The position numbers and the translations under genes are program-made. A DNA stretch of 64,000 nt, from positions 7,808-71,807 of the forward strand of contig DAORIM010000001.1 in the NCBI GenBank assembly GCA_035438505.1. The letters are read 5' to 3'. Positions 1 to 64,000 of the stretch are shown here, in pieces. The stretch comes from Minisyncoccota bacterium (GTDB lineage Bacteria; Patescibacteriota; Minisyncoccia; Phycocordibacterales; Phycocordibacteraceae). The notes under the pieces are model-generated. The model was not told the DNA's origin and did not search any database. It saw only the letters and a list, made by a program, of their open reading frames with translations. Every line of letters starts with the position of its first letter. The stretch's first letter is position 1.

Positions 1-122
1 GTCGCGCTCATGGTATTCGGCGCGATAGCCCGTAATAGCTTTGCGCAGTAGTGCTGCGCGCTCCTGGGCTTCCTGGGGTATCTTTCTTGCCATACCCCTC
101 TACTCTACCTTAATCGCGGGGA

Positions 123-605
123 CTAGTAGAAGACCTTGAGTCCGCGCTCAATCCGACGAGCGTCGTCAGCACTACAGCTGTTATAGCCGTTTGCGTACAT
201 ACAGCTGTTGGCGCTGTCTCCGGTGCATACTGAAGCCCCGTTTGTCTTATAAATAGTCACCGTTGCAGAAATGCCGCCGTCCGCACACGGAATATCAAAC
301 GAGCTCGTTCTCGTTCCGCCACTCACGCTAGTAGTGACAGGAATATTTACGGCACCGCACGTAATAGTAGAGAGCGCCGAACTGTATGAAAATGCATTCT
401 GCTTCTGGTCCCAGTACAGCGCACACTCCATTGCCGAGTCTGCAGCATAAAACGCGTACTGTGACTGCCGTGCCGTAGAAGACAGCACCACCTGCTTGTA
501 CGCGATATCAAGAAGCGCCAATCCGACTGACAAAAGCACCGACGTGAGCACAACGGCGATGAGGAGAGTGAAGCCTCGATGCTGTACGTTGGTGATCATA
601 GCCAA
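123..605 (-). CDS. prepilin-type N-terminal cleavage/methylation domain protein (putative minor pilin)
   Basis: N-terminus ...QHRGFTLLIAVVLTSVLL: Gly-Phe-Thr-Leu class III leader/processing motif plus hydrophobic helix; lies in the pilin/pilD operon. Confidence 0.55.
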   Translation of the reverse strand: MAMITNVQHRGFTLLIAVVLTSVLLSVGLALLDIAYKQVVLSSTARQSQYAFYAADSAMECALYWDQKQNAFSYSSALSTITCGAVNIPVTTSVSGGTRTSSFDIPCADGGISATVTIYKTNGASVCTGDSANSCMYANGYNSCSADDARRIERGLKVFY

Positions 606-1126
606 TTATGTAAACGCTCCGTTATAACGACCGTGCGCGCAACACCCCGCTGTTCCCACGACACCGTAACCGTAAGGACAATTTCGGTGCTTGTTCCTGG
701 AACTGCCGTTACGCGTATGGTGCGCGTAAACGGCGTCTCGTTCCCGTTATTCTGTTGGTTATATAACTTTGTAGAGCTCAGGTAGAGCGGCTCTATTGTG
801 CGGCTTACAGTATTCTGCGTGGGATCTATGACGCAATTCGCCGTAACGCAGTTAGTCGATCCTACCGTGCCATCAATACCATAGAGCCACGAGCGAGGAT
901 TACCCGTGTTTAGCGTGTAAAGATAATTGCTGTCGCGAATCCCGCGCACGTACTCCACCCCTTCCTGCGCAAGCGAAGACGCAATGAGCTGGTCGCGTGC
1001 GCTTCGGGAAGCATTTAGGGACTGCTGAACCGCGTACAAGGGACCCACCATAGCCACTGCAATAACCGTAATCGCTACTAATGTTTCAACCAAGGTAAAC
1101 CCGCGCTGCTCCATGGAGTACATCAT
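596..1126 (-). CDS. prepilin-type N-terminal domain protein (putative minor pilin)
   Basis: N-terminus MEQRGFTLVETLVAITVIAV (G|FTLVE motif) followed by hydrophobic helix; translationally coupled with neighbours. Confidence 0.55.
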   Translation of the reverse strand: MMYSMEQRGFTLVETLVAITVIAVAMVGPLYAVQQSLNASRSARDQLIASSLAQEGVEYVRGIRDSNYLYTLNTGNPRSWLYGIDGTVGSTNCVTANCVIDPTQNTVSRTIEPLYLSSTKLYNQQNNGNETPFTRTIRVTAVPGTSTEIVLTVTVSWEQRGVARTVVITERLHNWL

Positions 1127-1671
1127 AGCTCGATGAGGCGCTGCGTCGCGCCGGACTGAATTGAGAACGAAGCTGACTCTCCTTCGTCAGTCGTCATGGT
1201 GCCCGACACCACGAAGGTAACCTGCGGCTGCGTCGAGTCCCCCGTCCCAACCCCGCGCACATAGAAGCGGAGTGTGTCGACGTCTATGCGTTCGTCCGTA
1301 AGGGCGACCGATGAAGAATCGTTGCACACTCCCGAGCCAATACACTGCCCGATACTTTTGTCAGCACGCAATCGGTACTGCACTTCCTCTCCCTCACTAT
1401 CCAGGAACGAAATAGTTGAGCCTCCCGCTGAACAGTTCGTAGCCCCATTGCAGGAATATTCGCTCCCTGTGCGCATTGAACGCGCCATGCTCTCGACCGC
1501 AAACGAAAGTGTTGCGGCGAGCTGGTTATTCGCCCGCGCCTGCCTATCAAGACTAATGAGCGTTAAGTACGCTCCCGTCACCACGAGCATAACCACGCTG
1601 AAAATACCGAGCGAAACGATAAGCTCTAGGAGGCTATAGCCGCGCTGTGTTGGGGTATGGATCATGGGCAT
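1123..1671 (-). CDS. prepilin-type N-terminal domain protein (putative minor pilin)
   Basis: N-terminus TQRGYSLLELIVSLGIFSVV (G|YSLLE) pilin-like leader and helix; operon context. Confidence 0.55.
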   Translation of the reverse strand: MPMIHTPTQRGYSLLELIVSLGIFSVVMLVVTGAYLTLISLDRQARANNQLAATLSFAVESMARSMRTGSEYSCNGATNCSAGGSTISFLDSEGEEVQYRLRADKSIGQCIGSGVCNDSSSVALTDERIDVDTLRFYVRGVGTGDSTQPQVTFVVSGTMTTDEGESASFSIQSGATQRLIEL

Positions 1672-2369
1672 GCGCTCGTTCCTTTTTGTACCACCGACAC
1701 TTGCCCGGCCTTTGATACCAAGACACAGCGCTCGGCAGTCTCATCCGGCGATGTTATGCGTATCGTTGCGTCCGACAATGCAACGCGATTGCTGCTGCCT
1801 GCACTGACGCCTGTTATGATCGACTGCGTATTGGGACGGAGGTATACGATATGTATCGATTCAAGACGAGTTGTCGTTTGCGCGCTGTCTGAACACTTCT
1901 CTGTACCTGAATCCTTGCCGCAGAAGCTCTTAATCTTAAAGCCATTGTTAAGCGTGCTTCTACGTACAATTTCCGTCGCATTGTTTTGAATACAGTTCCC
2001 TGGCTTCGCTTCTGGATGCGAACTCGCGACGCTTGGGTGCCCTGGACACAAACTAGGATTTCCCGTATCTCCCGGTTTTGCGGGGTTGGTGTCTGCAAAG
2101 AGGACGTAGGACGTTGGCGTTGTACGCGCAAAGCTAATGCCATACCCGGCATTCGTTGTTGCTCCTGCTGCGCGGCTCGAAATGCCGTAGGACTGCGCCT
2201 CGCGTATAGAAAATGCGATGGTATACGCGATATCAGTAAGGACGAGCGAGCGATTAAACGTCGTCTGTCCCAAAAGCGCGATGGCCGTAATGATTACGAT
2301 GATGGCGAGCACCACCAGCATCTCAACGAGTGTAAAGCCTCTTACAGGCCGATTGATAAAGGGTTCCAT
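1662..2369 (-). CDS. prepilin-type N-terminal domain protein (putative minor pilin)
   Basis: N-terminus RPVRGFTLVEMLVVLAIIVIITAIALLG, canonical type IV pilin leader; directly downstream of pilD. Confidence 0.6.
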   Translation of the reverse strand: MEPFINRPVRGFTLVEMLVVLAIIVIITAIALLGQTTFNRSLVLTDIAYTIAFSIREAQSYGISSRAAGATTNAGYGISFARTTPTSYVLFADTNPAKPGDTGNPSLCPGHPSVASSHPEAKPGNCIQNNATEIVRRSTLNNGFKIKSFCGKDSGTEKCSDSAQTTTRLESIHIVYLRPNTQSIITGVSAGSSNRVALSDATIRITSPDETAERCVLVSKAGQVSVVQKGTSACP

Positions 2370-3100
2370 TGTGTGAAAAATGCGAGCAGGTATCCAAGTG
2401 CGAGAAATGGCACGAAGGGAACCTCAATACCCATTCTATGCCCTACCGGGCGGCTAACCAATATAGCGATGCCGACAACAGCGCCGATCCAAAAGGAGAA
2501 TAAAAGTCCTGCAATAGCCTGGTATGGACCAATAAGCAGTGCGAGTGCGAGTGCGACGGGCGCGTCCCCGAGCCCCATAGCCCTGCCCCGCGAAAACGCA
2601 TGAAGTGCCCAGAAACAAAGCCCTATGGCGCCTGCCACGAGAAGCGTAAGTCCCACCTCAGAAACACTACGCGATACCAGAAGAGCGTAGACTCCTGAGA
2701 GGAGTGTGAGCAACGTGGATGCAAGAGGAGGTACAACCGTATGCCGAAGGTCATAGAGCACAATAAACGCAAGAACGCTCAGTGCAGCAAGGAACGCAAC
2801 CAGGGGAAGACCGAGTCCTAGAGAGAGGTACGAAAGTGCAAACAGAACGCCAAGTACCGTCTCCCCCGCTGCGTACATGCCCGTAACCCGCGCGCCGCAA
2901 CAGCGCGCCCTTCCGTTCGCCGTAAGCCACGAAAGCACTGGGATCAGATCACGCGCGCGCAGTGGCTCAGCGCATGAGTTGCAGCGCGAACGATCGCGCA
3001 CCCACGACTGACCGGTGTAAATGCGCTCGCTCATAACAGCAGCGAAGCTCGCAATAATCATGCCGAGGATTAGGAAGGTGAACGCAATGAGCCAGGTCAT
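2342..3100 (-). CDS. pilD: prepilin peptidase (A24 family aspartic peptidase/N-methyltransferase)
   Basis: Polytopic membrane protein; N-terminal CxxC...CC zinc-finger-like segment (CNSCAEP...ARCCGA); conserved GLGDA motif and 8 hydrophobic segments typical of PilD/PulO. Confidence 0.8.
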   Translation of the reverse strand: MTWLIAFTFLILGMIIASFAAVMSERIYTGQSWVRDRSRCNSCAEPLRARDLIPVLSWLTANGRARCCGARVTGMYAAGETVLGVLFALSYLSLGLGLPLVAFLAALSVLAFIVLYDLRHTVVPPLASTLLTLLSGVYALLVSRSVSEVGLTLLVAGAIGLCFWALHAFSRGRAMGLGDAPVALALALLIGPYQAIAGLLFSFWIGAVVGIAILVSRPVGHRMGIEVPFVPFLALGYLLAFFTQWNPLSIGL

Positions 3101-3181
3101 AGAATGTTCTATGAGTATACCGCTCTCGATACAAAAACAGCGCGTAATGCACGCGCTGTTTTTGTGACTACATGTGTATCC

Positions 3182-3652
3182 TTACGGACACGTAACGTCA
3201 CTCGCTGAAATAGCGAACGTAGTGGTTGTTGTTGATACTCCCGTTGAGTCAATGCAGAAATATTGGGTTGAAACGGACTTCAGTGGCACGGATGCGGCCC
3301 ATCCAGATCCGTTCGAGGTTACGAAACACGTTTCTGCAATGGAATCTCGTGCAGCAACGGTCTTCCCTTGTGCTACTAGTGCTGCTTCAATTTTAGGTCC
3401 TGCCTGTCCCGCAGCAGTGCCGCACACGCTGGCATAGCTGTTATTATTGGTGTCATACCAGAGCTCTCCTTCCGTGCGAGCGCTTGAAAGGTTCGACTTG
3501 ATAGCAGCGTCTGCGCCGCGGTTACGCGCGGTGTTGAGAGACGCGAGTACGACGGACGAAAGGATGCCGATGATGGCGATAACCACGAGAAGCTCGATGA
3601 GCGTGAAGCCTCGCGCGGCGGACTGAGAAGTGCGGTCTGCGGTAGTAGTCAT
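3182..3652 (-). CDS. pilA: type IV pilin (major pilin paralog 1)
   Basis: ARGFTLIELLVVIAIIGILSSVVLASLNTARNRG... canonical T4a pilin N-terminus; C-terminal Cys pair (CIDS...DVTCP) for the disulfide-bonded D-region. Confidence 0.8.
   Translation of the reverse strand: MTTTADRTSQSAARGFTLIELLVVIAIIGILSSVVLASLNTARNRGADAAIKSNLSSARTEGELWYDTNNNSYASVCGTAAGQAGPKIEAALVAQGKTVAARDSIAETCFVTSNGSGWAASVPLKSVSTQYFCIDSTGVSTTTTTFAISASDVTCP
3489..3613. repeat. 125-bp direct repeat (copy 1) covering the conserved N-terminal coding region of the tandem pilin genes
   Basis: Sequence aggttcgacttgatagcagcgtctgcgccgcggttacgcg...gagcgtgaagcc is identical here and at 4030-4154. Confidence 0.85.
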
Positions 3653-3754
3653 GTATCTACTATACCGGCAGCGGACGCAATCTCAATGAAAGATGTGGAT
3701 AGTACGAAAGAAAGCCGCAATGCGGCTTTCTTTCGCTTCTAACCGGGCTGTGGG

Positions 3755-4180
3755 TTAGCAGGCGATGTCGTCAGCGGCCGAAATGGTATCGGTGCTTGTT
3801 GTTGTTGCGTTGCCCATGTAGTCAACGCAGAAGAACTGCGTCGTGCTCTTGAGCTGGGCATTTGCTGCCCATCCAGTTGCAGTATCTTCACACTGCACAT
3901 TTGTTCCGCCTGCGTTCGTCGTTGCTGTGATGAGTCCAGCAATGTTGTTGGTGCCGGACGCACAAAGAGTCGTGTAGGTGTTGTTGTTCGAGTCATAGTA
4001 GAGCTCCGCCTGCGCGCGCGCGTTTGCGAGGTTCGACTTGATAGCAGCGTCTGCGCCGCGGTTACGCGCGGTGTTGAGAGACGCGAGTACGACGGACGAA
4101 AGGATGCCGATGATGGCGATAACCACGAGAAGCTCGATGAGCGTGAAGCCGCGGCTGGTCTTTATGTGTCCAAGTGTCAT
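3755..4180 (-). CDS. pilA: type IV pilin (major pilin paralog 2)
   Basis: SRGFTLIELLVVIAIIGILSSVVLASLNTARNRGADAAIKSNL identical to paralog 1 over ~45 aa; divergent Thr/Asn-rich C-terminal domain ending ...DDIAC. Confidence 0.8.
   Translation of the reverse strand: MTLGHIKTSRGFTLIELLVVIAIIGILSSVVLASLNTARNRGADAAIKSNLANARAQAELYYDSNNNTYTTLCASGTNNIAGLITATTNAGGTNVQCEDTATGWAANAQLKSTTQFFCVDYMGNATTTSTDTISAADDIAC
4030..4154. repeat. 125-bp direct repeat (copy 2) in second pilin gene
   Basis: Exact nucleotide identity with 3489-3613. Confidence 0.85.
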
Positions 4181-4278
4181 GAGTATAGGTAAGAATGGTA
4201 ATGCGCAGGAAGGGTACCTATCGCTTTGTGTATTGTACGACAGTACCCCTCTCCCTCCCTGCGTAATGTGGATAACGT

Positions 4279-5487
4279 CTAGGAAATCGAGCCTGCGAGG
4301 TTGTAGATCGGGATAAGCACGGACGCAAGAAGCGTACCCACACCAAGACCAAGAAGTACGATCATCATCGGCTCAATGAGGTCCACAAGCGTATCCACGG
4401 CGGTCGTAACCTCGCGCTGGTAGAACTTCGCAAGGGTCTGAAGAATATTCCCGAGCTCGCCGGTTTCCTCGCCCACGCGCACCATAGCGGTCATGATACC
4501 CGGAATCTCTGCGTGCGCTCCTAGGGCGTCTGAAATGCTCGAGCCTCCCTTCACCGCCTCAGCAACCTCCTTAAGCAGGTTTTCATAGGTCTCGCTTCCA
4601 ACCACGGACGCGGTAATCTCAACCGCCTCAACTACAGGTACACCCGAGACAAGCATTGTTGCGAAGTTGTCAGCGATGCGTGAAAGGTAGAGCTTGCGGT
4701 ACAGGTCCCCTATATACGGCACATCGAGCTTAAGACGATCGAAGAAGAGGCGTCCAGACTCCGTCTGAAGTGCGCGGTACGCGAAGAACGCAGCGACCGC
4801 CATACCGATAAGGAAGAAGAAGCCGTAGCTAACAAGGAAATCAGAGACGGCGATAACAACTGCGGTATACACCGGAATTTCCTGTCCCGAGTCTTTGAGG
4901 ATGCTTGAAATGCGCGGGATCACGAGCGTAAGCATGAGCCCCATAACCACGAAGAACACAGCGATCACGAATGCCGGGTAGATCAGCGCATTCTGCGCCT
5001 TCGTCATCACTTCGTACGTTCTATCAAGGTAGTCTGCGAGATAGCCGAACGTTTCAGAAAGCTTTCCGGACTCTTCGCCGGAACGCACCATGTTTACGTA
5101 AAAGTTTGAGAATACCTTCGGATGTCGCGCGAGCGCTTTGGAAATAGGACTTCCTCCCTGAAGATCGTCCGCAACCTGCGTCATGATCTCCGTGAGGTAC
5201 TTGTTATCAACCTCGCTCGCAAGGAGGCGGAAGATGCGGAGTGCCGAGACCTGTGCCTCGAACAGGGTCGCTATCTGGCGCGAAAGAATAACGATGTCTT
5301 TGTTCGAAACGCGCTTTAAAAAACTAATTTCAATACTGAGCGCTGACTTTTTTTCCGCAGGCTCGATCGAAGACACAATGAGTCCGCGACGCTGCAGCGT
5401 TGACACGGCAACATCCACCGAGAGCGCCTCAACGGTGCCCGCTCGTTCGTGTCCGTCTTTATCAAGTGCGTGGTAGCTGAAGAGCAT
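4279..5487 (-). CDS. pilC: type IV pilus assembly platform protein (GspF/PilC family)
   Basis: 402 aa, duplicated GspF-like domains, three TM segments, typical PilC length and position between pilT and pilA. Confidence 0.85.
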   Translation of the reverse strand: MLFSYHALDKDGHERAGTVEALSVDVAVSTLQRRGLIVSSIEPAEKKSALSIEISFLKRVSNKDIVILSRQIATLFEAQVSALRIFRLLASEVDNKYLTEIMTQVADDLQGGSPISKALARHPKVFSNFYVNMVRSGEESGKLSETFGYLADYLDRTYEVMTKAQNALIYPAFVIAVFFVVMGLMLTLVIPRISSILKDSGQEIPVYTAVVIAVSDFLVSYGFFFLIGMAVAAFFAYRALQTESGRLFFDRLKLDVPYIGDLYRKLYLSRIADNFATMLVSGVPVVEAVEITASVVGSETYENLLKEVAEAVKGGSSISDALGAHAEIPGIMTAMVRVGEETGELGNILQTLAKFYQREVTTAVDTLVDLIEPMMIVLLGLGVGTLLASVLIPIYNLAGSIS

Positions 5488-5543
5488 TACTTACTAGCTT
5501 ACGGCCTAACAAGGCAACCGGAAAGGCCTATCATTTGATAGCC

Positions 5544-6611
5544 CTAGAGATACCGCTCAAACGTCTTCGGATCGTTGGCGCGCTCGTACGCGTGTTCGAT
5601 CGTAACTTCGCCGCGGCGTACGAGTTCCGCAAGCGAACGATCCATGTCGATCATGCCTTCCTGGGAGCTGGTCTGTACCACGGTTGCAATCTCATGGGTG
5701 CGTCCCTCGCGAATAAGGTTCGCGATAGCGCTGTTGTTAATCAACAGTTCGTACGCAGGAAGCTGGCCTCCGGCGATGCGCGGAATAAGTCGCTGGGAGA
5801 AAATGCCGGCAAGGGATCCTGCTAGCTGCACGCGTACCTGGTCCTGCTGGTTTGGCGGGAACATATCGATGATACGGTCGATAGTCTGCGACGCATTGTT
5901 CGTGTGCAGGGTTGAGAGCACGAGGTGACCCGTCTCAGCTGCCGTAACGGCGCTTGAAATAGTCTCCTGGTCGCGCATCTCCCCCACCATGATCACGTTC
6001 ACGTCTTCGCGGAACGCAGACTTGAGTGCAGCTGAGAAGCTTGGCGTATCGATATGCACCTCGCGCTGGTGGATGAGCGACTTCTTCTGGTCAAAAAGAT
6101 ACTCAATAGGGTCCTCAATCGTCACGATGTGCTCTGCACGCGTTTCGTTGATGCGGTCAATAATCGTTGCAAGAGTCGTCGACTTTCCCTGTCCCACAGG
6201 ACCCACCACCAAGAAGAACCCTTGCGACCTCTGGCTGAATACCTCAAGAATCGGCGGGAGATTCAGGTCTTCAAACGATCTAATCTGGCTTGGGATGAGA
6301 CGCATCGCAATTGCGACGCCTCCCTGCACCGTATAGCCGTTAACGCGGAAGCGTGCCTTCGGGCCGTGTGCGTATGAAAAGTCTATCGCCTGCTCGGTTG
6401 AGAAAATAGCGTAGCGGCTTTCTGGAGCGAGCTCCTTGAGCATGCTTGCAGTGTTCTCCGGCGTGAGCACCGGGTGCTGCAACAGGGGCACGAGAGAACC
6501 GGCGATGCGCAGGATCGGATTGTTCCCAACTGAAAGGTGCAGATCCGAAGCACCTTCGGCAACCACAGTGTCGAGAAGCGACTTTATCTGCGGAGAAAGC
6601 TCTGCGCTCAT
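5544..6611 (-). CDS. pilT: twitching motility / pilus retraction ATPase
   Basis: 355 aa; Walker A GPVGQGKSTT, Asp box, His box, and PilT-specific AIANLIREGR motif. Confidence 0.85.
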   Translation of the reverse strand: MSAELSPQIKSLLDTVVAEGASDLHLSVGNNPILRIAGSLVPLLQHPVLTPENTASMLKELAPESRYAIFSTEQAIDFSYAHGPKARFRVNGYTVQGGVAIAMRLIPSQIRSFEDLNLPPILEVFSQRSQGFFLVVGPVGQGKSTTLATIIDRINETRAEHIVTIEDPIEYLFDQKKSLIHQREVHIDTPSFSAALKSAFREDVNVIMVGEMRDQETISSAVTAAETGHLVLSTLHTNNASQTIDRIIDMFPPNQQDQVRVQLAGSLAGIFSQRLIPRIAGGQLPAYELLINNSAIANLIREGRTHEIATVVQTSSQEGMIDMDRSLAELVRRGEVTIEHAYERANDPKTFERYL

Positions 6612-6997
6612 ACCTTTCCTTCAATGATCTTCATCGTCTCGGAAAAGACTTCAGAAGGAATCGCGGACGCCTTGATGATGTAGCCGTCTGCGCCAAACGC
6701 CTTTGCTTGCTCTATATCAGACTCCTGTCCCTGATTGGAAAGAACGATAACCTTCGTTTCCTTCTTAAGACCCTCGCGCTTAATTACCTCGAGAATTTCA
6801 AATCCCGTCATGCCAGGCATAACGATATCGAGGAGAAGCGCATCTGGTACAGGGCTTTCGCGAAGTGCCTTCAGCACTTCTTCTCCGCCCGGGAACGCGG
6901 TTACCTCATGCCCCGCCGCTTTAAACTTCACGGCGTACATGTCGAGAAGAAAGCGATCATCATCAACGAGATAGAGACGGTACGGTGCAGTAGACAT
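6608..6997 (-). CDS. single-domain response regulator (CheY-like receiver)
   Basis: LVDDD...LLLDIVMPGMTGFE...K receiver motifs (phospho-acceptor Asp, conserved Thr/Lys); no output domain; embedded between pilB and pilT. Confidence 0.75.
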   Translation of the reverse strand: MSTAPYRLYLVDDDRFLLDMYAVKFKAAGHEVTAFPGGEEVLKALRESPVPDALLLDIVMPGMTGFEILEVIKREGLKKETKVIVLSNQGQESDIEQAKAFGADGYIIKASAIPSEVFSETMKIIEGKV

Positions 6998-7009
6998 GGA
7001 AATCTAACG

Positions 7010-8758
7010 TTAGGTAGGCTCTTCTTCTTCGAGCAGTGCTTGGCCTCCCAGCGCATTCACCTCCTCGAACGGAATCAGCCCTGCTAATGCTTTCATGATA
7101 GCATCCTCGCGCATGGTCAACATACCCTTGGCGCGGGCTGCCTCATAGACGCTTTCTTCCGTAGGCTTAGTGAGTACTACGTGCTCAAGCTCTGCGTCCA
7201 TGCGCAGGAACTCAAATACCGCGAGACGTCCACGTGTACCGTTCGGACAATCTGCTGTTGGCTCAGCGCGATAGAACGTTTCAAAGGGCGGCAATTGCGC
7301 ATGAAATTCTTGTGGCAAGTCAGAGAACTCGCGCTCAAGAAGTCCGCGCATACTCTCAGTAAGCGGCACCGGCTTCCCCGCTCCCGGGCAAAGCTTGCGT
7401 ACAAGACGCTGGCCGATTGCAGCGATGAGCGTTGGAGCAATAAGGTACGGATCGACACCCATATCCACGAGACGCGGAATAACTCCTGCTGCGGTATTGG
7501 TGTGAATGGTTGAGAACACAAGGTGTCCGGTGAGCGCCGCTTGAATAGCAAGCTGCGCCGTTTCCTTGTCGCGGATCTCTCCCACCATGATGATGTCCGG
7601 GTCCTGGCGAAGAATCGAGCGCAGACCTGACGCAAAGGTGTATCCAATTTCAGGCTTCACCTGCGACTGCGCGACGCCCTTAATCTCGTACTCAACCGGG
7701 TCTTCAATAGAGACCACGTTTGCCGCTTCGCGATCAAGCTCGGAAAGCATCGAGAAGAGCGTGGTCGATTTTCCGGAACCTGTAGGACCGGCAATGAGGA
7801 CGATTCCGTACGGCTGGCGGATGATATCGCGCACCTGCGCGAGGTCTTTCTCAGAAAGGCCGACGGTCTCAAGTGTTGCTACGGACTTCGCACTATCAAG
7901 AATACGCATCACCACCTTCTCGCCTCCCTGCGTCGGGAAGGTAGAGACACGGAAATCAATTCTTCTGCCTTCAACAGTTGCTGAGAAGCGCCCGTCCTGC
8001 GGCTTGCGCTTCTCATCGAGGCGCATCTGCGAAAGGATTTTAATGCGCGCTACAACTGCTGGATGGACTTTTGCAGGAAGCTCAAGCGAGGTGTGCAGCT
8101 CGCCGTCCATACGGAAGCGCACTCGGGTCTTTTCCGGCGAAGGCTCGATATGAATATCGCTCGCACCTCCCTCAACTGCGTAGCGCAGAATCGTTGCCAC
8201 GATCTTGGTAACTGGCGCATCCGCCTTAATGTTTGTTTCGGCAGCTTCTGCAGCTGGCGTCTTCTCCGCATCAACGTCTATTGGTGCTGCAGCAGAACCC
8301 TCAAACTCTGAAAGCGCCTGCCCCACCTCGCCCGAAAGGTTTTCGTATTCCTTAAGAACGCGCTCAAAGTCTGTCTGCGATACGAGCGACAGCGTATACG
8401 GCATACCGACGCGACTTGATATAAATTGCAGTGCGTCGAGCGCTTCAATATTGTCCGGGTCCACAATACCTACTGAAAGCGCGCCGCCCTCTGCGCTCAG
8501 AGGAATGAATTGATAGTGCCGTGCGGATTCCTCAGGAATATACGCCAGCGCCTTATGATCTTTGAGCTCCGCAGGAAGCGAAGTAAATGGCATGCCGTAC
8601 TTCTCACTCGCAATGCCGTATGCCTGCGCTTCCGTTATGCCCCGCTTTTCAAGTGCGGAAAGGAGTGTGCTGCCGGGCGCACGCGACTCCGCGTCGACAC
8701 TTGCCGCGTCTTCAGCGCTGAGCACTCCTTTTTCTGTAAGCAACGCGAGAAGGTTCAT
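7010..8758 (-). CDS. pilB: type IV pilus assembly (extension) ATPase, GspE/PilB family
   Basis: 582 aa; N-terminal GSPII_E_N-like domain, Walker A GPTGSGKSTT, Asp/His boxes; longer than PilT, as expected for PilB. Confidence 0.85.
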   Translation of the reverse strand: MNLLALLTEKGVLSAEDAASVDAESRAPGSTLLSALEKRGITEAQAYGIASEKYGMPFTSLPAELKDHKALAYIPEESARHYQFIPLSAEGGALSVGIVDPDNIEALDALQFISSRVGMPYTLSLVSQTDFERVLKEYENLSGEVGQALSEFEGSAAAPIDVDAEKTPAAEAAETNIKADAPVTKIVATILRYAVEGGASDIHIEPSPEKTRVRFRMDGELHTSLELPAKVHPAVVARIKILSQMRLDEKRKPQDGRFSATVEGRRIDFRVSTFPTQGGEKVVMRILDSAKSVATLETVGLSEKDLAQVRDIIRQPYGIVLIAGPTGSGKSTTLFSMLSELDREAANVVSIEDPVEYEIKGVAQSQVKPEIGYTFASGLRSILRQDPDIIMVGEIRDKETAQLAIQAALTGHLVFSTIHTNTAAGVIPRLVDMGVDPYLIAPTLIAAIGQRLVRKLCPGAGKPVPLTESMRGLLEREFSDLPQEFHAQLPPFETFYRAEPTADCPNGTRGRLAVFEFLRMDAELEHVVLTKPTEESVYEAARAKGMLTMREDAIMKALAGLIPFEEVNALGGQALLEEEEPT

Positions 8759-8825
8759 GCGTATAGTGTAGCGTAGACTCGCGAATTAGCGGTGCGCGTA
8801 TCTCGATGCAACCGAGGACAACGCG

Positions 8826-9140
8826 CTATTCAACAACTCCAGGCAAACGAGCAAACGGATCTTCACGGCCAGCAGCTTCAGGCACGATGATGGTTTGTAT
8901 ATCAACAAGCGCAAGGAACCGAGGGTCAGAAAGAATGCTTGCATCAAAGGCAACTGGCTCCAGCTGCTCCGCAAGGATAAGGAAGCTTGCTTGCGCTTCG
9001 TTCGCAGAACTCAAGGTGTCATCAATCGATACGTTCGGCGTTGCCGGCTCACGCATCCAGATGAAATACACGCCAGCACCCACCACCACGACAACGAGGG
9101 CGATTATGGAAACTGCATTCTTAGGAAGTTTCATGGACAT
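8826..9140 (-). CDS. hypothetical membrane-anchored protein (possible pilus assembly component)
   Basis: Single N-terminal TM helix (AVSIIALVVVVVGAGVYFIW) then soluble domain; located between pilO-like and pilB; no recognisable family. Confidence 0.35.
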   Translation of the reverse strand: MSMKLPKNAVSIIALVVVVVGAGVYFIWMREPATPNVSIDDTLSSANEAQASFLILAEQLEPVAFDASILSDPRFLALVDIQTIIVPEAAGREDPFARLPGVVE

Positions 9141-9144
9141 GTAG

Positions 9145-9717
9145 TTATCGGAGCCAGTAAATACGGAACGTAATGTCGTAGGTATACACGCCTGTTTCAG
9201 AATCCTCGACTGTAAGCTCGATGATATCGAGCGGCCGCAGGCTCTGCTCTACTCCCGTAAGGAAGGTACGGAATGCCTCATAGCTTCCTGTTGCTGCTAC
9301 GGAAAGCTCAAGGGTATCCGTTGGCTCTCCTGAATCGAGGGCGAGCGTCGTCTCTTCTGCCACTGGCGCAGTGTCATCCCCCGCCGCGCTGTCTCCTTCG
9401 ATGCTGAAGTCTGAAAGCGTTACGCCGGAACGCGCAGCGAGAGAGTTGAGATCAACGATGAGCTGCACGTTATCGACGCTGTCCGGAAGAAATGCCTCAA
9501 GGCGCGCCAGCTGCTCTGCACTAAGCGAGTTGCGCTCCTGCGTAAGAGCAATTTCCTTATCCTTGAATGAGCGCGCTGCCTCAAGTGCCGTATCAAGGTC
9601 CTTAATTTCCGTTGAAAGCATCGCGATCGAGCCGCTATACGTTGGCTGCACGTATACCAGGAAGAGCGCAACTGCTGCGATTATGAAAATGACGGGAATG
9701 ATGCGTGAGCCAATCAT
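9145..9717 (-). CDS. PilO-like type IV pilus inner-membrane assembly protein
   Basis: N-terminal TM helix followed by coiled-coil (KDLDTALEAARSFKDKEIALTQERNS...) and C-terminal domain; size and order match pilM-N-O. Confidence 0.5.
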   Translation of the reverse strand: MIGSRIIPVIFIIAAVALFLVYVQPTYSGSIAMLSTEIKDLDTALEAARSFKDKEIALTQERNSLSAEQLARLEAFLPDSVDNVQLIVDLNSLAARSGVTLSDFSIEGDSAAGDDTAPVAEETTLALDSGEPTDTLELSVAATGSYEAFRTFLTGVEQSLRPLDIIELTVEDSETGVYTYDITFRIYWLR

Positions 9718-10409
9718 GGTGTTGTAGTTGTTGCGGTACGCGGTGTAGTTGTAGCTGTTGTGGGCTCGCTCACCTGAATAGGTGACGCGCTTTCAGGCAC
9801 CACAACCGTAGAATCAGGAATTCCCGGAAGCACGTCGCCAGACGTAATGAGGCGCGGATCAAGAACCGCAGTGAGCGTAAAGCCTACGGTGCCGTTCTCA
9901 TTCACCTGAATATCGGTGAAGATAGCGCGCTTGATGCGTTTCTCAGCAGCAATAGCGGCGCTTTGTGCCGCAAGCGCGTTAAAGCTGCGCGCTATGCCGT
10001 TCATCTCAATTCCTGCAGAGCGGTCTGCGTCAACTGTAAGGCCGAGGTTGCTGAAGCGCACTGTCTGGAGCGTGCGCACCTCAAGCGTGTTAAAGAATTC
10101 TGAAAGCGCCACATGGCGATCAAGAATAATCTCAACCGCATTCAAGCGATCGCGCAGTCTGATAAATCCTTCAACCGCGTCGATATCAACTTGCTGCTGC
10201 GCGGTAACCAACTCGGCTTCCTTCGTATCGCGCGCGCTCTTTAGATAGAACTCATAGCCGAACGTCGCGAGAGAAGCGACAATCGCAAGGCCAAGCGCGC
10301 CTGCGCCAAGGAGGAAGAAAATATTCGTACCGCTCTTCTGGCGCCGGAGCGTAGGTGCTACGGGCTGCTTTGGTACGAACGACGTTGGAATGGTTGGAGG
10401 AAGAGCCAC
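9714..10409 (-). CDS. PilN-like type IV pilus inner-membrane assembly protein
   Basis: Short cytoplasmic N-terminus, one TM helix (IFFLLGAGALGLAIVASLATF), coiled-coil periplasmic region; immediately downstream of pilM with 4-nt overlap of next gene. Confidence 0.5.
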   Translation of the reverse strand: MALPPTIPTSFVPKQPVAPTLRRQKSGTNIFFLLGAGALGLAIVASLATFGYEFYLKSARDTKEAELVTAQQQVDIDAVEGFIRLRDRLNAVEIILDRHVALSEFFNTLEVRTLQTVRFSNLGLTVDADRSAGIEMNGIARSFNALAAQSAAIAAEKRIKRAIFTDIQVNENGTVGFTLTAVLDPRLITSGDVLPGIPDSTVVVPESASPIQVSEPTTATTTPRTATTTTP

Positions 10410-10462
10410 AGTACTAGTATACGTAATTACTCTGCACCATGTACGGCCTTATACACAGTGTT

Positions 10463-11551
10463 CTATTCCTCTTCCTCAAGCTTGCGAAGCGCAAGACCAA
10501 CGGCAACCGCGAACTCGGGGCCAATCTGCTCGAGCACCGGACGCATAAAGGCAGGTGTTTGGGTTTTTCCGAACGGATCAGCAATGCGCACCTCGGCACC
10601 GAAGAATGTCTTTGCGTATGCCTGCAGCTCTTTCGTAACACCACCCCCGCCCGTGAGAATAAGACAGGAGACCTTCTTTCCTTTTTCAGTCTCGTACTGG
10701 CTAAGCGCGCGCTTCGCCTCTTCGAAAATGCGAGAGAACACGAGCTCTATAGACCGGCGGTCATAGGTACCCTCTTCGTTCTTAAATCCGTGCTCCTTTT
10801 TAAGCGCCTCGGCGCTCCCAACCGAAATACCAGTTGAGGTTGCAATAGTCCTCGTTACGTCTTGGCCGCCGCGCGGAATATTGTGTGAGAGCGCAACCAC
10901 GCCGTGCTCAACGACATACACCTTCGTTGCGGACGCACCGATATCAAGGACGAGCACAGGCTTCACAGGCTCGTCTACAACCGAGCGAATCGTACTGAAA
11001 ATCTCTATTTCGTAGAAGCTTGCCGCAAGCTCTGCGCCGCGCACCACGCCCTCAAGGAGAGTGAGCTCGTCGTTATGCACAGCAACGAGAAGCACCTGCA
11101 CTTTCTTTGAGGGCTCCGCTCCTTCAGGAATTGCTTCCGGGATAATAAACCAATCGAGTTGCACCTCTGAAACAGGTACCGGAATGTACTTGCGCGCCTC
11201 AAGCTCGATAACGGTCTTCTGTTCTTCAGGATTGTCGCGTCGCGGTAGCTCAACAAGCGTTAGGAGCGAGCGCGAGAACGGAATTGAAATGCCGGCATCT
11301 TTGGTTGTAACATTCGCTTCGCGCAAAAGGTCTATCAGTGTCTCGGCAATCTTTGCTGCAGGCATGTTGGTAGCCTGTCCGACCTCAACGCCTGCATACG
11401 GACCGAGTGCGAGTTCTCCGTAGGTTTCAAGAATAGCCGCGCCGCCGTCACGGCGTAGCTGCACCACCTTAAGCGAAGAAGAGCCGATATCAACACCAAT
11501 AACGCTCTTACTTTTTATGGTGCCGCCGAATAGTTTAGACAGGAACCCCAT
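10463..11551 (-). CDS. pilM: type IV pilus assembly protein PilM (actin-like ATPase fold)
   Basis: VIGVDIGSSSLKVVQL... acetate/sugar kinase-actin fold N-terminus, DIGASATKV second phosphate motif; 362 aa; head of pil operon. Confidence 0.8.
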   Translation of the reverse strand: MGFLSKLFGGTIKSKSVIGVDIGSSSLKVVQLRRDGGAAILETYGELALGPYAGVEVGQATNMPAAKIAETLIDLLREANVTTKDAGISIPFSRSLLTLVELPRRDNPEEQKTVIELEARKYIPVPVSEVQLDWFIIPEAIPEGAEPSKKVQVLLVAVHNDELTLLEGVVRGAELAASFYEIEIFSTIRSVVDEPVKPVLVLDIGASATKVYVVEHGVVALSHNIPRGGQDVTRTIATSTGISVGSAEALKKEHGFKNEEGTYDRRSIELVFSRIFEEAKRALSQYETEKGKKVSCLILTGGGGVTKELQAYAKTFFGAEVRIADPFGKTQTPAFMRPVLEQIGPEFAVAVGLALRKLEEEE

Positions 11552-12174
11552 TGCCGGGATTGTATCATGCAGGTATGGGTGTTTTATCTGCCATCCTCAA
11601 TTTTTTGTTCCCGCCGAGGCGATCTTCTTCACTTGTCGCTACTACAACTCCCCTTTCACTCGCGTCTCTCGTGCGCGAGCAAGAACTTTCGGGAAACATG
11701 GCCGCGCTGCTTCCGTACCGCAACGAGCTGGTTAAGGCATGCGTACTCGAAGCGAAGTTCCATGACAGCGCGCGAGCGCAAGAACTGCTCGGAGGCGTGC
11801 TCGCTAGCTATCTAGCGGATTTAGATGAAGATAGCTCGTCTCTCATTCTTATACCTCTTCCTCTCTCAAAGGAACGCCGAGCGAAGCGCGGATATAACCA
11901 AGCGGAACGCATCGCACGGTATACGGACATCGGTACCCTGCGTACAGACATACTAGTGCGAACTCGCGATACCGCGCCGCAGACTTCTCTGGGGAGAGAA
12001 GAACGGAAACTAAACGTTGTGGGTGCGTTTTCAGTCCAAGGAGCCATCGATCCTTCCTATACCTATATAGTGTTCGACGACGTCCTTACTACCGGCGCCA
12101 CCCTTTCCGCTGCTATGGAGGCCCTTTGGAGCGCTGGGGCGCAAAGGGTTAGAGGTGTCGCGTTGGCGCATTAG
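11551..12174 (+). CDS. comFC: ComF family protein (ComFC-like phosphoribosyltransferase-fold competence protein)
   Basis: C-terminal PRTase motif YIVFDDVLTTGATLSAAMEAL; divergent from pilM; the ORF-track start at 11551 is a TTG, an ATG at 11575 is an alternative; lacks the usual N-terminal Cys zinc finger. Confidence 0.6.
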   Translation: MPGLYHAGMGVLSAILNFLFPPRRSSSLVATTTPLSLASLVREQELSGNMAALLPYRNELVKACVLEAKFHDSARAQELLGGVLASYLADLDEDSSSLILIPLPLSKERRAKRGYNQAERIARYTDIGTLRTDILVRTRDTAPQTSLGREERKLNVVGAFSVQGAIDPSYTYIVFDDVLTTGATLSAAMEALWSAGAQRVRGVALAH

Positions 12175-12202
12175 GGACCAAATGATAAGGTAGTCCGTAC
12201 AG

Positions 12203-12288
12203 GAGACGTGGCTGAGTGGTCGAAAGTACCTCACTGCTAACGAGGCGAGCTGTAAAAGGCTCCGAGGGTTCGAATCCCTCCGTCTCCG
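12203..12288 (+). tRNA. tRNA-Ser (anticodon GCT)
   Basis: Cloverleaf: acceptor ggagacg/cgtctcc, anticodon loop ctGCTaa, long variable arm cgagctgtaaaaggctccg, T-arm gagggttcgaatccctc; CCA not encoded. Confidence 0.8.
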
Positions 12289-12319
12289 CTACACCCGGAC
12301 ACACTAGCGACGCTAGTGC

Positions 12320-12358
12320 TTCTGAAGAAGAGTCTGCCACCTTGGCAGACTCTTCTTC
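12320..12358 (+). terminator. rho-independent terminator after tRNA-Ser
   Basis: gaagaagagtctgccaccttggcagactcttcttcttttc: perfect 14-bp stem followed by T-tract. Confidence 0.6.
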
Positions 12359-12392
12359 TTTTCTACAGATACCTTTTCATACACTTACGAGC

Positions 12393-13064
12393 ATGGAATG
12401 GAACCTCTCTCCTCGCGATGCGGTAGCTCTGCAGAAAGAACTCAGGAGCCAGGTGCAGCTAACACCACTTACCATAGAACCCGAGCTTGTCGGCGGCTGC
12501 GACGTATCGATGAATCGCTTTGCGAAAGAGGGATTCGCTGGATTCGTTACACTGAGCTACCCAGAACTTTTGATTCAGGACAGCTCAGTAGTTAAAGACG
12601 TGATCCCTTTTCCTTACGTACCCGGCCTTCTCTCGTTCCGAGAGATTCCCATGCTGCTTAAAGCGTGGGAGAAGCTTGCAAAGAAACCTGACGTGCTCCT
12701 TGTGGACGGCATCGGCATAGCGCACCCCCGCAGACTCGGCATAGCATCACACCTCGGACTCGTGCTTGCTATACCAACAATTGGCTGCGCCAAGAGTGTG
12801 CTGACAGGTTCGTACGAAGAACCTGGCAACGAGCCTGGCGATTGGTCCCCTCTTGTAGACCCCAAAACGAACGAAACCATCGGCGCTGCGCTGCGCACAA
12901 AACGAAACGTAAAACCCATGTTTATATCTCCCGGACACCAAATAACGCTTACGGACGCGATTCGCGTCGTTATGGGGTGCGTAAGGAAGCACCGCCTCCC
13001 CGAACCTACACGCCAGGCGCACCTGGCTGTAAACGAGCACCGCGTAACAGATAGGGGGATCTAA
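12393..13064 (+). CDS. nfi: endonuclease V (deoxyinosine 3' endonuclease)
   Basis: Conserved motifs GGCDVS...VDGIGIAHPRRLGIASHLGLVLAIPTIGCAKS typical of Nfi; start moved to ATG at 12393 because the upstream part of the ORF overlaps the tRNA. Confidence 0.8.
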   Translation: MEWNLSPRDAVALQKELRSQVQLTPLTIEPELVGGCDVSMNRFAKEGFAGFVTLSYPELLIQDSSVVKDVIPFPYVPGLLSFREIPMLLKAWEKLAKKPDVLLVDGIGIAHPRRLGIASHLGLVLAIPTIGCAKSVLTGSYEEPGNEPGDWSPLVDPKTNETIGAALRTKRNVKPMFISPGHQITLTDAIRVVMGCVRKHRLPEPTRQAHLAVNEHRVTDRGI

Positions 13065-13100
13065 TTCGTCTGAAAGAGAAAGACCTGGTATACAAAAGGC

Positions 13101-13958
13101 ATGCACAAATTTCTTAAGATCGCGCTAATCGCGCTCCTCGTACTATTCGCTGGCATCGGCCTTCTCTTTACGGCCGTATTCGTGGCGATGCAGTTTGGTC
13201 TGCTTAACGTGCGCGGCTCGATTCTTGAGCGCAACGCCTTTTTCGTTGGCGACGCAAAAGAAGCATCCGCAAGCATTCCCGCACAACCCTGCGTTGATAC
13301 AACAAAGACAACCTGCCCTTGGAACGAGACTCCTGAGTGGGATGTAGTTGAAGGCGGCCTTACGAAGGACGCGGCAATCATTACGCGCGTTGCGCAAGAA
13401 ACAGGCGTTGAAGCGCGTCTCATTGCGGCGTCCGTTATTCCCGAGCAAATACGTTTCTTTACCGCAGAGCGCGAAGTATTCAAGCGACACTTCGAGCCGC
13501 TCAAGATCCTTGGCTCTCTTTCGCAGTTTTCCCTAGGCGTCTCGGGCATAAAGCAGGAGACCGCCCGGCTCGTTGAGCAGTACGCAAACGATCCTTCGTC
13601 TGAGTTCTATCCAGGTCCCGACGCAGCAGATCTTCTCGCATACGACAGCTCCATTGCAGACCGCGATGCAGAACTCTTTCGTCGCCTTACAGACGAAGAC
13701 AATCATTACTACTCCTATCTCTACACCGCTCTCTATCTGAAGGAAGTAATGATGCAGTGGGAGCGCGCAGGGTTCCCTGTTGAGAACGATCCGTATGCGC
13801 TCGTTACCCTATTCAACATCGGCTTTGCAAACTCCCGCCCCAACGCGCAGCCGCAGCCTGGTGGAGCTGCTATCTCAGTTGGCGGAATAACGTACACGTT
13901 TGGGCAGCTCGGAGGCGACTTCTACACCTCTACAGAACTCACGTCCGTACTTCCCTAG
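13101..13958 (+). CDS. hypothetical membrane-anchored protein
   Basis: N-terminal TM helix (IALIALLVLFAGIGLLFTAVFVAMQF), 285 aa, no recognised family. Confidence 0.4.
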   Translation: MHKFLKIALIALLVLFAGIGLLFTAVFVAMQFGLLNVRGSILERNAFFVGDAKEASASIPAQPCVDTTKTTCPWNETPEWDVVEGGLTKDAAIITRVAQETGVEARLIAASVIPEQIRFFTAEREVFKRHFEPLKILGSLSQFSLGVSGIKQETARLVEQYANDPSSEFYPGPDAADLLAYDSSIADRDAELFRRLTDEDNHYYSYLYTALYLKEVMMQWERAGFPVENDPYALVTLFNIGFANSRPNAQPQPGGAAISVGGITYTFGQLGGDFYTSTELTSVLP

Positions 13959-14235
13959 CTTCACGTTCTTCTCATGCATGCATGCGTAGTATGCGTGCAT
14001 ATGCCTACACCAAGCATTGAGACATTCCTATCTCGCAAATATCAGGATACGACCCATCCGTTTGCCCGTCGCCTTAACCAGGTGCCGATTCTTGGAGGAT
14101 TTGCACGCGCATGGATACGTACGCGCCAGCAGACCGATACCCAGTCCCTCTGGGCATCCCTGCCACCAATGGCTGCCTAGTGCTGCGAGAGCGGTATAGA
14201 ATGGAGGTAGGCCTGCGCGGCTTAACCCCAAATCT

Positions 14236-14715
14236 ATGAATACGAAGATTGTCCTTGCACTTGTTGCTATCGTGCTTATTGGCGCCCTTGCCTGGTTCGC
14301 CCTTTCACCGAATCCAGCTACCGCTCCTACTGACGGCGCTCTCGAAGAAAACACGACTTCCCAAACGGAAGCAGTTGAGGAAGACGACACGTCTGCAGTT
14401 ACGACCGTTACGCTTACCGACTCAGGATTCTCCCCGAGCTCCGTTACCATTTCCGTTGGCCAGACTGTGCGCTTCGTGAATAACTCTTCGCGCGGCATGT
14501 GGGTTGGTGCAGATGAGCACCCTACACACACTGAGTACGACGGGACCTCAACGCGCGAGCATTGCGCAGATGGCGCGAACACGACGGGAAGTTTTGATCA
14601 GTGCACCTCTGCTCCTGCAGGCGCGTCTTGGGACTACACCTTCCTAAAGTCAGGAACCTTCGGATACCACAACCATGTAGGTGCTTCGAACACGGGTACC
14701 GTGATTGTTCGGTAG
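14236..14715 (+). CDS. cupredoxin-like (plastocyanin/azurin-fold) domain protein, membrane anchored
   Basis: N-terminal TM anchor, acidic linker, C-terminal beta domain with TISVGQTVRFVNNS...H...C...GYHNH arrangement reminiscent of type-1 copper or EfeO-like cupredoxin ligands. Confidence 0.45.
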   Translation: MNTKIVLALVAIVLIGALAWFALSPNPATAPTDGALEENTTSQTEAVEEDDTSAVTTVTLTDSGFSPSSVTISVGQTVRFVNNSSRGMWVGADEHPTHTEYDGTSTREHCADGANTTGSFDQCTSAPAGASWDYTFLKSGTFGYHNHVGASNTGTVIVR

Positions 14716-14716
14716 T

Positions 14717-15088
14717 ATGACGAATCCGCTCCATCTCCCCGCGCCAGAACTTCTTCTGCGCGTTGCGCTCGCGCTTTCCTTTATCTATCCCGCGCTCTCC
14801 GCGCTCGTTGATCCGTATGCGTGGATAGGTTATTTCCCTGGCTTTCTTATTACTGCAGTCGGCGGGCACGAGCTTCTTCTATTGCACGCCTGGGGCGTAT
14901 TTGAAGTACTGCTTGCGGTCTGGGTACTGTTCGGAAAGCGGGTGTTTATTCCAAGCAGCATCATGGCGCTCGCGCTTGTGCTTGTAGTGGTTGCGAATCC
15001 TGGTCAGTTCCCTATTCTCTTCCGTGATCTCTCCATCGCGCTCGCCTCAGGAGCGCTTGCGTGGATGCACCGACCAACCCATGCGTAA
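14717..15088 (+). CDS. DoxX-family small membrane protein
   Basis: ~125 aa, four hydrophobic helices (LLLRVALALSFIYPALSAL...); start trimmed to Met5 to avoid overlapping the upstream stop. Confidence 0.45.
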   Translation: MTNPLHLPAPELLLRVALALSFIYPALSALVDPYAWIGYFPGFLITAVGGHELLLLHAWGVFEVLLAVWVLFGKRVFIPSSIMALALVLVVVANPGQFPILFRDLSIALASGALAWMHRPTHA

Positions 15089-15518
15089 TACGCGCTGCGC
15101 CGGGGGCATTGTGCTCGGAGACCATGGCACCATCGCGCTTGTTCGCCGCGATCAAGGAAGGGGCTGGACCTTTCCGAAGGGCCACATAGACGAAGGCGAG
15201 ACAGACGAGGAAGCGGCGCTTCGGGAAATCAGCGAAGAGACGGGGCTTGCGAACCTTGAATACATCGATGACCTCGGCTCGTACGAGCGGTATCGCATCA
15301 GCGCAGACGGGATTTCGGACGACAAGTCAGAACTTAAGGAAATCCATCTCTATCTCTACGCTGCGCAGCCGCATACAGCACTGTCGGCCGACAACGAAAT
15401 CGGTGCAGCAGAGTGGGTGCCGCTGCCCAAAGTTATTGATACGCTTACACACCCCAAAGACCGCGCATGGTTTACTACCGTGTTTGAGCGTGTGCGCCAA
15501 GCAGTGCAGAGAGACTAA
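15081..15518 (+). CDS. NUDIX hydrolase
   Basis: Nudix box GHIDEGETDEEAALREISEETGL (GX5EX7REUXEEXGU); start at internal ATG 15081 (8-nt overlap with the preceding gene). Confidence 0.75.
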   Translation: MRNTRCAGGIVLGDHGTIALVRRDQGRGWTFPKGHIDEGETDEEAALREISEETGLANLEYIDDLGSYERYRISADGISDDKSELKEIHLYLYAAQPHTALSADNEIGAAEWVPLPKVIDTLTHPKDRAWFTTVFERVRQAVQRD

Positions 15519-15546
15519 GAAAAAGCCCGCTTGATGCGGGCTTTTT
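15519..15546. terminator. bidirectional rho-independent terminator hairpin
   Basis: aaaaagcccgcttgatgcgggcttttt between convergent NUDIX (+) and malic enzyme (-) genes. Confidence 0.7.
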
Positions 15547-15547
15547 C

Positions 15548-16690
15548 TTATCGCACTGCTTTGGCAACTGCAGGAACCACGCGCTTATCAAGCACGTCAG
15601 GGATTATTTTATTCTTCGTTGGCTTTGCTACGAGTGCCGCAAGTGCTTTGGCGGCGCGCAGCTTTGATTCCTCCGTGATACGCGTCACTCCCTTATCAAG
15701 CGCGCCCCGAAATATTCCCGGGAACACGAGCGCGTTATTAATCTGATTCGGGAAATCAGAGCGTCCTGTTGCAACAACAAGCGCGCCTCCCCTCTTCGCC
15801 TCCTCCGGCATAATCTCTGGAATTGGATTTGAGAGCGCGAATACAATAGCGTTCGGCGCCATAGTGCTTATGTCTGCAGCTGAAACAAGATTTGGCCCTG
15901 AAACACCGATAAACACATCGCTTTCAGGGAGCACAGCATCGAGACTTCCTGAAACCTTCCTAGGATTCGTGAGCGCTGCGATTTCTTGCTTGCTCTGATT
16001 AAGATCCGGCCGGCCTTCGTAAATAGCTCCACCCCGGTCAAGCAACACGATGTCGCTAACACCTGAAAGCTTGAGAAGCTTCGCAATTGCAACGCCTGCG
16101 GCGCCTGCGCCTGAAATAACAACTTTAAGTTTCTTAAACGGCTTCCCTGCAACCGCAGCCGCATTAATGAGGCCAGCGAGCACTACGATTGCCGTGCCGT
16201 GCTGGTCGTCATGCATAACGGGAATATTGAGTCCCGCTATAAGGCGCTGCTCAATATCGAAGCATTGCGGTGCCTTAATGTCCTCGAGGTTGATACCGCC
16301 GAATCCAGGAGCAATAGCGAGCACGGTGCGTACGATTTCGTCAGGGTCCTGGGTATCAAGAACAATCGGCCAAGCATCAATGCCAGCGAGCTTGCGGAAT
16401 ATGAGTGCCTTGCCTTCCATAACTGGCAGTGCGCCATAGGGACCGATGTTTCCAAGGCCAAGCACCGCAGATCCGTCTGAAATAACCGCAACGCTGTTTT
16501 TCTTAACGGACATTTTGCGCGCGTCCTCCGGATGCGCGGAAAGATGCGCAGACGCAACGCCCACGCCAGGCGTATAGAAAAGTGAAAACGCTTCTTTTGT
16601 GGAAAGCTTTGCACGACCCTTGGTCTCTATGCGAGCACCAAGCTTTTTAAACGCGGCGAGTATTTGTGCGGATGATTGTTTTTTGGACAT
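15548..16690 (-). CDS. NAD(P)-dependent malic enzyme (short form)
   Basis: Malic-enzyme N-terminal and NAD-binding domains: FSLFYTPGV, dinucleotide fold VISGAGAAGVAIAKLL, ~380 aa. Confidence 0.8.
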   Translation of the reverse strand: MSKKQSSAQILAAFKKLGARIETKGRAKLSTKEAFSLFYTPGVGVASAHLSAHPEDARKMSVKKNSVAVISDGSAVLGLGNIGPYGALPVMEGKALIFRKLAGIDAWPIVLDTQDPDEIVRTVLAIAPGFGGINLEDIKAPQCFDIEQRLIAGLNIPVMHDDQHGTAIVVLAGLINAAAVAGKPFKKLKVVISGAGAAGVAIAKLLKLSGVSDIVLLDRGGAIYEGRPDLNQSKQEIAALTNPRKVSGSLDAVLPESDVFIGVSGPNLVSAADISTMAPNAIVFALSNPIPEIMPEEAKRGGALVVATGRSDFPNQINNALVFPGIFRGALDKGVTRITEESKLRAAKALAALVAKPTKNKIIPDVLDKRVVPAVAKAVR

Positions 16691-16752
16691 AGAAAAGACT
16701 AGAGACGCCGTGAAGCGTCTCTAGTCTATCCCACCTTTATGACATCAGCTAT

Positions 16753-18312
16753 TTATGCGGAGCACTGCTTAAGAAGCGCCGCCTTTGTTGCCGGACCAAC
16801 GAGTCCGTATGCGCTTGAAGCAGGAGTTACGATTGCTTCCTTAACCTGGAATCGCTTAATAGCGGCAAGGGTCGCAGGGCCAAAGTACCCCGTTACTTTC
16901 CCTTCTGGGTATATCTCTTTGTCCTTCGCAAGAAGAGTCTGCAGGCGCGTAACTTCGCCATTGGTTGCTTCGTCTGTTGCATCAACTGCAAGTTCGCCGG
17001 TAAACGCGGAGCAACCAGGCGCCGCAGCAACGGGTGCAGTCGGAGTTAGGGCCGCAGGAGCCGGTACTGTCGCAAGCACGGGTGTTGCAAGACCAAACGA
17101 AGCGTTAAGAGCTGTACGCGTCTGTGGACCGAACGTAGCTGCCTGCGCGAGACCCTTTGAAGCCTGGAACGCCTTAAGTGCTTCTACAGTGCACGGATTC
17201 ATGATTCCTGACACAGGGCAGACGCCAAGCGAAGCTTCGGTTCCCGGATAGAATCCAAGCTCTCGTAGTGCTGCCTGAAGTGCATAGATATCGCGAGCAG
17301 CATCGGGAGAGGTGCTTGCGGTTGATGTGGCGAGCACGTCGGTTGAGAACGTGTGTGGAAGCACCTTGCTCTCGTAGCGAGGCCTTCCCGCGGAACCGAA
17401 GAAGTCCTTTACACCAAGCGCTGTCTGGTACGCAAAGTCGTCGAAGACTTCGTTGCGTGCAGGACCGTCAGCAATACGCGGCTCATAAATGTACCCGTAC
17501 TCAACAAGAAGGCTCGGTGCCTCGCTCGTATTAAAGGCACCAACGGCAATGAGTTCCCGGCTCTCAACAATTCCCTCTGTCTCTAGTCCGAAGGAAGAGA
17601 TTGCGTTCGTTGCCTTGAGCCGCTCAAAAATTGGCTCCGCTATAGCAAGCGAGACTTCAGCGTTTCCATACATTTCGTCAGGCACGTAGATAGCTGCGCC
17701 CGAGTGCGCGCCGCGCTGGTTCGAGCCGTGTCCAAGCTCGTCGTTAAGATGGAGATGCAGTACGAGATCTACATCATTCTCGTTTGACCACTTCGATACG
17801 CCATAGAGGCGAAGCGCGACGTCTCGCGCCGCTTCGTTATGTGCCGACTGCTCTTTATCCTCGTCAACGCGTCCACGATCAAGAAGCTTGTCGTACGTCT
17901 TCTTAGCACTGTCGACGAATCGCTCGATCTTCGCTCCCTGGCGATCAAAGTATTTCTCAAAGTTGCTGTTCCAGCCTTGGTTCCCTCGTGCAACAAGCAC
18001 TTCTAAGTTGCTGTCGGTTGAAAGTTCCTTTTGGAGCCGATTCGCAATATCAACCACGAGCTCTCGCTCGTAGTACCCCATGAATTCAGCGCCGCCCTGG
18101 GAAGGTTCGTGACCGGGCATGATGAGGATGCGGACCTTCTCTCCCCCGGCTTGTGCGTCTGCATACGCTTCGGCGAGATCGTCTGCACTCATGGTTTGTT
18201 TATACGCATCGCGCGACGAACGCGACGCAGCCTCAAGGCTTGGGGCGCTGCTTGAAAACACAATGCCCGCTATAAGAGCTACAGAAAGGAGGGAGAAAAG
18301 ATTAGTACGCAT
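16753..18312 (-). CDS. N-acetylmuramoyl-L-alanine amidase (Amidase_3-like) with C-terminal peptidoglycan-binding repeats; secreted
   Basis: Signal peptide; catalytic region ILIMPGHEPSQGGAE...DLVLHLHLNDE; two PG_binding_1-like repeats (LQAALRELGFYPG..., LKAFQASKGL..., IKRFQVKEAIV). Confidence 0.6.
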   Translation of the reverse strand: MRTNLFSLLSVALIAGIVFSSSAPSLEAASRSSRDAYKQTMSADDLAEAYADAQAGGEKVRILIMPGHEPSQGGAEFMGYYERELVVDIANRLQKELSTDSNLEVLVARGNQGWNSNFEKYFDRQGAKIERFVDSAKKTYDKLLDRGRVDEDKEQSAHNEAARDVALRLYGVSKWSNENDVDLVLHLHLNDELGHGSNQRGAHSGAAIYVPDEMYGNAEVSLAIAEPIFERLKATNAISSFGLETEGIVESRELIAVGAFNTSEAPSLLVEYGYIYEPRIADGPARNEVFDDFAYQTALGVKDFFGSAGRPRYESKVLPHTFSTDVLATSTASTSPDAARDIYALQAALRELGFYPGTEASLGVCPVSGIMNPCTVEALKAFQASKGLAQAATFGPQTRTALNASFGLATPVLATVPAPAALTPTAPVAAAPGCSAFTGELAVDATDEATNGEVTRLQTLLAKDKEIYPEGKVTGYFGPATLAAIKRFQVKEAIVTPASSAYGLVGPATKAALLKQCSA

Positions 18313-18383
18313 ATAGGTCTACCGTATCACGATACGAATATCCCCAGTCTTGCAGACCGGGGATGATTTGCGTGTGAAGGCTA

Positions 18384-18797
18384 TTAGCGAATCTTCTTTG
18401 GCTTCACAAACACCTTTGCGGTGCAGGTGGCAGTGGTGCCATTCTTCCCTGTGAAGGTGAGTGGGAAGAGGTGCTTTCCTGGTACTGCGATGGAAATGCG
18501 CTGGCGGCCGTCTGCTGGCCACTCCTGATCTCCTTGTACAAGACCGGTCATCTTAACTGCGTCGTCGCTCTTCCAAACAATGGAGAGCGTGCCGCCTGAG
18601 CGCATGTGCTTTTTGGTTGCGCGCACCTCACAGGTTGGAGGAATCGGCACCATAGTGATGTTCTTAATCGAAAGCTGCACAGGTTCTGCTGCGCGTGCGG
18701 GCGATGCGACACCCAAAAGAAGAAGCGGGAGCACGAGGACGATGCTTAGGCGCATAGCGGTCTTTGTAGTCATATGTTCTATGAGAACATTCTTCAT
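18384..18797 (-). CDS. hypothetical secreted protein
   Basis: Cleavable signal peptide (LSIVLVLPLLLLGVASPARAAEP), 137 aa, no family assignment. Confidence 0.4.
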   Translation of the reverse strand: MKNVLIEHMTTKTAMRLSIVLVLPLLLLGVASPARAAEPVQLSIKNITMVPIPPTCEVRATKKHMRSGGTLSIVWKSDDAVKMTGLVQGDQEWPADGRQRISIAVPGKHLFPLTFTGKNGTTATCTAKVFVKPKKIR

Positions 18798-21026
18798 CCA
18801 AAAAGGCTAGATGCCCTCCGGAAAGCGCCAGCGCTATACTGTATGCACATGCTTCCCGAGGATCTCTTAGCAAAGCACTTTACGCGCCTTAAGCCCGACC
18901 AGAAGAAGGCGCTTGAGCGGCTTCAGATTACAACCATTCGCGACCTCCTCTACCACTTCCCTGCGCGCTACGAAGCAACGGGCCCCACGGGCACTATCGG
19001 AAGCGCAACGCCCGGGAGCGAAGTTACGCTCTACGGCACAATCCGAAAGCCTGAAGCGAAGAAGGCGTGGAAATCTAAGCGTCCTATGGGCGAAGCGTGG
19101 CTCGAAGACGCAAGCGGGCGCATGAAGCTGCGCTGGTTTTCGCAGCCCTACATAGCTAAGTCCCTTGCAGACGGGATGGTGGTGAAAGCGAGCGGCAAGA
19201 TCGCAGGGACTGAAGGAAAGATCTATCTCGCGAACCCAGAGATCGACCGCTCTCCCGTAGCACCCGAAGACGTGCACGAGTCCCTCTTCTCAGATCCTGA
19301 GTCCGGTGCGTCAATCCTCGACGATACGCTCTACGCTATCTATCCAGAATCGAAAGGCATCTCTTCGCTCTGGCTGCTGCATGCGGTTAAGCGAGCATTC
19401 GAAGCCGGGGTCCACGAAAAAATCACGGATCCTATTCCGAAAGCGATGCTTGATCGCTACAACCTACCTACGCTCGCAACCGCACTCATCTGGATGCACG
19501 CGCCCCGGAAGCTTCCGGACGCGCAAGCCGCACGTAAGCGCTTTGCCTTTGAAGAAGTTCTCGCTATCCAGCTGACCACCCAGCGACGACGCCTTGAAGC
19601 AACGCACGAGCGTGCGCTTCCCGTGCATGCAGACCGTGCGCGCCTCAAGGAATTCATGGACTCCTTCCCCTTCCCGCCAACGGATGCGCAAGCAAAATCC
19701 ATTGAGCACATTGTTGCGGACTTCGAGCGCCCGCATCCTATGCGCAGACTTCTTGAAGGAGACGTTGGAAGTGGCAAGACTGCGGTAGCGGCAGCAACGG
19801 CGTACATGGTGGCAACCTCAAAGCCGCCAGGGAGAAAAGCAGGCGCGCTTCAAGTGGCGTACATGTGCCCTACTGAAATCCTCGCAAAGCAGCACTTCTC
19901 TACCTTTGTCTCGTACTTTAAGGATCACCCAATTCCTATCGGCCTCATAACCGGGAGCGAGTGCCGGAAGTTCCCTTCAAAGGTTCCGTACGAAGAGTCA
20001 GCGAAAGTATCGCGCGCGCAGTTTGCGAAATGGGTAGCCAACGGCGAGATTCCGATTGTTATCGGCACGCATGCGCTCGTCTATAAATCGCTCGCATTTC
20101 AGAACCTCGCATACGCGATTATCGACGAGCAGCACCGCTTTGGAAAAGCGCACCGCCAAAAGCTCACCCGTAAAGACGGCGAGCTCATGCCGCACCTGCT
20201 TTCGATGACGGCGACACCTATTCCGCGCACCCTTGCACTCTCCATCTACGGCGACCTCGATCTTTCTCTTCTTGATCAGATGCCCTTGGGACGCAAACCT
20301 ATCATTACTGAAATCCTGGGTCCTGAGAAACGAGATACCGCGTATGACCGCGTTCGCGCAGAGCTCGCTCTTGGGCACCAGGCATATGTTATTTGTCCCC
20401 GGATTAACGAACCTGATCCCGCAAAGGAATTTGCCGTGCAGGCGAAGTCCGTTAAGGCGGAAGCGGAGCGGCTATCGAGGGATATCTTCCCTACCGCCTC
20501 TATCGATATCCTGCACAGCAAAATGACGCCGAAGGAAAAGGAGGATGTTATGAAGCGCTTTGAGAATAACGATGTGCAAATACTCGTCGCAACGTCCGTG
20601 GTTGAGGTTGGTGTGAATGTTCCGAACGCAACCGTAATCCTCATCGAAGGCGCAGAGCGCTTTGGTCTCGCACAGCTGCATCAGCTGCGCGGTCGCGTTA
20701 TCCGCTCTTCTAACCAGGCGTACTGCTACGTGCTCCCCGAGTCATATGGACCCGTTACCAAGGAGCGTCTCACCGCCCTCACTACTGCCAAGAATGGGTT
20801 CGAACTTGCGGAGTACGACTTAGCGCTCCGCGGAGCGGGAGAATTGTATGGCGCGCGCCAGTGGGGCGTGTCAGACATCGCCATGGAAGCTCTGAAGAAC
20901 ATAAAGATGGTTGAGGCTGCGCGCATCGAAGCCCAGCAACTCGTTGAAAAGGATCCTACCCTTTCAAAACACCCACTGCTTGCGGCGCTCGCGAAGCAAG
21001 TGGACGAGGAAGTGCATCCGGAATAG
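18774..21026 (+). CDS. recG: ATP-dependent DNA helicase RecG
   Basis: Wedge-domain N-terminus, helicase motifs GDVGSGKTAVAA, DEQHRFG, SMTATPIPRTLALSIYGDLDLS, QLHQLRGRV; true start may be an internal Met at 18843/18849 because the ORF head overlaps the upstream convergent gene. Confidence 0.85.
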   Translation: MFYENILHPKRLDALRKAPALYCMHMLPEDLLAKHFTRLKPDQKKALERLQITTIRDLLYHFPARYEATGPTGTIGSATPGSEVTLYGTIRKPEAKKAWKSKRPMGEAWLEDASGRMKLRWFSQPYIAKSLADGMVVKASGKIAGTEGKIYLANPEIDRSPVAPEDVHESLFSDPESGASILDDTLYAIYPESKGISSLWLLHAVKRAFEAGVHEKITDPIPKAMLDRYNLPTLATALIWMHAPRKLPDAQAARKRFAFEEVLAIQLTTQRRRLEATHERALPVHADRARLKEFMDSFPFPPTDAQAKSIEHIVADFERPHPMRRLLEGDVGSGKTAVAAATAYMVATSKPPGRKAGALQVAYMCPTEILAKQHFSTFVSYFKDHPIPIGLITGSECRKFPSKVPYEESAKVSRAQFAKWVANGEIPIVIGTHALVYKSLAFQNLAYAIIDEQHRFGKAHRQKLTRKDGELMPHLLSMTATPIPRTLALSIYGDLDLSLLDQMPLGRKPIITEILGPEKRDTAYDRVRAELALGHQAYVICPRINEPDPAKEFAVQAKSVKAEAERLSRDIFPTASIDILHSKMTPKEKEDVMKRFENNDVQILVATSVVEVGVNVPNATVILIEGAERFGLAQLHQLRGRVIRSSNQAYCYVLPESYGPVTKERLTALTTAKNGFELAEYDLALRGAGELYGARQWGVSDIAMEALKNIKMVEAARIEAQQLVEKDPTLSKHPLLAALAKQVDEEVHPE

Positions 21027-21048
21027 GTCTGCGATACAGTACAAGAAG

Positions 21049-21125
21049 CCACCCTTAGCTCAGTTGGTTAGAGCACGGAGCTTATACCTCCGCGGTCCTT
21101 GGTTCGAGTCCAAGAGGGTGGACCA
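21049..21125 (+). tRNA. tRNA with anticodon TAT (tRNA-Ile, UAU), CCA encoded
   Basis: Cloverleaf: acceptor ccaccct/agggtgg, D-arm gctc-agttggtta-gagc, anticodon stem cggag/ctccg with loop cTTATAc, T-arm cttgg-ttcgagt-ccaag, discriminator A + CCA. Confidence 0.6.
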
Positions 21126-21130
21126 ATGAA

Positions 21131-21162
21131 AGAAGCCGGAATCGTTTGATTCCGGCTTCTTT
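21131..21162. terminator. bidirectional terminator hairpin
   Basis: gaagccggaatcgtttgattccggcttc + T-tract, between the tRNA (+) and the end of ftsH (-). Confidence 0.65.
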
Positions 21163-21176
21163 CTATTTACGCCCTG

Positions 21177-23132
21177 CTACTTGTGCCCTGCCCCAACAAG
21201 CGACGCATCAAGGTCCGCATCAACTTCAGGAGCCTTCGGCGTAATGCCGTTCGCGATAAGAATCTTCTCGAACTCTTCGCGCTCTAGCGTCTCCACTTCG
21301 ACGAGGCGATTCGCGATAGCATCAAGCGCTCCACGGTGCTCTTCAAGCACTACGCGCGCGCGTCCCTTTGCCTCTTCAATGATGCGCGCTACTTCAGCAT
21401 CAATCTTCCCGGCAATGTCTTGGGAGTACGATGCGTCTCCGAACCGGTCAGCGGCGTATGCCACAGGACCAAGCGCGTCGCTCATGCCGTAGCGGGCAAC
21501 CATATCTCGCGCAAGCGCTGCGATAACGGCTAGGTCGTTTGAAGGACCGGTCGTAAGGTCGCCGAAGATCATTTCTTCTGCGACGTAGCCGCCGAGCGTT
21601 CCGGCGATGTCGTCGAGGAAGGACTTCCTGGATTGCATCTTCTTGTCGTCAAACGGAAGCTTGAGGGTGTATCCCGCTGCGCGTCCGCGACTAATGATCG
21701 AGATCTTATGCACTGGGTCAGCGTGCTCAAGCACGGAGCCAACGAGCGCGTGTCCCGCCTCGTGGTACGCCGTAACGCGCTTCTCCTTCTTTCCGAGGAG
21801 ATGGCTCTTGCGCTCGGGACCGAGCATAACCTTTTCAATGGAGCGAATAAGATCATACTGCGTAATCTCCTTGCGGTTCTCGCGCGCGGCAAGAATCGCG
21901 CCCTCGTTCATAAGCGAGTAGAGCTCTGCACCGGAGAATCCTGGAGTGCGCTCAGCAATTACGTCGAGCACAACGTCAGGACCAAGCGGTTTCTTGCGCG
22001 CATGCACGCCAAGAATCTCAAGACGGTCTTTGCGATCTGGAAGATCAATCGTTACGCGGCGATCAAAGCGTCCGGGACGAAGAAGTGCCGGATCAAGAAC
22101 ATCAGGACGGTTCGTTGCGGCCATAACGATAACCTTTTCAGTTGGGTCAAAGCCGTCCATCTCCACGAGGATCTGGTTGAGCGTCTGCTCGCGCTCGTCG
22201 TTCCCGCCGCCGATGCCCGTACCACGTACGCGACCCACAGCGTCGATCTCGTCAACGAAAATAATCGCGGGCGACGTGCGCTTGGCCATAAGGAAGAGGT
22301 CGCGCACGCGCGAGGCACCCACACCAACGAACATCTCCACAAACTCAGAGCCTGAGATGGAGAAGAACGGTACGCCTGCTTCGCCCGCAACTGCGCGTGC
22401 AAGAAGCGTCTTTCCCGTACCTGGCGCTCCCATAAGAAGGATGCCCTTTGGGATACGTGCGCCGATATCAAGGAACTTCTTTGGGTTCTTGAGGAAGTCG
22501 ACAATCTCAAGAAGCTCTTCCTTTGCTTCTTTCGCGCCCGCCACGTCTGAGAACATCACACGCTGAGACGTATCAGCCGGATCAATCATGCGCGCCTTCG
22601 ACTGTCCGAAGGAGAACGCCTGCATGCCGGCTCCCTTAACCTGGCGCGTTAGGAACCAGAAGAGTGCGCCGAGGAAGAGGATTGGGAGAAGAATTGGTGC
22701 GAGGTTGAAGAACCAGTACGCAAACCCGCTCTCCTTTTCAATCGTGGTGCCAACGGCAGAAAGCTGCTCGGGAGTAACGCCGTACGCCGCAAGCGTCTCC
22801 GGGAGCGCGGCTTCCGGGTCCTTCATGGACTTTCGCTCCGTGCCGTCTGCGTACGTAAGGGTAATCTCGTTCCCGCTGATATGGAGCGCAGTGATGAGCC
22901 CCGCCTTCATATCGCCCGCTATCTGCGAGAGCGGTACCTGTTCAGGCTTGTCTCCCTGCCCTACCAAGAAGGAGTACAGGCTCGTAAGGACAATGAGAAT
23001 AAGAACGGTGGAAATGAGGTTCGCGGTGAATCCTCCTCCGCCGGGCATAGGGACCTTGCCAGGGATTTTTGGTGCGCCCGGTTTCTGCTTCTTTGCTGCG
23101 GGCTTTGGAGCCGGCTTTTTGGTTGGTGCCAT
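21177..23132 (-). CDS. ftsH: ATP-dependent zinc metalloprotease FtsH
   Basis: Two N-terminal TM helices, AAA module (GPPGTGKT-like [16 protein letters not shown]), HEAGHAL zinc-binding motif. Confidence 0.9.
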
Positions 23133-23191
23133 AGTCCTCTGAGTATACGTCAGAGGCGCATTTGCCCAAATCCTGGTACCTTTTCCTATAT

Positions 23192-23638
23192 ATGAGCACG
23201 CTCATAGAAAACAAGAAGGCCCGACTTCGCTTTGAGACGCTTGAAACCTATCAAGCGGGCATTGAGCTATTTGGGTACGAGGTGAAGTCAGTCCGGAGCA
23301 AGCTCGGGAGTCTTGAGGGCGCCCGGGTGCTCGTGCGCGGGGGCGAAGCCTTCCTTGTAGGTATGACGGTGCCCGCGTATCAGCTTGCGAACGCGCCTGC
23401 GGACTACGATCCTGAGCGTCCACGCAGACTCCTCCTTTCTCGCAAGGAAATCGCGGAATTGCTTGATGCTGAATCAAAGAAGGGCTTGACAGTTGTGCCT
23501 TTTGAGGTGTATACTAGTGGGAGATACGTGAAGGCGCGCATCAATATTGTGCGCGGTAAAGGCAAAGCTGACAGACGCGAGGATCTCAAACGTCTGGAAG
23601 CAAAGAAGGATGCCGATCGCGCCATGCGCCAGAAGTAG
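23192..23638 (+). CDS. smpB: SsrA-binding protein
   Basis: IENKKARLRFETLETYQAGIELFGYEVKSVR... canonical SmpB; basic C-terminal tail; start set at Met11 of the ORF. Confidence 0.85.
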   Translation: MSTLIENKKARLRFETLETYQAGIELFGYEVKSVRSKLGSLEGARVLVRGGEAFLVGMTVPAYQLANAPADYDPERPRRLLLSRKEIAELLDAESKKGLTVVPFEVYTSGRYVKARINIVRGKGKADRREDLKRLEAKKDADRAMRQK

Positions 23639-23684
23639 TCGATCGTTCGCGTTCTGGAACCACTCTCCTGATTGGTTCCAGAAC

Positions 23685-24094
23685 GGGGGTGACCGGCTTT
23701 GACGGTCCTGTACCTTGAGAGACGTGCGACGCGGTGGAAGTGTGCTGACCACCTAAAAACGTACACACAAATACTTGCAAAGAACACTCTTGCAAGCGTG
23801 AAGTCCCCATACTTCGGTACTAAGGACTTTGCGTTCGCTTACGCGTAAAAGCTTTGCGCTTTCGCCTAAGCGACGTTCATATATTCCCGTTTCTTCAGGG
23901 GGATGTATGGGCGGAATCTTCTGAAGAATCGGTATCAAAGCTCTCCTAGGCTTTGGCTTAAAAGACAGGATTAGGCAGGAGCGTTTTCGCTGACGTTCCT
24001 ATTCTCCTGCTGAAACTTCAACGTTAGCTACGCGTCGTAGACTCGCTCTGAAGACGGGATTCGGACCGGAGTTCGACTCTCCGCACCTCCACCT
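23685..24094 (+). ncRNA. ssrA: transfer-messenger RNA (tmRNA, ssrA)
   Basis: 5' end gggggtgaccggctttgacgg pairs with 3' end cacctccacc giving a tRNA-Ala-like acceptor stem with G3:U70; 3' T-arm ccggagttcgactctccg; internal Ala-rich tag-like frame ...gac ttt gcg ttc gct tac gcg taa; directly downstream of smpB. Confidence 0.65.
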
Positions 24095-25753
24095 CATTTC
24101 ATCGGAAGGCACGAAAGTGCCTTTTCGTGTTTTATCTGTTGGCTTTTTCGAGGTTCTAACTTTTTCTAGAGTTGCAGAGAGGTCCCTTCCTTCGGTTAGA
24201 ACTTGAATTGGCTTCTCTAGCTGTAAAGTCAGTATTCCCTGCTCTAAAACATGTTCCGTACCAAGAGCTGCAATTATTGACCTTCGCTTTTGTAAGCCGC
24301 CCTCAAGAAACTCCTCTCTTGCTCTCTCAGCGAAGGTTAGAAGTCGTTCTGCATCATCAATCCAGGTCTTGAACCTCACCTCAGTAGCTTCAATGCGGTT
24401 TTTAAGCGCTCTTTCATCATCTTCAAGGCGACTGCGCTCAGTTTTATATTCATCTGAACCAATGTCTCCAACTAGTCTCATTTCGAAAAGTCTTTGGAGT
24501 CTTTCAGCCACATCCTTTCGTCTCAGTTCATGAGCATAAAGTATGGAGTCCTTGTCAGTAGCCTCCTTTTCATATTCCTTCTTGAGTTCCGCAATTGCCC
24601 ATGCGTGGAATGCAGGGGCAATTTTTATCGATGATAGAAAGTCTATAAATAGTTCCTCAAGCTTCTTCTCTTCAATTGCCTTCTGCTTGCATGTACGGAT
24701 TTTTCCAGTGCATCGGTAATACGAGTACTCATGGATATTGCCATTCTGTTGCCGTTTTATCTTCTTCTCACACGTGATTCGTGCACCACATCCTCCGCAA
24801 CGCATGAGTCCGACATAAGTGTGCATGTGCTTCTGTGGTTTGGCTGATTTGCGATCAATTATCTGCTGAACCTCATCAAACTGCTCCTTGGTTATCATTG
24901 GGGTGTGCAGACCTTTGTACCATTGGGCTATTTCTGGGTACTTTGCGGGGTATAAGTACCATCCATAGTAGAAAGGATTCCTTAATATGTTGTAGAAGCC
25001 GTGGAGTGAAATGGGCCTCGAAGAAGGGTTTCTTCTGGTCTTCTTGGCCTTTAGCCCCCACTCATTAACAGCAAGGTCATATACCTGATGAGGGGTGTAC
25101 TGACGCGAGAGTATTGCATCGAAGATCTTGCTAACGATTGTGAAGTTTGGCTCGTCAACCTCGCACTGTTCCGGACGGTCATCACGGTATTTTGTGTTTC
25201 TGTATCCTATTGGAGCAAGACACGGCCTGAAGCCTCTAAGTGCTGCTCCTCCTTGACCACGCTTAATATTTTCCCTTAGCTTTCGTATGTACTCGGTTGC
25301 CATTGCTGTTTCAATGGTTCCCATTAGCGAATTCTCTTCAGCAGAGTATTCCCGACTTGGTGTCTTAATGAGCTTTATCGCTCCAGCAATACGCAAGTCT
25401 CCGATTTTCCCTCCTTCCTCGAGATTTCTTGCAAGACGATCATAGTCCCAGCATAAAATTGCATTGGCTTTTCCAGCCTTGATGAACTCGACCATCTCCG
25501 TGAATACGGTGCGTTTGCCTGAAGTAGCAGCCGATTTCTCTTCCGAGAATTCCTTCACTACGTTATAGCCTAAATCGAAGGCTATCTTTCTCATCACACG
25601 GAGCTGGTCTTGTGTCGATTCTACAAACTCATCCTTATCTCTAGCTTCAATCGAGCGACGAGCATAGATAACGAACTTAAAGCTCGCTCTTTCATCCTCC
25701 CTCTTTAGTTTTTGGTTGTATCCAACGTCCGACATATTCTTTTTTGAAAGCAA
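23999..25753 (-). CDS. large serine recombinase (site-specific integrase)
   Basis: N-terminal resolvase catalytic domain (FVIYARRSIEARDKDEF...TQDQ), recombinase domain, Cys4 zinc ribbon (CGGCGARITC...YYRC) and coiled coil; C-terminal ~30 codons run antisense through the tmRNA 3' end. Confidence 0.8.
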   Translation of the reverse strand: MLSKKNMSDVGYNQKLKREDERASFKFVIYARRSIEARDKDEFVESTQDQLRVMRKIAFDLGYNVVKEFSEEKSAATSGKRTVFTEMVEFIKAGKANAILCWDYDRLARNLEEGGKIGDLRIAGAIKLIKTPSREYSAEENSLMGTIETAMATEYIRKLRENIKRGQGGAALRGFRPCLAPIGYRNTKYRDDRPEQCEVDEPNFTIVSKIFDAILSRQYTPHQVYDLAVNEWGLKAKKTRRNPSSRPISLHGFYNILRNPFYYGWYLYPAKYPEIAQWYKGLHTPMITKEQFDEVQQIIDRKSAKPQKHMHTYVGLMRCGGCGARITCEKKIKRQQNGNIHEYSYYRCTGKIRTCKQKAIEEKKLEELFIDFLSSIKIAPAFHAWAIAELKKEYEKEATDKDSILYAHELRRKDVAERLQRLFEMRLVGDIGSDEYKTERSRLEDDERALKNRIEATEVRFKTWIDDAERLLTFAERAREEFLEGGLQKRRSIIAALGTEHVLEQGILTLQLEKPIQVLTEGRDLSATLEKVRTSKKPTDKTRKGTFVPSDEMRWRCGESNSGPNPVFRASLRRVANVEVSAGE

Positions 25754-25895
25754 GCAGTTCGTTTGCGTCCATCTGTTCGAGAGGTGTTGTGCAGATCATG
25801 ATGAGAATCTGCACCACCTCCTCTCGTGACATGGACTCAATTTGCTTAATCATGTCTCCAACTACATAGTCTCTTAGTTCTTCGAGACTATTCAT
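25692..25895 (-). CDS. hypothetical small protein
   Basis: 67-aa ORF just upstream of the integrase; no family. Confidence 0.25.
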   Translation of the reverse strand: MNSLEELRDYVVGDMIKQIESMSREEVVQILIMICTTPLEQMDANELLAFKKEYVGRWIQPKTKEGG

Positions 25896-26156
25896 ACCTA
25901 GCAGTAGTCATGTTGTACCTTGTGGAATCGCACGACGAGCTTGCCTCCCCTATCCTTCACGAATGTCCTCTTCCTTTTCGGGAATCCAGACTCCATGAGC
26001 AGACGTTCGACAAATAGCTTCTGTGCGTTTCGTGTTAAGTGATTAGATTCTTTTGGTAAGCGTTTCATATGGAGTTTTTGGTACTCTTGACAAGTCCTGA
26101 TATTTCTATCGTATTAGGCTCGTCTCAAAAGTACATATAGTTCCATATGAATGTGT

Positions 26157-26339
26157 TCACATCTTTTCGAGGTCATACCTTAGCTCTTCAAGACGCTCCT
26201 TGGGGTCCCCATAAATGGCTTTGTAGAGGTTCAGTATGAGCAAAGCCTTGCGGTGGAGTTCCTCATCCGTTAGCTCTTCCCCAAATTCTTGGAGATAGAT
26301 TTGGTGGAAGTCGTTGAGACTGTTAGCGTCCAGTGCCAT
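26157..26339 (-). CDS. hypothetical small protein
   Basis: 60-aa acidic ORF, stop overlaps the primase-helicase start (translational coupling). Confidence 0.3.
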   Translation of the reverse strand: MALDANSLNDFHQIYLQEFGEELTDEELHRKALLILNLYKAIYGDPKERLEELRYDLEKM

Positions 26340-28279
26340 TAGAAGATTGGCTCAGTGTCCTCCTGCACGAAGTTCACCTCTTCAAGGTGGTACTTGTTCT
26401 TCTTCCCCTCCTTGTAGACTGAGAGCGAACCTTCCTCGACCATGCTTCGCAGAGCCTCTCCGATGTTGCGGCTACCCACACCAGTCTCCTCACGGACGGC
26501 CTGGATGATTTCCTCATTCGTATAGTCCTGAATTTGGAGCATGGCGGTGATTGCATCGCGAGCCTCTTCCTTCTTAGTAGTTCGCTCATCGATACTCTCG
26601 TAGCGAAGCTCTACCGGACTTCCGATAACATCTGGGTCTTGAGCAAGTACTACACGAAACTTATTCGTGTTCCGTCCACGTCTCGACTTAACGTGTTCAA
26701 CTTCCAGATTCTGTTCGGACGTCGTGCAGTCCTTCTTCTCCACGGTAATGTGTGAATCGAGACGCCCAGAGTATGCTGACGATCCGCGAAGGCTCTGTGC
26801 TCCTCCACTAGAAGCACCCATGCCGCTTTTACGATGGTGGTGAATGAACAACACAGTTGCTCCTGCTTTCGTGAATCTTTGCATGGCCTCAAGTACCTTT
26901 TGCGCTCCCTCGGCAGAGTTCTCATCTTGGGAGTGCATGGCTGCGAATGGGTCAATGATAACCAAAGCAATATTCTGCTCCTTCACAGTCTGGAGCAGAG
27001 CCTCCATGTCTTCCTTCTTGTCTACCTTGAAGCCGTTAAGGCTGTAGAAGTAAATGGGCAGGTCTTCCGAATAGCCCATCACCTCCATGCGGCGGCGTAG
27101 CTCCCACGCTCCCTGTTCTTCGTCCACGATGAGGACACTGCCTTGCTTCGTCACGAAGTTATCGAGGAAGCTTTCTCCAGCAGCCACACACTTGGCCAAG
27201 TGGAGGAGAATCCAACTCTTGCCGCAACCTGGATGGCCGCTCAGCGCAGTAATGCCTTTCTCCGGTATGAGTCCGTACACGAGAAACTCAGGACGTTCTG
27301 ACTCCGGCATGTTGAGAATGGAAGAGACTGACAGAAGCTGTCGTGTTGGAGTCGTATCAGACACTTCCTTATCAACATAGGTAGTCCCCTCACCTCCCTG
27401 GGCATGTTGCTTCTGGGCGATACCGCGAAAGATAGACTTCACCTCACTGTCTGGAAGAGGTGGATCGTTCGCTTTATCGTTCCAAGCAAGTACCGTAGGA
27501 AGTACGAAAGTGTCCCAGTCTTTGGACGGCAAGTGGTGCAGGAGCTTGCCGACATACTTCACGGTAGAGTCGTGCCTGTTCCCCTCCTTCGCTCCTCCAA
27601 CGATAGCCTCCCAATCTGTAGCCTCCTCATACTTGGCTTGTCGCCTCTCTTCGATGTCTGCAAGCCACTTCGGCATTTGCGGCAGGTCTTCCGTGATATC
27701 GAGAGGCTTAATCCATTCGTACGCTTTGCCCGTCTTCGGATGAATTGAAGGAGGGACAACCACATAACCTCCATCAGCCTTCATGTCTCCATGAATGCCG
27801 TATGCTCCGAGCGGACCAGATTTAATCTCGTCCACGAGGTATGGATAGTCGTAGAAGTAGTGCCAGCCTCCTCCGCCCGTCCTGCTAATCGCAGTTGGTG
27901 GCAGTTCGTACTTAGACGGGTCTTCATCCGATTCGAGGTCAAGCACGGCAAGGCCATGAACATATCCCGTAATCATCCCCAAGCCAGTTATTCTGTCTCC
28001 GTAGGTCTTAAACCACTGACGCATCTCATCCGGCGTGGGTGCCTTACCCTGCTGAAAGTCCTTCCATGATGGAATGACTGGGACCTTGCCATTGAGCGGG
28101 ATGACCGTTCTGCAGTCATCTAGGTATGCGAGTGCTGCTTCTAGCAATGTTTCAGAATGGGAGGTCATCTTCTGTCTTGTTATCGGCACCCTCATCCTGC
28201 TTCTCGATGATGCGCTGGATAAGATCTGATACCACTTGAGAGTTTTCCTCTCCCCAGAGAGCAGGTACCAGCACCACAC
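26339..28279 (-). CDS. bifunctional primase-polymerase (Prim-Pol) / RecA-like (RepA/AAA_25) replicative helicase
   Basis: N-terminal Prim-Pol motifs (LDLESDED acidic triad region, GGGWHYFY); central P-loop ATPase SGHPGCGKSWILLHLA with VLIVDEEQG Walker B; C-terminal winged-helix-like tail. Confidence 0.7.
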   Translation of the reverse strand: MWCWYLLSGERKTLKWYQILSSASSRSRMRVPITRQKMTSHSETLLEAALAYLDDCRTVIPLNGKVPVIPSWKDFQQGKAPTPDEMRQWFKTYGDRITGLGMITGYVHGLAVLDLESDEDPSKYELPPTAISRTGGGGWHYFYDYPYLVDEIKSGPLGAYGIHGDMKADGGYVVVPPSIHPKTGKAYEWIKPLDITEDLPQMPKWLADIEERRQAKYEEATDWEAIVGGAKEGNRHDSTVKYVGKLLHHLPSKDWDTFVLPTVLAWNDKANDPPLPDSEVKSIFRGIAQKQHAQGGEGTTYVDKEVSDTTPTRQLLSVSSILNMPESERPEFLVYGLIPEKGITALSGHPGCGKSWILLHLAKCVAAGESFLDNFVTKQGSVLIVDEEQGAWELRRRMEVMGYSEDLPIYFYSLNGFKVDKKEDMEALLQTVKEQNIALVIIDPFAAMHSQDENSAEGAQKVLEAMQRFTKAGATVLFIHHHRKSGMGASSGGAQSLRGSSAYSGRLDSHITVEKKDCTTSEQNLEVEHVKSRRGRNTNKFRVVLAQDPDVIGSPVELRYESIDERTTKKEEARDAITAMLQIQDYTNEEIIQAVREETGVGSRNIGEALRSMVEEGSLSVYKEGKKNKYHLEEVNFVQEDTEPIF

Positions 28280-28373
28280 GGACCTTGCCGTCCGGCATTA
28301 TTACGTGGGCTACTGTCACATCGTCGTTCGCGTCGAGGAAGGCCTGGACTCTGTCTGGAAACTGAATTTTCAT
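28152..28373 (-). CDS. hypothetical small protein
   Basis: 73-aa ORF overlapping the 5' end of the primase gene; weak. Confidence 0.25.
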   Translation of the reverse strand: MKIQFPDRVQAFLDANDDVTVAHVIMPDGKVRVVLVPALWGEENSQVVSDLIQRIIEKQDEGADNKTEDDLPF

Positions 28374-28531
28374 AAGACGTTATCTTTACGGAGCAGGAGC
28401 TAATTCGTCCTGAATCCTGCATTAATCGTCTCGTTAAAATGAATCGAGGTACAAAATGAAAAACCAGATTTGGAAATGAAAAATGGCTCAGTTGAGCCAT
28501 TAATTTGCTTCAGTAATTCTTGCTGTTTTCA

Positions 28532-29323
28532 TTATTTCCTATAAGGCGCTTCGTCGGTCGTAGGGTTGTAGAATCTGTATCCCTTACCAGGAACGAGCAT
28601 AAATAATTCAGTCCCTTCGATCTTTCTGGGGAGCTGGAGTTTTGTTGCATTTCGAATGAGAGATTTCGCAACCGCATCACGAATCCTCTGTTGTCCCTCC
28701 TCTCCAGGCTTCGGATTCTGCCCCATCCTTACTATGGATGCCTCTATAGCTTCGTATGGCACATAGTCCTTATGGTGTGGAGCCAGCTCATAAAGACTCC
28801 GAAAGACGGCGTAATACAGAGACTTCCTGCTTTTGAATTTGATTTCCTTTATCTTGCCAGTGGTCCCGTATTCAAATGCCCCATCTTCTCTCATTCGAAT
28901 ATACCTGTATGGAGCATATTCATCCTTCTGGCTGAACATCGTACCTGGGACTTTGGACTCGTTCTCTACGCGAACGACTGGCCGTATATCGCGGACTCGC
29001 ACGTAAAAATAATTTGGATATAGAACTACATCATCCTCATCCATGCCTGTTGGCACAAATCCATTCTTACCCTCATCCTCATTTTGGAGGTACGTAATTG
29101 CATGCTGGGATTCGAGCCAACTCAGGTAAGCAAGCCTGTTCGATTCCATGTCTTGCTCTTCTGGCTCATTGATTTCGTGAGTCCTCACAGGCAAAGGGTC
29201 GTGAGTGCCAATTTCATGCTCAGGCATATGCTGTCTGCACGAATTCCAGTACCGAACCATTTCGGCATTGTATCTACGTATATGCTCCGTGTACCTGAAT
29301 GGAATATCCATGCAATTGTGCAA
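28532..29323 (-). CDS. hypothetical protein (island)
   Basis: 263 aa, no recognisable family; intact ORF with moderate GC. Confidence 0.4.
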   Translation of the reverse strand: MHNCMDIPFRYTEHIRRYNAEMVRYWNSCRQHMPEHEIGTHDPLPVRTHEINEPEEQDMESNRLAYLSWLESQHAITYLQNEDEGKNGFVPTGMDEDDVVLYPNYFYVRVRDIRPVVRVENESKVPGTMFSQKDEYAPYRYIRMREDGAFEYGTTGKIKEIKFKSRKSLYYAVFRSLYELAPHHKDYVPYEAIEASIVRMGQNPKPGEEGQQRIRDAVAKSLIRNATKLQLPRKIEGTELFMLVPGKGYRFYNPTTDEAPYRK

Positions 29324-29454
29324 GTACTATATAGATTGCCACTTTGCACAGGAAAAAGCACCCGTGAGGGGTGCCTGTTCCGTTGAGCCATATGAAACCA
29401 TTACCGTACCCTTAAACGTCCCACGTAGAGGCACGTGGAACCTCACAAGAGGTC

Positions 29455-29916
29455 TTATGCCTCCTCTGCTGGTGGTGCTTTGGTCTTTAAGGTTCCTCCC
29501 ATGAGTTCCTTGAACTCGACTTGGCATTTCGACATGGCTGGATTGAGGGTCATCATGACCGTAAACGGTGATGTCTGACCAGCCATTATCGGGTTGTACT
29601 CTGTGAGAGCTTCCGAAGAGTTCACGAACTGTCCGTCTTCCGTGAAGGTGGTACCCACTGCCGTGACGTTCTCGATGGACTTATCACTGATGTTCTTTAC
29701 CTGGCCAGTGATATGGAAATAGCCATACTCCTTGTAGCAACGGTAGCTGATGAGTTCGAGCTTGTCTGCTCCAGTAGGTGCCGAAGCACTAGGAGTGGAT
29801 GTGGAATCGCCCATGCTTCCGAGGAAGCCAAGGACAATAAGAATGGCTACTGTAATAAGAAGTATTTTCCCTATCCGATGTTTCTTCTTCGGCTCGGGAT
29901 TAGCGGTGTCAGTCAT
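29455..29916 (-). CDS. hypothetical membrane-anchored protein
   Basis: N-terminal TM helix (ILLITVAILIVLGFLG), Ser/Thr linker, beta-rich C-terminal domain. Confidence 0.4.
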   Translation of the reverse strand: MTDTANPEPKKKHRIGKILLITVAILIVLGFLGSMGDSTSTPSASAPTGADKLELISYRCYKEYGYFHITGQVKNISDKSIENVTAVGTTFTEDGQFVNSSEALTEYNPIMAGQTSPFTVMMTLNPAMSKCQVEFKELMGGTLKTKAPPAEEA

Positions 29917-30029
29917 AATTTAAGAGGCTAAGGATTATATGGATTATTTAGCCGTCTTAGGGCTATGTGGAAAAATATATAACAATATTGAAAATTTGGA
30001 TATTGGCTTCTTGGATACACGCTTTGTGT

Positions 30030-30251
30030 ATGAAGAAGTCCACCCACACTAAAGAATATGCCGTGTTTGTGGAACGACTTAAGAATGCTCGTTTGGAGGC
30101 AGGACTGACTCAAGTACAGGTAGCGAAAAGGATTGGTCGCCCTCAATCCCATATTTCAAATATCGAAAGTGGCCAGCAGAGAGTGGATGTAATTGAACTT
30201 AAGCGATTCGCTAAGTTGTATAGAAAGGCGATGGATTACTTCTTGAAGTAG
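30030..30251 (+). CDS. XRE-family helix-turn-helix transcriptional regulator
   Basis: Cro/C1-type HTH LTQVQVAKRIGRPQSHISNIESGQQRVDVIEL; start set at internal Met (MKKSTH...). Confidence 0.65.
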   Translation: MKKSTHTKEYAVFVERLKNARLEAGLTQVQVAKRIGRPQSHISNIESGQQRVDVIELKRFAKLYRKAMDYFLK

Positions 30252-30253
30252 AA

Positions 30254-30724
30254 CTAACTTTTGATAAATTCCACCAAAAGTGATCGGTACTTGTCTTGTA
30301 ATTCTCTACTTATAAGTGAGTCTGGAATTTCTGTTAATGAGGCTTCTTCGTTGAGTAGGTCGCTACATCTATCAAAATAAAAGGCTTCTGGCGTAGCTAT
30401 AAACATATATGCGAGCTTCCATCGCTCACATATTGCTGCTGCCGTTCTCCTAATCTCATCGCTATCTAGACGAGAACGATACTTTACCTCTACCAGGAAG
30501 ACCTCTTTCGGGTCATGGGATACGAGAGCAAAGTCTGGAGCGTTTCGAATATTATCCAGTAGCTCACGATCATTTATTTGCCTGGTGTATTGCTGGAGTT
30601 CAGATACGACAGACTCATACCCAAAAGGAATGACTGTGTACTTCTCAGCATCGCGAAACATCTGCTCAAAAACCAATTCCGCAATCTTCCCTTTAATTAA
30701 CTGTTTCGAGAAGTCCTTCTGCAT
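30254..30724 (-). CDS. hypothetical protein, possible PD-(D/E)xK nuclease fold
   Basis: Motif arrangement D...DFALVSHDPKEVFLVEVKYR resembles the D-(x)n-E-x-K restriction-endonuclease-like core; downstream partner of the giant helicase operon. Confidence 0.35.
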   Translation of the reverse strand: MQKDFSKQLIKGKIAELVFEQMFRDAEKYTVIPFGYESVVSELQQYTRQINDRELLDNIRNAPDFALVSHDPKEVFLVEVKYRSRLDSDEIRRTAAAICERWKLAYMFIATPEAFYFDRCSDLLNEEASLTEIPDSLISRELQDKYRSLLVEFIKS

Positions 30725-30726
30725 AC

Positions 30727-31611
30727 CTACTTACTCTTGAAGTTATTGATGGCATAGGACAGGATGGCACCAATAATGTCTTGATTCCCTGGTTGTGTGT
30801 ACTTAACCATTTTCTGCTTAGCTTTGTTGATTTCCGAGAAATAAACTCCGTTGCTCAAGACTTGAACATCAAGGAGCTTATTGAGCTTTATGGAGAACGT
30901 CTTTCCGTCTCCCCTAAAGACAACTCTCTTATTCGTTATCACCAATTCACCAGTACCAACGGGTACGAGTCCAGTCTCGCTAACAAGGTGTCCCCTAGAA
31001 CCTCCTACCCTATAGCTAACTCCCTTTGCGATTCTAAGACTCACTCCCTGCGATCCTCCTTCGTAACGGCGCTTGATGACTTTCTCCTCAATAAGCTGCG
31101 CTGGCTCTGCCCAATAAACCTTTTCGTCCTTTTCAGTTATCAGGTTAGGCACGAAAACTTCGGGAATATTTCCCAATTGAATCTCGTTCAATAGACGAAG
31201 TCGAGCTAGCTCCTTCTTATTTTGTGCAATCTCAACATCAGATATTCCCAGATGCTTCTGGATTCGAATCAGCTCTTCTTCCTCTTCCTTCGTAATCTGC
31301 CCGTCTGACTTCGCACTCACAAGTGCGGTCTGGTATGCACCAATCTTTGCGCGCTTTGTTTCTTCGTCAGTTAAGCCCAAATCACTTTGCCTTTTCTTAA
31401 GCTCTTCGACTTCCTTATCATCCAGTACCCCATCGGCAGCCGCCTCAACAAGAGACATTTCAAATTCCTTTTTATTCAAAGACCGCTGCTTTGATTCTTT
31501 ATATTTATCTGCAATCACTTGAAATATTTTCATGGTTTTAATGTTAAGTGTTTCTAGTCCCACGGCAATACGGGAATCGAGAGCATCCATAGAACTTGCC
31601 GAGACGGCCAC
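30727..31611 (-). CDS. hypothetical protein with N-terminal acidic helical repeats and C-terminal beta domain
   Basis: Repeats KEVEELKKRQSDLGLTDEE / KEEEEELIRIQKHLGISDVE; C-terminal GVSYRVGGSRGHLVSETGLVPVGTGELVITNKRVVF... possibly bPH-like; alternative start at 31533 would remove the overlap with the upstream gene. Confidence 0.4.
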   Translation of the reverse strand: MAVSASSMDALDSRIAVGLETLNIKTMKIFQVIADKYKESKQRSLNKKEFEMSLVEAAADGVLDDKEVEELKKRQSDLGLTDEETKRAKIGAYQTALVSAKSDGQITKEEEEELIRIQKHLGISDVEIAQNKKELARLRLLNEIQLGNIPEVFVPNLITEKDEKVYWAEPAQLIEEKVIKRRYEGGSQGVSLRIAKGVSYRVGGSRGHLVSETGLVPVGTGELVITNKRVVFRGDGKTFSIKLNKLLDVQVLSNGVYFSEINKAKQKMVKYTQPGNQDIIGAILSYAINNFKSK

Positions 31612-34600
31612 TTCTTAGAATCATTCTGGAACTGCAGCGAGGACAAACCTTATCGCTTAAAACAGGCTCAGGCTTGTTAGCTCTCTCAATAATTCTTTTA
31701 CCCTTACATTGCCTACAGAACCTCCCATAGCCAGTGATAAGGGAAGAATCTCTGAAATCCTGGTCCTCTCTCACCTCCTTACACTTCGGACAGACTTTCA
31801 TCTTTCCGTTCTGCAATCCCTGAACAGTTTCGTGAATAGTATGCAGGAGAGGATTCATTCCCGACTCCTCTTTGACTAACCTGCCAAGTCGTTGATTCAG
31901 AGTCTCAATCGGGTTCTCGCCTACATTAAAGCGATTGATGCGGAGGAATTTGTATCCATAGCTCTCAAGAACTTTCTGACGATATACATCTTCGTCCGAA
32001 TAATAATTCTGATAGTTAAACTCATTGATGACATCAACATCCTTGAAATGCTCCTTGAAGCCGTCATATTCGATAACGATCTTATGTTCTCTCCCCTGTT
32101 CGCTTTGGTACGACACCAAGAAATCAACTTTATATGCTGGATGAGAATACGTTGGGTCCAATTGCTTCAAGTACTTCCCAATTTCAAATTGAGGCACGAA
32201 TTCAATTCGTTCTTTGTTGTCATTCCAGAAACTCGTTTGGTAGAACCAGTTTAAGACTTCGGCTTCCTTACCTGACTTCTGGTCTGTTTCTTCAATACCC
32301 TTCTCCTTCTTAGCCTCTTCAAGAAGGTTAAAGTAATGCCTTAGAGCATCTCCTATGGAGCCATTGAATTTATCAAGAGGCTTACTAAGTACAAAGTGTA
32401 CGCATTCTTTTCCACGACTAAAGCCCACATTCAATCGCTGAGCTTTAATCTGACCGTCCTCTTCCACATCAACATTATTGAGGTCTTTTATGAAAATGCC
32501 CCAGAGTCTATCACTATGCTCCGAAGCTACCATTGGGTAGTAGATAATGTCCCTTTCCTCACCCTGACAGGTATCAAAAGTCATTATCTTCAAATCCAGC
32601 TTCTCGAAGTAGAAATCACGTTCTGGAAGCTTATTTATCATCTCGACCAATAGTTTTTGCTGGTTGGTATGTGGGGTAATGATTCCAACGCTCATTTCTT
32701 GCCCCTCTTCCTTCATCCGTTCCAATTCGGAAATGATGAACTCTACTTCTGCCTTGTTGGAGTTTGGGTAGACTTCGTCCTCTGGGGCGGCCTCTATGTA
32801 GGAAAACTTGATTACGTCGTCAATATTCTTGCCGCGTATCTTCATTACCTGGAGACTCTCTTGATAGAAGTACTTGTTCGAGTACGAGATTATTTCCTTG
32901 TAGCCACGGAAGTGTTTCCGGAGCTGGGTCCTGTAATTGCTTATGAACTCTACAAACTCAAGAATAGATGTCTTGATATTGAACTTTTCTAGCTTAACGA
33001 GCTTTGTACCCTCCGTTGAAACGTTCTCCTTAAATGAACGCTCAAGCATATTAAGGTACTCACGATTCGTATCTGAGCGAGCTTGAGCTGCCTTGATGTT
33101 GCTGAACTGCTTCTTATCTCCAAGGATAAGTACCTTCTTTGCTCGAAGAAGTGCCGGAAATGCCTGAGCAATGCTTACCTGCGAGGCCTCATCTATGATG
33201 ACCAGGTCAAACATTTCCTCTTCAAGAGGAATATATTCTGCATAGTCTCTGATACCAGCGAGGATACACGGGAAGGCCTTCTGAAGTTTGCGGAACTGCT
33301 CTTTAGGAAACTTCTGCTTATTCTTAATAACAGCCCTTAATGCCTCAGCATCGGTTCGATTGTGCTCATAGAAATCAATAAGCCTTCCATCCAGAAGATA
33401 TGCAACCTGCGTGATTACCAATTCTTCAATATTCTTCTTCCTCAATGCGTAGTTAAGGTCAGGGATCTCTGAGAATTCTTTTGTGAGCTTCTGCCTGAGG
33501 CTTAAATATCTCAATTGCTTATCAAACAAGAATTCGTCAGAAGAAATAATCAGGTTGCTAAAGAGGCTGGAGAATTCAGCAAAATCCAGACCTGCTTTCT
33601 CAGCTGTTCTCGTGTACTTCTGGGTGAAATCTCTCAGATAAGTAGTCTCCTCTCCGGCTTTTACAAACTCTTTAAGATATTCAGTTCCGCCTTCTTCTTT
33701 CAAAAGGCGGTGAACTATTCCCACGTAATCTAATCCCGTGGAAAGTTTTGTGTTCACTTCCTCTCCAAGGGAATGTATGTAATCGAAAATGGCATATGCG
33801 TCTTTCAGTCTCTGAATTTCCTGATGAGCCATTGCTACCGGGGTGCGGAATGCTTGCCTGAAACGTAGGTCTACTTCTCCAACTTTCTTTTTCTCGAACA
33901 AAAAGCCTACGAGAAAAGCCTTAAGGCTCTCATACTCTTTAATGAAGTCAGCCAACTTCTCTATTTCTTTCTTTGAGAAGGAATCAAAAATGGCTATTGA
34001 ATCAAGTTTCTCTTTGTATATATCCTTTAGCTTCTCGATACTCTCAGAGGCGAGAGAGAGGAAGCGAATCACATTCTCATAATCCTCAACTGTACCGATA
34101 TCTTTGGAATTGACTCCAATTATTTCGAACAGCTCCTTCCCTACTTCCGAGTCGTAAGCTCCCTTAAGGAGGTTGAGCGAAGACCGTGCTTCACTAATTT
34201 CAATAGGAGCCTCTTCAAATGGAAGGGCTTCGTTAATATCAAAGGTAAGTTCTTCTGTATTTATAGAACTCTCTAGGGCGACGAGTTCTTTTACTTCTTG
34301 AATATCAATGTCTTCACAGGCCACTACTTCAGCCTCCAGGTCTTCTCTCAGTGAATTTATAGACTTCTCGATATTCCCCACGATCACCTCATGATTCTTT
34401 CTTACCGCGTGATGGTGGGTCTTAATATCCTGGTAAGTACCTTGAGCAAGAATCTTAGCGTAAGTGTTTCCTGTCTTACCGAGTCGAAGAATTGGGTTCT
34501 GGAAGTTTTCAGCATTCCTGACCTTATTAATCGTCTGGGTAATATTATTTTCAACGACATCCAGAGCTTCTTTCTTATCAGACAAAACGAGTACGGATTG

Positions 34601-36106
34601 CTCTCGAAGAACGGCATCGAAGATAATGGCCGTAATAGTGTGGCTCTTACCAGTACCAGGAGGTCCCTCAATGACTAGATACCGGCATGAGTCTTTCCTT
34701 ATTGCAGAGAGAATTTGAAGCTGTTCTGCATTAAGTGGGATAGGGCTTGAAACTACAAGCCTCTCGGTTATGTCAGTATCATCCCATTCTTTCTCTACCT
34801 CTGGATTACAGGGTTCAGGGTTGTTATAGAGGAAGTCTCCAAGCAGCTTGTTGAAAGATTCGGATAGCAATCCCCCCTCCTCGCCAAGCTGTTTAAGAAT
34901 GTCCTCGTAGTCATTTACAAGAGCCTCATCAGACTTATCGAAGAGCGCTATATAGCAGGAGTTGGTAATCCGTACAGTTGGCCCTTTCGCCACCTGGGCT
35001 TTTTCCTCAACAAATGAGACATTACCCTTCGCTTCAAAGAAGTTGATTATCTCCGTTAATATGACGGAAAGAACTTCTTGAAGGTCAGTCGTGTGCTGAG
35101 CCAGATAAATGATTCGCTCTGTAATTGTTTGAAGGTTCCCCTTTTTCCCACTAAGAACATTGTTCTCCTGGACTATATATTCCAGAGCCTTCTTGTTTAT
35201 GTATATTTGTGAATCAAACTCTAGCGAAAGCACCTCATCCTGTCTCGTTATACTTATCGGCACGTAAAATATTGGGTACTTTGCGTTACCAAAAGCAATA
35301 TCGCCAAAATAAAGGTAGAAGTCCTGCTTTTCTAAAATGCTCCTATTGCGAGACATCTCAAATATCTCCGCAAACAAATCGGCAACCTGTAGACTCTCAA
35401 AAAAGGAATTGAGTGTGCTCTTAACTTCTGAGAGTGCGAAAACGCTCTTTAGTTCTTTCTCAAGATTTACTTTCTCCTTTGCAATAAAAAGATTAAGGGT
35501 CTCAGAAACCCTGCTCTCCACTAGACGCAAGAGCACCTCGGAAAGCTCCTCTTCAACCAGAAAAATATTCCCTTCATCCCCCAATGTGAGGTTCTGTAGT
35601 GGCTTATCAAGCTTTTCAATAAACGGGTCTACCAATTCGACACGGATTGTTGCTCGTGCTGAATCAATTGCCGTATTTAAGGCAATATCGTATTCCGTTT
35701 CGTAAAGTGTACCGAGCCTCTCAATATCCTCCGCGATATTCTTTATTATTTTGTTTATCTGAGCAGCACTTATTTTTTCGACCTGAAGCTTGACCAAGTC
35801 GAGTAAATTCTTAGGTAGCTTTGTTTGATAAACACCCTTCTCTATCTTACTGAGTACATCTCTATCAAAATTCTTATTAACTAAAGACCAGACTAGCTTA
35901 TTGAAAGTTTCGTACTTTTGAAGATTCAAACCGACAAGTAAGTTGTCATTGTTCCTAAATTTAATAGCCCTACGCGGCAATTTCTTCTTGTGAAAATCGG
36001 ACTCCAAGAAGTCCATGAAGTACTTTGCTACATCCTTAAAGAAAAGGAGTCCGTTCTCGGCCGATGGAGTAGGAGTTGTTTGCATGTCTTGAGTTAATAG
36101 TACCAA
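31544..36106 (-). CDS. giant SF1 (Upf1/DNA2-like) helicase with N-terminal DUF4011-like region, C-terminal restriction-endonuclease-like (DUF559/Vsr-like) domain and topoisomerase-type C4 zinc ribbons
   Basis: 1520 aa; Walker A GPPGTGKSHT, LIIDEASQV (AAA_11), TFDTCQGEERDIIYY (AAA_12); C-terminal HKIVIEYDGFKEHF nuclease-like core; CPKCKEV...CRQCKG and CPRCSSRMILRSGRLGKFYGCSRFPYCRGT zinc ribbons; AT-rich codon usage. Confidence 0.75.
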   Translation of the reverse strand: MVLLTQDMQTTPTPSAENGLLFFKDVAKYFMDFLESDFHKKKLPRRAIKFRNNDNLLVGLNLQKYETFNKLVWSLVNKNFDRDVLSKIEKGVYQTKLPKNLLDLVKLQVEKISAAQINKIIKNIAEDIERLGTLYETEYDIALNTAIDSARATIRVELVDPFIEKLDKPLQNLTLGDEGNIFLVEEELSEVLLRLVESRVSETLNLFIAKEKVNLEKELKSVFALSEVKSTLNSFFESLQVADLFAEIFEMSRNRSILEKQDFYLYFGDIAFGNAKYPIFYVPISITRQDEVLSLEFDSQIYINKKALEYIVQENNVLSGKKGNLQTITERIIYLAQHTTDLQEVLSVILTEIINFFEAKGNVSFVEEKAQVAKGPTVRITNSCYIALFDKSDEALVNDYEDILKQLGEEGGLLSESFNKLLGDFLYNNPEPCNPEVEKEWDDTDITERLVVSSPIPLNAEQLQILSAIRKDSCRYLVIEGPPGTGKSHTITAIIFDAVLREQSVLVLSDKKEALDVVENNITQTINKVRNAENFQNPILRLGKTGNTYAKILAQGTYQDIKTHHHAVRKNHEVIVGNIEKSINSLREDLEAEVVACEDIDIQEVKELVALESSINTEELTFDINEALPFEEAPIEISEARSSLNLLKGAYDSEVGKELFEIIGVNSKDIGTVEDYENVIRFLSLASESIEKLKDIYKEKLDSIAIFDSFSKKEIEKLADFIKEYESLKAFLVGFLFEKKKVGEVDLRFRQAFRTPVAMAHQEIQRLKDAYAIFDYIHSLGEEVNTKLSTGLDYVGIVHRLLKEEGGTEYLKEFVKAGEETTYLRDFTQKYTRTAEKAGLDFAEFSSLFSNLIISSDEFLFDKQLRYLSLRQKLTKEFSEIPDLNYALRKKNIEELVITQVAYLLDGRLIDFYEHNRTDAEALRAVIKNKQKFPKEQFRKLQKAFPCILAGIRDYAEYIPLEEEMFDLVIIDEASQVSIAQAFPALLRAKKVLILGDKKQFSNIKAAQARSDTNREYLNMLERSFKENVSTEGTKLVKLEKFNIKTSILEFVEFISNYRTQLRKHFRGYKEIISYSNKYFYQESLQVMKIRGKNIDDVIKFSYIEAAPEDEVYPNSNKAEVEFIISELERMKEEGQEMSVGIITPHTNQQKLLVEMINKLPERDFYFEKLDLKIMTFDTCQGEERDIIYYPMVASEHSDRLWGIFIKDLNNVDVEEDGQIKAQRLNVGFSRGKECVHFVLSKPLDKFNGSIGDALRHYFNLLEEAKKEKGIEETDQKSGKEAEVLNWFYQTSFWNDNKERIEFVPQFEIGKYLKQLDPTYSHPAYKVDFLVSYQSEQGREHKIVIEYDGFKEHFKDVDVINEFNYQNYYSDEDVYRQKVLESYGYKFLRINRFNVGENPIETLNQRLGRLVKEESGMNPLLHTIHETVQGLQNGKMKVCPKCKEVREDQDFRDSSLITGYGRFCRQCKGKRIIERANKPEPVLSDKVCPRCSSRMILRSGRLGKFYGCSRFPYCRGTRNT

Positions 36107-36222
36107 GTTTCTTCATAATTTAACTGGGTTCTTAACATACCACTTATCCAAAAAGGCCTTATTTAAAGGCTCTCTTTAGATTTCTTTGAGGTTTTCTTTA
36201 GAAAATATCCAGATTTTCTATA

Positions 36223-36741
36223 TCAATTCTCTGGCTTCCAGGTACCTAAAACAATGTAGTAGAAGAGGCGACGTCCGAATTCAAAAAGAAGAGCTACTGC
36301 AATTAAGTAAGCGACACTATAGAGCAACACTTCAATCCAACTACCCCTTGTTAGGGCAATATCTTCAATCTCTACTGAGGGCAGAGTGTCATTGTTATAT
36401 TTCGCGTCCAGTATTTCTCTTGGTGAACTTCTTACCTCTTCCTCCCCGCACGCTATCCGTAGTGTATATCGCTGAGCATTGCTAAGGGATTCAAGGCCAA
36501 GACTCGAGCTGTACCCTGAGAGATCGATTCGCTTATCTCTAGAGGCTTGGAAAGTAGAATGGTTCCCTCCTGTGCAAATAATCCTATGGTCCACGACGAG
36601 AGAGTCAGGCTCATTCTCGTCATAGATAGCTATGAGCATTACCAGAGTCATGATTCCAAAAAGACCGATATAACCGACTTTCAAAAGTCGATACCACCAC
36701 TTTGAATTCAGGTCTGCTAATGAATGAGGCTGTTTGTTCAT
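36223..36741 (-). CDS. hypothetical membrane protein
   Basis: Two TM helices (N- and C-terminal) flanking a soluble domain; 172 aa. Confidence 0.35.
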   Translation of the reverse strand: MNKQPHSLADLNSKWWYRLLKVGYIGLFGIMTLVMLIAIYDENEPDSLVVDHRIICTGGNHSTFQASRDKRIDLSGYSSSLGLESLSNAQRYTLRIACGEEEVRSSPREILDAKYNNDTLPSVEIEDIALTRGSWIEVLLYSVAYLIAVALLFEFGRRLFYYIVLGTWKPEN

Positions 36742-36879
36742 ATCCTTGATAACTAGGATACCAAATTTCTACTTGTTAAAGCTTGTAAACGTTTATAAAC
36801 GAAAGAGGTTCAAACCAGAGAGGTGGTTTTGACGTCGTTATGATTGAATCATTGGCTTTTACGCTTTGACACCCCCTAC

Positions 36880-37020
36880 CAGCTATCCACCAAATGTAAA
36901 AAATGTGAGGCTCTGCTTTCCAGTAATGAGGTTCTAACCTCGTGAAGCCACCTCCACCGACATAGAACTATATGGCGACATATAGAAGCATAGGAGAACC
37001 GCCTCATGGGCGGTTTTCTG
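36880..37020. repeat. island repeat unit A (GAGGTTCTAACC core + downstream hairpin)
   Basis: atccaccaaatgtaaaaaatgtgagg...gaggttctaacctcgtgaagccacctccaccgacatagaactatatggcgacatatagaa then hairpin gaaccgcctcatgggcggttttc; near-identical 3' half at 37705-37770, homologous 5' half at 41176-41235. Confidence 0.7.
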
Positions 37021-37046
37021 ATTGTCTAACTACGCACATATCATTC

Positions 37047-37607
37047 CTACTCAAAGCGATGGAATGTGAACCATTTCATGGTACCTACCGGAATTCCATA
37101 CACCTCTTCAATCACAGTTCTGGGACTTCGGAGCTCAACCGAATTCCAATCCAGCCCGAGTGAGTTTGCTGTTGTCTTTAGCGCATCTTCGCTGGGACCC
37201 TCCAATTCGACATATGTTGGTATCTTCGGCCATGTATCGATATCCACCACCACGTCACCCATATGAAACGTGTACCGCTTCTTCTCCTGATGTCGGTACG
37301 CAACATAGCCAAGGCGTTCTAAGAGTGCCTCAGCGGCATCAGCGTTATCTACCTCGAACTCAATCTCTTCCGTACCTTCAGCGGTTATTTCTGTCCGGTG
37401 CTTATAGGTGAGCTTCGTTTTCCCATCACACGTACGCAGTCGGAGAATTTTATGCGCACCGTCGCGCCAGGTCATCGCATTGTCATAAATTATGCGTTCT
37501 TGAAGGAGGTATTCTCCCTTGTCCTCAGCGCCTAACTCCTCGAGTTTCTTGATAAGTTCCTCCTTATCGATCTCGAGAAACCTGACCTCGATTTCTCTGT
37601 AATTCAT
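37047..37607 (-). CDS. CYTH-domain protein (CyaB/thiamine-triphosphatase-like)
   Basis: N-terminal YREIEVRF (ExExK) motif and further acidic residues typical of CYTH triphosphate tunnel enzymes; 186 aa. Confidence 0.7.
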   Translation of the reverse strand: MNYREIEVRFLEIDKEELIKKLEELGAEDKGEYLLQERIIYDNAMTWRDGAHKILRLRTCDGKTKLTYKHRTEITAEGTEEIEFEVDNADAAEALLERLGYVAYRHQEKKRYTFHMGDVVVDIDTWPKIPTYVELEGPSEDALKTTANSLGLDWNSVELRSPRTVIEEVYGIPVGTMKWFTFHRFE

Positions 37608-37649
37608 GTCGTTAGTATAACCCTGGCTGATGGTGGCCCGAAACTATCT

Positions 37650-37795
37650 CCTACCACCCATCCACGATCCGTAAGAAGTTAGGCGAGCTGTCCTGAATCA
37701 GACAGGTTCTAACCTCGTGAAGCCACTTCCACCGACATAGAACTATATGGCGATATATAGAACAGTAGAAACCGCCTTTGAGGCGGTTTCTACCT
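37650..37795. repeat. island repeat unit B
   Basis: ...caggttctaacctcgtgaagccacttccaccgacatagaactatatggcgatatatagaa then hairpin gaaaccgcctttgaggcggtttc. Confidence 0.7.
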
Positions 37796-37816
37796 ATCTC
37801 TCGTATTGCATTAGCT

Positions 37817-38113
37817 CTACAGGTACGCCGTTTCTTCAATAAACGCCACGACAAGGCCCGGTGACGGAGAGTTCGGCTCTATAATCACTTTCTTCCCCTT
37901 TAGGGCTGCTGATAAATCATCCACTTCAAACGCAACATGCGGTGTCGTGAGGACCAGGGCGGGATACGTAGCATCAGGGTCAAACCGCATCCATTGAAGT
38001 CGGTATGGATTCGCTTCATGATCTGTAACTGTCATCTTGAGGTGAGCAAGATACATTTCATCTTTTTGTATTTCTTTCGTGGGGATCCCTGTGTGGTTGT
38101 ACTTCACCATCAA
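37817..38113 (-). CDS. VOC (glyoxalase/bleomycin-resistance) family protein
   Basis: Single beta-alpha-beta-beta-beta module, PHVAFEVDDL motif; 98 aa. Confidence 0.4.
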   Translation of the reverse strand: MMVKYNHTGIPTKEIQKDEMYLAHLKMTVTDHEANPYRLQWMRFDPDATYPALVLTTPHVAFEVDDLSAALKGKKVIIEPNSPSPGLVVAFIEETAYL

Positions 38114-38218
38114 AGTATACCAATTGCTTACGAATACCGGTTAACGCATCAAACCGCCGGAATTGGCGGTTTGATGCAACTGACAGTCCAGGGTGCCATC
38201 CCTACACGTAGCTGTTTG

Positions 38219-38881
38219 CTACATAGTGAGGTAGATCTCTCCTGCTAGTGTTTTGATTCTGTACGATTCCATTTTCGGTCCAGGCATGCCGGGCGTTCCA
38301 GATGGCATGCCAGGGAGTGCGATTCCTGATATCTCGGGTTTCTCGGTAGTGAGTGTAGCGATGACTTCGAGAGGAACGTGTCCCTCTACCACATACCCAT
38401 CGATGATAGTCGTGTGGCAGCTTTCAAGCTCTGGTCCTATGCCGTGCGTTGCTTTAATTGAAGCCAGTTCTTCGTCAGATACATTATTAACTACGACATC
38501 TGCCGACTGTGCTTCCAGTTCCGCAATGAAGCCGCCACAGCAGCTACACCCTGGCGACTTGTATACCTCCATACGCTTGCCGGCGAGTTCAGGATGATTG
38601 TCAGCGACAGTCTTTCGTTCAGGCTGCTGTGCGAAGAGCGCCAGCGACCCACTCACAAGAACTGCAGCAACAAGCCCCGCCATGATTGGTCCCCTTAATT
38701 TCTTTTGCCTGCCGTACAGGAACCAGCCGATGGCAACACCAACTACTGCCCCTATAAGGAGCATCATGGCTAATGAAAGTAGGTCATTCCCCACTGCTTC
38801 CGGATGGTCTCCGGTATGTGCAAGCGTGATGAACGGGAGCGCGTACGAGACTGCGCCTCCCAGTAGTACTTTTGCTTTCAT
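38219..38881 (-). CDS. DUF411-family metal-binding protein (CopG-like copper-resistance associated)
   Basis: N-terminal TM anchor; KSPGCSCCGGF...SCHTTIIDGYVVEGHVP signature of DUF411; start set at MKAKVLLGG. Confidence 0.7.
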   Translation of the reverse strand: MKAKVLLGGAVSYALPFITLAHTGDHPEAVGNDLLSLAMMLLIGAVVGVAIGWFLYGRQKKLRGPIMAGLVAAVLVSGSLALFAQQPERKTVADNHPELAGKRMEVYKSPGCSCCGGFIAELEAQSADVVVNNVSDEELASIKATHGIGPELESCHTTIIDGYVVEGHVPLEVIATLTTEKPEISGIALPGMPSGTPGMPGPKMESYRIKTLAGEIYLTM

Positions 38882-38882
38882 G

Positions 38883-39434
38883 CTACTGAGGCCAGACTGA
38901 AAGCCAGTCGCGCATCGTCTCAATCTCGCGCGTCTGCGAGGAGACAATATTCTTAGCAAGCTCCTTCATCTCAGTGCGTGAGGTACCGGACTCAAGCATC
39001 TGCGCCATCATCACCGCCATCTCGTGATGGACGATCATTTGCGCGATGAACTCGCGATCGAAGTCAGATGCAGCTTGGAGGGCATCTACATCCCCTTCCA
39101 TTCCCTGCATGTGCATACCACCATGGCCCATGCTTTCGGTCGGTGCCCTATCGAACCATTCCTGGTACCACTGCTGCATCTTGCCGATCTCATCCGTCTG
39201 CGCGTCGATGATCTCTTGTGAGAGCGTACGCACGCGCTCATCCTTTGAGCGTTCAAGCGCGAGCTCTGCCATCTCGATCGCCCCTTCATGGTGCGGAATC
39301 ATCTGCTCGATAAAGTGAGCGTCTACATTGCCCATACCCATGTTATTACCCGGCATGCGTGGTGCGAATGTGTAGCCGAGGACGAGTCCCGCGATTAGTG
39401 CGACTCCCGCTATCAGTACTGTTTTATTCTCCAT
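38883..39434 (-). CDS. DUF305-family protein (copper-resistance associated, periplasmic)
   Basis: Signal/anchor then duplicated HH motifs (FIEQMIPHHEGAI..., FIAQMIVHHEMAV) and Met/His-rich linker MGHGGMHMQGMEG. Confidence 0.7.
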   Translation of the reverse strand: MENKTVLIAGVALIAGLVLGYTFAPRMPGNNMGMGNVDAHFIEQMIPHHEGAIEMAELALERSKDERVRTLSQEIIDAQTDEIGKMQQWYQEWFDRAPTESMGHGGMHMQGMEGDVDALQAASDFDREFIAQMIVHHEMAVMMAQMLESGTSRTEMKELAKNIVSSQTREIETMRDWLSVWPQ

Positions 39435-39469
39435 AGTTGATACTTATCTAATAAGCAAACTAAGGAATG

Positions 39470-39859
39470 CTATGGAGCCTTCGGGTTCAAAATGCCTTGC
39501 GAGAATAGGAGGGTATACAGAGGAACGGGTACTGGTTGAGCCGAGGGAAAAGCCCGATGTCTTTTCCTCGGCGGATGAAGAAGCAAAAGTCCAGACACGA
39601 GCACCGGCACGACAAGCAAGAGCGTGATGGAGTCGAGTGTAGGCTGTGCCTGCGAAAAGCTGCCGATCAAAAGGTCCATGTCGCTGTACGACATGGTGCA
39701 AAGCGACATACCAGCTACCGACACTTCGCATCCGGAGCCATGGTCTCCGTGTACAAGGGGAAAAGCGAAGGAAAAGGTGCCGATATACAGCAGTGCTCCG
39801 AGAAGGAGGAGGCTCGTAATACGTCTTAGCCCTAGTCCCGACATGCGCATAGTGTACAC
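39470..39859 (-). CDS. hypothetical small membrane protein
   Basis: Two hydrophobic segments, HGDHGSG and Cys/Met residues; sits between DUF4396 and DUF305 genes; overlaps an alternative longer ORF in another frame, so coding status uncertain. Confidence 0.3.
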   Translation of the reverse strand: MYTMRMSGLGLRRITSLLLLGALLYIGTFSFAFPLVHGDHGSGCEVSVAGMSLCTMSYSDMDLLIGSFSQAQPTLDSITLLLVVPVLVSGLLLLHPPRKRHRAFPSAQPVPVPLYTLLFSQGILNPKAP

Positions 39860-40318
39860 CTAGTGCCCATGGTGAGCATGCACAACCGCATGCCCCTTCC
39901 CTCTGGCAATGAGCCAACGGTTGACCGGAAACGCGAACATCCCCGCGACGACTAGCGCAAGCACCATGCTCCCCCAGAACAACGGGCTCGTAAGTCCAGC
40001 ATCCATAGCGCCTGGAATAAGGAGCATGACCGCATTGTCGACAACCTCCATGATTGCTATAGAGACTGTGTCTGCAGCGAACGCTAATCCAATGGCGGCA
40101 CCGAGTGTCATCCCATGCCGTAGGAGCGGAACCATCGTGAAGAGATACCCGAAGAAGAAGGCGAGTACCACAGCGAGCAGGATAGTTTGCCCTGTTCCCC
40201 ACCCAAGTGCCGTACCGATAACAAGACCGAGTACCTCGCCAGTCGCGCAGCCAGTTAGACAGTGGAGTGTGGCACTAAAGGCTACTTTGTTGAGGCTCTG
40301 CCCATGATTGTGATCCAT
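39860..40318 (-). CDS. DUF4396-family membrane protein (metal-homeostasis associated)
   Basis: HCLTGCATGE motif at first TM helix, four TM segments, His-rich C-terminus HAVVHAHHGH. Confidence 0.6.
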   Translation of the reverse strand: MDHNHGQSLNKVAFSATLHCLTGCATGEVLGLVIGTALGWGTGQTILLAVVLAFFFGYLFTMVPLLRHGMTLGAAIGLAFAADTVSIAIMEVVDNAVMLLIPGAMDAGLTSPLFWGSMVLALVVAGMFAFPVNRWLIARGKGHAVVHAHHGH

Positions 40319-40319
40319 A

Positions 40320-40586
40320 CTAAGCGCGCTTTAGTGAGTAAACCTTCAAGATCTCCTTCGTTGCCTTACCTTCCTGTCCCTTTTTCATCTGCCCGATGAC
40401 GCAGGTACCAAGATGGCTTTCCAGGAGCTGGTCTTCTACGCCTGACAGCGCACGCTTCACGGCCGAAGTCTGCGTGATGATATCAACGCAGTAAATATCC
40501 TCTTCAATCATTTTCTTTAAACCTCGTACTTGTCCCTCTATGCGATTTAGTCGGTTTAATACCTGCTTCTTTGCTTCTGTCTTCAT
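40320..40586 (-). CDS. csoR: CsoR/RcnR-family metal-sensing transcriptional repressor
   Basis: 88 aa; LNRLNRIEGQVRGL helix, conserved Cys (YCVD) and His (ESHL, GTC) ligand positions typical of copper-sensing CsoR. Confidence 0.8.
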   Translation of the reverse strand: MKTEAKKQVLNRLNRIEGQVRGLKKMIEEDIYCVDIITQTSAVKRALSGVEDQLLESHLGTCVIGQMKKGQEGKATKEILKVYSLKRA

Positions 40587-40593
40587 GCACTCA

Positions 40594-40614
40594 ATATACC
40601 CCCATGGGGTATAT
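40594..40614. promoter_or_regulatory. CsoR-type operator (GC-tract inverted repeat) in divergent promoter region
   Basis: atataccccCATggggtatat: arms ATATACCCC / GGGGTATAT match the known CsoR operator style (TACCC...GGGTA); located between csoR (-) and the DUF305 membrane gene (+). Confidence 0.6.
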
Positions 40615-40630
40615 TGTCAAAGTCTACACA

Positions 40631-41116
40631 ATGAGTATCCTAAACACTATGGATCATCACAAAAATTACGGTCGTCTTCTTCTCATGTTCGTCCTGCACC
40701 TCATTGCCATGTACGTGCTCATGTACGCCATGGTGGATGCCTTCGGAAATATCCACCCAAACCATAATCAGTTCTATATGGCGGCGCTCATGGCAGCGCC
40801 AATGGTGGTACTCGAACTTCTCATCATGGGTTCTATGTATCCGAAAAAGAGACAGAATGTGGGGATTATTGCAGTTGGTGTATTCCTGCTAGTTTGTTCA
40901 TTCATTTTCATCAGACAGCAGGTTGCCATTGGAGATGAGCAGTTTCTTAAGTCCATGATTCCTCACCACGCTGGGGCGATACTTATGTGCGAGAAGGCAC
41001 ACCTAGAAGATCCCCAGATTAAGGAACTCTGCGGGAATATCCTTTCGGGTCAGCAGACAGAGATTGAGTGGATGACGACCAAACTCCAATCTTTAGAAAG
41101 AGGTTCTAACCAATAG
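40631..41116 (+). CDS. DUF305-family membrane protein
   Basis: Three TM helices then KSMIPHHAGAILMCEK DUF305 motif; start at ATG 40631; last six codons (gaa aga ggt tct aac caa) are a copy of the island GAGGTTCTAACC motif. Confidence 0.55.
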   Translation: MSILNTMDHHKNYGRLLLMFVLHLIAMYVLMYAMVDAFGNIHPNHNQFYMAALMAAPMVVLELLIMGSMYPKKRQNVGIIAVGVFLLVCSFIFIRQQVAIGDEQFLKSMIPHHAGAILMCEKAHLEDPQIKELCGNILSGQQTEIEWMTTKLQSLERGSNQ

Positions 41117-41169
41117 TTCACGTCCGGACTCAAAATACGTGCGCTGATTGGCTTTTGACCTCTTTCCCC

Positions 41170-41290
41170 ACTACCACTCATCCACCACTTTTAAGAAATG
41201 TGAGGACGTGCCTTGCAAGAGTGAGGTTCTAAGCTCATGAACCCAATTCCACATGGTTTCATGAAAAGGCCCTAACGGGCCTTTTTGTAT
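41170..41290. repeat. island repeat unit C
   Basis: atccaccacttttaagaaatgtgaggacgtgccttgcaagagtgaggttctaagctcatgaacccaa then hairpin aaaaggccctaacgggcctttttg. Confidence 0.6.
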
Positions 41291-41362
41291 ATACACGTCC
41301 TTATCGAGGGGAGGTTCTATTATTCTGCAGCAACCTCTCAGAATTCCCCCACCTCTCGCCTC

Positions 41363-42034
41363 TTAAGATTTATCGAGCTGGGCCAAATGATGCGAGATGT
41401 CCTCTTCTGAGGTGACTTGGTAGGCAATACCTCCAACAGCTCTAAAGGTCTCACAAGCTCCCGTGGAGTCATCTATAAGGATGCTACGTTCTACTGGGGC
41501 TGAATATTTGTTTATGTAATCTCGAAATACTTCCCCTTCGTTATCACTTTTGAACTTACCTTCGTAGTAAGAGTTACTAATATCGTCGAAGTAGTCTTTC
41601 AACTTCAAGGCAGGGACAGTAAATCGGGCGAAACTATCCATATTCACAGTTATCAAAATAGTTGTATATATCTCTCGAAGATTCCCTACAGTTTCAAGGA
41701 CATTTTTTGAAACATTCATAGTTTCTGCATCCCTTACAAAGACTTCTCATATCTCTTCGAATGGAATTCTTAGCTGCTCAGACAGGAACTGATTTACTTC
41801 TTCTGCAGTATGTTTCCCTTTCATCCACTCCTCTGCATAGCTTTTCCTTTCTTTAAAAAGGAGTGTTTGTACCTTCTCATACTGTTCTGCAGGAAGACTT
41901 CGCCAAAACCGATCATGGCAAAGTGTTCCATCAAAATCTATAAAAAGAATCGGTTTCATTTGAGTATCAAGAATATTATACAATATACTCGCTCTAGGTG
42001 GATAAACTGCTGAGATTTTCAGCAGTTTATCCAC
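41363..42034 (-). pseudogene. HAD-superfamily hydrolase interrupted by an in-frame TGA (two ORF fragments in the same frame)
   Basis: Fragment 41747-42034 has motif I ILFIDFDGTL; fragment 41363-41719 has SILIDDSTG (motif IV-like); they are in the same frame separated by TGA at 41744-41746 and 8 sense codons. Confidence 0.5.
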
Positions 42035-42166
42035 CTAGAGTTATCCTGTCAAATTCATTGCTTTTACAGGTAAACCTGTGTACATTTACTAATAGCTCAT
42101 CTACCTAGTCGCAGAAGGAGTAAAGAGACCGCCATTTATGTGGCGGTCTCGGCTTTTATACTGGTA

Positions 42167-42658
42167 CTAAATACCGTGAAAGCTCTTATATTCCTTTTCA
42201 AGCTTCCTTTTTGTGTGCGAATAAGTGACCGGGTACGCAGTCCAAGGAATTAAGTATTCTTTTCTCTTTGCGAGAACTACCAGATACTCCCAGTCTCCGA
42301 AACAGATGCAAATCCTACCTTCTGTAACTCCGTCCTTATTGACTCTCGTGTTTTCCCAAACTTTTACATATTCAGGGTAAGAGTCGCAATCATCGATAAT
42401 AGGCTTTGGCCACTTTATCCTTTCGCATCGTGATTCATCTTTAACCCGCTCAACCTCTATCTTCCCTTCTGATATGAGGTGCCAAAATGTGGCCTCCTTT
42501 CCTTCTACTTGAGGATGCTTTTTAAGACCAAGTCGAGTACCGCGAAATACTGGTCTTTTGTGCACAAAATCTGCTTGGAAAAGTTCGTAAACGGCCTCTA
42601 AATAAACATCCCAGTCGTTTCCATGGTCAACTAGCCTGATTAATTCTGGTAACTTCAT
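42167..42658 (-). CDS. hypothetical protein (partner of DUF3800 gene)
   Basis: 163 aa, 11-nt gap to upstream DUF3800 gene; no family recognised. Confidence 0.4.
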   Translation of the reverse strand: MKLPELIRLVDHGNDWDVYLEAVYELFQADFVHKRPVFRGTRLGLKKHPQVEGKEATFWHLISEGKIEVERVKDESRCERIKWPKPIIDDCDSYPEYVKVWENTRVNKDGVTEGRICICFGDWEYLVVLAKRKEYLIPWTAYPVTYSHTKRKLEKEYKSFHGI

Positions 42659-42669
42659 GATGAGAGAAA

Positions 42670-43371
42670 TTAGCCCTCAGAGTGCCAGACAAAAAGATTG
42701 AACTTATCTTCACTAGGCAGTGTCGACTTTGTGAGAGAATATTTTGACCTCTCCTGAATTCTTTCAATTACTCGCTGTTTTGCTTCGCTAGATTTAATGC
42801 CTCGATTTAGGTGAGAGACAGCGCCTATTAGCAGATCCGCTAATTGCATAATTCCAACCTCCTCTGATCTTATGATCTGCATATTTTGAACAATACGCGA
42901 ATTAAAATCATACATATTTCTTCCCAACACCTTATGTAGTTGTTTAACCTTTGCGCCGCCACGAGTATCTTTTATATCAATATAAATGTCGTAGGTATCC
43001 TGAGGACTTAAAACGGCTTTTATCATTGTGAAATACATCCTGTAGTAAAAGTCGTCATGACTCATCTCGAACTTTTGGTGATCGAGAGCCATCTTATTAG
43101 GCACAACAAGTCCCCGAAAATGCAGGTCTGGCGAATCGAAGAAATAATCTACAAGATGCAGATACATCGGAAGTTTCTTTGGAGAAATCTTGGTCCACTT
43201 GATTTCAGTCCAAGGAGATAGCCCGTATTGCGTCTTTATCTCTCTTATTCGGGTCAAAATCTCCTGCGCTGAATCCTTTGGACACCACACAGCACCCAGC
43301 ACCATCGCTGTTTGGTGATCATTTTCGAGATGACAGCTCTCATCGCAATACAGGTTGTATTTAACGGCCAT
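42670..43371 (-). CDS. DUF3800-family protein
   Basis: N-terminal YNLYCDESCH motif (DUF3800 hallmark D-E-S), 233 aa, AT-rich. Confidence 0.55.
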   Translation of the reverse strand: MAVKYNLYCDESCHLENDHQTAMVLGAVWCPKDSAQEILTRIREIKTQYGLSPWTEIKWTKISPKKLPMYLHLVDYFFDSPDLHFRGLVVPNKMALDHQKFEMSHDDFYYRMYFTMIKAVLSPQDTYDIYIDIKDTRGGAKVKQLHKVLGRNMYDFNSRIVQNMQIIRSEEVGIMQLADLLIGAVSHLNRGIKSSEAKQRVIERIQERSKYSLTKSTLPSEDKFNLFVWHSEG

Positions 43372-43621
43372 TGGGATAATGATACAGGAAATCCCATCTT
43401 GTTGCTGGTTTTAGATAAGGAGGTTCTAATCTCCCAGCCCAGTTCTGGGTACCCCGTAGGCACGTATTGGCTTTCGTGTACTCATGGTGATACCCGACTC
43501 TGGTTCGTTTGATGAGCTCCTGAATAGAAATGTCTCCTTTAAAGAGGCCTGGACTCAATTCGTTGCGACGCATAAACCGGATTAGGAACGTCTTTTCATT
43601 TGCCCATAGCGCATACAACAA
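43361..43621 (-). CDS. hypothetical small protein at distal island edge
   Basis: 86-aa ORF spanning the GC transition; weak. Confidence 0.2.
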   Translation of the reverse strand: MLYALWANEKTFLIRFMRRNELSPGLFKGDISIQELIKRTRVGYHHEYTKANTCLRGTQNWAGRLEPPYLKPATRWDFLYHYPNGR

Positions 43622-43641
43622 AACCGCCCAACGGCGGTTTT
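43618..43641. terminator. hairpin at distal island boundary
   Basis: aaaaccgcccaacggcggttttgc, same accgcc/ggcggt stem family as the hairpins following repeat units A and B. Confidence 0.5.
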
Positions 43642-43662
43642 GCTACACTCCCTATTCTTAAA

Positions 43663-44103
43663 TTATTTCTCCGCAATCTCCTTGAGCTTCTCAAGCGCCT
43701 TCGGCCACATGTCGTTAAACATATCGGCGTACTCGTCAGGAAGTCCGGAAAGGTCAACGGAGACTTCTGTACTCCCGTCCTTGTCTGTAAGGGTGTAGTT
43801 CTCAAACCCTGACGTTCCTTCCCAAGGAATCTCTTCGCCGTTCCGTATCTCCGCCTGATGCTGAAGAGAAATAAATTCCTGCGGACGATTCTCCTTTACG
43901 AGCGCTGCCATTCCGCCCTCCTTCCCTCCCTCAGGATCGGGACCAAGAAACTCCATGCGGGATCCCTCGCTCCAGTCGCCGACGAAGTAGGAACCGTGCG
44001 AGAATACTTCCGACCATTGGCGGTATGTCTCGTCTCCGAGCATAGCGTCCCACACCTTCTGGCGTGGCGCGTTGATCTGAATTTTGTAGTGTAGATCAGT
44101 CAT
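43663..44103 (-). CDS. SRPBCC-superfamily protein (AHSA1/activator-of-Hsp90-ATPase-like domain)
   Basis: ~146 aa, helix-grip fold pattern INAPRQKVWDAM...YRQW; typical stand-alone AHSA1-domain size. Confidence 0.55.
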   Translation of the reverse strand: MTDLHYKIQINAPRQKVWDAMLGDETYRQWSEVFSHGSYFVGDWSEGSRMEFLGPDPEGGKEGGMAALVKENRPQEFISLQHQAEIRNGEEIPWEGTSGFENYTLTDKDGSTEVSVDLSGLPDEYADMFNDMWPKALEKLKEIAEK

Positions 44104-44203
44104 ATGCGAAAAGCGTTAAGAGTAATCTGTAGTAAGTGTACCTGCCTCAGCATGCACTGCAATGCATACGCGCTTTCTAACTCTCTGGCCTATACTAAGA
44201 CTC

Positions 44204-45037
44204 ATGAAACTCGCCACCCTCTTCCTTGCAGTCCTCATCGGCGCTCTATCCCTCTACCTCCTGTTAAAGGAGCCGAGTAGCGACCGCGTCTGGATTCCTG
44301 AGCAGTCACGCATGGCGACGGTTACGCACGCAACGAGCTCGGTAACAATTCATAACGTGAGGAATTGGACCTACGACGAGTCATCCGTCCTTGATGCTGC
44401 ATGGACAGATCTCAAGGTTGATCCCTCTACTATTACGCGCGCATGGTTTCTTGTGGAGCCTTTCTCTGAGTTTGAAGCGGTTGGCCACACCTTCCTCTCT
44501 TTTGAGTTTAGCGACGGCACAGCCGTGTCTTTCTCAGTAGAAGCGCGCCGGGAAGAGGGCGAATCATACTCGGCAACGAAGGGCGTCTTTCGCGAGTACG
44601 AACTCTCATACCAATGGGGTCTTGAGCGCGACTTCGTAACGCGCCGTCTCGTATACCTCAACCACCCATTGCGCCTCTACCCGCTCGAGCTCTCTCCGGA
44701 AGCCGCACAGTCCCTATTCCTCTCGCTCACCCACGAGACGAACACGCTCGCACTGAGTCCACGCTTCTACAACACCCTTACGGCCAACTGTACGAACGTA
44801 CTCGCCACTATCGTTAACCGAAACTACCCCGGTACGCTTCCCTACAACATCGCCTGGAACGCAACGGGATACGCGGACCGGTACTTGATGGACCAGGGAC
44901 TGATTGCCGCTCCGAACTCTCCCGAAGAAACTATGGCCGCGCACGATCTAACCCCACACAAAGCGGATGTGGCAGCGAAGGCTACAAGCGGCCCCAAGGA
45001 CTTCAGCGCCTATCTCAGAACCCTCGTAGGTACATAA
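44204..45037 (+). CDS. DUF4105-like (Lnb N-terminal domain) membrane-anchored protein
   Basis: N-terminal TM anchor then ~250-aa domain with WFLVEPFSEF...GHTFLSFEF pattern; start set at MKLATLFLAV. Confidence 0.45.
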   Translation: MKLATLFLAVLIGALSLYLLLKEPSSDRVWIPEQSRMATVTHATSSVTIHNVRNWTYDESSVLDAAWTDLKVDPSTITRAWFLVEPFSEFEAVGHTFLSFEFSDGTAVSFSVEARREEGESYSATKGVFREYELSYQWGLERDFVTRRLVYLNHPLRLYPLELSPEAAQSLFLSLTHETNTLALSPRFYNTLTANCTNVLATIVNRNYPGTLPYNIAWNATGYADRYLMDQGLIAAPNSPEETMAAHDLTPHKADVAAKATSGPKDFSAYLRTLVGT

Positions 45038-45038
45038 G

Positions 45039-45068
45039 AAAACGGCCGCATGAATGCGGCCGTTTTCT
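45039..45068. terminator. bidirectional terminator
   Basis: gaaaacggccgcatgaatgcggccgttttctt perfect hairpin. Confidence 0.7.
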
Positions 45069-45083
45069 TAAACTCTGAGTAGC

Positions 45084-45335
45084 TTATACGCGGCGCACCA
45101 TCTTCACGATGGCAAGAAGCACAACGGCACCAAGAACGGCAACAAGGAAGCTGTAGAGGTTAAAGCCTTCAACGCCCTGCTGTCCGAAGAGGCTCATGAT
45201 CCATCCGCCAAGGACGGCACCCACGATACCGACAATAATGTCGAGAAGAAGGCCCTGCTGGCCATTCGTCTTCATGATCATTGACGCGATCCAACCTGCT
45301 AGAGCACCAAATACAATCCAGATAAGAAATTCCAT
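45084..45335 (-). CDS. GlsB/YeaQ/YmgE-family stress-response membrane protein
   Basis: 83 aa, three glycine-zipper TM helices (IVFGALAGWIASMIM..., IIVGIVGAVLGGWIMSLF). Confidence 0.65.
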   Translation of the reverse strand: MEFLIWIVFGALAGWIASMIMKTNGQQGLLLDIIVGIVGAVLGGWIMSLFGQQGVEGFNLYSFLVAVLGAVVLLAIVKMVRRV

Positions 45336-45356
45336 AGTAGTTTTTACGATTAGCTC

Positions 45357-45560
45357 TTATTGCGCACCTTCGCTACCACCCATGTCGGGTGTCGGCACTT
45401 CAACATTCACCTGCGTTGCAGGCGTGTTTCCGCCACCGTTCCCGTAGCCCGGCCACACGAAGATGGCGATGAGGGCAATTACGATAAGAAGCCCTACCGC
45501 AAGAATCCAACCGCCTGCTCCGTTATCTCCCGATCCGGGATTGTTAACGACTGTTGCCAT
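45357..45560 (-). CDS. hypothetical small membrane protein
   Basis: 67 aa, one TM helix, Gly-rich termini. Confidence 0.3.
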   Translation of the reverse strand: MATVVNNPGSGDNGAGGWILAVGLLIVIALIAIFVWPGYGNGGGNTPATQVNVEVPTPDMGGSEGAQ

Positions 45561-45699
45561 TACATTAGTGATTAGCTTCTATGCCCGTTAGTGTACGGAT
45601 CGTGCGTGAGGCCTTCATGAAGGAGACTCGTTCCCTGCTTCATGAAAGCGTCAGGACTATTTCTATATCGTTTCGAAGTACGTAATTAACGCATCACTT

Positions 45700-46125
45700 A
45701 TGAACCGAACTGGACTTATTTGGGTTGTGCTCGGCATTGTTGCCATCCTTATCCTTATCTTCGCCCTTAACCGGCCCGTAACAGAGGAAGCGATGGAGAA
45801 CACCGCGACTACGACGGCAGCCGCCTTCGACCGCGAAGCAGCACGCGCAGAAGCAGCAACTGACCTTGCAGCACTTCGCGTACGCGCAGAAGCGGGCGAA
45901 AGCTATGACGACCTCTCAACGGAGTACGCTGAGGTACGCGCAGACCTCGCCGCAGCGTATGACAACGCTGAAGGTGCTGCAGCAGAAGAATGGGCTGAGA
46001 TCCGCGCAGATTTTGACGCCTTTGAGGCTTCAGCGCGCGAAGGCACCGGAAACCTGCTTGAGGCGTTTGCTAACCTCATCTCCCGCCTTTCGGCTGATGT
46101 ACGGGTAGAAACCTCTACTGAGTAG
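45700..46125 (+). CDS. hypothetical membrane-anchored Ala/Glu-rich protein
   Basis: N-terminal TM helix (IWVVLGIVAILILIFAL) then low-complexity acidic helical region. Confidence 0.35.
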   Translation: MNRTGLIWVVLGIVAILILIFALNRPVTEEAMENTATTTAAAFDREAARAEAATDLAALRVRAEAGESYDDLSTEYAEVRADLAAAYDNAEGAAAEEWAEIRADFDAFEASAREGTGNLLEAFANLISRLSADVRVETSTE

Positions 46126-46150
46126 AAACCCATCATTTTCATGGCATTGA

Positions 46151-46176
46151 GCCCGGCGAAAGCCGGGCTTTGTGCT
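46151..46176 (+). terminator. terminator hairpin
   Basis: gagcccggcgaaagccgggctttgtgc. Confidence 0.55.
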
Positions 46177-46799
46177 TGAGTACGGCCTATTTACGTGCTA
46201 GAATCACCAATACACCACAAACCTTGAGCACACCAACTGATCGAATTCGCATAAACCGGGAGATTAGAGCCGCCCAACTCCGGGTTATAGGCGCCGAGGG
46301 AGAGAACCTCGGCGTCATAAGTACGGAAGACGCCCTTAAAGCGGCTCAAAACCTCGGTCTCGACCTCATTGAGATCTCGCCGAACGCGGTTCCGCCCGTT
46401 GCGAAAATCATGGATTATGGTAAATTCGAGTACGAGCGAAGCAAGAAAGAGAGTGCCGCCAGGGCCAAGGTAAAGGTTTCTGAAACCAAGGAGGTCCAGA
46501 TAAAGGTAGGCACAGGAGAGAACGACATGCGCCTCAAAGCCAAGAAGGCAGCCGAATGGCTCGCCGACGGGCACCGGGTGCGTGTCGAGCTCTTCCTCAA
46601 GGGCCGCTACAAGGGTATGGAGGAAGCGTTCCTCAAGACCCGGCTCGAAAAGTTCGTGCTCCTCATTCCCTATCCGTACAAGATAGCCGAGCCTATCGCG
46701 CGAGCCCCGAAGGGATTCGCCGGCATCCTCGAACGTGACGCGAAGGCAGTTGCCACCGGAACGAAGAAACCAGACAGTCCTGAACCCGAAACTACGTAA
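46170..46799 (+). CDS. infC: translation initiation factor IF-3
   Basis: INREIRAAQLRVIGAEGENLGVISTEDALKAAQNLGLDLIEISPNAVPPVAKIMDYGKFEYE... canonical IF3 N- and C-domains; true start probably a non-ATG codon near 46224 (TTG), as is common for infC. Confidence 0.8.
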   Translation: MCLSTAYLRARITNTPQTLSTPTDRIRINREIRAAQLRVIGAEGENLGVISTEDALKAAQNLGLDLIEISPNAVPPVAKIMDYGKFEYERSKKESAARAKVKVSETKEVQIKVGTGENDMRLKAKKAAEWLADGHRVRVELFLKGRYKGMEEAFLKTRLEKFVLLIPYPYKIAEPIARAPKGFAGILERDAKAVATGTKKPDSPEPETT

Positions 46800-46802
46800 A
46801 AC

Positions 46803-46994
46803 ATGAAAACGAACAAGTCATACACGAAGCGCATCAAGGTAACCCGTAACGGGGTGCTTGTTGCCCGCAAGCCGGGTCAGGACCATTTCAATGCCAAGGA
46901 GCGCGGACGCACCAAGGGCGTGAAAAGGCGTGCAAACCTCATCACGGTTCCAAAGCGCATCATCCGCCAGTTCCTCAGCAAGACAAGCGCATAA
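46803..46994 (+). CDS. rpmI: 50S ribosomal protein L35
   Basis: MKTNKSYTKRIKVTRNGVLVARKPG... basic 63-aa protein, conserved infC-rpmI-rplT order. Confidence 0.85.
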   Translation: MKTNKSYTKRIKVTRNGVLVARKPGQDHFNAKERGRTKGVKRRANLITVPKRIIRQFLSKTSA

Positions 46995-47015
46995 CTTTTA
47001 AGTAATTAATTCCGT

Positions 47016-47366
47016 ATGGCACGAGTAAAAGGAGGAGTAGCATCGGCAAAGCGCCGCCGCAACATATTGGTACGCGCCAAGGGCTTCCGTCATGGCCGCT
47101 CTACCAAGGTGCGCCTCGCGAAGGAGTCGCTGGTGCATGCGGGAAAGAACGCGTTTAACCACCGCCGCGACAAGAAGACTGACTTCCGTCAGCTTTGGAT
47201 TGTCCGCCTTAACGCGGCTATCCGCGAGCTCGGCTTCAAGTCCTACAGCACGTTTATCGCCGCAAAAGCAAAGGCAGGTGTAGAGCTCGACCGCAAGGTA
47301 CTTGCCACCCTTGCCGCTCAGGAGCCTGAGGTATTCGCTCGCGTTGCGAACAAGATTCAGGGATAA
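47016..47366 (+). CDS. rplT: 50S ribosomal protein L20
   Basis: MARVKGGVASAKRRRNILVRAKGFRHGRSTKVRLAKESL... canonical L20. Confidence 0.9.
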   Translation: MARVKGGVASAKRRRNILVRAKGFRHGRSTKVRLAKESLVHAGKNAFNHRRDKKTDFRQLWIVRLNAAIRELGFKSYSTFIAAKAKAGVELDRKVLATLAAQEPEVFARVANKIQG

Positions 47367-47382
47367 GGATTTCCCTCGAACA

Positions 47383-47411
47383 AAAAGCCCCGCATCTGCG
47401 GGGCTTTTTGT
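47383..47411. terminator. terminator hairpin (member of the conserved gccc(c)gcatctgcggg(g)c family)
   Basis: aaaaagccccgcatctgcggggctttttg between rplT (+) and the RNase J-like gene (-). Confidence 0.7.
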
Positions 47412-48800
47412 TTATATCTTCGTGACACCGTCTTTCCGAATCTCCCAAACTTCGCCCTGACTCGGCACGATAGCCTTCGCTCCAAGGAAGTCATGAATCC
47501 GCTGCGCAAGGAATCGCTGCGCTGCCGGCTCTCCTATGGAAACGAATATGGCTTTGGCGCGCGGAAGCGAACCTTGAGCGAACGCGAGCAGCCCTTCCCT
47601 ATCAGCGTGCGCAGACCAGCTCGTAAGGCTCTCAACCTTCGCGCGAACCTTAACCTCGTGTCCATCGAGCTTAACCTTCGTTGCGCCGTCTTGAAGCAGG
47701 CGACCCGGAGAGCCTGGAGCCTGGTACCCAACGATAAGGAGCGTAGTTGTAGGATCTGGAAGGTACTTCGCCTCCCACTTCCCGATACGGCCGCCATGGC
47801 TCATACCCGCGCCCGCGATAATAAGCTTCGGGCTCGGCTCTCCCGCTATAGTTTCTGAATCCTCGCGACTTGGCGTCATAGTGAGGAATGGGAAGCGGAA
47901 AATGCTCTGCTCCTTCTTCATCTCAGCCTTCGCTGCCTCGTTGAAGTATTCGCTCGCCCACTTCTCATAAATAGCCGTAACGTTAATCGCAAGCGGCGAA
48001 TCAAGGAAGACAGGAATCTTCGGAAGCTCTCCTGCTTCCATAAGGTTTGAAATTTCGTACAGCATGAGCTGCGTGCGCTCCATGGAGAATGCCGGCATGA
48101 GAATGGTTCCGCCGCGCTCTATAGCGCGCTTCAATGTGTCGCGCAGCTGCGGCACGCGCTGATCCACGTGCTCGTGCAGACGGTCTCCGTATACCGCCTC
48201 CATGATAAGTGCATCTGCGTCAGGAACCGGATCCGCGTCCCTGAGGTATGGATTTGGCGAGTTGCCAATGTCTCCCGTAAACGCAGCTGTGGTGCCGTCT
48301 GCGTCTTTCACACGCACGCTTCCGGCGCCGAGGATATGCCCGGTATCGCGCATATATATCGAAAGCCCGGGCGCTATGGTGCGCTCTTCGTTGTACGGAA
48401 TCGTCTCCACGAGTGTCAAAAGACGCTCAACATCCTCGACGCTATAAAGCGGGAGCTGGCCATAGCGCTTGGCTTCCTGCGCAAGCAAGTTAACGCTATC
48501 GCTGAGCATAAGCGCCATAAGATCGCGCGTTGCCTCGGTCATGTACGCTTTTCCTTTGAAGCCTTCTCGCACAAGCTTCGGTGCGCGGCCTATATGGTCA
48601 AGGTGCGCGTGCGTAATAACGAGCGCATCGATAGTAGAGGCGTCGTAGGGGAACGATGCGTACATACACTTAGCGCAGAAGTCTCTTCCCTGCTCAAGTC
48701 CGCAGTCTATTAAAATCTTGCCGCCTTCCGTTCCCTCAACGAGGAAATTCGAGCCAGTAACGGCTCCAGCGCCCCCATGAAATGTTACGCGGATCGCCAT
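47412..48800 (-). CDS. MBL-fold metallo-hydrolase of the beta-CASP family (RNase J-like ribonuclease)
   Basis: HAHLDHIG (HxHxDH) motif, beta-CASP insertion and C-terminal RNA-metabolising domain; 462 aa. Confidence 0.75.
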   Translation of the reverse strand: MAIRVTFHGGAGAVTGSNFLVEGTEGGKILIDCGLEQGRDFCAKCMYASFPYDASTIDALVITHAHLDHIGRAPKLVREGFKGKAYMTEATRDLMALMLSDSVNLLAQEAKRYGQLPLYSVEDVERLLTLVETIPYNEERTIAPGLSIYMRDTGHILGAGSVRVKDADGTTAAFTGDIGNSPNPYLRDADPVPDADALIMEAVYGDRLHEHVDQRVPQLRDTLKRAIERGGTILMPAFSMERTQLMLYEISNLMEAGELPKIPVFLDSPLAINVTAIYEKWASEYFNEAAKAEMKKEQSIFRFPFLTMTPSREDSETIAGEPSPKLIIAGAGMSHGGRIGKWEAKYLPDPTTTLLIVGYQAPGSPGRLLQDGATKVKLDGHEVKVRAKVESLTSWSAHADREGLLAFAQGSLPRAKAIFVSIGEPAAQRFLAQRIHDFLGAKAIVPSQGEVWEIRKDGVTKI

Positions 48801-49144
48801 ATCGTAAATCGAGCAGCGGTGTACCCGAGCGTCATACCCAGTGCGTCCATAAGCAGATCAAGCGAGGTATCGAACGCAAAATTCGCTTCCCGTTGCGCGT
48901 TAATACCAAGCTCAAACAATTCCCACCCTATCGCAATCCCAAACATAGCGCCGAGGAATACGAGCGCACGTCGCTTATCAAGCAGTGCAACGCCAAACAC
49001 CGCGACTGTAAGCCCACCGAGGAAGTGCACGAACGTATCAAGCCAGGTGTACGTCCAGTAGAGCCAGTACTCAAGCGCAACGTACTGTATGTACGCTACG
49101 AGCGAAGCGAGAACAAGAGCTGCAAGGAGCCATGCAAGACGCAT
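48785..49144 (-). CDS. hypothetical membrane protein (VanZ-like?)
   Basis: 119 aa, four hydrophobic helices; overlaps the RNase J-like gene start by 16 nt. Confidence 0.3.
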   Translation of the reverse strand: MRLAWLLAALVLASLVAYIQYVALEYWLYWTYTWLDTFVHFLGGLTVAVFGVALLDKRRALVFLGAMFGIAIGWELFELGINAQREANFAFDTSLDLLMDALGMTLGYTAARFTIWRSA

Positions 49145-49366
49145 AATACGACCACTTTAGCATGAGAAAAGCCGAGGATTTCTCCTCGGCTTTTCTCATA
49201 GAGCCGTCCCGGTGTGGCAACTTTTGTATGCCACGTGGGTGCCCGCATCGTAAGAAGCAAAGCCGCCTACGGGATATAAGGCTCCCTGGTTGAAAGCAAG
49301 TTGCGTTTATAGGACGGCTCTACACGTAGTATACCAAAATCCGGCCAGAGGCCGGATTGGTGTGGA

Positions 49367-49975
49367 CTACTCGAGAATGCCGTCGAGATTCACGTCGTAG
49401 AGGATCTGATCGCCTACGAGACGGTAGCTAATGATCTCTTCCGGAGTGAACCAGAGACTGATCTCCGTTTCCGCATTCTCGGGAGTGTCGGAGCAGTGGA
49501 TGAGGTTGCGCACTGCGCGATCATCAACTGCAGAGATTCCGTAAGAATCGATCGTGAAGTCGCCGCGGATAGTTCCGACGTCAGACGTCGATGGCTCAGT
49601 GCCTCCCGTGATCTTGGTGATTACGCCGACTGCCTGGTTTCCTTCCCACGCCATCATCACAACAGGACCCGAGGTCATGTAGCGCTCAAGCGCGCGGATA
49701 ATATCCTTTCCGTACTCAATAGGCTCCTTCTCCGCAGAAAGGCCTGCTGCAGCACGCTCAGCCGCGATGTTGGTTCCCTTCTTGATGAACCATTCGTCGT
49801 CCTTGTTGTAGTGCTTCCAGATGCGGTCGCTATCAGGAACCGCAAGCTTAAGCCCGATAAGCTTAAGGCCGGTGCGCTCAAAGCGCTTGATGATCTCTCC
49901 TACGAGAGAGCGCTGAATGCCGTCTGGCTTGATAATGACGAAGCTGCGTTCGAGTTTTGGGTGCGGAATTGGCAT
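49367..49975 (-). CDS. ndk: nucleoside diphosphate kinase (extended form)
   Basis: ERSFVIIKPDGIQRSLVGEIIKRFE... and NLIHCSD active-site His region; 202 aa with insertion/C-terminal extension. Confidence 0.7.
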   Translation of the reverse strand: MPIPHPKLERSFVIIKPDGIQRSLVGEIIKRFERTGLKLIGLKLAVPDSDRIWKHYNKDDEWFIKKGTNIAAERAAAGLSAEKEPIEYGKDIIRALERYMTSGPVVMMAWEGNQAVGVITKITGGTEPSTSDVGTIRGDFTIDSYGISAVDDRAVRNLIHCSDTPENAETEISLWFTPEEIISYRLVGDQILYDVNLDGILE

Positions 49976-50073
49976 GGAAAGTGATACTAAAAATCGCCCG
50001 AAGGCGAACTAATGGGCTGAGTATAGCGTACCCAAAGGGCCAGCACCAGGCTTCGGGACAAACGCCTTCTTCC

Positions 50074-50856
50074 TTAAAATCGCTCTGTCGGCCTCCGAGT
50101 CACAACCGTTACGCCACTCTCCTCAATGAGGATGGTGTGCTCAGAATGGGACGAAATCGAGCCGTCCTTTGAGCGGTACGTGTATCCGTCGGGCGCAAGT
50201 ATAATCGTTCCCTTGCCTGCGTTTGCGATAGGCTCAAGCGCGAGCACCATACCCTCCTTAATCTCTTCCCCGGTCCCAGGGTACCCGTAGTTTGCGATGT
50301 ACGGCTCTTCATGGACGCGCTTCCCTACGGCGTGCCCGCCGAGCACCTTTACGATAGAAACCCCGGTACCCTTGAAGGATTCGCCGATTGCGTGAGAGAT
50401 GTCGCCAATCCGTCCGCCAACGCGTGCGGCACTAATCCCGGCTTCAAGCGCGCGCTCCGTGGCTGCAATAAGGTTCTGCGCCTCCTTCGACACCTTCCCC
50501 ACGGGAACCGTAACGGCGGAGTCCGTGATGAAGCCTTTGTGCACGATGCCGAAGTCGAGCGAAACAATATCGCCTTCCTTAAGAATCCGTGCGTCCTCAT
50601 TCGGAATGCCGTGCACCACCTCTTCGTTAACAGAAACGCACAGCGCTGCAGGAAACGGACGGCGTGCACCCTCAGGCGTATAGCCCTTAAACGCTGGCTC
50701 GTCCCCGCCTTCGAGAATAAGGCGAAGCGCCTCGTCCTCAAGTGCCTGCGTAGAAACTCCTGGAGCAACCATGCGCTCAAGCTTCTCAAGGATAACGCCG
50801 AGCCTGCGACCAGACTCGATGATTCCCTCTCGCTCTTCAGGAGTGTACGCAACCAT
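50074..50856 (-). CDS. map: type I methionine aminopeptidase
   Basis: Pita-bread fold motifs VVHGIPN, DIVSLDFG, HAVG...HEEP, metal ligands D/D/H/E/E conserved; follows adk as in spc operon tail. Confidence 0.9.
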   Translation of the reverse strand: MVAYTPEEREGIIESGRRLGVILEKLERMVAPGVSTQALEDEALRLILEGGDEPAFKGYTPEGARRPFPAALCVSVNEEVVHGIPNEDARILKEGDIVSLDFGIVHKGFITDSAVTVPVGKVSKEAQNLIAATERALEAGISAARVGGRIGDISHAIGESFKGTGVSIVKVLGGHAVGKRVHEEPYIANYGYPGTGEEIKEGMVLALEPIANAGKGTIILAPDGYTYRSKDGSISSHSEHTILIEESGVTVVTRRPTERF

Positions 50857-50858
50857 AC

Positions 50859-51437
50859 TTATGCAAGTGTCGCACGAATATCAGCCTCCACTTCCTCCGG
50901 CGTCTTCGTGCCGTCGAGCGTCGTGAGGAGTCCGCGCTCCTTGAAGAACTCAAGCACGGGCGCAGTGTATGCGTCATACACGCCAAGACGTGCGGCGATC
51001 TTCTCGGGCGTAGCACTATCTGGACGGTGCTCGCTTTCCGCACGCTTTAACATTCGTGTTGTTACTTCCTCGTTCGGCACCATAAGATCAATAACCCGGT
51101 ACGGGCGCTCGAGCCAGTCCATGACGCTCGCAAAGCGCTCTGCCTGCGCAAGCGTGCGCGGATACCCGTCACACACCATACCCGCATCAGGAGCGAGTGA
51201 AAGCGCTACGTCTTCAAAGATGTAGTTAGCAAACCAGTCAGGAAGGAGCTCCCCTGCGTCATACGCTTCGCGCACGTGAGCGGCAATTGGTCCCTCGCCG
51301 TCCCGCAGCGTCTTAAAACGCTCGCCAGTTGAAAAGTGCGCCCATCCGCGCGCCTCAGCGAGGCGTTTTGCCTGGGTTCCCTTTCCTGAGCCCGGACGGC
51401 CGGTAAGGATAATAGTATTTGAAAGTGATTCTTGCAT
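50859..51437 (-). CDS. adk: adenylate kinase
   Basis: P-loop GRPGSGKGTQ, NMP-binding STGERFK, short LID; start set at internal Met (MQESLSN...). Confidence 0.8.
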   Translation of the reverse strand: MQESLSNTIILTGRPGSGKGTQAKRLAEARGWAHFSTGERFKTLRDGEGPIAAHVREAYDAGELLPDWFANYIFEDVALSLAPDAGMVCDGYPRTLAQAERFASVMDWLERPYRVIDLMVPNEEVTTRMLKRAESEHRPDSATPEKIAARLGVYDAYTAPVLEFFKERGLLTTLDGTKTPEEVEADIRATLA

Positions 51438-51476
51438 AGATATTCCTACTGTATCAGTAATGAAAGATGCGCGCAT

Positions 51477-52046
51477 TTATGCGAGCCCCAGGATCTTCGC
51501 GACCTCTTCTGAGACCTCTTCAGGGGTACGCTCCCCGTCAATATCCACGCAAGCATTCCCCTTCCTAAAGACCTCTAGGGCTTTCTCCGTAAAGCGATTG
51601 TATTCGTCGAGACGCATCTGCACACAGTGATCATCAGCACGGCCAGACTCCCCTTTGCGTGAATCGAGCCTGCGATGCACCTCTTCATCCGATATCGCGA
51701 TATTAATAACCGTAAACGGACGTTCCAAAAATTCCGACGCAGCGAAGATAAGCTCTGCTTCTTCGATCTTTCTGTTGAATCCGTCGAAGATAACGCTTTG
51801 CGCATCAGGATGCGAGAGTGCAATGCGTAGGTACAAGTACTCAACAAACCAAGGAGGCGACAACAGCCCCTGATCCATTTCAAGCCTTGTTCTTCGCCCT
51901 GCTGGAGTGTCTTCAGCAGCAATGGCGCGGAACTGGTCTCCAGAGCCGTACATCGGCCACCCAGTCCGTGCAGCAAGGATCTTGGCCTGCGTGCCCTTTC
52001 CGCTACCAGGCTTTCCGAGAAAGAATACCGTCTGCGGCGATTCCAT
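51477..52046 (-). CDS. adenylate kinase paralog (second NMP kinase directly after secY)
   Basis: P-loop GKPGSGKGTQAKILA, GSGDQFR NMP-site, short LID; ~30% identical to the downstream adk; start set at MESPQTV. Confidence 0.7.
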   Translation of the reverse strand: MESPQTVFFLGKPGSGKGTQAKILAARTGWPMYGSGDQFRAIAAEDTPAGRRTRLEMDQGLLSPPWFVEYLYLRIALSHPDAQSVIFDGFNRKIEEAELIFAASEFLERPFTVINIAISDEEVHRRLDSRKGESGRADDHCVQMRLDEYNRFTEKALEVFRKGNACVDIDGERTPEEVSEEVAKILGLA

Positions 52047-52096
52047 ACTGATTACTCTAGCATTAACGAGCAAAGCCTCCCGGAGGAGGCTTTTTT

Positions 52097-53365
52097 CTAA
52101 TACTCCCGAAGGGACGCCTGCGCGTCGATCTTCCGAATGAGGTCGAGCACCACGTTAACCACGATGAGAAGCGCGGTACCGCCGATAAGGACGGCTGTAA
52201 TGCCGGTAAGGCCCTGGATGATGAATGGGACAACCGCAACCAAGCCGAGGAAGAGCGCTCCAGGGAGCGTCACGCGGTTAACCACGTTTCCAATGAAGGT
52301 CTCGGTCTCGCGTCCTGGGCGCACGCCAGGAACAAAGGCTCCAGACTTCTGAAGATTGTCAGCCACGCGCTTGGGTTCGAAGGTGATGGAGGTGTAGAAG
52401 TACGTAAACATAACCACGAGCACGAAGTACACCGCGCCGTGCCAGTACGGGTTTGCGCTGAAAGCCTGGTATCCGGCAAGCGCACCAGCGGCTCCTGCTA
52501 CACCAACTGCCGCAAGTCCGGTAAGGACCATCTGCGGAAGAAGAAGGAGCGAGAGCGCAAAGATAATCGGCATAACACCGGCCTGCAGAAGGCGAATAGG
52601 AAGGTACGTTGGCGCAGCTGATACAGCGCCGCGTGTTGCACGGGCGTAGTTGATTGGAATCGAGCGCTCTGCCTCAGACACCAGAACAACGGCGAAGATA
52701 ATCGCAATTCCAAGAAGTGCGAAGCCTACGTATGCCGGAATGTTTGCGGCCGTTGCCGTAAACAGAAGCTGGGAAAGGCCAGCAGGAAGCGCTGCCACGA
52801 TACCAGCGAAGATAATGAGGGAAACACCGTTGCCGATGCCGAACTCGGTGATAAGCTCGCCGATCCACATAAGGAGCAATGAGCCCGCGGTAATAAGGAA
52901 TACGTTAACAGCAAAATCAAACGGTGTAAGCGTGCGCACGATTCCCTGGCTCTCCAGGAGCGAGAGGAATGCGATACCCTGAAGAATTGCGAACGGTACC
53001 GTGATAGCGCGCGCAATCGAAGTGAACTTCGTGCGTCCTGCGTCTCCTTCCTCGCTGTACATCGCCTTAACCTTTGGAATAAGGACAGTAGCGAGCTGCA
53101 TAACGATAGAAGCCGTAATGTACGGACCAACGCCGAGCATCACGATAGAAAGGTTTGCGAGCCCGCCTCCGGAGAAGATGTTGAGGAGACCGAGGAACTG
53201 ATTGTTATTGAAAAACTGTGCAAGCGCGATTGGGTCAACGCCAGGAATTGGCACCGCCGCGAGGAAGCGGAAGACTACAAAGGCACCCAGGATGAAGAGG
53301 ATCCGGTTCCTGATGACCCGATCCGAGAAGACGACCTTGAGCTTGTGAATCGCCTTTCCAATCAT
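52097..53365 (-). CDS. secY: preprotein translocase subunit SecY
   Basis: 10 TM helices, conserved plug/hinge regions; start set at MIGKAIHKLK 4 nt after the rplO stop (the longer ORF would overlap rplO). Confidence 0.9.
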   Translation of the reverse strand: MIGKAIHKLKVVFSDRVIRNRILFILGAFVVFRFLAAVPIPGVDPIALAQFFNNNQFLGLLNIFSGGGLANLSIVMLGVGPYITASIVMQLATVLIPKVKAMYSEEGDAGRTKFTSIARAITVPFAILQGIAFLSLLESQGIVRTLTPFDFAVNVFLITAGSLLLMWIGELITEFGIGNGVSLIIFAGIVAALPAGLSQLLFTATAANIPAYVGFALLGIAIIFAVVLVSEAERSIPINYARATRGAVSAAPTYLPIRLLQAGVMPIIFALSLLLLPQMVLTGLAAVGVAGAAGALAGYQAFSANPYWHGAVYFVLVVMFTYFYTSITFEPKRVADNLQKSGAFVPGVRPGRETETFIGNVVNRVTLPGALFLGLVAVVPFIIQGLTGITAVLIGGTALLIVVNVVLDLIRKIDAQASLREY

Positions 53366-53369
53366 AGGA

Positions 53370-53819
53370 CTAGAGGACGGAGCCGCCTGCGGCTTCGATT
53401 GCGGTCTTCGCAACGACCGATACGTCGCAGTCAGTAACCTTAAGCGCCTTCGTAAGGCTGCCAGCACCGAGAATCTTTACGTAGGCAATGCGGCCACCCT
53501 TCGCGCTGATGAGACCCTTCTTGTAGAGCGTCTCTGGCGTGATTGCGTCTCCTGCGGAGAATGCAGCCTCGAGCGTAGCGAGGTTAACTGGCTCGTACTC
53601 GCGGCGCTTTGCGCGCACGGTGCGGGCACGGTTCTTTCCGTGACCACGAAGCTTCGGAAGCTTCTTAAGGATGTCGCGCATCTCCGGGCGCTTCTTGTGT
53701 CCGGCACGAGCGTTCTGCCCCTTGGTACCACGACCAGAGGTCTTACCACGCTTGCCACCACGTCCTACACGAGGAGTGGTGATGCGCTGGGTCTTGGGTG
53801 CGAGAGTGTTGGACTGCAT
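53370..53819 (-). CDS. rplO: 50S ribosomal protein L15
   Basis: Gly/Arg-rich N-terminus RVGRGGKRGKTSGRGTKGQNARAG and conserved C-terminal fold. Confidence 0.85.
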   Translation of the reverse strand: MQSNTLAPKTQRITTPRVGRGGKRGKTSGRGTKGQNARAGHKKRPEMRDILKKLPKLRGHGKNRARTVRAKRREYEPVNLATLEAAFSAGDAITPETLYKKGLISAKGGRIAYVKILGAGSLTKALKVTDCDVSVVAKTAIEAAGGSVL

Positions 53820-53830
53820 AGTAAAGAGAA

Positions 53831-54460
53831 TTATCGAGCGCCTGCAGACGCAAGAGCGGCAACGGTAGCGCGCGCAATGGTGAGCTTGTTCTTGGTGCGG
53901 GTGAGGATCTTTGCAATCACGTTCGTAACACCAGCGTGCTCAAGCACGGAGCGCATTGCAGATCCTGCAACAACACCGCGGCCGGGAGACGGGATGATAG
54001 TAACAATCGAAGACGAGTACTTCACTGACACGTCGTGCGCAATGGAACCTTCTGGAGTGCGCTTAACAGTTACGAGGTGCTTCTTCGCATCGCGAACCGC
54101 CTTATCAATAGCAAGCGCGGTATCTGCACCCTTTCCAAGGCCAACGCCAACACGTCCCTTCTTGTCGCCGATAACAACCGTTACGGAGAAGGAGAAGCGG
54201 CGACCGCCGGCCATAACGCGGGCCACGCGACGAACCTCAAGCGTTGCCTGCTCAAACTCTGAGCGCTCGCGAGGGGCGCGAGGCCCGCGTCCGCGACCAC
54301 CATCACGTCCACCCGGGCCCCGTCCGCGACCACCAGGACCTCCGCTGCGGAATCCGCCACGACCGCCATCGCGGGCAGGTGCAGCAGCAGCGTCAACAAC
54401 AGGAGCTTCTGCCTCTGGTGCCTTTGCGTCGGTATTCGTGTCGAGTGTTGTATCAGTCAT
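53831..54460 (-). CDS. rpsE: 30S ribosomal protein S5 with Arg/Gly-rich N-terminal extension
   Basis: Core RVARVMAGGRRFSFSVTVVIGDKKGRVGVGLGKGADTALAIDKAV...; no rpmD (L30) between rpsE and rplO. Confidence 0.85.
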   Translation of the reverse strand: MTDTTLDTNTDAKAPEAEAPVVDAAAAPARDGGRGGFRSGGPGGRGRGPGGRDGGRGRGPRAPRERSEFEQATLEVRRVARVMAGGRRFSFSVTVVIGDKKGRVGVGLGKGADTALAIDKAVRDAKKHLVTVKRTPEGSIAHDVSVKYSSSIVTIIPSPGRGVVAGSAMRSVLEHAGVTNVIAKILTRTKNKLTIARATVAALASAGAR

Positions 54461-54463
54461 GTA

Positions 54464-54808
54464 TTAGAAAGTAAGCCCTGCTTCGCGTGCCGCGTCCGCA
54501 AGACCCTTGACCTGGCCTGCGTATCCGTAGCCTCCGCGATCAAAGACCACGGCGGTGATGCCAGCCTTCTGGGCCTTCTCCGCAATGCTCTTGCCCACGC
54601 CTGCTGCCTGCGCAGTAAGAGTGCCGCCAACCTCGCGTCCGTGTGATGCAGCAACAGTCTTTCCTGCCTCGTCGTCGATAAGCTGTGCGGACACGAACTT
54701 GTTGCTCTTAAACACCGCGAGGCGAGGACGCGCTGCGGTACCTGAAATGCGTGCGCGCACACGGTTGTGGCGGCGGTCGCGGAGTTCCTTTTTAGTGAGA
54801 GTTGCCAT
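54464..54808 (-). CDS. rplR: 50S ribosomal protein L18
   Basis: [34 protein letters not shown]... canonical L18. Confidence 0.85.
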
Positions 54809-54817
54809 ACGTAAATA

Positions 54818-55363
54818 CTAGACGGCCTTCTTGCCCTGCTTGCGGCGGATAACCTCGTTGTCGTACGCGATACCCTTTCCAAGGTATGGCTCCGGTGGCT
54901 TTACCGCGCGTACTTCAGCGGCAAACTGACCAACCTTCTGCTTGTCCGCGCCTTCAATCGTAATCGTAAGCTTCTCAACCTTAGCCTCAAGACCCTCAGG
55001 AACGGGAAGCGTAACCTGATGCGAGAAGCCGACGTTAAGCACGAGCTCGCGTCCGCGAAGCTCTGCCTTAAAGCCCACACCCTTCATAACGAGAACGCGC
55101 TTGAATGGCGTCTCAACGCCCGAGATCATCGCGCGTGCGTGCGCAGCGTAGGTTCCTGTAAGCGCGCGTGCGAGCTTGGTGTCGTTGGATGGCGTGATCA
55201 TGAGACCCTCCGGAGTAATCGCAATGGCGATTGCCTGGTGGATTGGCATCGCAAGCTGTGCCTGCGTACCCTTCACCGAAAGCACTCCACCGTCCGTAGA
55301 AACGGTTACTTTGGAAGGGATAGCGATTGGCTTCTTTGCAAGGCGGGACATAATAGAAAGCAT
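54818..55363 (-). CDS. rplF: 50S ribosomal protein L6
   Basis: Duplicated L6 alpha/beta domains; start overlaps rpsH stop (TAATG). Confidence 0.85.
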   Translation of the reverse strand: MLSIMSRLAKKPIAIPSKVTVSTDGGVLSVKGTQAQLAMPIHQAIAIAITPEGLMITPSNDTKLARALTGTYAAHARAMISGVETPFKRVLVMKGVGFKAELRGRELVLNVGFSHQVTLPVPEGLEAKVEKLTITIEGADKQKVGQFAAEVRAVKPPEPYLGKGIAYDNEVIRRKQGKKAV

Positions 55364-55752
55364 TACCAGATCTCAAAGAGATTCTCTCCGCCGCTGCGCA
55401 CCTTACGTGCTTCAGCATCCGTGAGTACACCCTTCGGTGTTGAAAGGAGGCGTGCGCCCATACCGTTCTTCACTGAGTGCGCCTCAGCTGAAGGCGTGTA
55501 AAGGCGACGTCCTGGCTTAGAAATGCGCTTTACGCCGTTGATCTTGTGGCGGCCGCGCTCGTCGTACGCGAGGACAACCTCAAACTCGTAGGGACCCTTT
55601 CCCTTCTTAACCTCAGCAACGTAGCCAAGACTCTTGAGCTTGTGTGCAATCTCCTCAACGTGCTTTGAAAACGGTACAGACACGGTGGGCTTGTTAATAG
55701 CGCCAGCGTTCTTAAGACGAATGATGAAATCTCCTACGCGATCAGTAACCAT
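55363..55752 (-). CDS. rpsH: 30S ribosomal protein S8
   Basis: MVTDRVGDFIIRLKNAG... canonical S8. Confidence 0.9.
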   Translation of the reverse strand: MVTDRVGDFIIRLKNAGAINKPTVSVPFSKHVEEIAHKLKSLGYVAEVKKGKGPYEFEVVLAYDERGRHKINGVKRISKPGRRLYTPSAEAHSVKNGMGARLLSTPKGVLTDAEARKVRSGGENLFEIW

Positions 55753-55767
55753 ACAAAAATACTGGAT

Positions 55768-56037
55768 TTACCAGGAAGCTTTCTTAACGCCCGGGATCTT
55801 GCCCTCAAGTGCGAGCTCGCGGAAAGCGATGCGGGAAAGACCGAAATCACGCATGTAGCCACGACCGCGGCCGGTAATAGCGCAGCGGTTCTTAACACGA
55901 ACCGGAGACGCATTCTTCGGAAGCTTCTGAAGACCGTCCCAATCGCCAGCAGCCTTAAGCTCCGTGCGCTTTGCAGCGTACTTGTCGGCGAGCTTAATGC
56001 GCTTTGCGTTGCGGGCGAGTTGGGATGTTTTGGCCAT
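55768..56037 (-). CDS. rpsN: 30S ribosomal protein S14 (long, non-zinc type)
   Basis: 89 aa, [13 protein letters not shown]...[25 protein letters not shown]. Confidence 0.85.
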
Positions 56038-56111
56038 AAGAAAAAAGCTCCGGGGAGCCGTTCCACCAATCTATCAGCCAGGAAGTAGGCTGTCAAATCA
56101 ATGTGGAGACC

Positions 56112-56135
56112 CCGCAGATTGCTCCGCGGGGTCAT
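56112..56135 (-). terminator. hairpin between inserted gene and rpsN
   Basis: gaccccgcagattgctccgcggggtc. Confidence 0.5.
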
Positions 56136-56139
56136 TGGT

Positions 56140-56688
56140 TTAGGCAGCGTCCTGCTTCGGGATTTGGAGGTACTTGTACACCTGGTTTGGAGGCAGGAAG
56201 TAGTTCGCAGCCCAGAATGGCTTGGTTCCTTGCTGCAGCACGAGCTGAACCCAGTACTTTTTCGCCCTCCCCTGTCCCACCATGCCCCGAAACAAAACAT
56301 GGGACGTGTGGCAGTGGGTAGCGAGTATGTCCGTGGCAAGCTCAGTGAGCTTGCTGTTGAACGCCTCCTGAATCGTGTAGGCGTCCTCTTCGGCCAGGTT
56401 AGACAGCTGAAGAAGCTCACCGTGAGTCAGATACCGCCTTTCTGGCGACACCAGCTCAAAGAGACGCTCGGCATCAATACCAGTCCCCCGCGCCTCAGCG
56501 GTGAGCGTTTCCTTCCTGGGCATCCAGAGCCGCAACTTGAAGTCTACGCGCTGCGTCTCTCGAACCCAGGAGGCTGAGAAGGCAACGCGAGCGTCGTCGA
56601 TGAGTTCTTCGACGTGACTGTGTTCGTATCCCACATCGCGGCTCGCAAACTCAAGCCACGCAGGATCGCTTTTCATCGGAGTTAACAT
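56140..56688 (-). CDS. hypothetical protein inserted within the spc ribosomal operon (between rplE and rpsN)
   Basis: 182-aa ORF with no ribosomal-protein similarity, bracketed by hairpins at 56112-56135 and 56755-56781. Confidence 0.45.
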   Translation of the reverse strand: MLTPMKSDPAWLEFASRDVGYEHSHVEELIDDARVAFSASWVRETQRVDFKLRLWMPRKETLTAEARGTGIDAERLFELVSPERRYLTHGELLQLSNLAEEDAYTIQEAFNSKLTELATDILATHCHTSHVLFRGMVGQGRAKKYWVQLVLQQGTKPFWAANYFLPPNQVYKYLQIPKQDAA

Positions 56689-56754
56689 TCGAGGTCCTTC
56701 CTGAACAAAACGTTCCTCCCCGATACTTCACCATCGAGCGGCATATGTCAAAGA

Positions 56755-56781
56755 AAAAGCCCGCATCTGCGGGCTTTTTCT
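56755..56781 (-). terminator. terminator/attenuator hairpin of the conserved family, directly after rplE
   Basis: aaaaagcccgcatctgcgggctttttc. Confidence 0.6.
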
Positions 56782-56795
56782 TTGAGTGAAGCGTA

Positions 56796-57332
56796 TTACG
56801 CCTCTTTCTTAAATGGAATGCCGAGGTGGCGGAAGAAGGCTTCTGCCTCTGGCTTGGTCTTCGCTGTTGATACAAGCGTGATAGCCATACCGAATACGTC
56901 CTTGAGGTCTTCTTCTGCAGTCTCAGGGAAGATCGTGTGATCCTTGATGCCGATGGTGAGGTTGCCCATCTCATCAACGCCCGAAATGTTGAGTCCGCGG
57001 AAGTCGCGCGTACGAGGAAGCGTGATGTGGATGAGCTTGTCGAGGAACTCGTGCATGCGTGCGCCGCGAAGTGTTACCTGAAAGCCAATGATGTCGCCTT
57101 CGCGCATCTTGAACTGGGCAATGGACTGCTTTGCTGCGCGAGGCGCTGCCTTCTGTCCGGTAACCCGGGAAAGACGATCCTCTACGAGTGCCTTCTTTGT
57201 CTTGTCAGCCTTGCCGACGCCTGAGGACACCACGATCTTCATAAGACGCGGAGATGCGTTTACGTTCGTGTAGCCAAACGACTCCTTGAGAGTGTCGAAT
57301 GCGTTTGCAAGCTTTTCTTTAGTCATCATCAT
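56796..57332 (-). CDS. rplE: 50S ribosomal protein L5
   Basis: Canonical L5 core (SPRLMKIVVSSGVG..., GLNISGVDEMGNLTIGIKDH). Confidence 0.9.
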   Translation of the reverse strand: MMMTKEKLANAFDTLKESFGYTNVNASPRLMKIVVSSGVGKADKTKKALVEDRLSRVTGQKAAPRAAKQSIAQFKMREGDIIGFQVTLRGARMHEFLDKLIHITLPRTRDFRGLNISGVDEMGNLTIGIKDHTIFPETAEEDLKDVFGMAITLVSTAKTKPEAEAFFRHLGIPFKKEA

Positions 57333-57343
57333 ACCTAAATGCG

Positions 57344-57688
57344 TTATGCGAGCGTGGAACCGCTCTTAACCGTGACGCGAACCTTCTTCCCGTCCTTGTT
57401 GGTCTCCTGCTTTACGCGGGTTCCCTTCTTCTCCTTAGGATCCTGGAGCATGACGTTTGAGATTGCGATTGCGCGTGGCTTCTCGACGATGCGGCCGGTC
57501 TGTCCGCGAGTACCGCGGCTATGGCGCTTTACGAGTGCAACACCCTCAACCACGATCTTCGCGTCTTCGCGAATCACGCGCTCAACCGTACCGGTCTTAC
57601 CCTTATCTTTTCCGGAGATAACAACGACGGTGTCGCCTTTCTTGATTTTAAACTTTGCGGTCTGGAGACCCTTTGATGCCTTGGACAT
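57344..57688 (-). CDS. rplX: 50S ribosomal protein L24
   Basis: KOW motif KIKKGDTVVVISGKDKGKTGTV. Confidence 0.85.
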   Translation of the reverse strand: MSKASKGLQTAKFKIKKGDTVVVISGKDKGKTGTVERVIREDAKIVVEGVALVKRHSRGTRGQTGRIVEKPRAIAISNVMLQDPKEKKGTRVKQETNKDGKKVRVTVKSGSTLA

Positions 57689-57699
57689 AATCGTTGCGG

Positions 57700-58077
57700 T
57701 TAGACTACTTCAGGCGCGATAGACGCGATGTTCTGCCAGCCGCGCTCGACGAGGTCGCGGGGTACAGGACCGAAGACGCGGTTCCCCTTGGGACCCATCT
57801 CCTTACCCTGCTTTTCAATAAGCACGACGGCGTTGTCGTCGAAGCGGACGTAGATGCCAGACGCACGGCGGAACGCCTTCTTCTGGCGTACGACGACTGC
57901 CTTGTAAATATCTTTCTTCTTTACTGCCTTGCGGGGCTCTGCAGTCTGGATGGATACGACTACCACGTCGCCAATCTCCGCATAGCGGCGCTTTGAGCCT
58001 CCGAGTACCTTGAACACGCGAGCGACTTTGCCGCCTGAGTTGTCGGTAACGGTGACGATTGACTGTGGCTGTACCAT
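57700..58077 (-). CDS. rplN: 50S ribosomal protein L14
   Basis: MVQPQSIVTVTDNSGGKVARVFKVLGGS... canonical L14. Confidence 0.9.
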   Translation of the reverse strand: MVQPQSIVTVTDNSGGKVARVFKVLGGSKRRYAEIGDVVVVSIQTAEPRKAVKKKDIYKAVVVRQKKAFRRASGIYVRFDDNAVVLIEKQGKEMGPKGNRVFGPVPRDLVERGWQNIASIAPEVV

Positions 58078-58088
58078 AAATAAAGAGA

Positions 58089-58331
58089 TTACTTAGCGAT
58101 CTTGAATGACTTCATCTTAGAAATCGGCGCGCACGCAACAATCGTTACCTGATCCCCCACCTTTGCCGTGTTGCCCTCGTCGTGGGCGAGGAACTTCTGG
58201 CTGCGGGTCTGGTACTTCTTGTACTTCGGGTGCTTTACGTACCGAGAGACCGAGACGGTGGCCGTGTCCTTCATCGCCGTTTTAACAACGGTTCCGCGGA
58301 ACGACTGGGGCTTTGGGGTTTTGGTATCCAT
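58089..58331 (-). CDS. rpsQ: 30S ribosomal protein S17
   Basis: FRGTVVKTAMKDTATVSV...HDEGNTAKVGDQVTIVACAPISKMKSF. Confidence 0.85.
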   Translation of the reverse strand: MDTKTPKPQSFRGTVVKTAMKDTATVSVSRYVKHPKYKKYQTRSQKFLAHDEGNTAKVGDQVTIVACAPISKMKSFKIAK

Positions 58332-58336
58332 GGTAA

Positions 58337-58537
58337 TTATGCAGCTTTGTTCTTCTGTGCGGTCTTCTCAGTGAGAAGGCGCGCGATATCCTTGCGAGTC
58401 TTAGTAAGTGCCGAAGGATCCTTTGCGCGAGCGCCTGCAGCTTCAAAGCGAAGCTTGCGAAGCTCTTCGCGCTTCTCCACGAGGAGCTTGGTGATCTCCT
58501 CTGGCTTGGTGTCCTTGAATGAAAGTTTCTTGGCCAT
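58337..58537 (-). CDS. rpmC: 50S ribosomal protein L29
   Basis: 66-aa helical protein, EELRKLRFEAA... typical L29. Confidence 0.8.
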   Translation of the reverse strand: MAKKLSFKDTKPEEITKLLVEKREELRKLRFEAAGARAKDPSALTKTRKDIARLLTEKTAQKNKAA

Positions 58538-58541
58538 AGTA

Positions 58542-58961
58542 TTAGCGGGTTATGACCGTGGTCTTAAGCGGAAGCTTTGCACCAGCGCGGCGAAGTGCAT
58601 CGCGGGCCTTAGCATCGTCCACACCATCGAGCTCAAAGAGGATGCGTCCTGGACGTACCTCGAACACGAAGTGCTTCGGATCTCCCTTACCCTTACCCAT
58701 GCCCACCTCGGCAGGCTTGTTCGTAATAGGACGGTCCGGGAAGATGCGGATCCAAAGCTTACCACCTTTACCCGTAACGCGGGTAAGCACCTTACGGGCA
58801 GCCTCGATCTGGTTTGAGGTAATGCGCGAAGGAGTCGTAGCACGTAGGCCGTAGGAACCGAACGCAACCGTAATGCCGCGAGTATCAGGACGCGCAAGAC
58901 GCTCCGGGGACTTTCGTCCGGTCTGCCACTTGCGGTGCTTAACTTTCTTTGGAAAAAGCAT
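58542..58961 (-). CDS. rplP: 50S ribosomal protein L16
   Basis: MLFPKKVKHRKWQTGR... canonical L16. Confidence 0.9.
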   Translation of the reverse strand: MLFPKKVKHRKWQTGRKSPERLARPDTRGITVAFGSYGLRATTPSRITSNQIEAARKVLTRVTGKGGKLWIRIFPDRPITNKPAEVGMGKGKGDPKHFVFEVRPGRILFELDGVDDAKARDALRRAGAKLPLKTTVITR

Positions 58962-58972
58962 AGTACGTAAAT

Positions 58973-59686
58973 TTAGCGGCGTGGGCCGTTAGTCGCAGGG
59001 CGCTCAGATGCAGGACGTGCTGCGCTCTCTGCGTTGAAGGTCTCGCCGAGGTAGATCCACACCTTGATACCGATTACGCCGTATGGAAGAAGTGCCTCCG
59101 TGTGTGCGTAGTCGATGTTTGCACGGAAGGTCTGAAGCGGAATGCGGCCGCGCTTGATCTGCTCGGTGCGGCTCATCTCAGCGCCGCCAAGGCGACCTGA
59201 AACCACGATGCGCACACCAGCAACCTCGCGAACTGCCATAACCTTTTCAACCGTCTGCTTCAGCACGCGGCGGAACGGCATGCGCTTCTCAAGACCCTCA
59301 GCAACCATGTATCCCACCACCTGGGCGCTGGTCTCCGGCTGGCGGATCTCCATGATGTCGAGCTTCACGACGGGCTTTGCTCCCGAGGCCTTTGCATGCA
59401 CGAGCTTTGTTACTTCTGTACGAAGCTTCGTTGCATTCTCGCCTGAGCGGCCGATTACGAGACCTGGGCGGGCGGTGTGAAGGATCACACGCACCTCAGC
59501 AGCACCGCGCTCGATTTCAATGTCCGAAATGTGCATCGCCTTGCCGCGCTTCTTGAAGAAGGCGCGGATCGTTGCGTCAGCCGCAAGATTATCGCGGTAT
59601 GACTTCTTATCTGCAGCGAACCAGCGGCTCTTCCAATCACGGATGATGCCGAGGCGGTGGGCGTACGGGTGGACAGTGTGAGTCAT
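58973..59686 (-). CDS. rpsC: 30S ribosomal protein S3
   Basis: KH domain and S3 C-terminal domain; Arg/Pro-rich tail. Confidence 0.9.
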   Translation of the reverse strand: MTHTVHPYAHRLGIIRDWKSRWFAADKKSYRDNLAADATIRAFFKKRGKAMHISDIEIERGAAEVRVILHTARPGLVIGRSGENATKLRTEVTKLVHAKASGAKPVVKLDIMEIRQPETSAQVVGYMVAEGLEKRMPFRRVLKQTVEKVMAVREVAGVRIVVSGRLGGAEMSRTEQIKRGRIPLQTFRANIDYAHTEALLPYGVIGIKVWIYLGETFNAESAARPASERPATNGPRR

Positions 59687-59691
59687 GGTAA

Positions 59692-60084
59692 TTACTTGGA
59701 ATCGTTCGAAAGGCGCACGATGATGCGGCTGCGGCGCTTCCGGATAGGAGCGGCACGGCCCATGGCACGAGGCATGAAGCGCACGATCATACCGGCTGAA
59801 TCAACGCGGATATCCTCGATGCGGAGGTTCTCCGTGCTCTCGCCGCGGTTCTTCGCGTTGGCAACCGCTGACTGAATAAGCTTCTTAACCGGCTCTGCGG
59901 CGCGCTTGGAAAGGAACGAAAGCTCAGCGATCGCATCTACAGCCTTCTTTCCCTTCACAAGGTCCGTTACGAGACGCACCTTGCGAGGCGACTGGTTGTA
60001 GGTATCGATAGACGCACGGATAGCCTTCTTTGCCTCCTCCTTGCGTGCCTTTGCTGGCTGCTTATGTGTTCCTACCGATGCCAT
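59692..60084 (-). CDS. rplV: 50S ribosomal protein L22
   Basis: SPRKVRLVTDLVKGKKAVDAIAELSF... with basic beta-hairpin. Confidence 0.85.
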   Translation of the reverse strand: MASVGTHKQPAKARKEEAKKAIRASIDTYNQSPRKVRLVTDLVKGKKAVDAIAELSFLSKRAAEPVKKLIQSAVANAKNRGESTENLRIEDIRVDSAGMIVRFMPRAMGRAAPIRKRRSRIIVRLSNDSK

Positions 60085-60086
60085 AC

Positions 60087-60434
60087 TTATTTCTTCTTAG
60101 GCGCTGCAGGAGCGGCCTTAGCTGCCTTAGCGGCGGTGATCTCAGCCTGCTTCTTCTTCTCTTCAAGCTGCTTCTGCATCTTACCTCCGTGGCGTACGAA
60201 CTTCTTGGTTGGCGAGAACTCGCCAAGGCGGTGTCCTACCATTTCCTCGGATACGAGGACGTCTACATGGCTCTTGCCGTTGTGCACGCCAAACGTAAAC
60301 CCAACGAACTCCGGAGGGATCTGGCTTGCGCGTGCCCACGTCTTAATGACGCCGGCATCTGACGGCTTTTTGTCCTGAATCTTCTTCATGAGCTTCAGGT
60401 CAACGTATGGGCCTTTCTTGAGTGAGCGGGACAT
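60087..60434 (-). CDS. rpsS: 30S ribosomal protein S19 with Lys/Ala-rich C-terminal extension
   Basis: [19 protein letters not shown]...[24 protein letters not shown] core; tail ...[23 protein letters not shown]. Confidence 0.85.
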
Positions 60435-60471
60435 GGATAGACAATGGAAAGCCCGCCAAGCGGGATAGATA

Positions 60472-60501
60472 GAATCTATAGGAAACGGGAGTCTATGTCA
60501 A
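60472..60501 (-). promoter_or_regulatory. candidate sigma70-type promoter for rpsS and downstream genes
   Basis: Minus strand reads TTGACA-(18 nt)-TAGATT ending ~35 nt upstream of the rpsS start. Confidence 0.3.
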
Positions 60502-60560
60502 ATAAAGGGCCAGCGTGCTAGGGTTTCCGCAGAATTGAATTCAACCCTGGGAGACTGGTT

Positions 60561-61073
60561 ATGCTGCTCAGACGAGATCTGTACCGGGTCATTACTGACG
60601 AAGACGAGCAGGAGATCGAAAGACTCTTTAAATTGGCGCTCGATCTCCGCTTTAGACTCCCTGCGTACTTGGAGGAAGTTTGGCTGGTGGCTGGAAGGAA
60701 GTACTACCCCGAATGCCACGAAACAGCTCATGCTTTTGCCCAAATCGCTGGAATTGAGGCGGTAGATGGAGAACATGTTGTGCTTACCAAGACCAACTGC
60801 TCTTCGGAGGAAGGTGATTTTGGAGCTAATTACACAACGGTTCTTCACTCTTGGAACGTGTTTGAGGTTCCGAGCGGACAAAAGTTCATTCTCGACGTTC
60901 TACCTGTATACGACTCCTCTATACTGCCCATCGTGCTTCAGGCTCCGAATCCTGCCTACTGGATTCCTAAAGACGCGCTGAGAGTTAATGCGCTCAAACA
61001 AATCCAGGAGCCGCGCATGCAACACCGAATTAAGAACCTGGCTGAGGCAATGCAAAAGGTGCTCGAGAGTTGA
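60561..61073 (+). CDS. hypothetical protein (first gene of the opposite-strand insertion in the S10 operon)
   Basis: 170 aa, no recognised family, host-like GC. Confidence 0.4.
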   Translation: MLLRRDLYRVITDEDEQEIERLFKLALDLRFRLPAYLEEVWLVAGRKYYPECHETAHAFAQIAGIEAVDGEHVVLTKTNCSSEEGDFGANYTTVLHSWNVFEVPSGQKFILDVLPVYDSSILPIVLQAPNPAYWIPKDALRVNALKQIQEPRMQHRIKNLAEAMQKVLES

Positions 61074-61936
61074 CCCCGCTCCGGCGGGGTCTTTTCCTTA
61101 GGCTATACTTCTTCTATATGATCGACCTCAACTCCCCCTCTGCCCGACGCATGGAGCTTATCGGCGCGAGCGTTCTTATTGTTATCGTCCTCGGCTTTAC
61201 CATCTGGTACATGGCCACGCACCAGGCTCCTGAGCCATACGCGCCCTTCCCGGGAACCGTTGAAGAGGTTGTAGAGACGCTTCCGCCTGAAGTGTACGAA
61301 GAACACGGCACCTACTTTGATATAGAGGCCACCTACCCCGCAGAAACGCCCCTTAAGGCGAGCGCGAGCGCTGAGGCAGATGCAGAGGCCGTATCCCTCA
61401 TGGAGGACTTCGTAGACGAGACTATTGCCGACTTCAAGCGCCAGGGCGACTTCGACAATCTCACTCCTGCTGATATCGAGCTTATGGGCCTTTCTGACAC
61501 CCGCAAGGAAAGCATCATGATCTCGTACGAAGAGTACGCAGGAGCGGATACCGTCTCCTACGTGTACACCCTCTACGTTGATACGCTTGGCGCGCATCCA
61601 AACGCCTTCTTCCGCACCTTCACCTTTGACCGCCTTTCGGGAGAAGAGCTGAAAATAAACGAGCTCTTCGTTTCCGGCTCCGACTATCTCGGGCGCCTCT
61701 CCGCTATCGCAGAGTTTGAGCTTTCAAAGTCTCTTGGAGAGTTTGCCGACATCGAGTACATCCGCCAGGGCGTCGCCAAGGATGCTATTAACTTCCAAAG
61801 CTTTGCTATAGACGGCGAGAATCTTGTTCTCGTCTTCCCGCCGTACCAGGTAGCGCCCTACGCAGCTGGCACGCAGGAAGTATCCATTCCTCTTTCTCAG
61901 CTTTCGGAGATTCTGAAGCTGGAATACCTTCCTTAA
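61070..61936 (+). CDS. membrane-anchored protein, possibly DUF4163/DUF3298 (RsiV/PdaC-like) two-domain fold
   Basis: N-terminal TM helix (LIGASVLIVIVLGFTIWYMA), acidic linker, ~230-aa extracytoplasmic region; family assignment tentative. Confidence 0.4.
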   Translation: MTPLRRGLFLRLYFFYMIDLNSPSARRMELIGASVLIVIVLGFTIWYMATHQAPEPYAPFPGTVEEVVETLPPEVYEEHGTYFDIEATYPAETPLKASASAEADAEAVSLMEDFVDETIADFKRQGDFDNLTPADIELMGLSDTRKESIMISYEEYAGADTVSYVYTLYVDTLGAHPNAFFRTFTFDRLSGEELKINELFVSGSDYLGRLSAIAEFELSKSLGEFADIEYIRQGVAKDAINFQSFAIDGENLVLVFPPYQVAPYAAGTQEVSIPLSQLSEILKLEYLP

Positions 61937-61995
61937 GTTGCGCACGGGGTACCAACAAGATACGGTACCCATAGACAGCACAGAGGAGACGAATT

Positions 61996-62202
61996 ATGTG
62001 TGAAGGATGTGGATGTGGAGACCCAGAGCCGCGCGTAAATCCTGCAAAGCTTGCGCAGGCTCGTATCAACCTCCGGAACCGCGGCATCGACACGAATGCC
62101 ATCTCCGACCCTGACTGCTACGGAACGCGTAGCCAGAAAATCGGCCGATGGTTCGGGAGACTCTGGTTCAACTTCAAGATTGCTGCCGGTTGGACCTGGT
62201 AG
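61996..62202 (+). CDS. hypothetical small Cys-rich protein
   Basis: 68 aa beginning MCEGCGCG, further Cys at DPDCYG; Trp-rich C-terminus. Confidence 0.3.
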   Translation: MCEGCGCGDPEPRVNPAKLAQARINLRNRGIDTNAISDPDCYGTRSQKIGRWFGRLWFNFKIAAGWTW

Positions 62203-62207
62203 CGAAA

Positions 62208-62279
62208 GAAAAGGCCGGAACCCTCAGGTTCCGGCCTTATCTCAATTTAAAGAAAAGCCCCGCATTCGCGGGGCTTTTC
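62208..62279. terminator. tandem terminator hairpins (second is a member of the conserved family), bidirectional between the insertion (+) and rplB (-)
   Basis: aaaaggccggaaccctcaggttccggcctt followed by gaaaagccccgcattcgcggggcttttc. Confidence 0.65.
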
Positions 62280-62280
62280 T

Positions 62281-63123
62281 TTATCGCTTCTTTCCAACCT
62301 TGCGGCGAGAAACAATAAACTTGTTCGAGTACTTCTTCGGTGTGCGGGTCTTCTGGCCCTTGCCGGTTGGACGGCCCCAGATGGACTTTGCGCGACGGAG
62401 ACCGCGTCCCTGGCGTCCTTCACCACCGCCGTGTGGGTGATCAACCGGATTCATGGCAGTACCACGCACGGTAGGGCGGATACCCTTCCAACGGCTCTTG
62501 CCGGCCTTTCCGTAGTTCTGCAGGCGCTGCTCCTCGTTGCCAACAGCACCAACGGATGCCCATGCAGACTCGATGATCTTGCGGATCTCGCTCGATGGCA
62601 TCTTTACCTGCGCGTATCCAGCGTCATGCGCAACGATCTCGCAGTAGTTTCCTGCTGAGCGTGCGATGCGTGCTCCTGCTCCTGGACGAAGCTCTACGTT
62701 GTAGATAAATGTTCCTGCTGGAATCTTCGCAAGCGGAAGGCGGTTACCCGTCTTGATCGGTGCCTTCTCAGAGATGAGGAAGGTGTCGCCAACCTTCATG
62801 TCCTTCGGAACGGTTACGTAGCGGCGCTCGCCATCAGCAAATACCGTAAGCGCAATGAATGCGGTGCGGTATGGATCGTACTCGATGGTCTCGATGCGCG
62901 CTGGAATGTCGCGCTTCTCGAGCTTGAAGTCCACGTCGCGAAGGCGGCGCTTATGGCCTCCACCCTGGTGGCGCATGGTGATGCGTCCGGCGTTGTTGCG
63001 GCCGGCCTGGTTCTTCTTCGTTGAAAGAAGCGCCTTATGTGGCTTGTCGCCTGAGAGTACGCCACGGTACGTGACGACAGTCATTGAGCGACGAGACTTT
63101 GAGGTTGGCTTGAAAGACTTCAT
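62281..63123 (-). CDS. rplB: 50S ribosomal protein L2
   Basis: Canonical L2 (GRNNAGRITMRHQGGGHKR..., RGTAMNPVDHPHGGGEG) with basic C-terminal tail. Confidence 0.9.
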   Translation of the reverse strand: MKSFKPTSKSRRSMTVVTYRGVLSGDKPHKALLSTKKNQAGRNNAGRITMRHQGGGHKRRLRDVDFKLEKRDIPARIETIEYDPYRTAFIALTVFADGERRYVTVPKDMKVGDTFLISEKAPIKTGNRLPLAKIPAGTFIYNVELRPGAGARIARSAGNYCEIVAHDAGYAQVKMPSSEIRKIIESAWASVGAVGNEEQRLQNYGKAGKSRWKGIRPTVRGTAMNPVDHPHGGGEGRQGRGLRRAKSIWGRPTGKGQKTRTPKKYSNKFIVSRRKVGKKR

Positions 63124-63134
63124 GGTAATAGAGG

Positions 63135-63509
63135 TTATGCGAGCGTGAGGGTGTCACCCTTCTTGAGGTAGACGTATGCCTTATGGCGGCGAGCGCGCGT
63201 ACCGACGCCGCGGCGTGTGCGAAGCGATACCTTCTTTGCAGGAAGATTCGCCATGCGCACCTTCGAAGGAATCACATTGAATGCCTTCTCGATAGCGTTT
63301 GCTACGTCGAGCTTGGTTGCCGTTGCCGGAACCTCAAAGACGTAAACGCCGTTCTCAGTGCCGATAAGAGCCTTTTCTGAGAACCATGGGCGCTTCAGGA
63401 TGTTCGCAATGCGCGCGTCATCCTTCTTTAGCAGACCCTCGCCCCAGGTGCGTACCCCGGACTTCTCCTTCTTTGGAGCCTTCTTGTTGTCGTTAGAGAA
63501 AAGTGCCAT
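63135..63509 (-). CDS. rplW: 50S ribosomal protein L23 with N-terminal Lys-rich extension
   Basis: Core ...LKRPWFSEKALIGTENGVYVFEV...KKGDTLT. Confidence 0.8.
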   Translation of the reverse strand: MALFSNDNKKAPKKEKSGVRTWGEGLLKKDDARIANILKRPWFSEKALIGTENGVYVFEVPATATKLDVANAIEKAFNVIPSKVRMANLPAKKVSLRTRRGVGTRARRHKAYVYLKKGDTLTLA

Positions 63510-63520
63510 AGATACGTATG

Positions 63521-64000
63521 TTATGCCTTCTTCGTAAGGCGCGCGGAGAGCTGCGGTAGCGCCTCAGCCGGATTCTCAATAACGAGGTACTTCTTCGTTA
63601 CGAGATCAACCGGGTTAAGGTTGCGCGCTTCCTCAAGCGTGAGGCTGCCAATGTTGCGGAACGACTTCGCGACGTTCGCATCCTTCTTCGCGAAGGCAAC
63701 GATTGCTGCGTTCTTGCGCTTGGTTGCGAGCTTTGCGGCACCGGAACCTGCAGCGATAGCAACGAGCATTGCCTTTGCGTCCTTAGTCTTTGGTGTTGCA
63801 AAGGAAAGCGTGTTCACGAAGAGCACCTCGCCGTCCTTCCACTTCTTCGAAAGCACTGAGGCAAACGCTGCTGCACGCATCTTGCGGTTGATCTTCACCG
63901 AGTAGTCCTTATCTGCACGAGGACCGTGGGTCACACCGCCGCCCTTCCAGATTGGAGAGCGAGTGGAGCCGTGGCGGGCGCGTCCTGTTCCCTTCTGCTT
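63521..64000 (-). CDS. rplD: 50S ribosomal protein L4 (5'-truncated by window end)
   Basis: Contains conserved SPIWKGGGVTHGPR region reading through position 63934 to the window edge. Confidence 0.8.
   Translation of the reverse strand, partial: KQKGTGRARHGSTRSPIWKGGGVTHGPRADKDYSVKINRKMRAAAFASVLSKKWKDGEVLFVNTLSFATPKTKDAKAMLVAIAAGSGAAKLATKRKNAAIVAFAKKDANVAKSFRNIGSLTLEEARNLNPVDLVTKKYLVIENPAEALPQLSARLTKKA

Follow-up and report, generated by a model that had tools for sequence, protein, structure and literature searches.

A predicted primase-helicase gene on an integrative element inserted at the tmRNA gene of a Patescibacteria bacterium

Results

Genes of the element

The window analysed in this study (the whole stretch of DNA, 64,000 nucleotides long) carries a primase-helicase gene on its minus strand, with several small ORFs around it and a gene for a large serine recombinase downstream (Table 1). 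An ORF at 26339-28279, the extent given for this gene in the preliminary description, is open throughout and encodes 646 aa when counted from a GTG. However, the gene most likely starts at the ATG at 28168, because the homologues all start at the residue equivalent to this methionine and because the public gene call for the identical protein (P0001) is 609 aa. This makes the gene 111 nt shorter; the first 37 codons of the 646-aa ORF overlap ORF-C, the 73-aa ORF upstream. Domain residue numbers in this study follow the 609-aa protein.

The overlaps of the primase-helicase gene with ORF-C at its start and with ORF-D at its stop point to translational coupling with both, and homologues of ORF-D (41-57% identity) were found in the same coupled position in L002, L003, L009, L091 and L092. 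ORF-E and ORF-F had no Pfam or PHROG match but have syntenic homologues in seven relatives (L002, L092, L006, L008, L010, L093 and L096), and they are candidates for regulators or for recombination directionality factors. The 3' end of the integrase gene runs across attL into the tmRNA gene. ORF-A and ORF-B also had no Pfam or PHROG match, and proteins of similar length occupy both positions in relatives, always preceding the primase-helicase. An exhaustive HMMER search of 1.84 billion proteins returned 8 representative relatives of ORF-B, all unnamed, and a word-based search returned only ORF-B itself. The Xre-type HTH gene is transcribed divergently from the string of genes that runs from ORF-A to the integrase and encodes a putative repressor of the module.

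The cargo comprises a 156-aa protein with a weak match to TnsA-like endonuclease N, a 294-aa protein with a weak TerB match, a 1520-aa defence-like SF1 helicase with a C-terminal Zn-ribbon, and a 172-aa protein without an assigned function. PADLOC matches in the cargo were PDC-S37 (2.5e-43) and MkoC (1e-39), the latter a Mokosh-like helicase. Searches of the element's proteins against Pfam and PHROGs found no virion, terminase, relaxase, coupling protein or T4SS genes.

Table 1. Features of the element and its integration site, in window coordinates
Feature	Position	Strand	Basis or remark
Host tmRNA gene, integration target	23685..24094	+	ARAGORN; Rfam RF00023 at 111 bits
Large serine recombinase (integrase), 578 aa (public call)	23999..25735	-	Pfam Resolvase, Recombinase, Zn_ribbon_recom; phrog_95 1e-56
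attL core CACCTCCACC, tmRNA 3' acceptor end	24084..24093	+	Empty-site comparison with L099
Integrative element carrying the primase-helicase	24094..36948	.	Empty-site comparison; GC
ORF-F, 67 aa	25692-25895	-	Between primase-helicase and integrase
ORF-E, 56 aa	25898-26068	-	Between primase-helicase and integrase
ORF-D, 60 aa	26157..26339	-	ATG overlaps primase-helicase stop by 1 nt
Primase-helicase gene, 609 aa (most likely extent)	26339..28168	-	ORF; identical public call P0001; homologue alignments starting at Met; maximal ORF to 28279
Predicted C-terminal winged helix (H-H-H-beta-beta), ~aa 527-597	26378..26590	-	AlphaFold secondary structure; profile matches; HTH/WH Pfam of homologues
RepA/SF4-type RecA-fold helicase domain, ~aa 281-526	26591..27328	-	Pfam AAA_25; RSF1010 RepA; Foldseek 1nlf; conservation
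PriCT-1 alpha-helical domain, ~aa 186-256	27401..27613	-	Pfam PF08708; model helices; 3m1m match
Prim-Pol (AEP) catalytic domain, ~aa 1-165; motif I D77-x-E79, II H103, III D128	27674..28168	-	Pfam PF09250; pRN1 alignment; conservation; Foldseek
ORF-C, 73 aa	28152..28373	-	Stop overlaps primase-helicase start by 17 nt; weak same-position homologues in L009, L002, L092
ORF-B, 231 aa	28532-29227	-	Upstream of primase-helicase; fast-evolving
Conserved non-coding block between ORF-A and ORF-B	29311..29449	-	Nucleotide identity to relatives; alignment
ORF-A, 153 aa	29455-29916	-	Upstream of primase-helicase; fast-evolving; N-terminal hydrophobic segment
Xre-type HTH regulator	30030..30251	+	Pfam HTH_3 1e-12; PHROG transcriptional repressor/regulator families
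Cargo	30254..36741	-	Pfam; PADLOC
attR core, second copy of CACCTCCACC	36949..36958	+	Continues into the stretch found immediately after the tmRNA in L099; 10-nt repeat seen separately

Domain architecture and conserved residues

The fusion of a Prim-Pol with a RecA-like helicase, recognised in the preliminary description, is real and is supported by Pfam, profile and Foldseek searches. Two more domains were found, giving a four-domain order of pRN1-type Prim-Pol (AEP), PriCT-1, RepA(RSF1010)-type RecA-fold helicase and C-terminal winged helix. The Prim-Pol profile PF09250 matched over its full length (profile positions 1-158, residues 12-168) at 75.1 bits against a cutoff of 22.8 (1e-20). AAA_25 (PF13481) matched residues 278-449 at 128.3 bits against a cutoff of 27 (4e-37). 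The PriCT_1 match (PF08708, residues 189-254) is above threshold but borderline, at 22.7 bits against 21.1; this domain sits directly after the AEP domain and is precomputed in most homologues. Prim-Pol and AAA_25/RepA were thus the expected families that Pfam bore out, while D5_N, also proposed at the outset, had no match in the domain searches, the helicase being RepA/SF4-type instead. A profile of 49 homologues matched RSF1010 RepA at 1e-19 and the pRN1 ORF904 prim-pol at 4e-13. At the C-terminus the same profile matched the winged-helix proteins Hop2 (6e-5), Mnd1 (0.005) and MecI (0.02), and several homologues have precomputed HTH/WH Pfam matches.

The AlphaFold model of the monomer has a pLDDT of 88 over the full length and of 94.5 for residues 1-260, and the helical bundle at 186-256 is modelled with high confidence. 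The top Foldseek matches of the N-terminal part are the pRN1 structures 3m1m and 1rni (E 4e-8 and 5e-8, probability 1.0), of which 3m1m includes the pRN1 helical subdomain; the phage NrS-1 primase-polymerase follows, and CAPP and RepB' are among the weaker fold matches. Together, the model of residues 1-260 and these top matches support a predicted AEP fold. For the helicase domain the best match is RepA 1nlf, with a target TM of 0.74 and an rmsd of 3.9.

Conservation of the catalytic residues was counted over the 49 homologues, whose identity reaches down to 27%. In the primase, D77 and H103 are present in all 49, position 79 is E in 41 and D in 8, and position 128 is D in 37 and E in 12. Motifs I (D-x-D/E), II (s-G-x-H) and III (h-D) are all present and align with VILDFE, GGIHIY and IDL of pRN1 ORF904. 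A loss of these Prim-Pol residues, named in the preliminary description as the outcome that would speak against it, was thus not observed. In the helicase, K317 of Walker A (GHPGCGKS) and D406 of Walker B (IIDPF) occur in 49 of 49, as do G462 and S463, and R461 occurs in 47. An HHHRK motif, of the form H-H-x-(R/K)-K, and an RGSS motif lie downstream of Walker B, and the alignment with RSF1010 RepA (1e-19) holds motif by motif. Conservation of the catalytic and ATPase residues at such low identity is the pattern expected from purifying selection on activity. Judged from its sequence, the 609-aa protein is predicted to have primase, helicase and DNA-binding functions, and its winged helix is proposed to recognise an origin or other DNA.

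Boundaries, integration site and host

The element is a discrete insertion at the tmRNA 3' end. Comparison with the empty site of the related genome L099 bounds it at 24094-36948, or 12,855 bp, and its GC content is 44.6% compared to 54.5-55.5% in the host flanks, about 10 points lower. On both sides lies the 10-nt repeat CACCTCCACC, corresponding to the 3' end of the tmRNA. In L099 the junction is uninterrupted (tmRNA...CACCTCCACC|GATATAGAACTAT), and in the window its two halves lie 12,855 bp apart. Window positions 36949-37028 align to L099 (82.5%), beginning in the last 10 nt of the L099 tmRNA, and the insertion polymorphism is precise with respect to both L099 and a second related genome, L098. 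A longer duplicate of the tmRNA 3' end was considered as attR, but probes of 24-26 nt with up to 3 mismatches found none, and the boundary was set by the empty-site comparison. The predicted junctions are ...CTCGTGAAGC-CACCTCCACC-TCATTTCATCGG... for attP and ...CTCTCCG-CACCTCCACC-GACATAGAAC... for the empty attB. These clean insertion boundaries and the large serine recombinase agree with the earlier placement of the gene on a mobile element with a serine integrase.

Integrase-less islets bounded by related repeats directly adjoin the element at 36949-45081. An Rfam search of the islet repeats gave only chance-level matches.

The host belongs to the Paceibacterota/Parcubacteria (CPR), and its FtsH shares 89% identity with proteins of Paceibacterota encoded on contigs of ~0.6 Mb, in keeping with the very small-genome host that had been supposed.

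Candidate origin sites and circular forms

An origin-like iteron array had been suggested for the AT-rich region at 28.3-28.5 kb. In this region, Tandem Repeats Finder and repeat searches with short seeds brought up just two AAATGAAAAA decamers and a terminator-like hairpin (28482-28501), and the counterparts of this region in six relatives share no common repeats and align poorly, so this suggestion did not hold. An inverted repeat at 26064-26151, with 27-nt arms and just downstream of ORF-D, was set aside as a conserved origin; in L002 and L003 the genes leave no gap between them there. Neither iterons nor any other origin could be recognised in the repeat searches.

More promising as a cis-acting site than the 28.3-28.5 kb region is the non-coding block between ORF-A and ORF-B, which has 77-83% nucleotide identity to L002, L092, L091, L103 and L006, compared to 65-72% for the primase-helicase coding DNA. 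It contains a terminator-like hairpin followed by two TGCA-N4-(T/G)GCA boxes flanking CTATATA. A structured RNA was rejected here (-3 kcal/mol in RNAalifold and no convincing covariation), and so was a small gene, since no frame is conserved and the copy in L091 reads M-V-S-Y-Y-P-H-G-stop from ATGGTTTC. The block is a candidate promoter/operator and/or origin, and it may be no more than a promoter/operator.

An exact scan of metagenome contigs for the attP junction gave 0 matches, and a terminal-overlap test found no circular contigs among the close relatives examined. Over 182 loci this test was positive only for L170, a distant relative whose contig is circular, 6.5 kb long and also has an integrase gene. 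The largest gene of this contig encodes a 631-aa protein that can be aligned with both the primase and the helicase domain (27% identity, E 4e-31).

Related elements

The order primase-helicase, small ORFs, large serine recombinase, with the recombinase on the same strand as the primase-helicase, was found at 15 of 15 related loci examined. The profile search of genome contigs used 26 closer sequences; in a later metagenome scan, the matches listed were mostly distant relatives. The closest relatives, in other genomes, retain the same full-length module, and the variant P0005 is unchanged on 12 contigs. Cargo differs between the related elements and includes restriction-modification, metal-resistance and defence-candidate genes. 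The target sites differ as well, being the tmRNA, the 3' end of tRNA-Ala, or a position inside comM. In size the related elements are comparable to this one: L003 is 13.0 kb long and bounded by a 16-nt repeat at tRNA-Ala, and L006 is ~11.7 kb long and lies within a Mg-chelatase/ComM gene.

Discussion

The data presented in this study suggest, with a probability of roughly 70%, that the primase-helicase serves to start replication of an integrative, plasmid-like element of 12.9 kb whose host is a Patescibacteria (Paceibacterota) bacterium. In the model proposed here, the divergent Xre-type repressor would silence the leftward string of genes from ORF-A to the integrase. Upon derepression, the serine recombinase would join attL with attR and release a circle, with one of ORF-D, ORF-E or ORF-F probably acting as its directionality factor. 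The winged helix would then bind an origin on the circle, for which the conserved block between ORF-A and ORF-B is the best candidate; the helicase domain would form a ring and unwind the DNA, and the Prim-Pol/PriCT-1 part would make primers for host polymerases to extend. In this way the element may replicate autonomously after excision, which would maintain or amplify it until its reintegration or onward transfer.

Other explanations must be weighed against this model. The element could be a phage satellite, PICI- or P4-like, whose primase-helicase replicates it only after induction by a helper phage and which spreads via hijacked capsids. Its size of ~13 kb, the integrase at one end, the divergent Xre-type regulator and the primase-helicase module do recall PICIs and P4, and ORF-A and ORF-B lie beside the replication module without an assigned function. 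However, PHROGs and Pfam detected no small terminase, capsid, capsid-remodelling/size or packaging-interference gene among the element's proteins, the primase-helicase has no close relative in IMG/VR (best 29% identity) or in phage records (~25%), and the space outside the module is mostly variable cargo, all of which makes a satellite unlikely. ORF-A and ORF-B could also be structural proteins of an unrecognised small CPR virus, in which case the element would be its provirus and the primase-helicase its replicase. This would fit the hydrophobic segment near the N-terminus of ORF-A and the fact that genes of these two sizes, neither in any known family, always lie upstream of the primase-helicase. 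A provirus is nevertheless very improbable: nothing resembling a capsid protein, a portal or a packaging ATPase was detected, ORF-B has just 8 representative relatives, and the genes outside the module are wholly different between relatives, unlike a conserved virion module.

It is also conceivable that the locus is a decaying, immobile remnant and the primase-helicase a relic without present function. The adjoining integrase-less islets with related repeats (36949-45081) indicate that elements at this site do decay, and the attP scan of metagenome contigs detected no circular form. However, the genes of the module are all intact, the catalytic residues agree with the family consensus, the element has sharp boundaries, and its GC content still lies 10 points under that of the host. 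Additionally, the closest relatives keep a full-length module in other genomes, with P0005 unchanged on 12 contigs, and we therefore regard a remnant as quite unlikely, more so than a satellite. The last alternative is that the protein benefits the host instead of replicating the element, through repriming in damage tolerance or as an anti-phage system together with the defence-like cargo. Some Prim-Pol proteins have repair roles or are CRISPR-associated. CAPP structures were among the weaker fold matches, and a Mokosh-like helicase is present on the element. However, the constant partner of the gene is the integrase and never a cargo gene, the cargo turns over completely while the module stays, and the combination of helicase and winged helix is that described for replication initiators of mobile elements (PMC5862659). 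We give a host-beneficial role very little credence, on a par with a provirus.

The replication initiator of an integrative, plasmid-like element is thus the preferred reading. Genomes of CPR/Patescibacteria are ~0.6-1 Mb in size, and gene exchange among them is poorly understood. The element described here is cleanly bounded, apparently intact and equipped with its own primase-helicase, and related elements share its module, which makes it a concrete candidate vehicle for the defence and metal-resistance genes adjoining the tmRNA gene in these lineages. Also, the att sites and the pair of serine integrase and replication protein are possible genetic tools for organisms that have almost none. 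A wider proposal, which we put forward tentatively and with more doubt than conviction, is that the element in the window belongs to a lineage, as yet undescribed and spread across the Patescibacteria, of integrative elements of ~12-13 kb that replicate themselves. Such elements would share an invariant module of primase-helicase, small ORFs and large serine recombinase, insert at the 3' ends of tmRNA and tRNA-Ala or in comM, move cargo for defence, restriction-modification and metal resistance between genomes, and leave behind islets without an integrase in tandem arrays. If this is true, they may be one of the main routes by which ultra-small symbiotic bacteria without conjugation machinery exchange genes.

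Comparison with known systems

The closest solved relative of the Prim-Pol is that of ORF904 from the Sulfolobus plasmid pRN1 (profile E 4e-13, Foldseek E ~5e-8). The catalytic D-x-E, H and D align, and both proteins combine a primase, a helper helical domain, a helicase and a DNA-binding winged helix. However, the helicase of ORF904 is an SF3 helicase, whereas the one here is of the RecA-fold RepA/SF4 type (AAA_25). The setting also differs, with an archaeal host for pRN1 and, here, a CPR bacterium and an element that uses a serine recombinase for integration. The hexameric helicase RepA of RSF1010 is the best match in both sequence and structure for residues ~281-526, with Walker A, Walker B and RGSS aligned at an identity of only ~14-15%. 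On RSF1010, helicase, primase (RepB') and iteron-binding initiator (RepC) are three distinct proteins; in the element the three functions appear to be fused into one.

The AEP-PriCT-RepA helicase-WH architecture is not new. It has been described for replication proteins of mobile elements, with the winged helix proposed to recognise origins (PMC5862659), as the preliminary description implied in calling the fusion typical of such proteins. Bacterial AEP families such as PrimQH have the same order of primase, PriCT-1, RepA-type P-loop helicase and C-terminal winged helix, and their genes likewise lie in mobile elements that have integrated (Kazlauskas et al. 2018, PMC5862659), whereas the protein here scores as a classical, pRN1-like Prim-Pol (PF09250). 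Parcubacteria are mentioned 0 times in that paper. PICI/SaPI and P4 satellites, with a Pri-Rep or alpha primase-helicase and an integrase, resemble the element in size, terminal integrase, divergent regulator and primase-helicase initiator, but the element has no packaging or helper-interference genes and its primase-helicase reaches ~25% identity at best in phage records. The absence of a relaxase, coupling protein and T4SS among the element's ORFs (Pfam) sets it apart from integrative conjugative or mobilisable elements.

The tycheposons of Prochlorococcus (bioRxiv 10.1101/2020.12.28.424599) also live in hosts with streamlined genomes, are 10-20 kb long and target tRNA and tmRNA genes. They likewise have a small primase/helicase replication module beside a site-specific integrase, variable adaptive or defence cargo, and islands with tandem junctions. 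However, tycheposons are marked out by a tyrosine recombinase that is specific to their lineage and points inward from the end of the element (bioRxiv 10.1101/2020.12.28.424599), whereas the element here has a large serine recombinase with its 3' end directed outward across attL, and the hosts and proteins are unrelated. Should the proposed Patescibacteria-wide lineage exist, its elements would correspond in function to the tycheposons of Prochlorococcus, with a serine recombinase as their basis.

Boundaries and gene content of the element

A gene for a large serine recombinase adjoins the tmRNA gene in the window, and its reading frame enters that gene (table). GC content falls from about 0.55 to 0.39-0.53 across 24-44 kb, and the window holds no second long copy of the tmRNA end. 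The extent of the inserted DNA was defined by comparison with two related genomes. In L098, a 622-kb contig of GCA_036405415.1, the homologue of window position 45082 starts 57 bp past the tmRNA end. Since the tmRNA end and this homologue are nearly joined there, the whole of 24093-45081 is extra DNA in the window. In L099, a 591-kb contig (ERZ650241 NODE_1), the tmRNA end ...CTCTCCGCACCTCCACC passes directly into GATATAGAACTATGTAG..., the homologue of window 36949-37028 (CACCTCCACC GACATAGAACTATATGG...). Because this uninterrupted junction matches the window sequences on either side of 24094-36948, that stretch (12,855 bp, 44.6% GC) is a single, discrete insertion with the 10-nt repeat CACCTCCACC on both flanks (24084-24093 and 36949-36958). 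These comparisons bear out the earlier proposal of a mobile element with a serine integrase.

The integrase frame ends within the target RNA gene both in the window and in the related loci L003, L091, L092 and L095, where the target is tRNA-Ala(TGC), so the att site lies across the 3' end of the integrase gene. The two kinds of target would be linked by the resemblance of the tRNA-like domain of tmRNA to tRNA-Ala.

Genes of the element, with the target gene and the repeats of the adjoining islets
Feature	Position	Strand	Description
tmRNA gene	23685-24094		target
Integrase	23999-25735	-	large serine recombinase
ORF-F	25692-25895	-	67 aa
ORF-E	25898-26068	-	56 aa
ORF-D	26157-26339	-	60 aa; start overlaps primase-helicase stop by 1 nt
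Primase-helicase	26339-28168	-	609 aa
ORF-C	28152-28373	-	73 aa; stop overlaps primase-helicase start
ORF-B	28532-29227	-	231 aa; no annotation
ORF-A	29455-29916	-	153 aa; N-terminus hydrophobic
Xre-type HTH	30030-30251	+	transcribed divergently
Cargo	30254-30724	-	156 aa; weak TnsA-like match
Cargo	30727-31611	-	294 aa; weak TerB match
Cargo	31544-36106	-	1520 aa; SF1 helicase (AAA_11/AAA_12), C-terminal topoisomerase-type Zn-ribbon
Cargo	36223-36741	-	172 aa; no annotation
86-nt repeats	36872, 37647, 41167; 43405 (partial)		

The SF1 helicase is the main cargo, and in PADLOC it matched PDC-S37 (2.5e-43) and Mokosh MkoC (1e-39) and MkoA. Annotation of the element's proteins with Pfam, PHROGs and PADLOC gave no match to capsid, portal, terminase, tail, relaxase or T4SS proteins.

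Genes flanking the element in the window include those for RecG, FtsH and SmpB as well as the tmRNA gene. The FtsH sequence shares 85-91% identity with proteins labelled Candidatus Paceibacterota, Patescibacteria group or Parcubacteria; several of these come from contigs of 0.59-0.69 Mb, which confirms the small-genome host assumed in the preliminary description. The window also holds a tRNA-Ile gene with anticodon TAT (21049-21125), which is uncommon in bacteria, where AUA is usually decoded by a modified CAU anticodon. Two neighbouring copies of a sequence of about 90-100 nt (3509-3611 and 4049-4154) match several places in L099 (77-90%) in or near genes with an N_methyl (type IV pilin-like) domain, and probably represent 5' ends conserved among pilin-like genes.

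Islets downstream of the element

The remaining extra DNA, 36949-45081, is a tandem string of integrase-less islets divided by related 86-nt repeats, in each of which the T-arm-like hairpin GAGGTTCTAACCTC precedes CCAC(C/T)TCCACC. L099 has its own repeat of this type and DUF305 genes after the tmRNA. The 11-mer GAGGTTCTAAC occurs seven times (<=1 mismatch). Every copy is in plus-strand orientation and within 24150-43430, and 0 of 100 shuffles matched this count; two copies (24150 and 41100) lie outside the 86-nt repeats. This 11-mer could be a site for the recombinase or an accessory protein. We interpret the islets and their repeats as scars left by related integrations that occurred at this site before.

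One islet, outside the element itself, carries a candidate defence system gene pair found by PADLOC (42167-43371; PDC-M04A, 4e-96, DUF3800, and PDC-M04B, 3e-60). Another, of higher GC (0.51-0.55), carries DUF411, two DUF305 and DUF4396 genes (38219-41116), a cluster that probably functions in copper or metal handling. An inverted repeat whose 22-nt arms match perfectly across a 5-nt spacer (41992-42040) lies between or within small islet ORFs.

The primase-helicase gene and protein

At its longest, the minus-strand ORF spans 28279 to 26339 (646 aa, GTG start), and its first 37 codons overlap ORF-C upstream. In alignments, the residue matching ATG 28168 is the first residue of all homologues, and the public gene call for an identical protein (P0001, JGI contig Ga0119868_1000037, 84 kb) has 609 aa. 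On these grounds the gene is taken to start at 28168, and residue numbers below refer to the 609-aa product; the ORF reported previously therefore stands, though not its start at 28279.

The protein is composed of Prim-Pol, PriCT-1, a RepA-type helicase and a winged helix. Pfam detected Prim-Pol PF09250 (75.1 bits, cutoff 22.8), PriCT_1 (22.7 bits, cutoff 21.1) and AAA_25 (128.3 bits, cutoff 27), and the PHROGs matches were to DNA polymerase/primase, DNA primase and primase/helicase families. With the single sequence as query, RSF1010 RepA was the only PDB match. A profile of 49 homologues matched RepA (1e-19), the pRN1 ORF904 prim-pol (4e-13 to 4e-12) and also Twinkle, and for the last 70 residues it matched the winged-helix proteins Hop2 (6e-5), Mnd1 (0.005) and MecI (0.02).

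At the residue level, VLD77-L-E79 aligns to VILDFE of pRN1, GGGGWH103 to HGGIH and GD128 to ID(L), and the Walker A, Walker B and RGSS motifs align with their RepA counterparts. Among the 49 homologues, with identity as low as 27%, D77 (AEP motif I) and H103 (motif II) are invariant, and E79 (motif I; E in 41, D in 8) and D128 (motif III; D in 37, E in 12) are acidic throughout. In the helicase, K317 (Walker A), D406 (Walker B), H444 and K447 (HHHRK motif) and G462 and S463 (RGSS motif) are each present in 49/49 and R461 (RGSS motif) in 47/49.

The full-length AlphaFold model (pLDDT 88.3) is divided into two halves by a predicted disordered linker (261-272), and its C-terminus is modelled as a winged helix folding helix-helix-helix-strand-strand. 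RecA-fold proteins dominated the Foldseek matches of the full model, with RepA (1nlf) superposing best (target TM 0.74, rmsd 3.9). When residues 1-260 were modelled separately (pLDDT 94.5), pRN1 structures ranked first (3m1m, 1rni, 1ro0 and a recent complex of the pRN1 primase), and the phage NrS-1 primase-polymerase, CAPP and RepB' came next. Pfam, profile, alignment and fold matches thus agree on the fusion of Prim-Pol to a RecA-like helicase. The catalytic residues of Prim-Pol, whose loss had been named as grounds against this assignment, are retained according to the alignments, the conservation and the models.

A recurrent module in CPR bacteria

A word-based search found 231 homologues of the primase-helicase, and the named ones at >=40% identity are all from CPR bacteria (Paceibacterota, Parcubacteria, Taylorbacteria and Curtissbacteria). 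A genome scan found 7 loci in CPR assemblies (Saccharibacteria-labelled, Parcubacteria, Taylorbacteria and Nomurabacteria) or one unclassified 'bacterium'. No close relative was present in IMG/VR (at most 29% identity) or in phage records (about 25%), and matches in plasmid records were partial only (at most 34%).

At all 15 loci with downstream sequence (the window, L002, L003, L006, L008, L009, L010, L091-L096, L100 and L102), a large serine recombinase lies 3' of the primase-helicase, on the same strand and within about 1.1 kb, and ORF-D, ORF-E and ORF-F have syntenic homologues among the related loci. The cargo is unrelated from element to element: L003 carries an AAA_15 ATPase along with various enzymes; L006, L008, L010 and L100 carry methyltransferases or restriction-modification genes; and L002 carries heavy-metal efflux and Dsb genes. 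The primase-helicase/integrase module is therefore invariant and the cargo variable. Target sites vary too, among the tmRNA and tRNA-Ala(TGC) genes named above and a Mg-chelatase/ComM gene, which is interrupted by the element in L006 (about 11.7 kb) and L008. The L003 element is 13.0 kb long and bounded by a 16-nt repeat.

The L002 cargo (DUF305, cation efflux, DsbA/B and P-type ATPase) is related to the islet cluster at 38219-41116. L002 also has a second, different Prim-Pol gene (20217-21824; 730 aa, incomplete at the end of the locus), accompanied by a separate Xre-type HTH. It lies about 8 kb downstream of that genome's first element, which suggests that two replicative elements are adjacent here.

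Candidate cis-acting sites and circular forms

The preliminary description had named the region at 28.3-28.5 kb as a candidate for an iteron-type origin, which these data do not support. The region 28374-28531 (GC 0.37) contains no repeat array; it has a terminator-like hairpin at 28482-28501 and the decamer AAATGAAAAA in two copies, and no repeats are shared among the equivalent regions of relatives. A better candidate is the non-coding block 29311-29449, which has 77-83% nucleotide identity to L002, L092, L091, L103 and L006, whereas primase-helicase coding DNA has 65-72%. It contains a hairpin with a T-run, then TGCAAAGTGGCA, CTATATA and TGCACAATTGCA, a layout of two TGCA-N4-(T/G)GCA boxes on either side of CTATATA. 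The alignment of this block showed neither RNA covariation nor a conserved reading frame. From these sequence features, we propose that the block may be the promoter/operator of the gene string from ORF-B to the integrase and is the best current origin candidate.

Metagenome contigs scanned for an exact copy of the predicted attP junction gave no match, and contigs of close relatives showed no terminal overlap. The distant relative L170 (Ga0247721_100998) is a circular 6,522-bp contig with a 127-nt terminal overlap; its largest gene encodes a 631-aa protein whose alignment to the window's protein (27% identity, E 4e-31) takes in the primase and the helicase domain, and the contig also encodes a tyrosine integrase. 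A related primase-helicase thus occurs on a small circular integrase-bearing replicon, a result that extends to this distant relative only.

Discussion

The domain make-up and conserved active sites of the primase-helicase, and site-specific insertion of the element with defined att sites, are established here. The original finding is real and its interpretation correct. In the life cycle that we infer, the Xre-type repressor would control the element, and the serine recombinase, aided by a small directionality factor, would excise it. The winged helix may then bind the origin, the ring helicase would load and unwind the DNA, Prim-Pol/PriCT-1 would prime synthesis for extension by host polymerases, and the element would reintegrate.

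The primase-helicase belongs to a well-known kind of mobile-element replication protein, and the AEP-PriCT-RepA helicase-WH layout has already been described on integrated mobile elements (Kazlauskas et al. 2018, PMC5862659). Among the papers searched in full text, none described its CPR family, which is weak evidence of novelty. New here are the exact boundaries of the element, the recurrent CPR-wide primase-helicase/serine-integrase module and the better candidate for a cis-acting site. The interest would be greater if excision and replication prove true and the family is a main vehicle of gene transfer in CPR bacteria.

The closest solved parts of the protein are pRN1 ORF904 and RSF1010 RepA. 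As for the whole element, it has no packaging genes, unlike PICI/P4, and no relaxase or T4SS, unlike ICE/IME, and so belongs to neither group. Its nearest analogue is the tycheposons and related cryptic elements of Prochlorococcus. Although the tyrosine recombinase and inward orientation that define tycheposons are absent, the element resembles them in its tRNA/tmRNA targets, its small replication module beside the integrase, its cargo and its streamlined host.

What the first reader, a model, noticed from the sequence alone, without database searches (positions are those of the whole stretch)
30030..36106. Candidate defence module: 1520-aa DUF4011-like/SF1 helicase/REase-like nuclease/double zinc-ribbon protein with two small downstream partners and an XRE regulator
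The giant protein has three parts. The ~470-aa N-terminal region contains a Y..YFGDIAFGNAKYPIFYVPI segment. Upf1/DNA2-like AAA_11/AAA_12 helicase motifs follow. The C-terminus has an HKIVIEYDGFKEHF nuclease-like core followed by two topoisomerase-type C4 zinc ribbons. Single-protein helicase + Vsr/DUF559-nuclease architectures of this kind have been linked to anti-phage defence (Hhe-like). The extra zinc ribbons are not part of the described architecture as far as I can recall. Two co-oriented, apparently co-transcribed genes are also not part of it: a 294-aa protein with an acidic-repeat N-terminus and beta C-domain, and a 156-aa protein with a possible PD-(D/E)xK core. The three genes sit in the most AT-rich part of the island next to an XRE regulator. 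They may form an undescribed three-component helicase-nuclease system.
Basis: partly seen in the sequence, partly recalled or inferred. Interest (0 to 1): 0.8.

Follow-up and report, generated by a model that had tools for sequence, protein, structure and literature searches.

The report
Helicase-nuclease gene beside two unrelated cargo genes
The three genes exist and look defence-related, but in other genomes they almost never occur together, so this is a stand-alone Hhe-like helicase-nuclease next to two independent cargo genes on a mobile island, not a new three-part immune system.

Summary
The genes are real. On the minus strand lie A (31544-36106, 1520 aa, probably 1513), B (30727-31533, 268 aa rather than 294) and C (30254-30724, 156 aa). 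A convergent XRE gene lies at 30030-30251. All sit in the AT-rich part of a ~21-kb island with a large serine recombinase, inserted at the tmRNA gene of a Candidatus Paceibacterota genome.

A combines an Upf1-like SF1 helicase, an MTES_1575/Vsr-type nuclease and two zinc ribbons. Its 455-aa N-terminal module is specific to its own family. The catalytic residues are invariant. A fails the Hhe, ProA and PDC-S37 models.

The three-gene system is not supported:
- 79 genomic loci carry A homologues. None has B, and two have C.
- 80 loci carry B homologues. None has A or C.
- C homologues sit in other serine-recombinase elements without A or B.
- The closest relatives (A 96% identical) carry A-B-XRE without C. 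C is a clean 495-nt indel.

B is a TerB-like helical domain plus a PH-like domain. C is a small PD-(D/E)xK nuclease. XRE lies at the 3' end of the operon, facing the island's replication module.

Verdict: a new variant of a known kind (Hhe-like single-gene helicase-nuclease) beside independent cargo genes. Interest is modest.

The parts
31544..36106 (-). Gene A: giant helicase-nuclease. It is 1520 aa from the TTG at 36106, and probably 1513 aa from the ATG at 36085.
   Evidence: ORF. More than 100 full-length homologues at 58-96% identity. Pfam, PADLOC and NCBIfam results. The alignment A3 is conserved along the whole length.
34742..36106 (-). A residues 1-455: N-terminal module specific to the family, with no Pfam family. 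It includes the FYLYFGDIAFGNAKYPIFYVPI beta-hairpin segment.
32387..34735 (-). A residues 458-1240: Upf1-like SF1B helicase core, split by a variable helical insertion of about 340 aa (residues ~600-940).
   Evidence: AAA_11 and AAA_12 hits. Invariant GPPGTGKSHT (481-490), DEAS (972-975), QGEERD and NVGFSR motifs. The best matches among solved structures are SMUBP-2, UPF1, Sen1 and DNA2.
31892..32239 (-). A residues ~1290-1405: MTES_1575/DUF559 (Vsr-like) restriction-endonuclease-fold nuclease.
   Evidence: Pfam MTES_1575 at 26.9 bits, E 5e-6, below the cut-off. hhalign gives 98.7% probability against the MTES_1575 domain of a DUF4011 protein. D1328, E1346, D1348, H1353, K1378 and R1389 are invariant.
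31697..31801 (-). A residues ~1436-1470: first C4 zinc ribbon (CPKC...CRQC).
   Evidence: C1439, C1442, C1464 and C1467 are invariant in 40 homologues. No named Pfam type.
31550..31651 (-). A residues 1486-1519: second C4 zinc ribbon, of the topoisomerase I type.
   Evidence: Pfam Zn_ribbon_Top1 at 43 bits. Matches Topo I chains in the PDB. A few family members carry a WYL domain in its place.
30727..31533 (-). Gene B: 268-aa protein with a TerB-like helical N-half and a PH-like (GRAM-type) C-half. No catalytic motif was seen.
30254..30724 (-). Gene C: 156-aa stand-alone PD-(D/E)xK nuclease.
   Evidence: 252 homologues. E16, P63-D64 and E79-x-K81 are invariant. Pfam Tn7_TnsA-like_N scores 24 bits against a cut-off of 26.5. 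The gene is a clean 495-nt indel relative to L080.
30030..30251 (+). XRE-family HTH regulator (73 aa). It is convergent with C and divergent from the island's leftward genes.
   Evidence: HTH_3 at 48 bits. 84% nt identity to the XRE of L080, where it converges directly on B.
36223..36741 (-). 172-aa predicted membrane protein upstream of A. It belongs to the block shared at 85% nt identity with L080.
   Evidence: found only in L080, in none of the 79 A loci. No Pfam hit.
23685..24093 (+). tmRNA gene, the integration site of the island.
   Evidence: ARAGORN. GC drops from 0.55 to 0.45 at this point.
23999..25753 (-). Large serine recombinase of the island. The listed ORF runs into the 3' end of the tmRNA gene.
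   Evidence: Resolvase, Recombinase and Zn_ribbon_recom domains. Homologues occur in 21 of 79 A loci, 12 of 80 B loci and 2 of 5 C loci.
26339..28279 (-). Prim-Pol + PriCT_1 + AAA_25 replication protein of the island.
   Evidence: Pfam. Homologues occur in 5 A loci.

Best explanation
The region is a cargo stretch of a ~21-kb integrative element. The element encodes a large serine recombinase and a Prim-Pol/AAA_25 replication protein, and it is inserted at the tmRNA gene of a Candidatus Paceibacterota genome.

Gene A is the functional unit. It belongs to a large, strongly conserved and widely transferred family of single-protein helicase-nucleases. The family works like Hhe but is distinct from it.

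Inferred mechanism for A:
- The family-specific N-terminal module keeps the enzyme in check or senses invading nucleic acid.
- The Upf1-like SF1B motor translocates 5'->3' on single-stranded nucleic acid.
- The two C-terminal zinc ribbons hold the strand.
- The MTES_1575/Vsr-type nuclease cuts it.

Genes B and C are separate cargo genes that happen to be packed behind A in this lineage. B has a TerB-like helical domain and a PH-like domain, and it may be a membrane- or ligand-binding accessory. C is a small PD-(D/E)xK nuclease. They are probably co-transcribed with A, but they are not obligate partners. XRE is most likely a regulator of the element.

Shown: the anatomy, the conservation, the lack of co-occurrence, and the gain or loss of C. 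Inferred: the defence role and each mechanistic step.
For: A is self-contained.
- 79 loci in many bacterial phyla and in archaea carry full-length homologues at 41-68% identity. The homologues listed (58-96% identical) are about 1500-1530 aa long.
- B is in 0 of 79 loci and C in 2 of 79, by tblastn and by profile HMM.
- No neighbour family is conserved. The commonest is a serine recombinase (18-21 loci).
- The gene immediately downstream belongs to more than 40 unrelated families.

B and C are independent.
- In 80 B loci there is no A and no C. 66 of these loci have at least 600 nt upstream and 54 have at least 500 nt downstream.
- B usually follows Ltp-type lipoprotein or membrane genes in elements with XRE and a serine recombinase.
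- C homologues sit in other elements that carry a serine recombinase, three of five also with a Rep protein.
- C is a precise indel: L080, L172 and L173 have A-B-XRE with 28 nt where the window has 495 nt.

A resembles known defence proteins.
- hhalign gives 98.7% probability to the helicase-nuclease half of a DUF4011 protein.
- PADLOC gives partial hits to PDC-S37, MkoC, MkoA and Hhe.
- The catalytic residues are invariant.
- Neighbours of A homologues include OLD/GajA/AriA-like and LmuB-like ATPases, DUF2130, DUF2779, DUF2726 and SocA_Panacea.
- Hhe is a validated single-gene system whose nuclease mutant is inactive (bioRxiv 10.1101/2022.06.16.496414).
Against: - A, B and C are packed with gaps of 10 nt and 2 nt, and no terminator-like site lies in either intergenic gap. 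They are probably one transcript here.
- The block of the 172-aa gene, A, B and XRE is shared at ~85% nt identity between elements. Their recombinases are only ~66% identical and their replication modules differ: Prim-Pol here, Phage_rep_O in the relatives. A and B therefore travel together in this lineage.
- A TerB protein plus a helicase has a precedent in Shango (PMC10250203).
- No member of the A family has been tested, and the hosts are uncultured.
- The defence role rests on homology of the C-terminal two thirds and on neighbourhood.
- Many B loci are short contigs, so their negative evidence is weaker than the numbers suggest.
Confidence: 0.65

Rival explanations
1. A and B, with C as a recent addition, form a genuine lineage-specific multi-component system. 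B, the TerB-PH protein, senses a membrane or ligand cue and licenses the helicase-nuclease. C adds a second nuclease.
For: - The genes are spaced like an operon.
- The A-B-XRE module is conserved at ~85% nt identity in at least three further assemblies with different backbones.
- There is a TerB + helicase precedent in Shango.
- In L057 a C homologue lies two genes downstream of A, co-oriented.
Against: - A-B adjacency is seen only in near-identical relatives (A 96% identical).
- B is in 0 of 79 other A loci and A is in 0 of 80 other B loci.
- C is absent from the closest relatives.
- A already carries its own effector nuclease.
- No PADLOC Shango model matched any of the three proteins.
Confidence: 0.1
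2. A serves the mobile element itself and not host defence. It might act as a replication, processing or transfer helicase-nuclease, or as a weapon against competing elements.
For: - A homologues are repeatedly found near large serine recombinases (21 of 79), tyrosine recombinases, ParB/methylase genes and Prim-Pol genes.
- Small excisionase-like or XRE HTH genes sit directly upstream in about 10 loci.
- Homology between loci ends at the gene borders, as expected for a cassette.
Against: - The backbones that carry A differ (Prim-Pol versus Phage_rep_O), and each has its own replication protein.
- Most loci show no recombinase within 8 kb.
- The nearest characterised relatives by sequence are defence proteins.
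- Neighbours include known defence ATPases.
Confidence: 0.15
3. The three genes are unrelated passengers with no defence function: a housekeeping-type repair helicase, a stress protein and a resolvase.
For: - The same island carries a copper/metal cassette, a CYTH gene and a DUF3800 gene, so its cargo is mixed.
- None of the three families has been tested experimentally.
Against: - All three are patchily distributed and sit on mobile elements. They are not conserved chromosomal genes.
- A is up to 58-69% identical across phyla and domains, which implies recent horizontal transfer.
Confidence: 0.1

Closest known systems
Hhe (Gao et al. 2020 single-gene system; DUF4011 + helicase + Vsr-type nuclease; NCBIfam NF042953, PADLOC PDLC02194)
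   Same: - It is a single large protein with an Upf1-like AAA_11/AAA_12 SF1 helicase followed by an MTES_1575/Vsr-type nuclease.
- The helicase-nuclease half is homologous (hhalign 98.7%).
- In Hhe the nuclease is essential for defence.
   Different: - There is no detectable DUF4011 domain. A family-specific 455-aa N-terminal module stands in its place.
- A has two C-terminal zinc ribbons.
- A is about 1520 aa, against about 1800-1900 aa for Hhe.
- It scores 114 bits against a cut-off of 2000.
- It scores 70 bits on the PADLOC Hhe model, where true DUF4011 proteins score 200-694.
PADLOC candidate PDC-S37 (untested single-gene candidate, DUF4011-type)
   Same: It is the best PADLOC hit (E 2.5e-43). 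The profile length is similar (1550), and the second helicase half sits at a collinear position.
   Different: Only residues ~942-1237 align. A scores 146 bits, against 440-1040 bits for real members.
Mokosh type II MkoC / type I MkoA helicases
   Same: The PADLOC MkoC profile aligns from residue 278 to 1234, covering the region before the helicase and the helicase itself.
   Different: Mokosh pairs its helicase with a PLD-type nuclease (from my own knowledge of the family). A has no PLD domain and carries a Vsr-like REase instead. The score is only 134 bits.
NCBIfam anti-phage protein ProA (NF058533)
   Same: It is the best NCBIfam hit (138 bits, residues 628-1191).
   Different: The score is far below the equivalog cut-off of 1500. 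I found no paper describing ProA.
Shango (TerB-like protein + ATPase + DEAD/DEAH helicase; PMC10250203)
   Same: A TerB-like protein is encoded next to a helicase on a defence island.
   Different: There is no separate ATPase. The helicase is SF1 Upf1-like with its own nuclease, not DEAD/DEAH. No PADLOC Shango model matched. B and A do not co-occur outside one lineage.

Membership tests
   B is in 0 of 79 A loci and C in 2 of 79. A and C are each in 0 of 80 B loci. None of the 8 C loci has A or B.
Hhe | N-terminal DUF4011 domain (PF13195). | tested here: not met
   No Pfam hit at E<=1 on residues 1-460. hhalign to the N-termini of DUF4011 proteins is not significant. There is only a weak collinear BLASTP match (E 0.06).
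Hhe | SF1 AAA_11/AAA_12 helicase core with intact motifs. | tested here: met
   Pfam gives 64.9 and 62.7 bits. The Walker A, DEAS, motif V and motif VI residues are invariant.
Hhe | C-terminal Vsr/MTES_1575-type nuclease with conserved catalytic residues. | tested here: met
   MTES_1575 scores 26.9 bits, below the cut-off. hhalign gives 98.7% over A residues 938-1405, including the nuclease. The D1328, E1346-x-D1348 and K1378 residues are invariant.
Hhe | Reaches the curated equivalog score (NF042953, 2000 bits). | tested here: not met
   114 bits. The PADLOC Hhe model gives 70 bits, against 200-694 for true DUF4011 proteins.
PDC-S37 (PADLOC) | Full-length match to the profile. | tested here: not met
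   146 bits, and only residues ~942-1237 align. Control proteins score 440 and 1040 bits.
ProA (NF058533) | Reaches the curated equivalog score (1500 bits). | tested here: not met
   138 bits.
Mokosh type II (MkoC) | Helicase fused to a PLD-type nuclease. | tested here: not met
   Only the helicase region aligns (134 bits). No PLD domain appears in Pfam.
Shango | Three genes for a TerB-like protein, an ATPase and a DEAD/DEAH helicase. | tested here: not met
   No ATPase gene is present. The helicase is SF1. No Sng model appears in the PADLOC output. The system definition is from PMC10250203.
TerB domain (PF05099), for B | Match above the Pfam gathering score. | tested here: inconclusive
   25.0 bits against a cut-off of 24.4, but the match covers only residues 100-130 and no single stretch passes. 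Several homologues carry a precomputed PF05099 hit. The PDB TerB entry 2ou3 matches at E 0.78.
PH-like fold, for the C-half of B | Seven-stranded beta-sandwich capped by a C-terminal helix. | tested here: met
PD-(D/E)xK nuclease, for C | Conserved E ... PD ... (D/E)xK catalytic signature. | tested here: met
   E16, P63-D64 and E79-V-K81 are invariant in 32 sequences. Tn7_TnsA-like_N scores 24 bits, just under the cut-off. Activity was not tested.
Integrative element with a large serine recombinase | A Resolvase + Recombinase + Zn_ribbon_recom recombinase at the edge of a compositionally distinct insert next to a tRNA or tmRNA gene. | tested here: met
   The host flank beyond ~45085 matches the flank of L080. 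No flanking att direct repeat was found, so the exact ends are not defined.

The most novel reading that the evidence does not exclude
The A family would be a distinct single-gene immune helicase-nuclease. It has about 500 clusters at 50% identity, occurs in Patescibacteria, many other bacterial phyla and DPANN or methanogen-related archaea, and is not recognised by the PADLOC or NCBIfam models used here. Its sensor module would be new. In this Paceibacterota lineage it would also have recruited the TerB-PH protein B as a real accessory sensor. That would make a two-part system, with C as a later third part.
Probability: 0.1. Interest if true: 0.6.

Novelty: new variant of a known kind. Interest (0 to 1): 0.3.

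Why it matters
The result removes a tempting but unsupported 'new three-gene defence system'.

What remains is a sizeable, uncharacterised family of Hhe-like helicase-nucleases.
- The family has its own N-terminal module and zinc ribbons.
- It is unusually well conserved across phyla, and between bacteria and archaea.
- It rides on serine-recombinase elements in Patescibacteria, organisms whose immune repertoire is poorly known.
- The PADLOC and NCBIfam defence models used here do not capture it, so a dedicated model would improve annotation of CPR and DPANN genomes.

The B and C families are likewise recurrent cargo of these small elements, and their function is unknown.

Tried and rejected
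- The single-sequence scan of metagenome contigs with B found nothing, because the patterns were too specific. It was repeated with an alignment.
- Scans of viral contigs with C found nothing, either as a single sequence or as an alignment. B and A each gave only 2 loci.
- The afdb50 fold library was unavailable.
- Sequence searches of the PDB with the B and C profiles gave nothing significant.
- The DUF4011 assignment for the N-terminus was tested with Pfam, hhalign and BLASTP, and was not demonstrated.
- The idea that A sits on a ~5-kb circular replicon came from the many ~5-kb contigs. No contig showed a terminal overlap.
- No att direct repeats flank the island. The only repeat found is the internal 59-nt pair around the CYTH gene.
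- Literature searches for 'ProA' as an anti-phage protein found nothing relevant.
- The sigma-70 promoter scan found fewer sites than in shuffled sequence, so it is uninformative for this organism.
Full report
**What is there.**

The minus strand of window 30254-36106 carries three tightly packed ORFs.
- A lies at 31544-36106. It is 1520 aa from a TTG. The 96%-identical homologue P0001 is 1513 aa, so the ATG at 36085 is the likely start.
- B is listed as 294 aa from a GTG. All homologues begin at the ATG at 31533, which gives 268 aa, 10 nt after the stop of A.
- C lies at 30254-30724 and is 156 aa. It starts 2 nt after the stop of B.
- A 73-aa XRE/HTH_3 gene (30030-30251, plus strand) converges on C.

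B and C are identical to proteins of a 'Candidatus Paceibacterota bacterium' MAG.

The genes lie in the most AT-rich stretch (GC 0.39-0.44) of an island spanning roughly 24094-45000. The island has GC 0.46, against 0.55 for the flanks.
- It starts at a tmRNA gene.
- It encodes a large serine recombinase and a Prim-Pol/PriCT/AAA_25 replication protein.
- It also carries a CYTH gene, a copper/metal cassette and a DUF3800 gene.
- The right-hand host flank is fixed by homology of window 45085-46423 to the flank of a related element, L080.

**Protein A.**

Pfam finds AAA_11 (residues 458-597), AAA_12 (1057-1238), a sub-threshold MTES_1575 REase (1316-1404) and Zn_ribbon_Top1 (1486-1519).

An alignment of 40 homologues is conserved end to end.
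- The helicase motifs are invariant: GPPGTGKSHT, DEAS, QGEERD and NVGFSR.
- The nuclease residues are invariant: D1328, E1346-x-D1348, H1353, K1378 and R1389.
- The first C4 ribbon is invariant (C1439, C1442, C1464, C1467).
- The second C4 ribbon is nearly invariant (C1488, C1491, C1508, C1514).

Profile-profile comparison with a bona fide DUF4011 protein (Qipengyuania plasmid; DUF4011 112 bits, MTES_1575 105 bits) aligns A residues 938-1405 to its helicase-nuclease half at 98.7% probability.

The N-terminal 455 residues have no Pfam family. DUF4011 does not hit even at E<=1. hhalign to the N-termini of DUF4011 proteins is not significant. The only trace is a weak collinear BLASTP match around KYPIFYVPI (E 0.06), together with the PADLOC MkoC alignment that starts at residue 278.

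A profile of this module finds 535 clusters among 1.84 billion representative proteins. In the best 150 listed, it is always at the N-terminus, either of ~1300-1700-aa proteins or of shorter sequences taken to be fragments.

Its AlphaFold model is weak (pLDDT 62) and has no fold match.

Among solved structures, only Upf1-like helicase cores (SMUBP-2, UPF1, Sen1, DNA2) and the Topo I zinc ribbon match.

**Is A a member of a named defence family? No.**
- NCBIfam gives ProA 138 bits against a cut-off of 1500, and Hhe 114 bits against 2000.
- PADLOC gives partial hits only: PDC-S37 146 bits, MkoC 134, MkoA 110 and Hhe 70.
- As a calibration, true DUF4011 proteins score 440-1040 bits on PDC-S37 and 200-694 on Hhe. 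Other members of the A family score 136-143 and 66-75.

A therefore works like Hhe, which is a validated single-gene system whose Vsr-domain mutant E1731A is inactive (bioRxiv 10.1101/2022.06.16.496414). It belongs to a separate family.

**Do B and C belong to it? No.**

A scan of one genome per species returned 79 loci with A homologues at 41-68% identity. They come from Patescibacteria, Bacteroidota, Acidobacteriota, Actinomycetota, Chloroflexota, Nitrospirota, Pseudomonadota, Elusimicrobiota and archaeal MAGs.
- B is found in none of them.
- C is found in two. In L057 it follows a DUF2779 gene downstream of A. In L069 it is on the opposite strand. Profile HMMs give the same result.
- No neighbour family is conserved. 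The commonest is a large serine recombinase (18-21 loci), then tyrosine recombinases, ParB/methylase genes and Prim-Pol genes.
- Of 58 loci with enough downstream sequence, 34 have a co-oriented ORF within 100 nt. These ORFs fall into more than 40 unrelated families.
- The downstream families include DUF2130, DUF2779, OLD/GajA/AriA-like and LmuB-like ATPases, DUF2726 and SocA_Panacea.

The converse searches agree.
- 80 metagenomic loci with B homologues contain neither A nor C. 66 of them have at least 600 nt upstream and 54 have at least 500 nt downstream.
- B typically follows an Ltp-type lipoprotein or another membrane protein, in small elements with an XRE gene and a serine recombinase, next to tRNA-like sequence.
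- C homologues on long contigs sit in other elements that carry a serine recombinase, three of five also with a Rep protein. Their neighbours include SduA_C, GIY-YIG, SLFN-type helicase or DNA methylase genes, and never A or B.

**The closest relatives.**

L080, L172 and L173 (A 96% identical) carry the 172-aa gene, A, B and a convergent XRE. They lack C.
- L080 aligns to window 36752-30723 at 85% nt identity, and again to 30227-29965.
- Between those two blocks L080 has 28 nt where the window has the 495 nt that hold C.
- C is therefore an individually gained or lost cassette.
- These relatives have a Phage_rep_O backbone, not Prim-Pol, and their recombinase is only ~66% identical. The A-B-XRE block has thus moved between backbones.

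This is the only evidence linking A and B, and it is confined to one narrow lineage.

**B and C themselves.**
- C has the invariant E16, P63-D64 and E79-x-K81 signature of PD-(D/E)xK nucleases, and a near-threshold TnsA-N hit.

**XRE.**

XRE lies at the 3' end of the A-B-C transcription unit and is convergent with it. It faces the leftward genes of the island divergently (153-aa gene, 263-aa gene, Prim-Pol, recombinase). Its position fits a regulator of the element better than a regulator of A-B-C. In about 10 other A loci a small excisionase/MerR-like or XRE gene lies directly upstream of A.

**Other collections.**
- The A family is almost absent from phage genomes. GenBank phages give only helicase-core hits, and IMG/VR gives 2 loci.
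- On plasmids the nearest relative is a 35%-identical Priestia megaterium protein with no conserved partner.

**Conclusion.**

The best reading is a stand-alone, Hhe-like helicase-nuclease of a distinct and widespread family. It sits beside two independent cargo genes on a tmRNA-integrated serine-recombinase element.

The defence role of A and its mechanism are inferred, not shown. In the proposed mechanism the N-terminal module senses or restrains, the SF1B motor translocates, the zinc ribbons grip the strand, and the Vsr-type nuclease cuts.

Noticed in passing
window 36929-36987 and 37704-37762: A 59-nt direct repeat (97% identical) brackets the CYTH gene (37047-37607). L080 3805-3889 matches both copies. 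It may be an att-like scar of a nested insertion.
   Followed up: partly
window 38219-41116: A copper/metal-type cassette sits inside the island, at higher GC (0.51-0.55) than the defence stretch. It holds DUF411, two DUF305 genes, DUF4396 and a CsoR-type metal-sensitive repressor.
   Followed up: partly
window 23685-25753: The island is inserted at the tmRNA gene, and the listed recombinase ORF runs into the 3' end of that gene. The related elements L172 and L173 sit next to smpB. No flanking att repeat was found.
   Followed up: partly
A-family homologues (L016, L019, L040): Many homologues lie on ~5-kb contigs that hold almost only this gene. One has 451x coverage. No contig has a terminal overlap. 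Between loci, downstream DNA homology mostly stops at the stop codon, and upstream homology reaches only some 100-500 nt in subgroups. The gene behaves as a single-gene cassette shared among many genomes.
   Followed up: partly
L003, L036, L044, L061, L002, L005, L031, L037, L008, L071 (directly upstream of A homologues): Small HTH genes of 61-128 aa sit immediately upstream of A homologues in about 10 loci. They are excisionase/MerR-like or XRE-type, and may be regulators or recombination directionality factors.
   Followed up: no
L084-L160 (B loci), e.g. L107 6332-6994: In 14 loci, B homologues directly follow a lipoprotein of the Ltp family (PF07553, 'Host cell surface-exposed lipoprotein'; confirmed by Pfam on one representative). 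In 13 more they follow another membrane protein. The elements are small and carry XRE and a serine recombinase.
   Followed up: partly
P0069, P0070, P0113: A few A-family members carry a WYL domain (PF13280) at the C-terminus, where the others have the Topo-type zinc ribbon.
   Followed up: no
L027, L041, L042, L048; P0119: A-family genes 50-58% identical to the window's occur in MAGs labelled Woesearchaeota, Aenigmarchaeota and Methanoperedens. This is either cross-domain transfer or binning error.
   Followed up: no

Follow-up and report, generated by a model that had tools for sequence, protein, structure and literature searches.

What are the short repeats that recur within a low-GC island of a Minisyncoccota bacterium, and how did they come to bound its modules? 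The window analysed here is a 64-kb (64,000-nucleotide) stretch with the island at 24.1-43.6 kb. GAGGTTCTAACC gave seven matches with at most one mismatch, all on the + strand at 24150-43431, compared to 0.15 in shuffled sequences, and AGGTTCTA gave eight matches compared to 1.5 expected, seven of the eight being + strand island copies. No motif copy was found in the window outside the island. The repeat family is real and island-specific, far above chance as the initial annotation had proposed. Of its four exact 12-mers, however, two exist (36928, 41100), with three exact 11-mers (24150, 36928, 41100) and four exact AGGTTCTAAC; the copy at 24150 reads GAGGTTCTAACT, 37706 moves to 37703 (CAGGTTCTAACC) and 41099 to 41100, and copies at 36805 and 41311 (GAGGTTCTAT) had been missed. 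All eight + strand copies in the window were assigned to att junctions. The repeats are very probably scars left at the tmRNA gene by successive site-specific integration of elements whose serine integrase gene spans attP.

The tmRNA gene is the integration target (attB side), its final 10 nt forming the common core. CACCTCCACC, the tmRNA-ending 10-mer already noted in unit A, occurs in the window only at 24084 and 36949. The core repeats, all on the + strand, match the tmRNA end at 36949 (10/10), 37724 (9/10) and 41244 (7/10), and the island is bounded, as in known island arrays, by an intact tmRNA and direct-orientation fragments of its 3' end. An empty site was recovered in contigs from two other, independent samples (L007, L008) that join window position 36949 onward directly to tmRNA 24063-24093. 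The junction reads GGACCGGAGTTCGACTCTCCGCACCTCCACC followed by GACATAGAACTATATGG, the tmRNA end and the right half of unit A, in Logan contigs that reach only 31 nt into the tmRNA. Because these contigs join the tmRNA end to the right half of unit A, module M1 is a discrete 12.85-kb insertion, and its insertion polymorphism was directly observed. A further contig (L009, same sample) ends at the tmRNA 3' end and was listed with them as support for the empty site. M1 itself yielded no circular (attP) junction.

M1 contains int, a PrimPol-AAA_25 gene, a TerB-like gene, a 1520-aa SF1 helicase-nuclease and a 172-aa ORF (Pfam). Its integrase, identical to protein P0001, carries Resolvase (PF00239, 28-174), Recombinase (PF07508, 206-301) and Zn_ribbon_recom (PF13408, 315-373) domains with a YARRS motif visible in the translated N-terminus. 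Pfam identified serine recombinase domains only, with no tyrosine recombinase fold. From 24093 downward the int codons are antisense tmRNA (RWRCGESNSGPN). Reconstruction across the M1 core yields a tail (WRWLHEVRTSLLESRASHFLHLVDSW, then a stop) that frame arithmetic places in frame with int, so the ORF crosses attP, as in Mx8/SSV-type systems, and is split in the integrated form. The 67-aa ORF overlapping the int start has homologues in the same place beside int in five other loci and no Pfam match; it is a candidate accessory or directionality factor. The P' arm holds a replacement tmRNA trailer, a terminator hairpin (AAGGCAC-GAAA-GTGCCTT) with a T run, TTGGCTTTTTC and motif copy G. It was nearly identical in locus L003, although the int genes are just 75% identical, and its hairpin stems covary in L013 and L014.

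Table 1. Features of the island, with window coordinates.
Feature	Coordinates	Strand	Sequence	Basis
tmRNA gene	23685-24094	+		ARAGORN; Rfam RF00023, 111 bits
tmRNA final 10 nt (core)	24084-24093	+	CACCTCCACC	
M1 large serine recombinase (integrase) ORF, integrated form	23999-25753	-		Pfam; translation
67-aa ORF overlapping int start	25692-25895	-		alignment
Module M1, integrative element	24094-36948			L007/L008 junctions; Pfam
P' arm of M1, now in attL	24094-24160	+		sequence; L003 comparison
P' arm hairpin	24106-24123			
Motif copy G, in P' arm	24150-24160	+	GAGGTTCTAACT	
Inverted motif copy in M1 int	24195-24204		codons PIQVL	
Unit A, attR of M1	36805-37020	+		alignment; sequence
A, copy 1 (H)	36805-36815	+	GAGGTTCAAAC	
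A, further motif	36851		ATTGGCTTT	
A, int tail	36876-36956	-		
A, copy 2	36928-36938	+		
A, core	36949-36958	+		
A, fossil terminator	36997-37016	+		
Module M2	36959-37723			Pfam CYTH
CYTH gene	37047-37607	-		
Unit B, attR of M2	37651-37794	+		alignment; sequence
B, int tail	37651-37731	-	WKWLHEVRTCLIQDSSPNFLRIVDGW, stop	
B, copy 2	37703-37713	+	CAGGTTCTAAC	
B, core	37724-37733	+	CACTTCCACC	
B, fossil terminator	37764-37794	+		
Module M3, copper cassette	37734-41243			Pfam; translation
Truncated DUF305 ORF	40571-41116	+		
Unit C and P' arm of M4, intact attP-like junction	41100-41320	+		sequence; P0026 alignment
C, copy 1 (F)	41100-41110	+		
C, further motif	41147		ATTGGCTTT	
C, int tail	41171-41251	-	WNWVHELRTSLLQGTSSHFLKVVDEW, stop	
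C, copy 2	41223-41233	+		
C, core	41244-41253	+	CAATTCCACA	
C, terminator	41265-41284	+		
G-type copy E, M4 P' arm	41311-41320	+		
Module M4	41254-43560			Pfam; P0026 alignment
M4 int remnant, ~20 codons	41300-41340			
PDC-M04 A+B pair	42167-43371			
Unit D, decayed oldest attR	43420-43641	+		alignment with L001, A and C units; sequence
D, copy 1	43420-43430	+	GAGGTTCTAAT	
D, further motif	43466		ATTGGCTTTC	
D, degenerate tail and copy 2	~43490-43560			
D, outermost terminator	43621-43641	+		

Units A, B and C are ~170 nt each and D is a decayed fourth. Each combines a - strand int tail (26 codons and a stop), a copy of the tmRNA acceptor end and a + strand terminator hairpin. The int tail and core copy in each unit therefore place attP inside the integrase ORF, and the units are attR-type junctions of elements integrated serially into the tmRNA 3' end. 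The likenesses first described between units held: A and B share a 59-nt segment with 97% identity (36929-36987 and 37704-37762), and A, B and C a common 86-nt block with 69-76% identity. The conserved 'upstream half' of the units is neither an RNA nor a usual att arm; its opposite strand is the final 26 int codons. Units A, B and C and those of L001, L003 and L004 encode homologous 26-residue tails on the - strand in the int frame (ending HFLxxVDxW and a stop), with the stop position conserved and variation by codon position of 283/145/292, the second about half of the first and third. In unit C, an unsplit integrase (P0026) aligned over 41350-41174 in one HSP (E = 8e-10). The hairpins reported after the units were found after all four. 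They are fossil tmRNA terminators, each brought by an incoming element, that face in the direction of the tmRNA and have stems that covary among loci.

The proposed division of the island into modules of 24.1-36.9, 36.9-37.7, 37.7-41.2 and 41.2-43.5 kb was upheld, the empty-site variant proving the first. M2 carries the CYTH gene only. M3 encodes DUF411, DUF305, DUF4396 and CsoR proteins together with a truncated DUF305 ORF, its domain cut at profile position 57 of 151, that does end inside a repeat as first noted (LERGSNQ and a stop, in copy F). M4 encodes a HAD-like fragment, a 95-aa ORF and the PDC-M04 pair. Only M1 has its own integrase; M2 and M3 keep no int codons and M4 ~20. M2 is a decayed att-flanked remnant, and M2-M4 are CIME-like remnants rather than full array members. 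Precise absence of an element was observed for M1 alone (M2 adjoins the tmRNA in both empty-site contigs), and M2-M4 were present, with no case of absence, in every contig recovered, so it is from architecture alone that we infer their origin by separate integrations.

Approximately 100 homologous large serine recombinases (LSRs) were identified, the named ones from Patescibacteria. An antisense T-arm ending, W-x-[W/C]-GESN[P/S], was found in at least 53 of the 100, and most of the homologs end in antisense-tRNA peptides. The int gene abuts tmRNA in L003, L013, L014 and L018, and tRNA-Ala in L016; L003 is an independent complete example with tmRNA, int, 10.8 kb of cargo and then a unit. Unsplit relatives were also observed. 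P0026 (locus L011, no tRNA on the contig) reads KGTFVPSSEVRWFSVFYIRTSILESRPTHFLRCVDSW as one ORF, unsplit int ORFs occur at L011, L012 and L023, and P0022, P0043, P0062, P0084 and P0089 are further unsplit integrases.

The motif itself kept its place relative to the integrase gene. TAGAACCT was present in 8/8 int 3' ends, 58-59 nt before the W codon in every one even with unrelated spacer, and translates as L-E-P in five loci, I-E-P in L013 and V/I-R-T-S in the window and L003. Among the loci compared, copy 2 was always 16 nt past the W/C codon. In the window, L001, L003, L011 and L016, copy 1 lay beyond copy 2 at a distance of 111-134 nt. Relatives 28-78% identical, the tRNA-Ala targeter among them, kept GAGGTTCTAAC at fixed distances from the crossover. 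Comparison of these loci indicates that GAGGTTCTAAC, which belongs to the attP arms of the element itself, is conserved at the DNA level irrespective of reading frame, and part of this conservation could reflect coding constraint (LEP, VRT). The likeness to a tRNA T-arm remarked on initially holds in that GAGGTTCTAAC is T-loop-like, but it was neither copied from a T-loop nor derived from the tmRNA. On the tRNA side TCGAACC spans nt 13-19, and on the attP side TAGAACC spans nt 18-24, a 5-bp shift seen across the family on one half-site only. Simple LSR sites of ~40-50 bp have a 2-bp crossover and a zinc-ribbon-domain motif displaced by 5 bp between attP and attB. The P' half-site contains no inverted motif copy where a symmetric LSR attP would have one, and no known LSR site extends as far as copy 1 (~-140 relative to the crossover) or copy G (~+58). 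By analogy, copy 2 is a putative recognition motif of the integrase zinc-ribbon domain, copies 1 and G are candidate accessory sites, and the tail swap may alter integrase activity or directionality.

It is possible, though rather doubtful, that the extra copies (1, G and inverted) have no present function, being fossils of older att junctions or duplications, and that the int tail is untranslated or irrelevant read-through. In L003, 'copy 1' is contained in a second recognisable tail unit, 134 nt away from the first; in L001 and L004 the stretches past copy 1 look like a core and P' arm in decay, and unit D illustrates the decay of such pieces. However, copy G (TAGAACCT) is 58-59 nt from the crossover in 8/8 loci with unrelated DNA between, although the proteins are 42-100% identical and two reading frames are represented. 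Copies 1 and 2 are also similarly spaced in the tRNA-Ala element, and in all homologs listed no stop interrupts the ~46 variable codons that lead up to the core.

The initial annotation had interpreted the repeats as reiterated att/tRNA-3'-derived junctions. Reiterated att junctions they are, but the 11-mer is not derived from the tmRNA; the tmRNA 3' end contributed only the 10-bp core (CACCTCCACC and variants), and the crossover is in this core and not in the 11-mer. Estimates of its position disagree, dyad symmetry and LI-type spacing giving core positions 3-5 and family comparison 6-9; the sequences point to a crossover within CACCTCCACC, with family comparison favouring the terminal CCAC. 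In a rival reading, the 11-mer would itself be the site of recombination in an integron-like or other cassette system, with crossover inside GGTT-CT-AACC and module-wise gene capture. GAGGTTCTAACCTC resembles a serine-recombinase crossover site in being a 6-2-6 palindrome whose centre is non-palindromic. In all units conservation sets in exactly at copy 1, copy F marks the exact point where the DUF305 ORF is cut, the L004 ArsC ends just before a copy, and L004 contains three short int-less modules. We nevertheless consider a cassette system very unlikely: at M1, whose junction is the sole one demonstrated, the crossover falls in the CACCTCCACC core and not in the motif, the copies have differing right halves (AACTTT, AACCAA, AAGCTC, ATTATT) and the centre of copy H is CA. 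Nor were integron features found, with all copies direct, no R''/R' pair, and in the island no Phage_integrase match and no IntI or other tyrosine recombinase (Pfam).

The terminator that closes each unit on the + strand, a single-sequence fold of unit A with z = -2.2, and a possible pairing by eye of ATTGGCTTT with AAGCCAAT might suggest structured + strand ncRNA genes multiplied in the island, with a promoter near ATTGGCTTT, a GAGG-UUCUAA-CCUC hairpin and their own terminator. This is extremely improbable, since RNAalifold predicted one 5-bp hairpin with 0 compensatory changes, no Rfam family matched even at E <= 10, the conservation pattern suits - strand codons with a conserved stop, the empty-site variant cuts the unit exactly at the tmRNA-like core, and the terminators belong to the preceding tmRNA context. 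Least credible of all is that the motif serves as operator for a regulator encoded in the island, or as a short + strand leader ORF (M-K/N-P-x-P-P) with attenuator, despite an SD-like GAGG 10 nt ahead of ATG or GTG in 7/7 units, the terminator that comes next and copies D and H 50-75 nt upstream of - strand genes, because the peptide stop varies (the L002 frame continues past its terminator, and that of C runs for 12 codons), the terminators in the window have no + strand gene after them, the ATG/GTG alternation is a His codon (CAT/CAC) on the coding strand, and copies also occur inside ORFs.

Serial integration at the tmRNA, the reading we prefer, would proceed as follows. Small integrative elements of Patescibacteria (CPR) would encode Int, a large serine recombinase whose own gene contains attP within its last ~75 codons, and Int would carry out recombination between attP and the tmRNA acceptor end. 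The P' arm would end up beside the tmRNA, equipping it with a new trailer and terminator, and int, now truncated, would read on into antisense tmRNA codons. The P arm (last 26 int codons, stop and core copy) would end up at the far end of the element, abutting the former tmRNA trailer and terminator to form the composite unit. Each integration would regenerate the tmRNA end, so a new element could insert and push older ones outward. Older elements would lose int and most genes but keep att-flanked ends, like CIMEs, leaving four stacked modules, M1 (int), M2 (CYTH), M3 (copper genes) and M4 (PDC-M04 pair), with borders A, B, C and D. Each attP would hold three direct GAGGTTCTAAC copies, 1 and 2 in the P arm and G in the P' arm, with one additional inverted copy inside int in the window's integrase subfamily; stacking four attP-derived junctions would give the eight + strand copies. 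In line with the LI/A118 integrase model, copy 2 would lie 5 bp further from the crossover than the true T-loop in attB.

Tandem accretion at a t(m)RNA gene is a known kind of island growth, of which this is an unusual variant. Tandem genomic-island arrays at tRNA/tmRNA genes are the Islander/TIGER signature ('Traffic at the tmRNA gene', Williams 2003, as cited in PMC4383910 and PMC9580842); repeated use of a regenerated tDNA site builds the array, and the island restores the gene and terminator (PMC7192596). The locus likewise has an intact tDNA followed by displaced direct-orientation 3' fragments, with int tDNA-proximal. In contrast, its catalyst is a large serine recombinase and the shared core is very short (10 bp; 5-7 bp in relatives). 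The Islander paper described tyrosine integrases as the only kind known to target tDNAs, and TIGER counted 14 of 297 S-Int cases and called for proof (PMC7192596). CIMEs and site-specific accretion are described for ICESt1/ICESt3 of Streptococcus thermophilus, which transfer by conjugation and use tyrosine integrases at the ends of protein or tRNA genes (PMC5704250); a CIME lacks integration and transfer genes and is mobilised by the integrase of a neighbour. M2-M4, decayed, lacking integration genes, keeping both att ends and in tandem with a functional element, have an architecture that fits CIMEs, as read from sequence, although no transfer genes were seen here. The genes of myxophage Mx8 IntP and SSV-type archaeal integrases extend across attP, so that integration gives a new 3' end (Mx8) or a split gene (SSV), and the altered Mx8 integrase stays active with changed properties (PMC4383910; PMC6070905; PMC7253208). 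Our attP-spanning integrase acts like these systems but is not a member, being a serine rather than tyrosine recombinase in which only the last 26 codons are exchanged, for an antisense tRNA or tmRNA tail. In LI/A118-type sites, a distal 7-9-bp motif in attP and attB half-sites lies 5 bp nearer the crossover in attB (Rutherford et al. 2013, PMC3783163). TAGAACC (attP) and the true T-loop TCGAACC show the same 5-bp shift in a putative binding motif, but on one half-site only, the terminator occupying the other, and two additional direct copies lie far outside a 50-bp attP. The island build-up is thus familiar, whereas its serine-type integrase family is rarely seen at such targets.

The 11-mer repeat family is not a chance occurrence. 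With at most one mismatch, GAGGTTCTAACC matched seven times, all on the + strand between 24150 and 43431, compared to 0.15 matches in shuffles, and the 8-mer AGGTTCTA matched eight times against 1.5 expected, with seven of the eight being + strand island copies. The copies fall in an island of low GC content (41-53% vs. approximately 55% in the flanks) that begins directly after the tmRNA gene (23685-24094). The initial annotation was right that the family is real and above chance, and its account of units A, B and C, of the 10-mer CACCTCCACC common to the tmRNA end and the unit (the core), of the hairpins downstream and of a DUF305 ORF terminating within a motif copy agreed with the sequence. 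Its four exact 12-mers came down to two on counting, some of its generally correct copy positions were 1-3 nt out, and the copies it listed all exist, with two more omitted (36805 and 41311). All eight window copies were assigned to att parts of four stacked modules, M1-M4, each ending in one of the units A-D, of which unit D is decayed. One mechanism accounts for every copy of this odd family, and exact module boundaries were obtained for a CPR genomic island.

Motif copies, island genes and further features of the window and related loci
Feature	Position	Strand	Assignment or content
Module M1	24094-36948		ends in unit A
Module M2	36959-37723		ends in unit B
Module M3	37734-41243		ends in unit C
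Module M4	41254-43560		ends in unit D
Motif copy G	24150		M1, P' arm
Motif copy H	36805		M1, copy 1
Motif copy A2	36928		M1, copy 2
Motif copy B2	37703		M2
Motif copy F	41100		M3, copy 1
Motif copy C2	41223		M3, copy 2
Motif copy E	41311		M4, P' arm
Motif copy D	43420		M4, copy 1, plus one decayed copy 2
Copy G with its inverted motif partner, 10 bp	24151-24160 and 24195-24204		partner 26-38 nt from copy G
Large serine recombinase	directly beside tmRNA	-	Resolvase, Recombinase, Zn-ribbon domains
67-aa ORF	25692-25895	-	overlaps integrase start codon
PrimPol-AAA_25 replication protein	island		
SF1 helicase-nuclease, 1520 aa, with adjacent TerB-like gene	island, 30727-36106	-	
CYTH gene	island		
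Copper cassette	island		CsoR, DUF4396, DUF305, DUF411
DUF305 gene, intact	38883-39434		elsewhere in cassette
DUF305 ORF, truncated	40571-41116	+	membrane-anchored, divergent from csoR
csoR/DUF305 overlap	40593-40641		promoter-like sites
DUF3800 gene	island		
DUF3800 gene and 163-aa gene	42167-43371	-	PADLOC PDC-M04
Inverted repeat, 22 bp	41992-42040		5' end of ORF 41747-42034
Palindrome, 7-4-7	36970-36987; 37745-37762; L004 4343-4360		unit A; unit B; different genome
tRNA-like 3' fragment	L016 3285-3331		convergent, beside attR
LOOT RNA	L003 5970-6087; L002 5701-5818		cargo
tRNA-Ile (TAT)	window 21049-21125; L003 14258; L013 8521; L014 14628; L018 14946		

Homologous loci were found with a degenerate pattern built from the units. 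One true homolog came from a Minisyncoccia (Patescibacteria) MAG; this locus (L001) shows synteny to the right flank of the window (RNase J, L20). Three metagenome contigs (L002-L004) also yielded homologs. In one of these (L003), an independent complete case, a tmRNA is overlapped at its end by the ORF of a serine integrase; cargo of 10.8 kb follows, and the last part is a unit sharing 98.6% identity with unit C. Another (L004) carried a tmRNA 3' end at its start followed by three short integrase-less modules with units between them. Two contigs from two other samples (L007, L008) carried the CYTH and copper genes, with window 36949 onward joined directly to the final 31 nt of the tmRNA via the 10-mer (GGACCGGAGTTCGACTCTCCGCACCTCCACC followed by GACATAGAACTATATGG). 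This empty site shows that the integrase-bearing 12.85 kb at 24094-36948 form a discrete insertion into the acceptor end of the tmRNA and that unit A is the attR of M1 with crossover within the core, bearing out for this unit the annotation's view of the units as att junctions. The empty site of M1 reads ...CTCTCCGCACCTCCACCGACATAGAAC... and its circular junction would read ...GAGGTTCTAACCTCGTGAAGCCACCTCCACCTCATTTCATCGGAAGG...; the source samples are JGI 3300014059, SRR1145916, SRR12762311 and SRR31968663. An SmpB-tmRNA contig from one of those two samples ended precisely with the tmRNA, which is what a branch point would produce. Estimates of the crossover position differed (core positions 3-5 vs. 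6-9; dyad-symmetry attempt). Strains without M2-M4 were sought via the AHSA1 and CYTH proteins and every contig found had the same M2-M4; M1 was the only polymorphic module in the contigs reached. Viral contigs scanned with the unit pattern, the integrase protein and the pattern of the P' arm (the attP half adjoining the tmRNA) gave no match.

Island genes were almost all on the - strand, and the integrase ORF crosses the island end and then approximately 32 codons of the tmRNA gene on the opposite strand. Carrying the integrase frame over the core into unit A gave ...DEMRWR-WLHEVRTSLLESRASHFLHLVDSW, then a stop, and homologous 26-residue tails were found in the same frame in units B and C, in L001, L004 and L016, and twice in L003. 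These tails keep the stop codon position and the pattern (V/I/L)RT(S/C)(L/I)(L/I)...(H/N)FLx(L/I/V)VDxW, and variation at their second codon positions is half that at the first and third positions. The left half that the units have conserved codes for protein on the opposite strand. A + strand leader peptide, MKP(P/L/V/I)PP, was dropped for want of a conserved stop and because the pattern is accounted for by the - strand frame, the ATG/GTG alternation on the units' + strand being the His codon CAT/CAC of the coding strand. A tRNA-like fold with ATTGGCTTT as acceptor strand was seen by eye and is missing from B, L002 and L004b; homology to the P' arm's TTGGCTTT accounts better for ATTGGCTTT. 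The reading as an RNA gene gained no supported structure (RNAalifold on seven units, single folds of both strands, Rfam at gathering thresholds and E <= 10), with zero covarying pairs in the units and no Rfam match. Reading the motif as an ECF-type or sigma-70 promoter met inconsistent spacing and fewer promoter-like sites than in shuffles, a long ORF that passes through unit A in a different - strand frame was not conserved in C, and an integron attC with GTTAGAA as R' had neither inverted partner nor IntI.

A protein search with the reconstructed integrase as query found 100 homologs, and the few with a source name were all from Patescibacteria (Paceibacterota, Kaiserbacteria, Taylorbacteria, Gracilibacteria). 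At least 53 of 100 ended in W-x-(W/C)-G-E-S-N-(P/S)..., the antisense T-arm translated; these copies are integrated and run on into a tRNA or tmRNA. Directly after the integrase gene lay a tmRNA (L013, L014, L018) or a tRNA-Ala (L016). At least six homologs were unsplit, among them P0026 (L011) whose single ORF includes the full tail and whose contig has no tRNA, and L012 and L023 were similar. Together, the unsplit relatives, the reconstructed frame and the integrated ends show that attP lies inside the integrase ORF and that integration consequently exchanges the C-terminal 26 residues. The 67-aa ORF at the integrase start codon has homologs at the same position in L013, L014, L023, L016 and L011 (26-75% identity); without a Pfam match, it is a candidate for a recombination directionality factor or an accessory factor.

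Written on the integrase strand, the motif is TTAGAACCTC. TAGAACCT was present in the 3' ends of all eight integrase genes (42-100% protein identity), translated as L-E-P in five, I-E-P in L013 and, owing to a different frame, V/I-R-T-S in L003 and the window. It always lay 58-59 nt before the TGG/TGC codon matching the acceptor CCA, even across unrelated intervening DNA, with a second motif copy always 16 nt past this codon (window A and C, L011, L012, L023) and a third another 111-134 nt out (window, L001, L003, L011, L016). These fixed distances across frames indicate that the motif is conserved as DNA, at set positions around the crossover. It is T-loop-like (GGTTCTAA vs. GGTTCGAA), and a GC-rich relative had GGTTCGGAT in its place. 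Counted from the W codon, the real T-loop heptamer occupies nt 13-19 on the tRNA side and the look-alike nt 18-24 on the attP side. The P' half-site held no inverted motif copy at the place where a symmetric serine-integrase attP would carry it. At copy G, the 10-bp inverted partner (window, L003, L011, L013, L014) forms the integrase codons P-I/V-E/Q-V-L, giving a potential hairpin or dyad in the integrase 3' end. The unsplit integrase P0026 aligned across the C/E region in a single HSP (E = 8e-10), which marks this region as an intact attP-like junction by alignment; tblastn for integrase remnants beside copies D, F and H found none significant, the C/E junction being the sole significant match. 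In L003, copy 1 lies within a second recognisable tail unit, so some motif copies may be remnants of earlier junctions.

Each hairpin is an intrinsic terminator on the + strand, 12-50 nt past the core. Every incoming element supplies the tmRNA with a new trailer and terminator, the old terminator staying at attR. P' hairpin stems covaried between loci (GGCAC/GTGCC, GGCTC/GAGCC, GACCC/GGGTC; GAAA loop), and the complement of this hairpin translated as the conserved KGTFVP of the integrase tail. Between core and terminator, in the right halves of units A and B, the palindrome CTATATG-gcga-CATATAG, conserved in a different genome, is flanked and overlapped by inverted TAGAA(C) motif copies and may be a B'/P' half-site or regulator site. 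In L016, a tRNA-like fragment (GTTCGAATCC...GGGTCCA; no ARAGORN call) is convergent, lies beside the attR of the element that targets tRNA-Ala and borders on the same bidirectional terminator.

The island cargo looks like anti-phage defence from its profile matches. The DUF3800 gene and the 163-aa gene next to it matched both parts of a PADLOC candidate system (E = 4e-96, 3e-60), the 1520-aa helicase matched PDC-S37/MkoC/Hhe models and an adjoining TerB-like protein matched PDC-S48. Copy F marks the exact point where the DUF305 ORF beside csoR breaks off (position 57 of the 151-position profile), and the overlap of this ORF with csoR carries strong promoter-like sites in both directions. The perfect 22-bp inverted repeat (CTCTAGGTGGATAAACTGCTGA/TCAGCAGTTTATCCACCTAGAG, 5-nt spacer) is overlapped by a sigma-70-like site, gave chance miRNA-like matches only in Rfam, and may be an operator or RNA hairpin. 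LOOT RNAs (RF03000, 77 bits vs. gathering score 46) were found in the cargo of related elements, that of L003 being tmRNA-integrated. In the window and in four related loci, a tRNA-Ile with anticodon TAT and the tmRNA gene were at most approximately 6 kb apart, and mostly about 2.6 kb; bacterial AUA is more commonly decoded by a modified CAT-anticodon tRNA-Ile.

A broader and doubtful reading is that the window exemplifies a Patescibacteria-wide clade of large serine recombinases (LSRs) combining acceptor-end targeting, a T-loop mimic, a tail-swap switch and accessory copies. Acceptor ends of tmRNA and tRNA genes, long deemed tyrosine-integrase territory, would be the targets of such integrases and would be recognized through a T-loop mimic set 5 bp further out in attP. 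Integration would exchange the conserved C-terminal peptide (...HFLxxVDxW) for an antisense-tRNA peptide, which would serve the integrase as a built-in switch for its activity or directionality, and two further direct mimic copies (about -140 and +58 bp) would be accessory, arm-type sites. We know of no arm-type accessory sites for large serine integrases. The ORF-spanning attP and fixed-distance copies offer a testable case of a serine integrase possibly sensing its own integration state. The empty-site control and approximately 100 relatives document a whole LSR clade using tmRNA and tRNA 3' ends, where earlier such use comprised a handful of unverified predictions (PMC7192596). Since attP/attB pairs in universally conserved genes are precisely inferable, these LSRs are candidate genome-engineering tools for Patescibacteria, which are uncultivated and hard to manipulate.

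Tandem islands at tmRNA genes are textbook knowledge, which cannot be said of a large serine integrase at a tmRNA target. The Islander paper held tyrosine integrases to be the sole ones known to target tDNAs, and TIGER gave 14 of 297 S-Int cases at such targets as 'not reported previously', with proof needed (PMC7192596). Our literature search on tmRNA/tRNA-targeting serine-integrase elements in Patescibacteria found none, and neither an attP that spans the ORF of a serine integrase nor a set of three T-loop mimics at fixed distances, both with putative roles, appears to have been described. M2-M4 and the L004 modules, which kept both att ends and lost the integrase, fit the CIME/accretion scheme of streptococcal ICEs (PMC5704250). 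The zinc-ribbon-domain motif of the LI/A118 integrase is shifted 5 bp outward in attP (PMC3783163), the same shift as that of the T-loop look-alike, which may by this analogy correspond to it. Known analogues of an ORF-spanning attP are myxophage Mx8 IntP and the SSV integrases (PMC4383910, PMC6070905), both tyrosine recombinases, whereas the integrase here is a serine recombinase.
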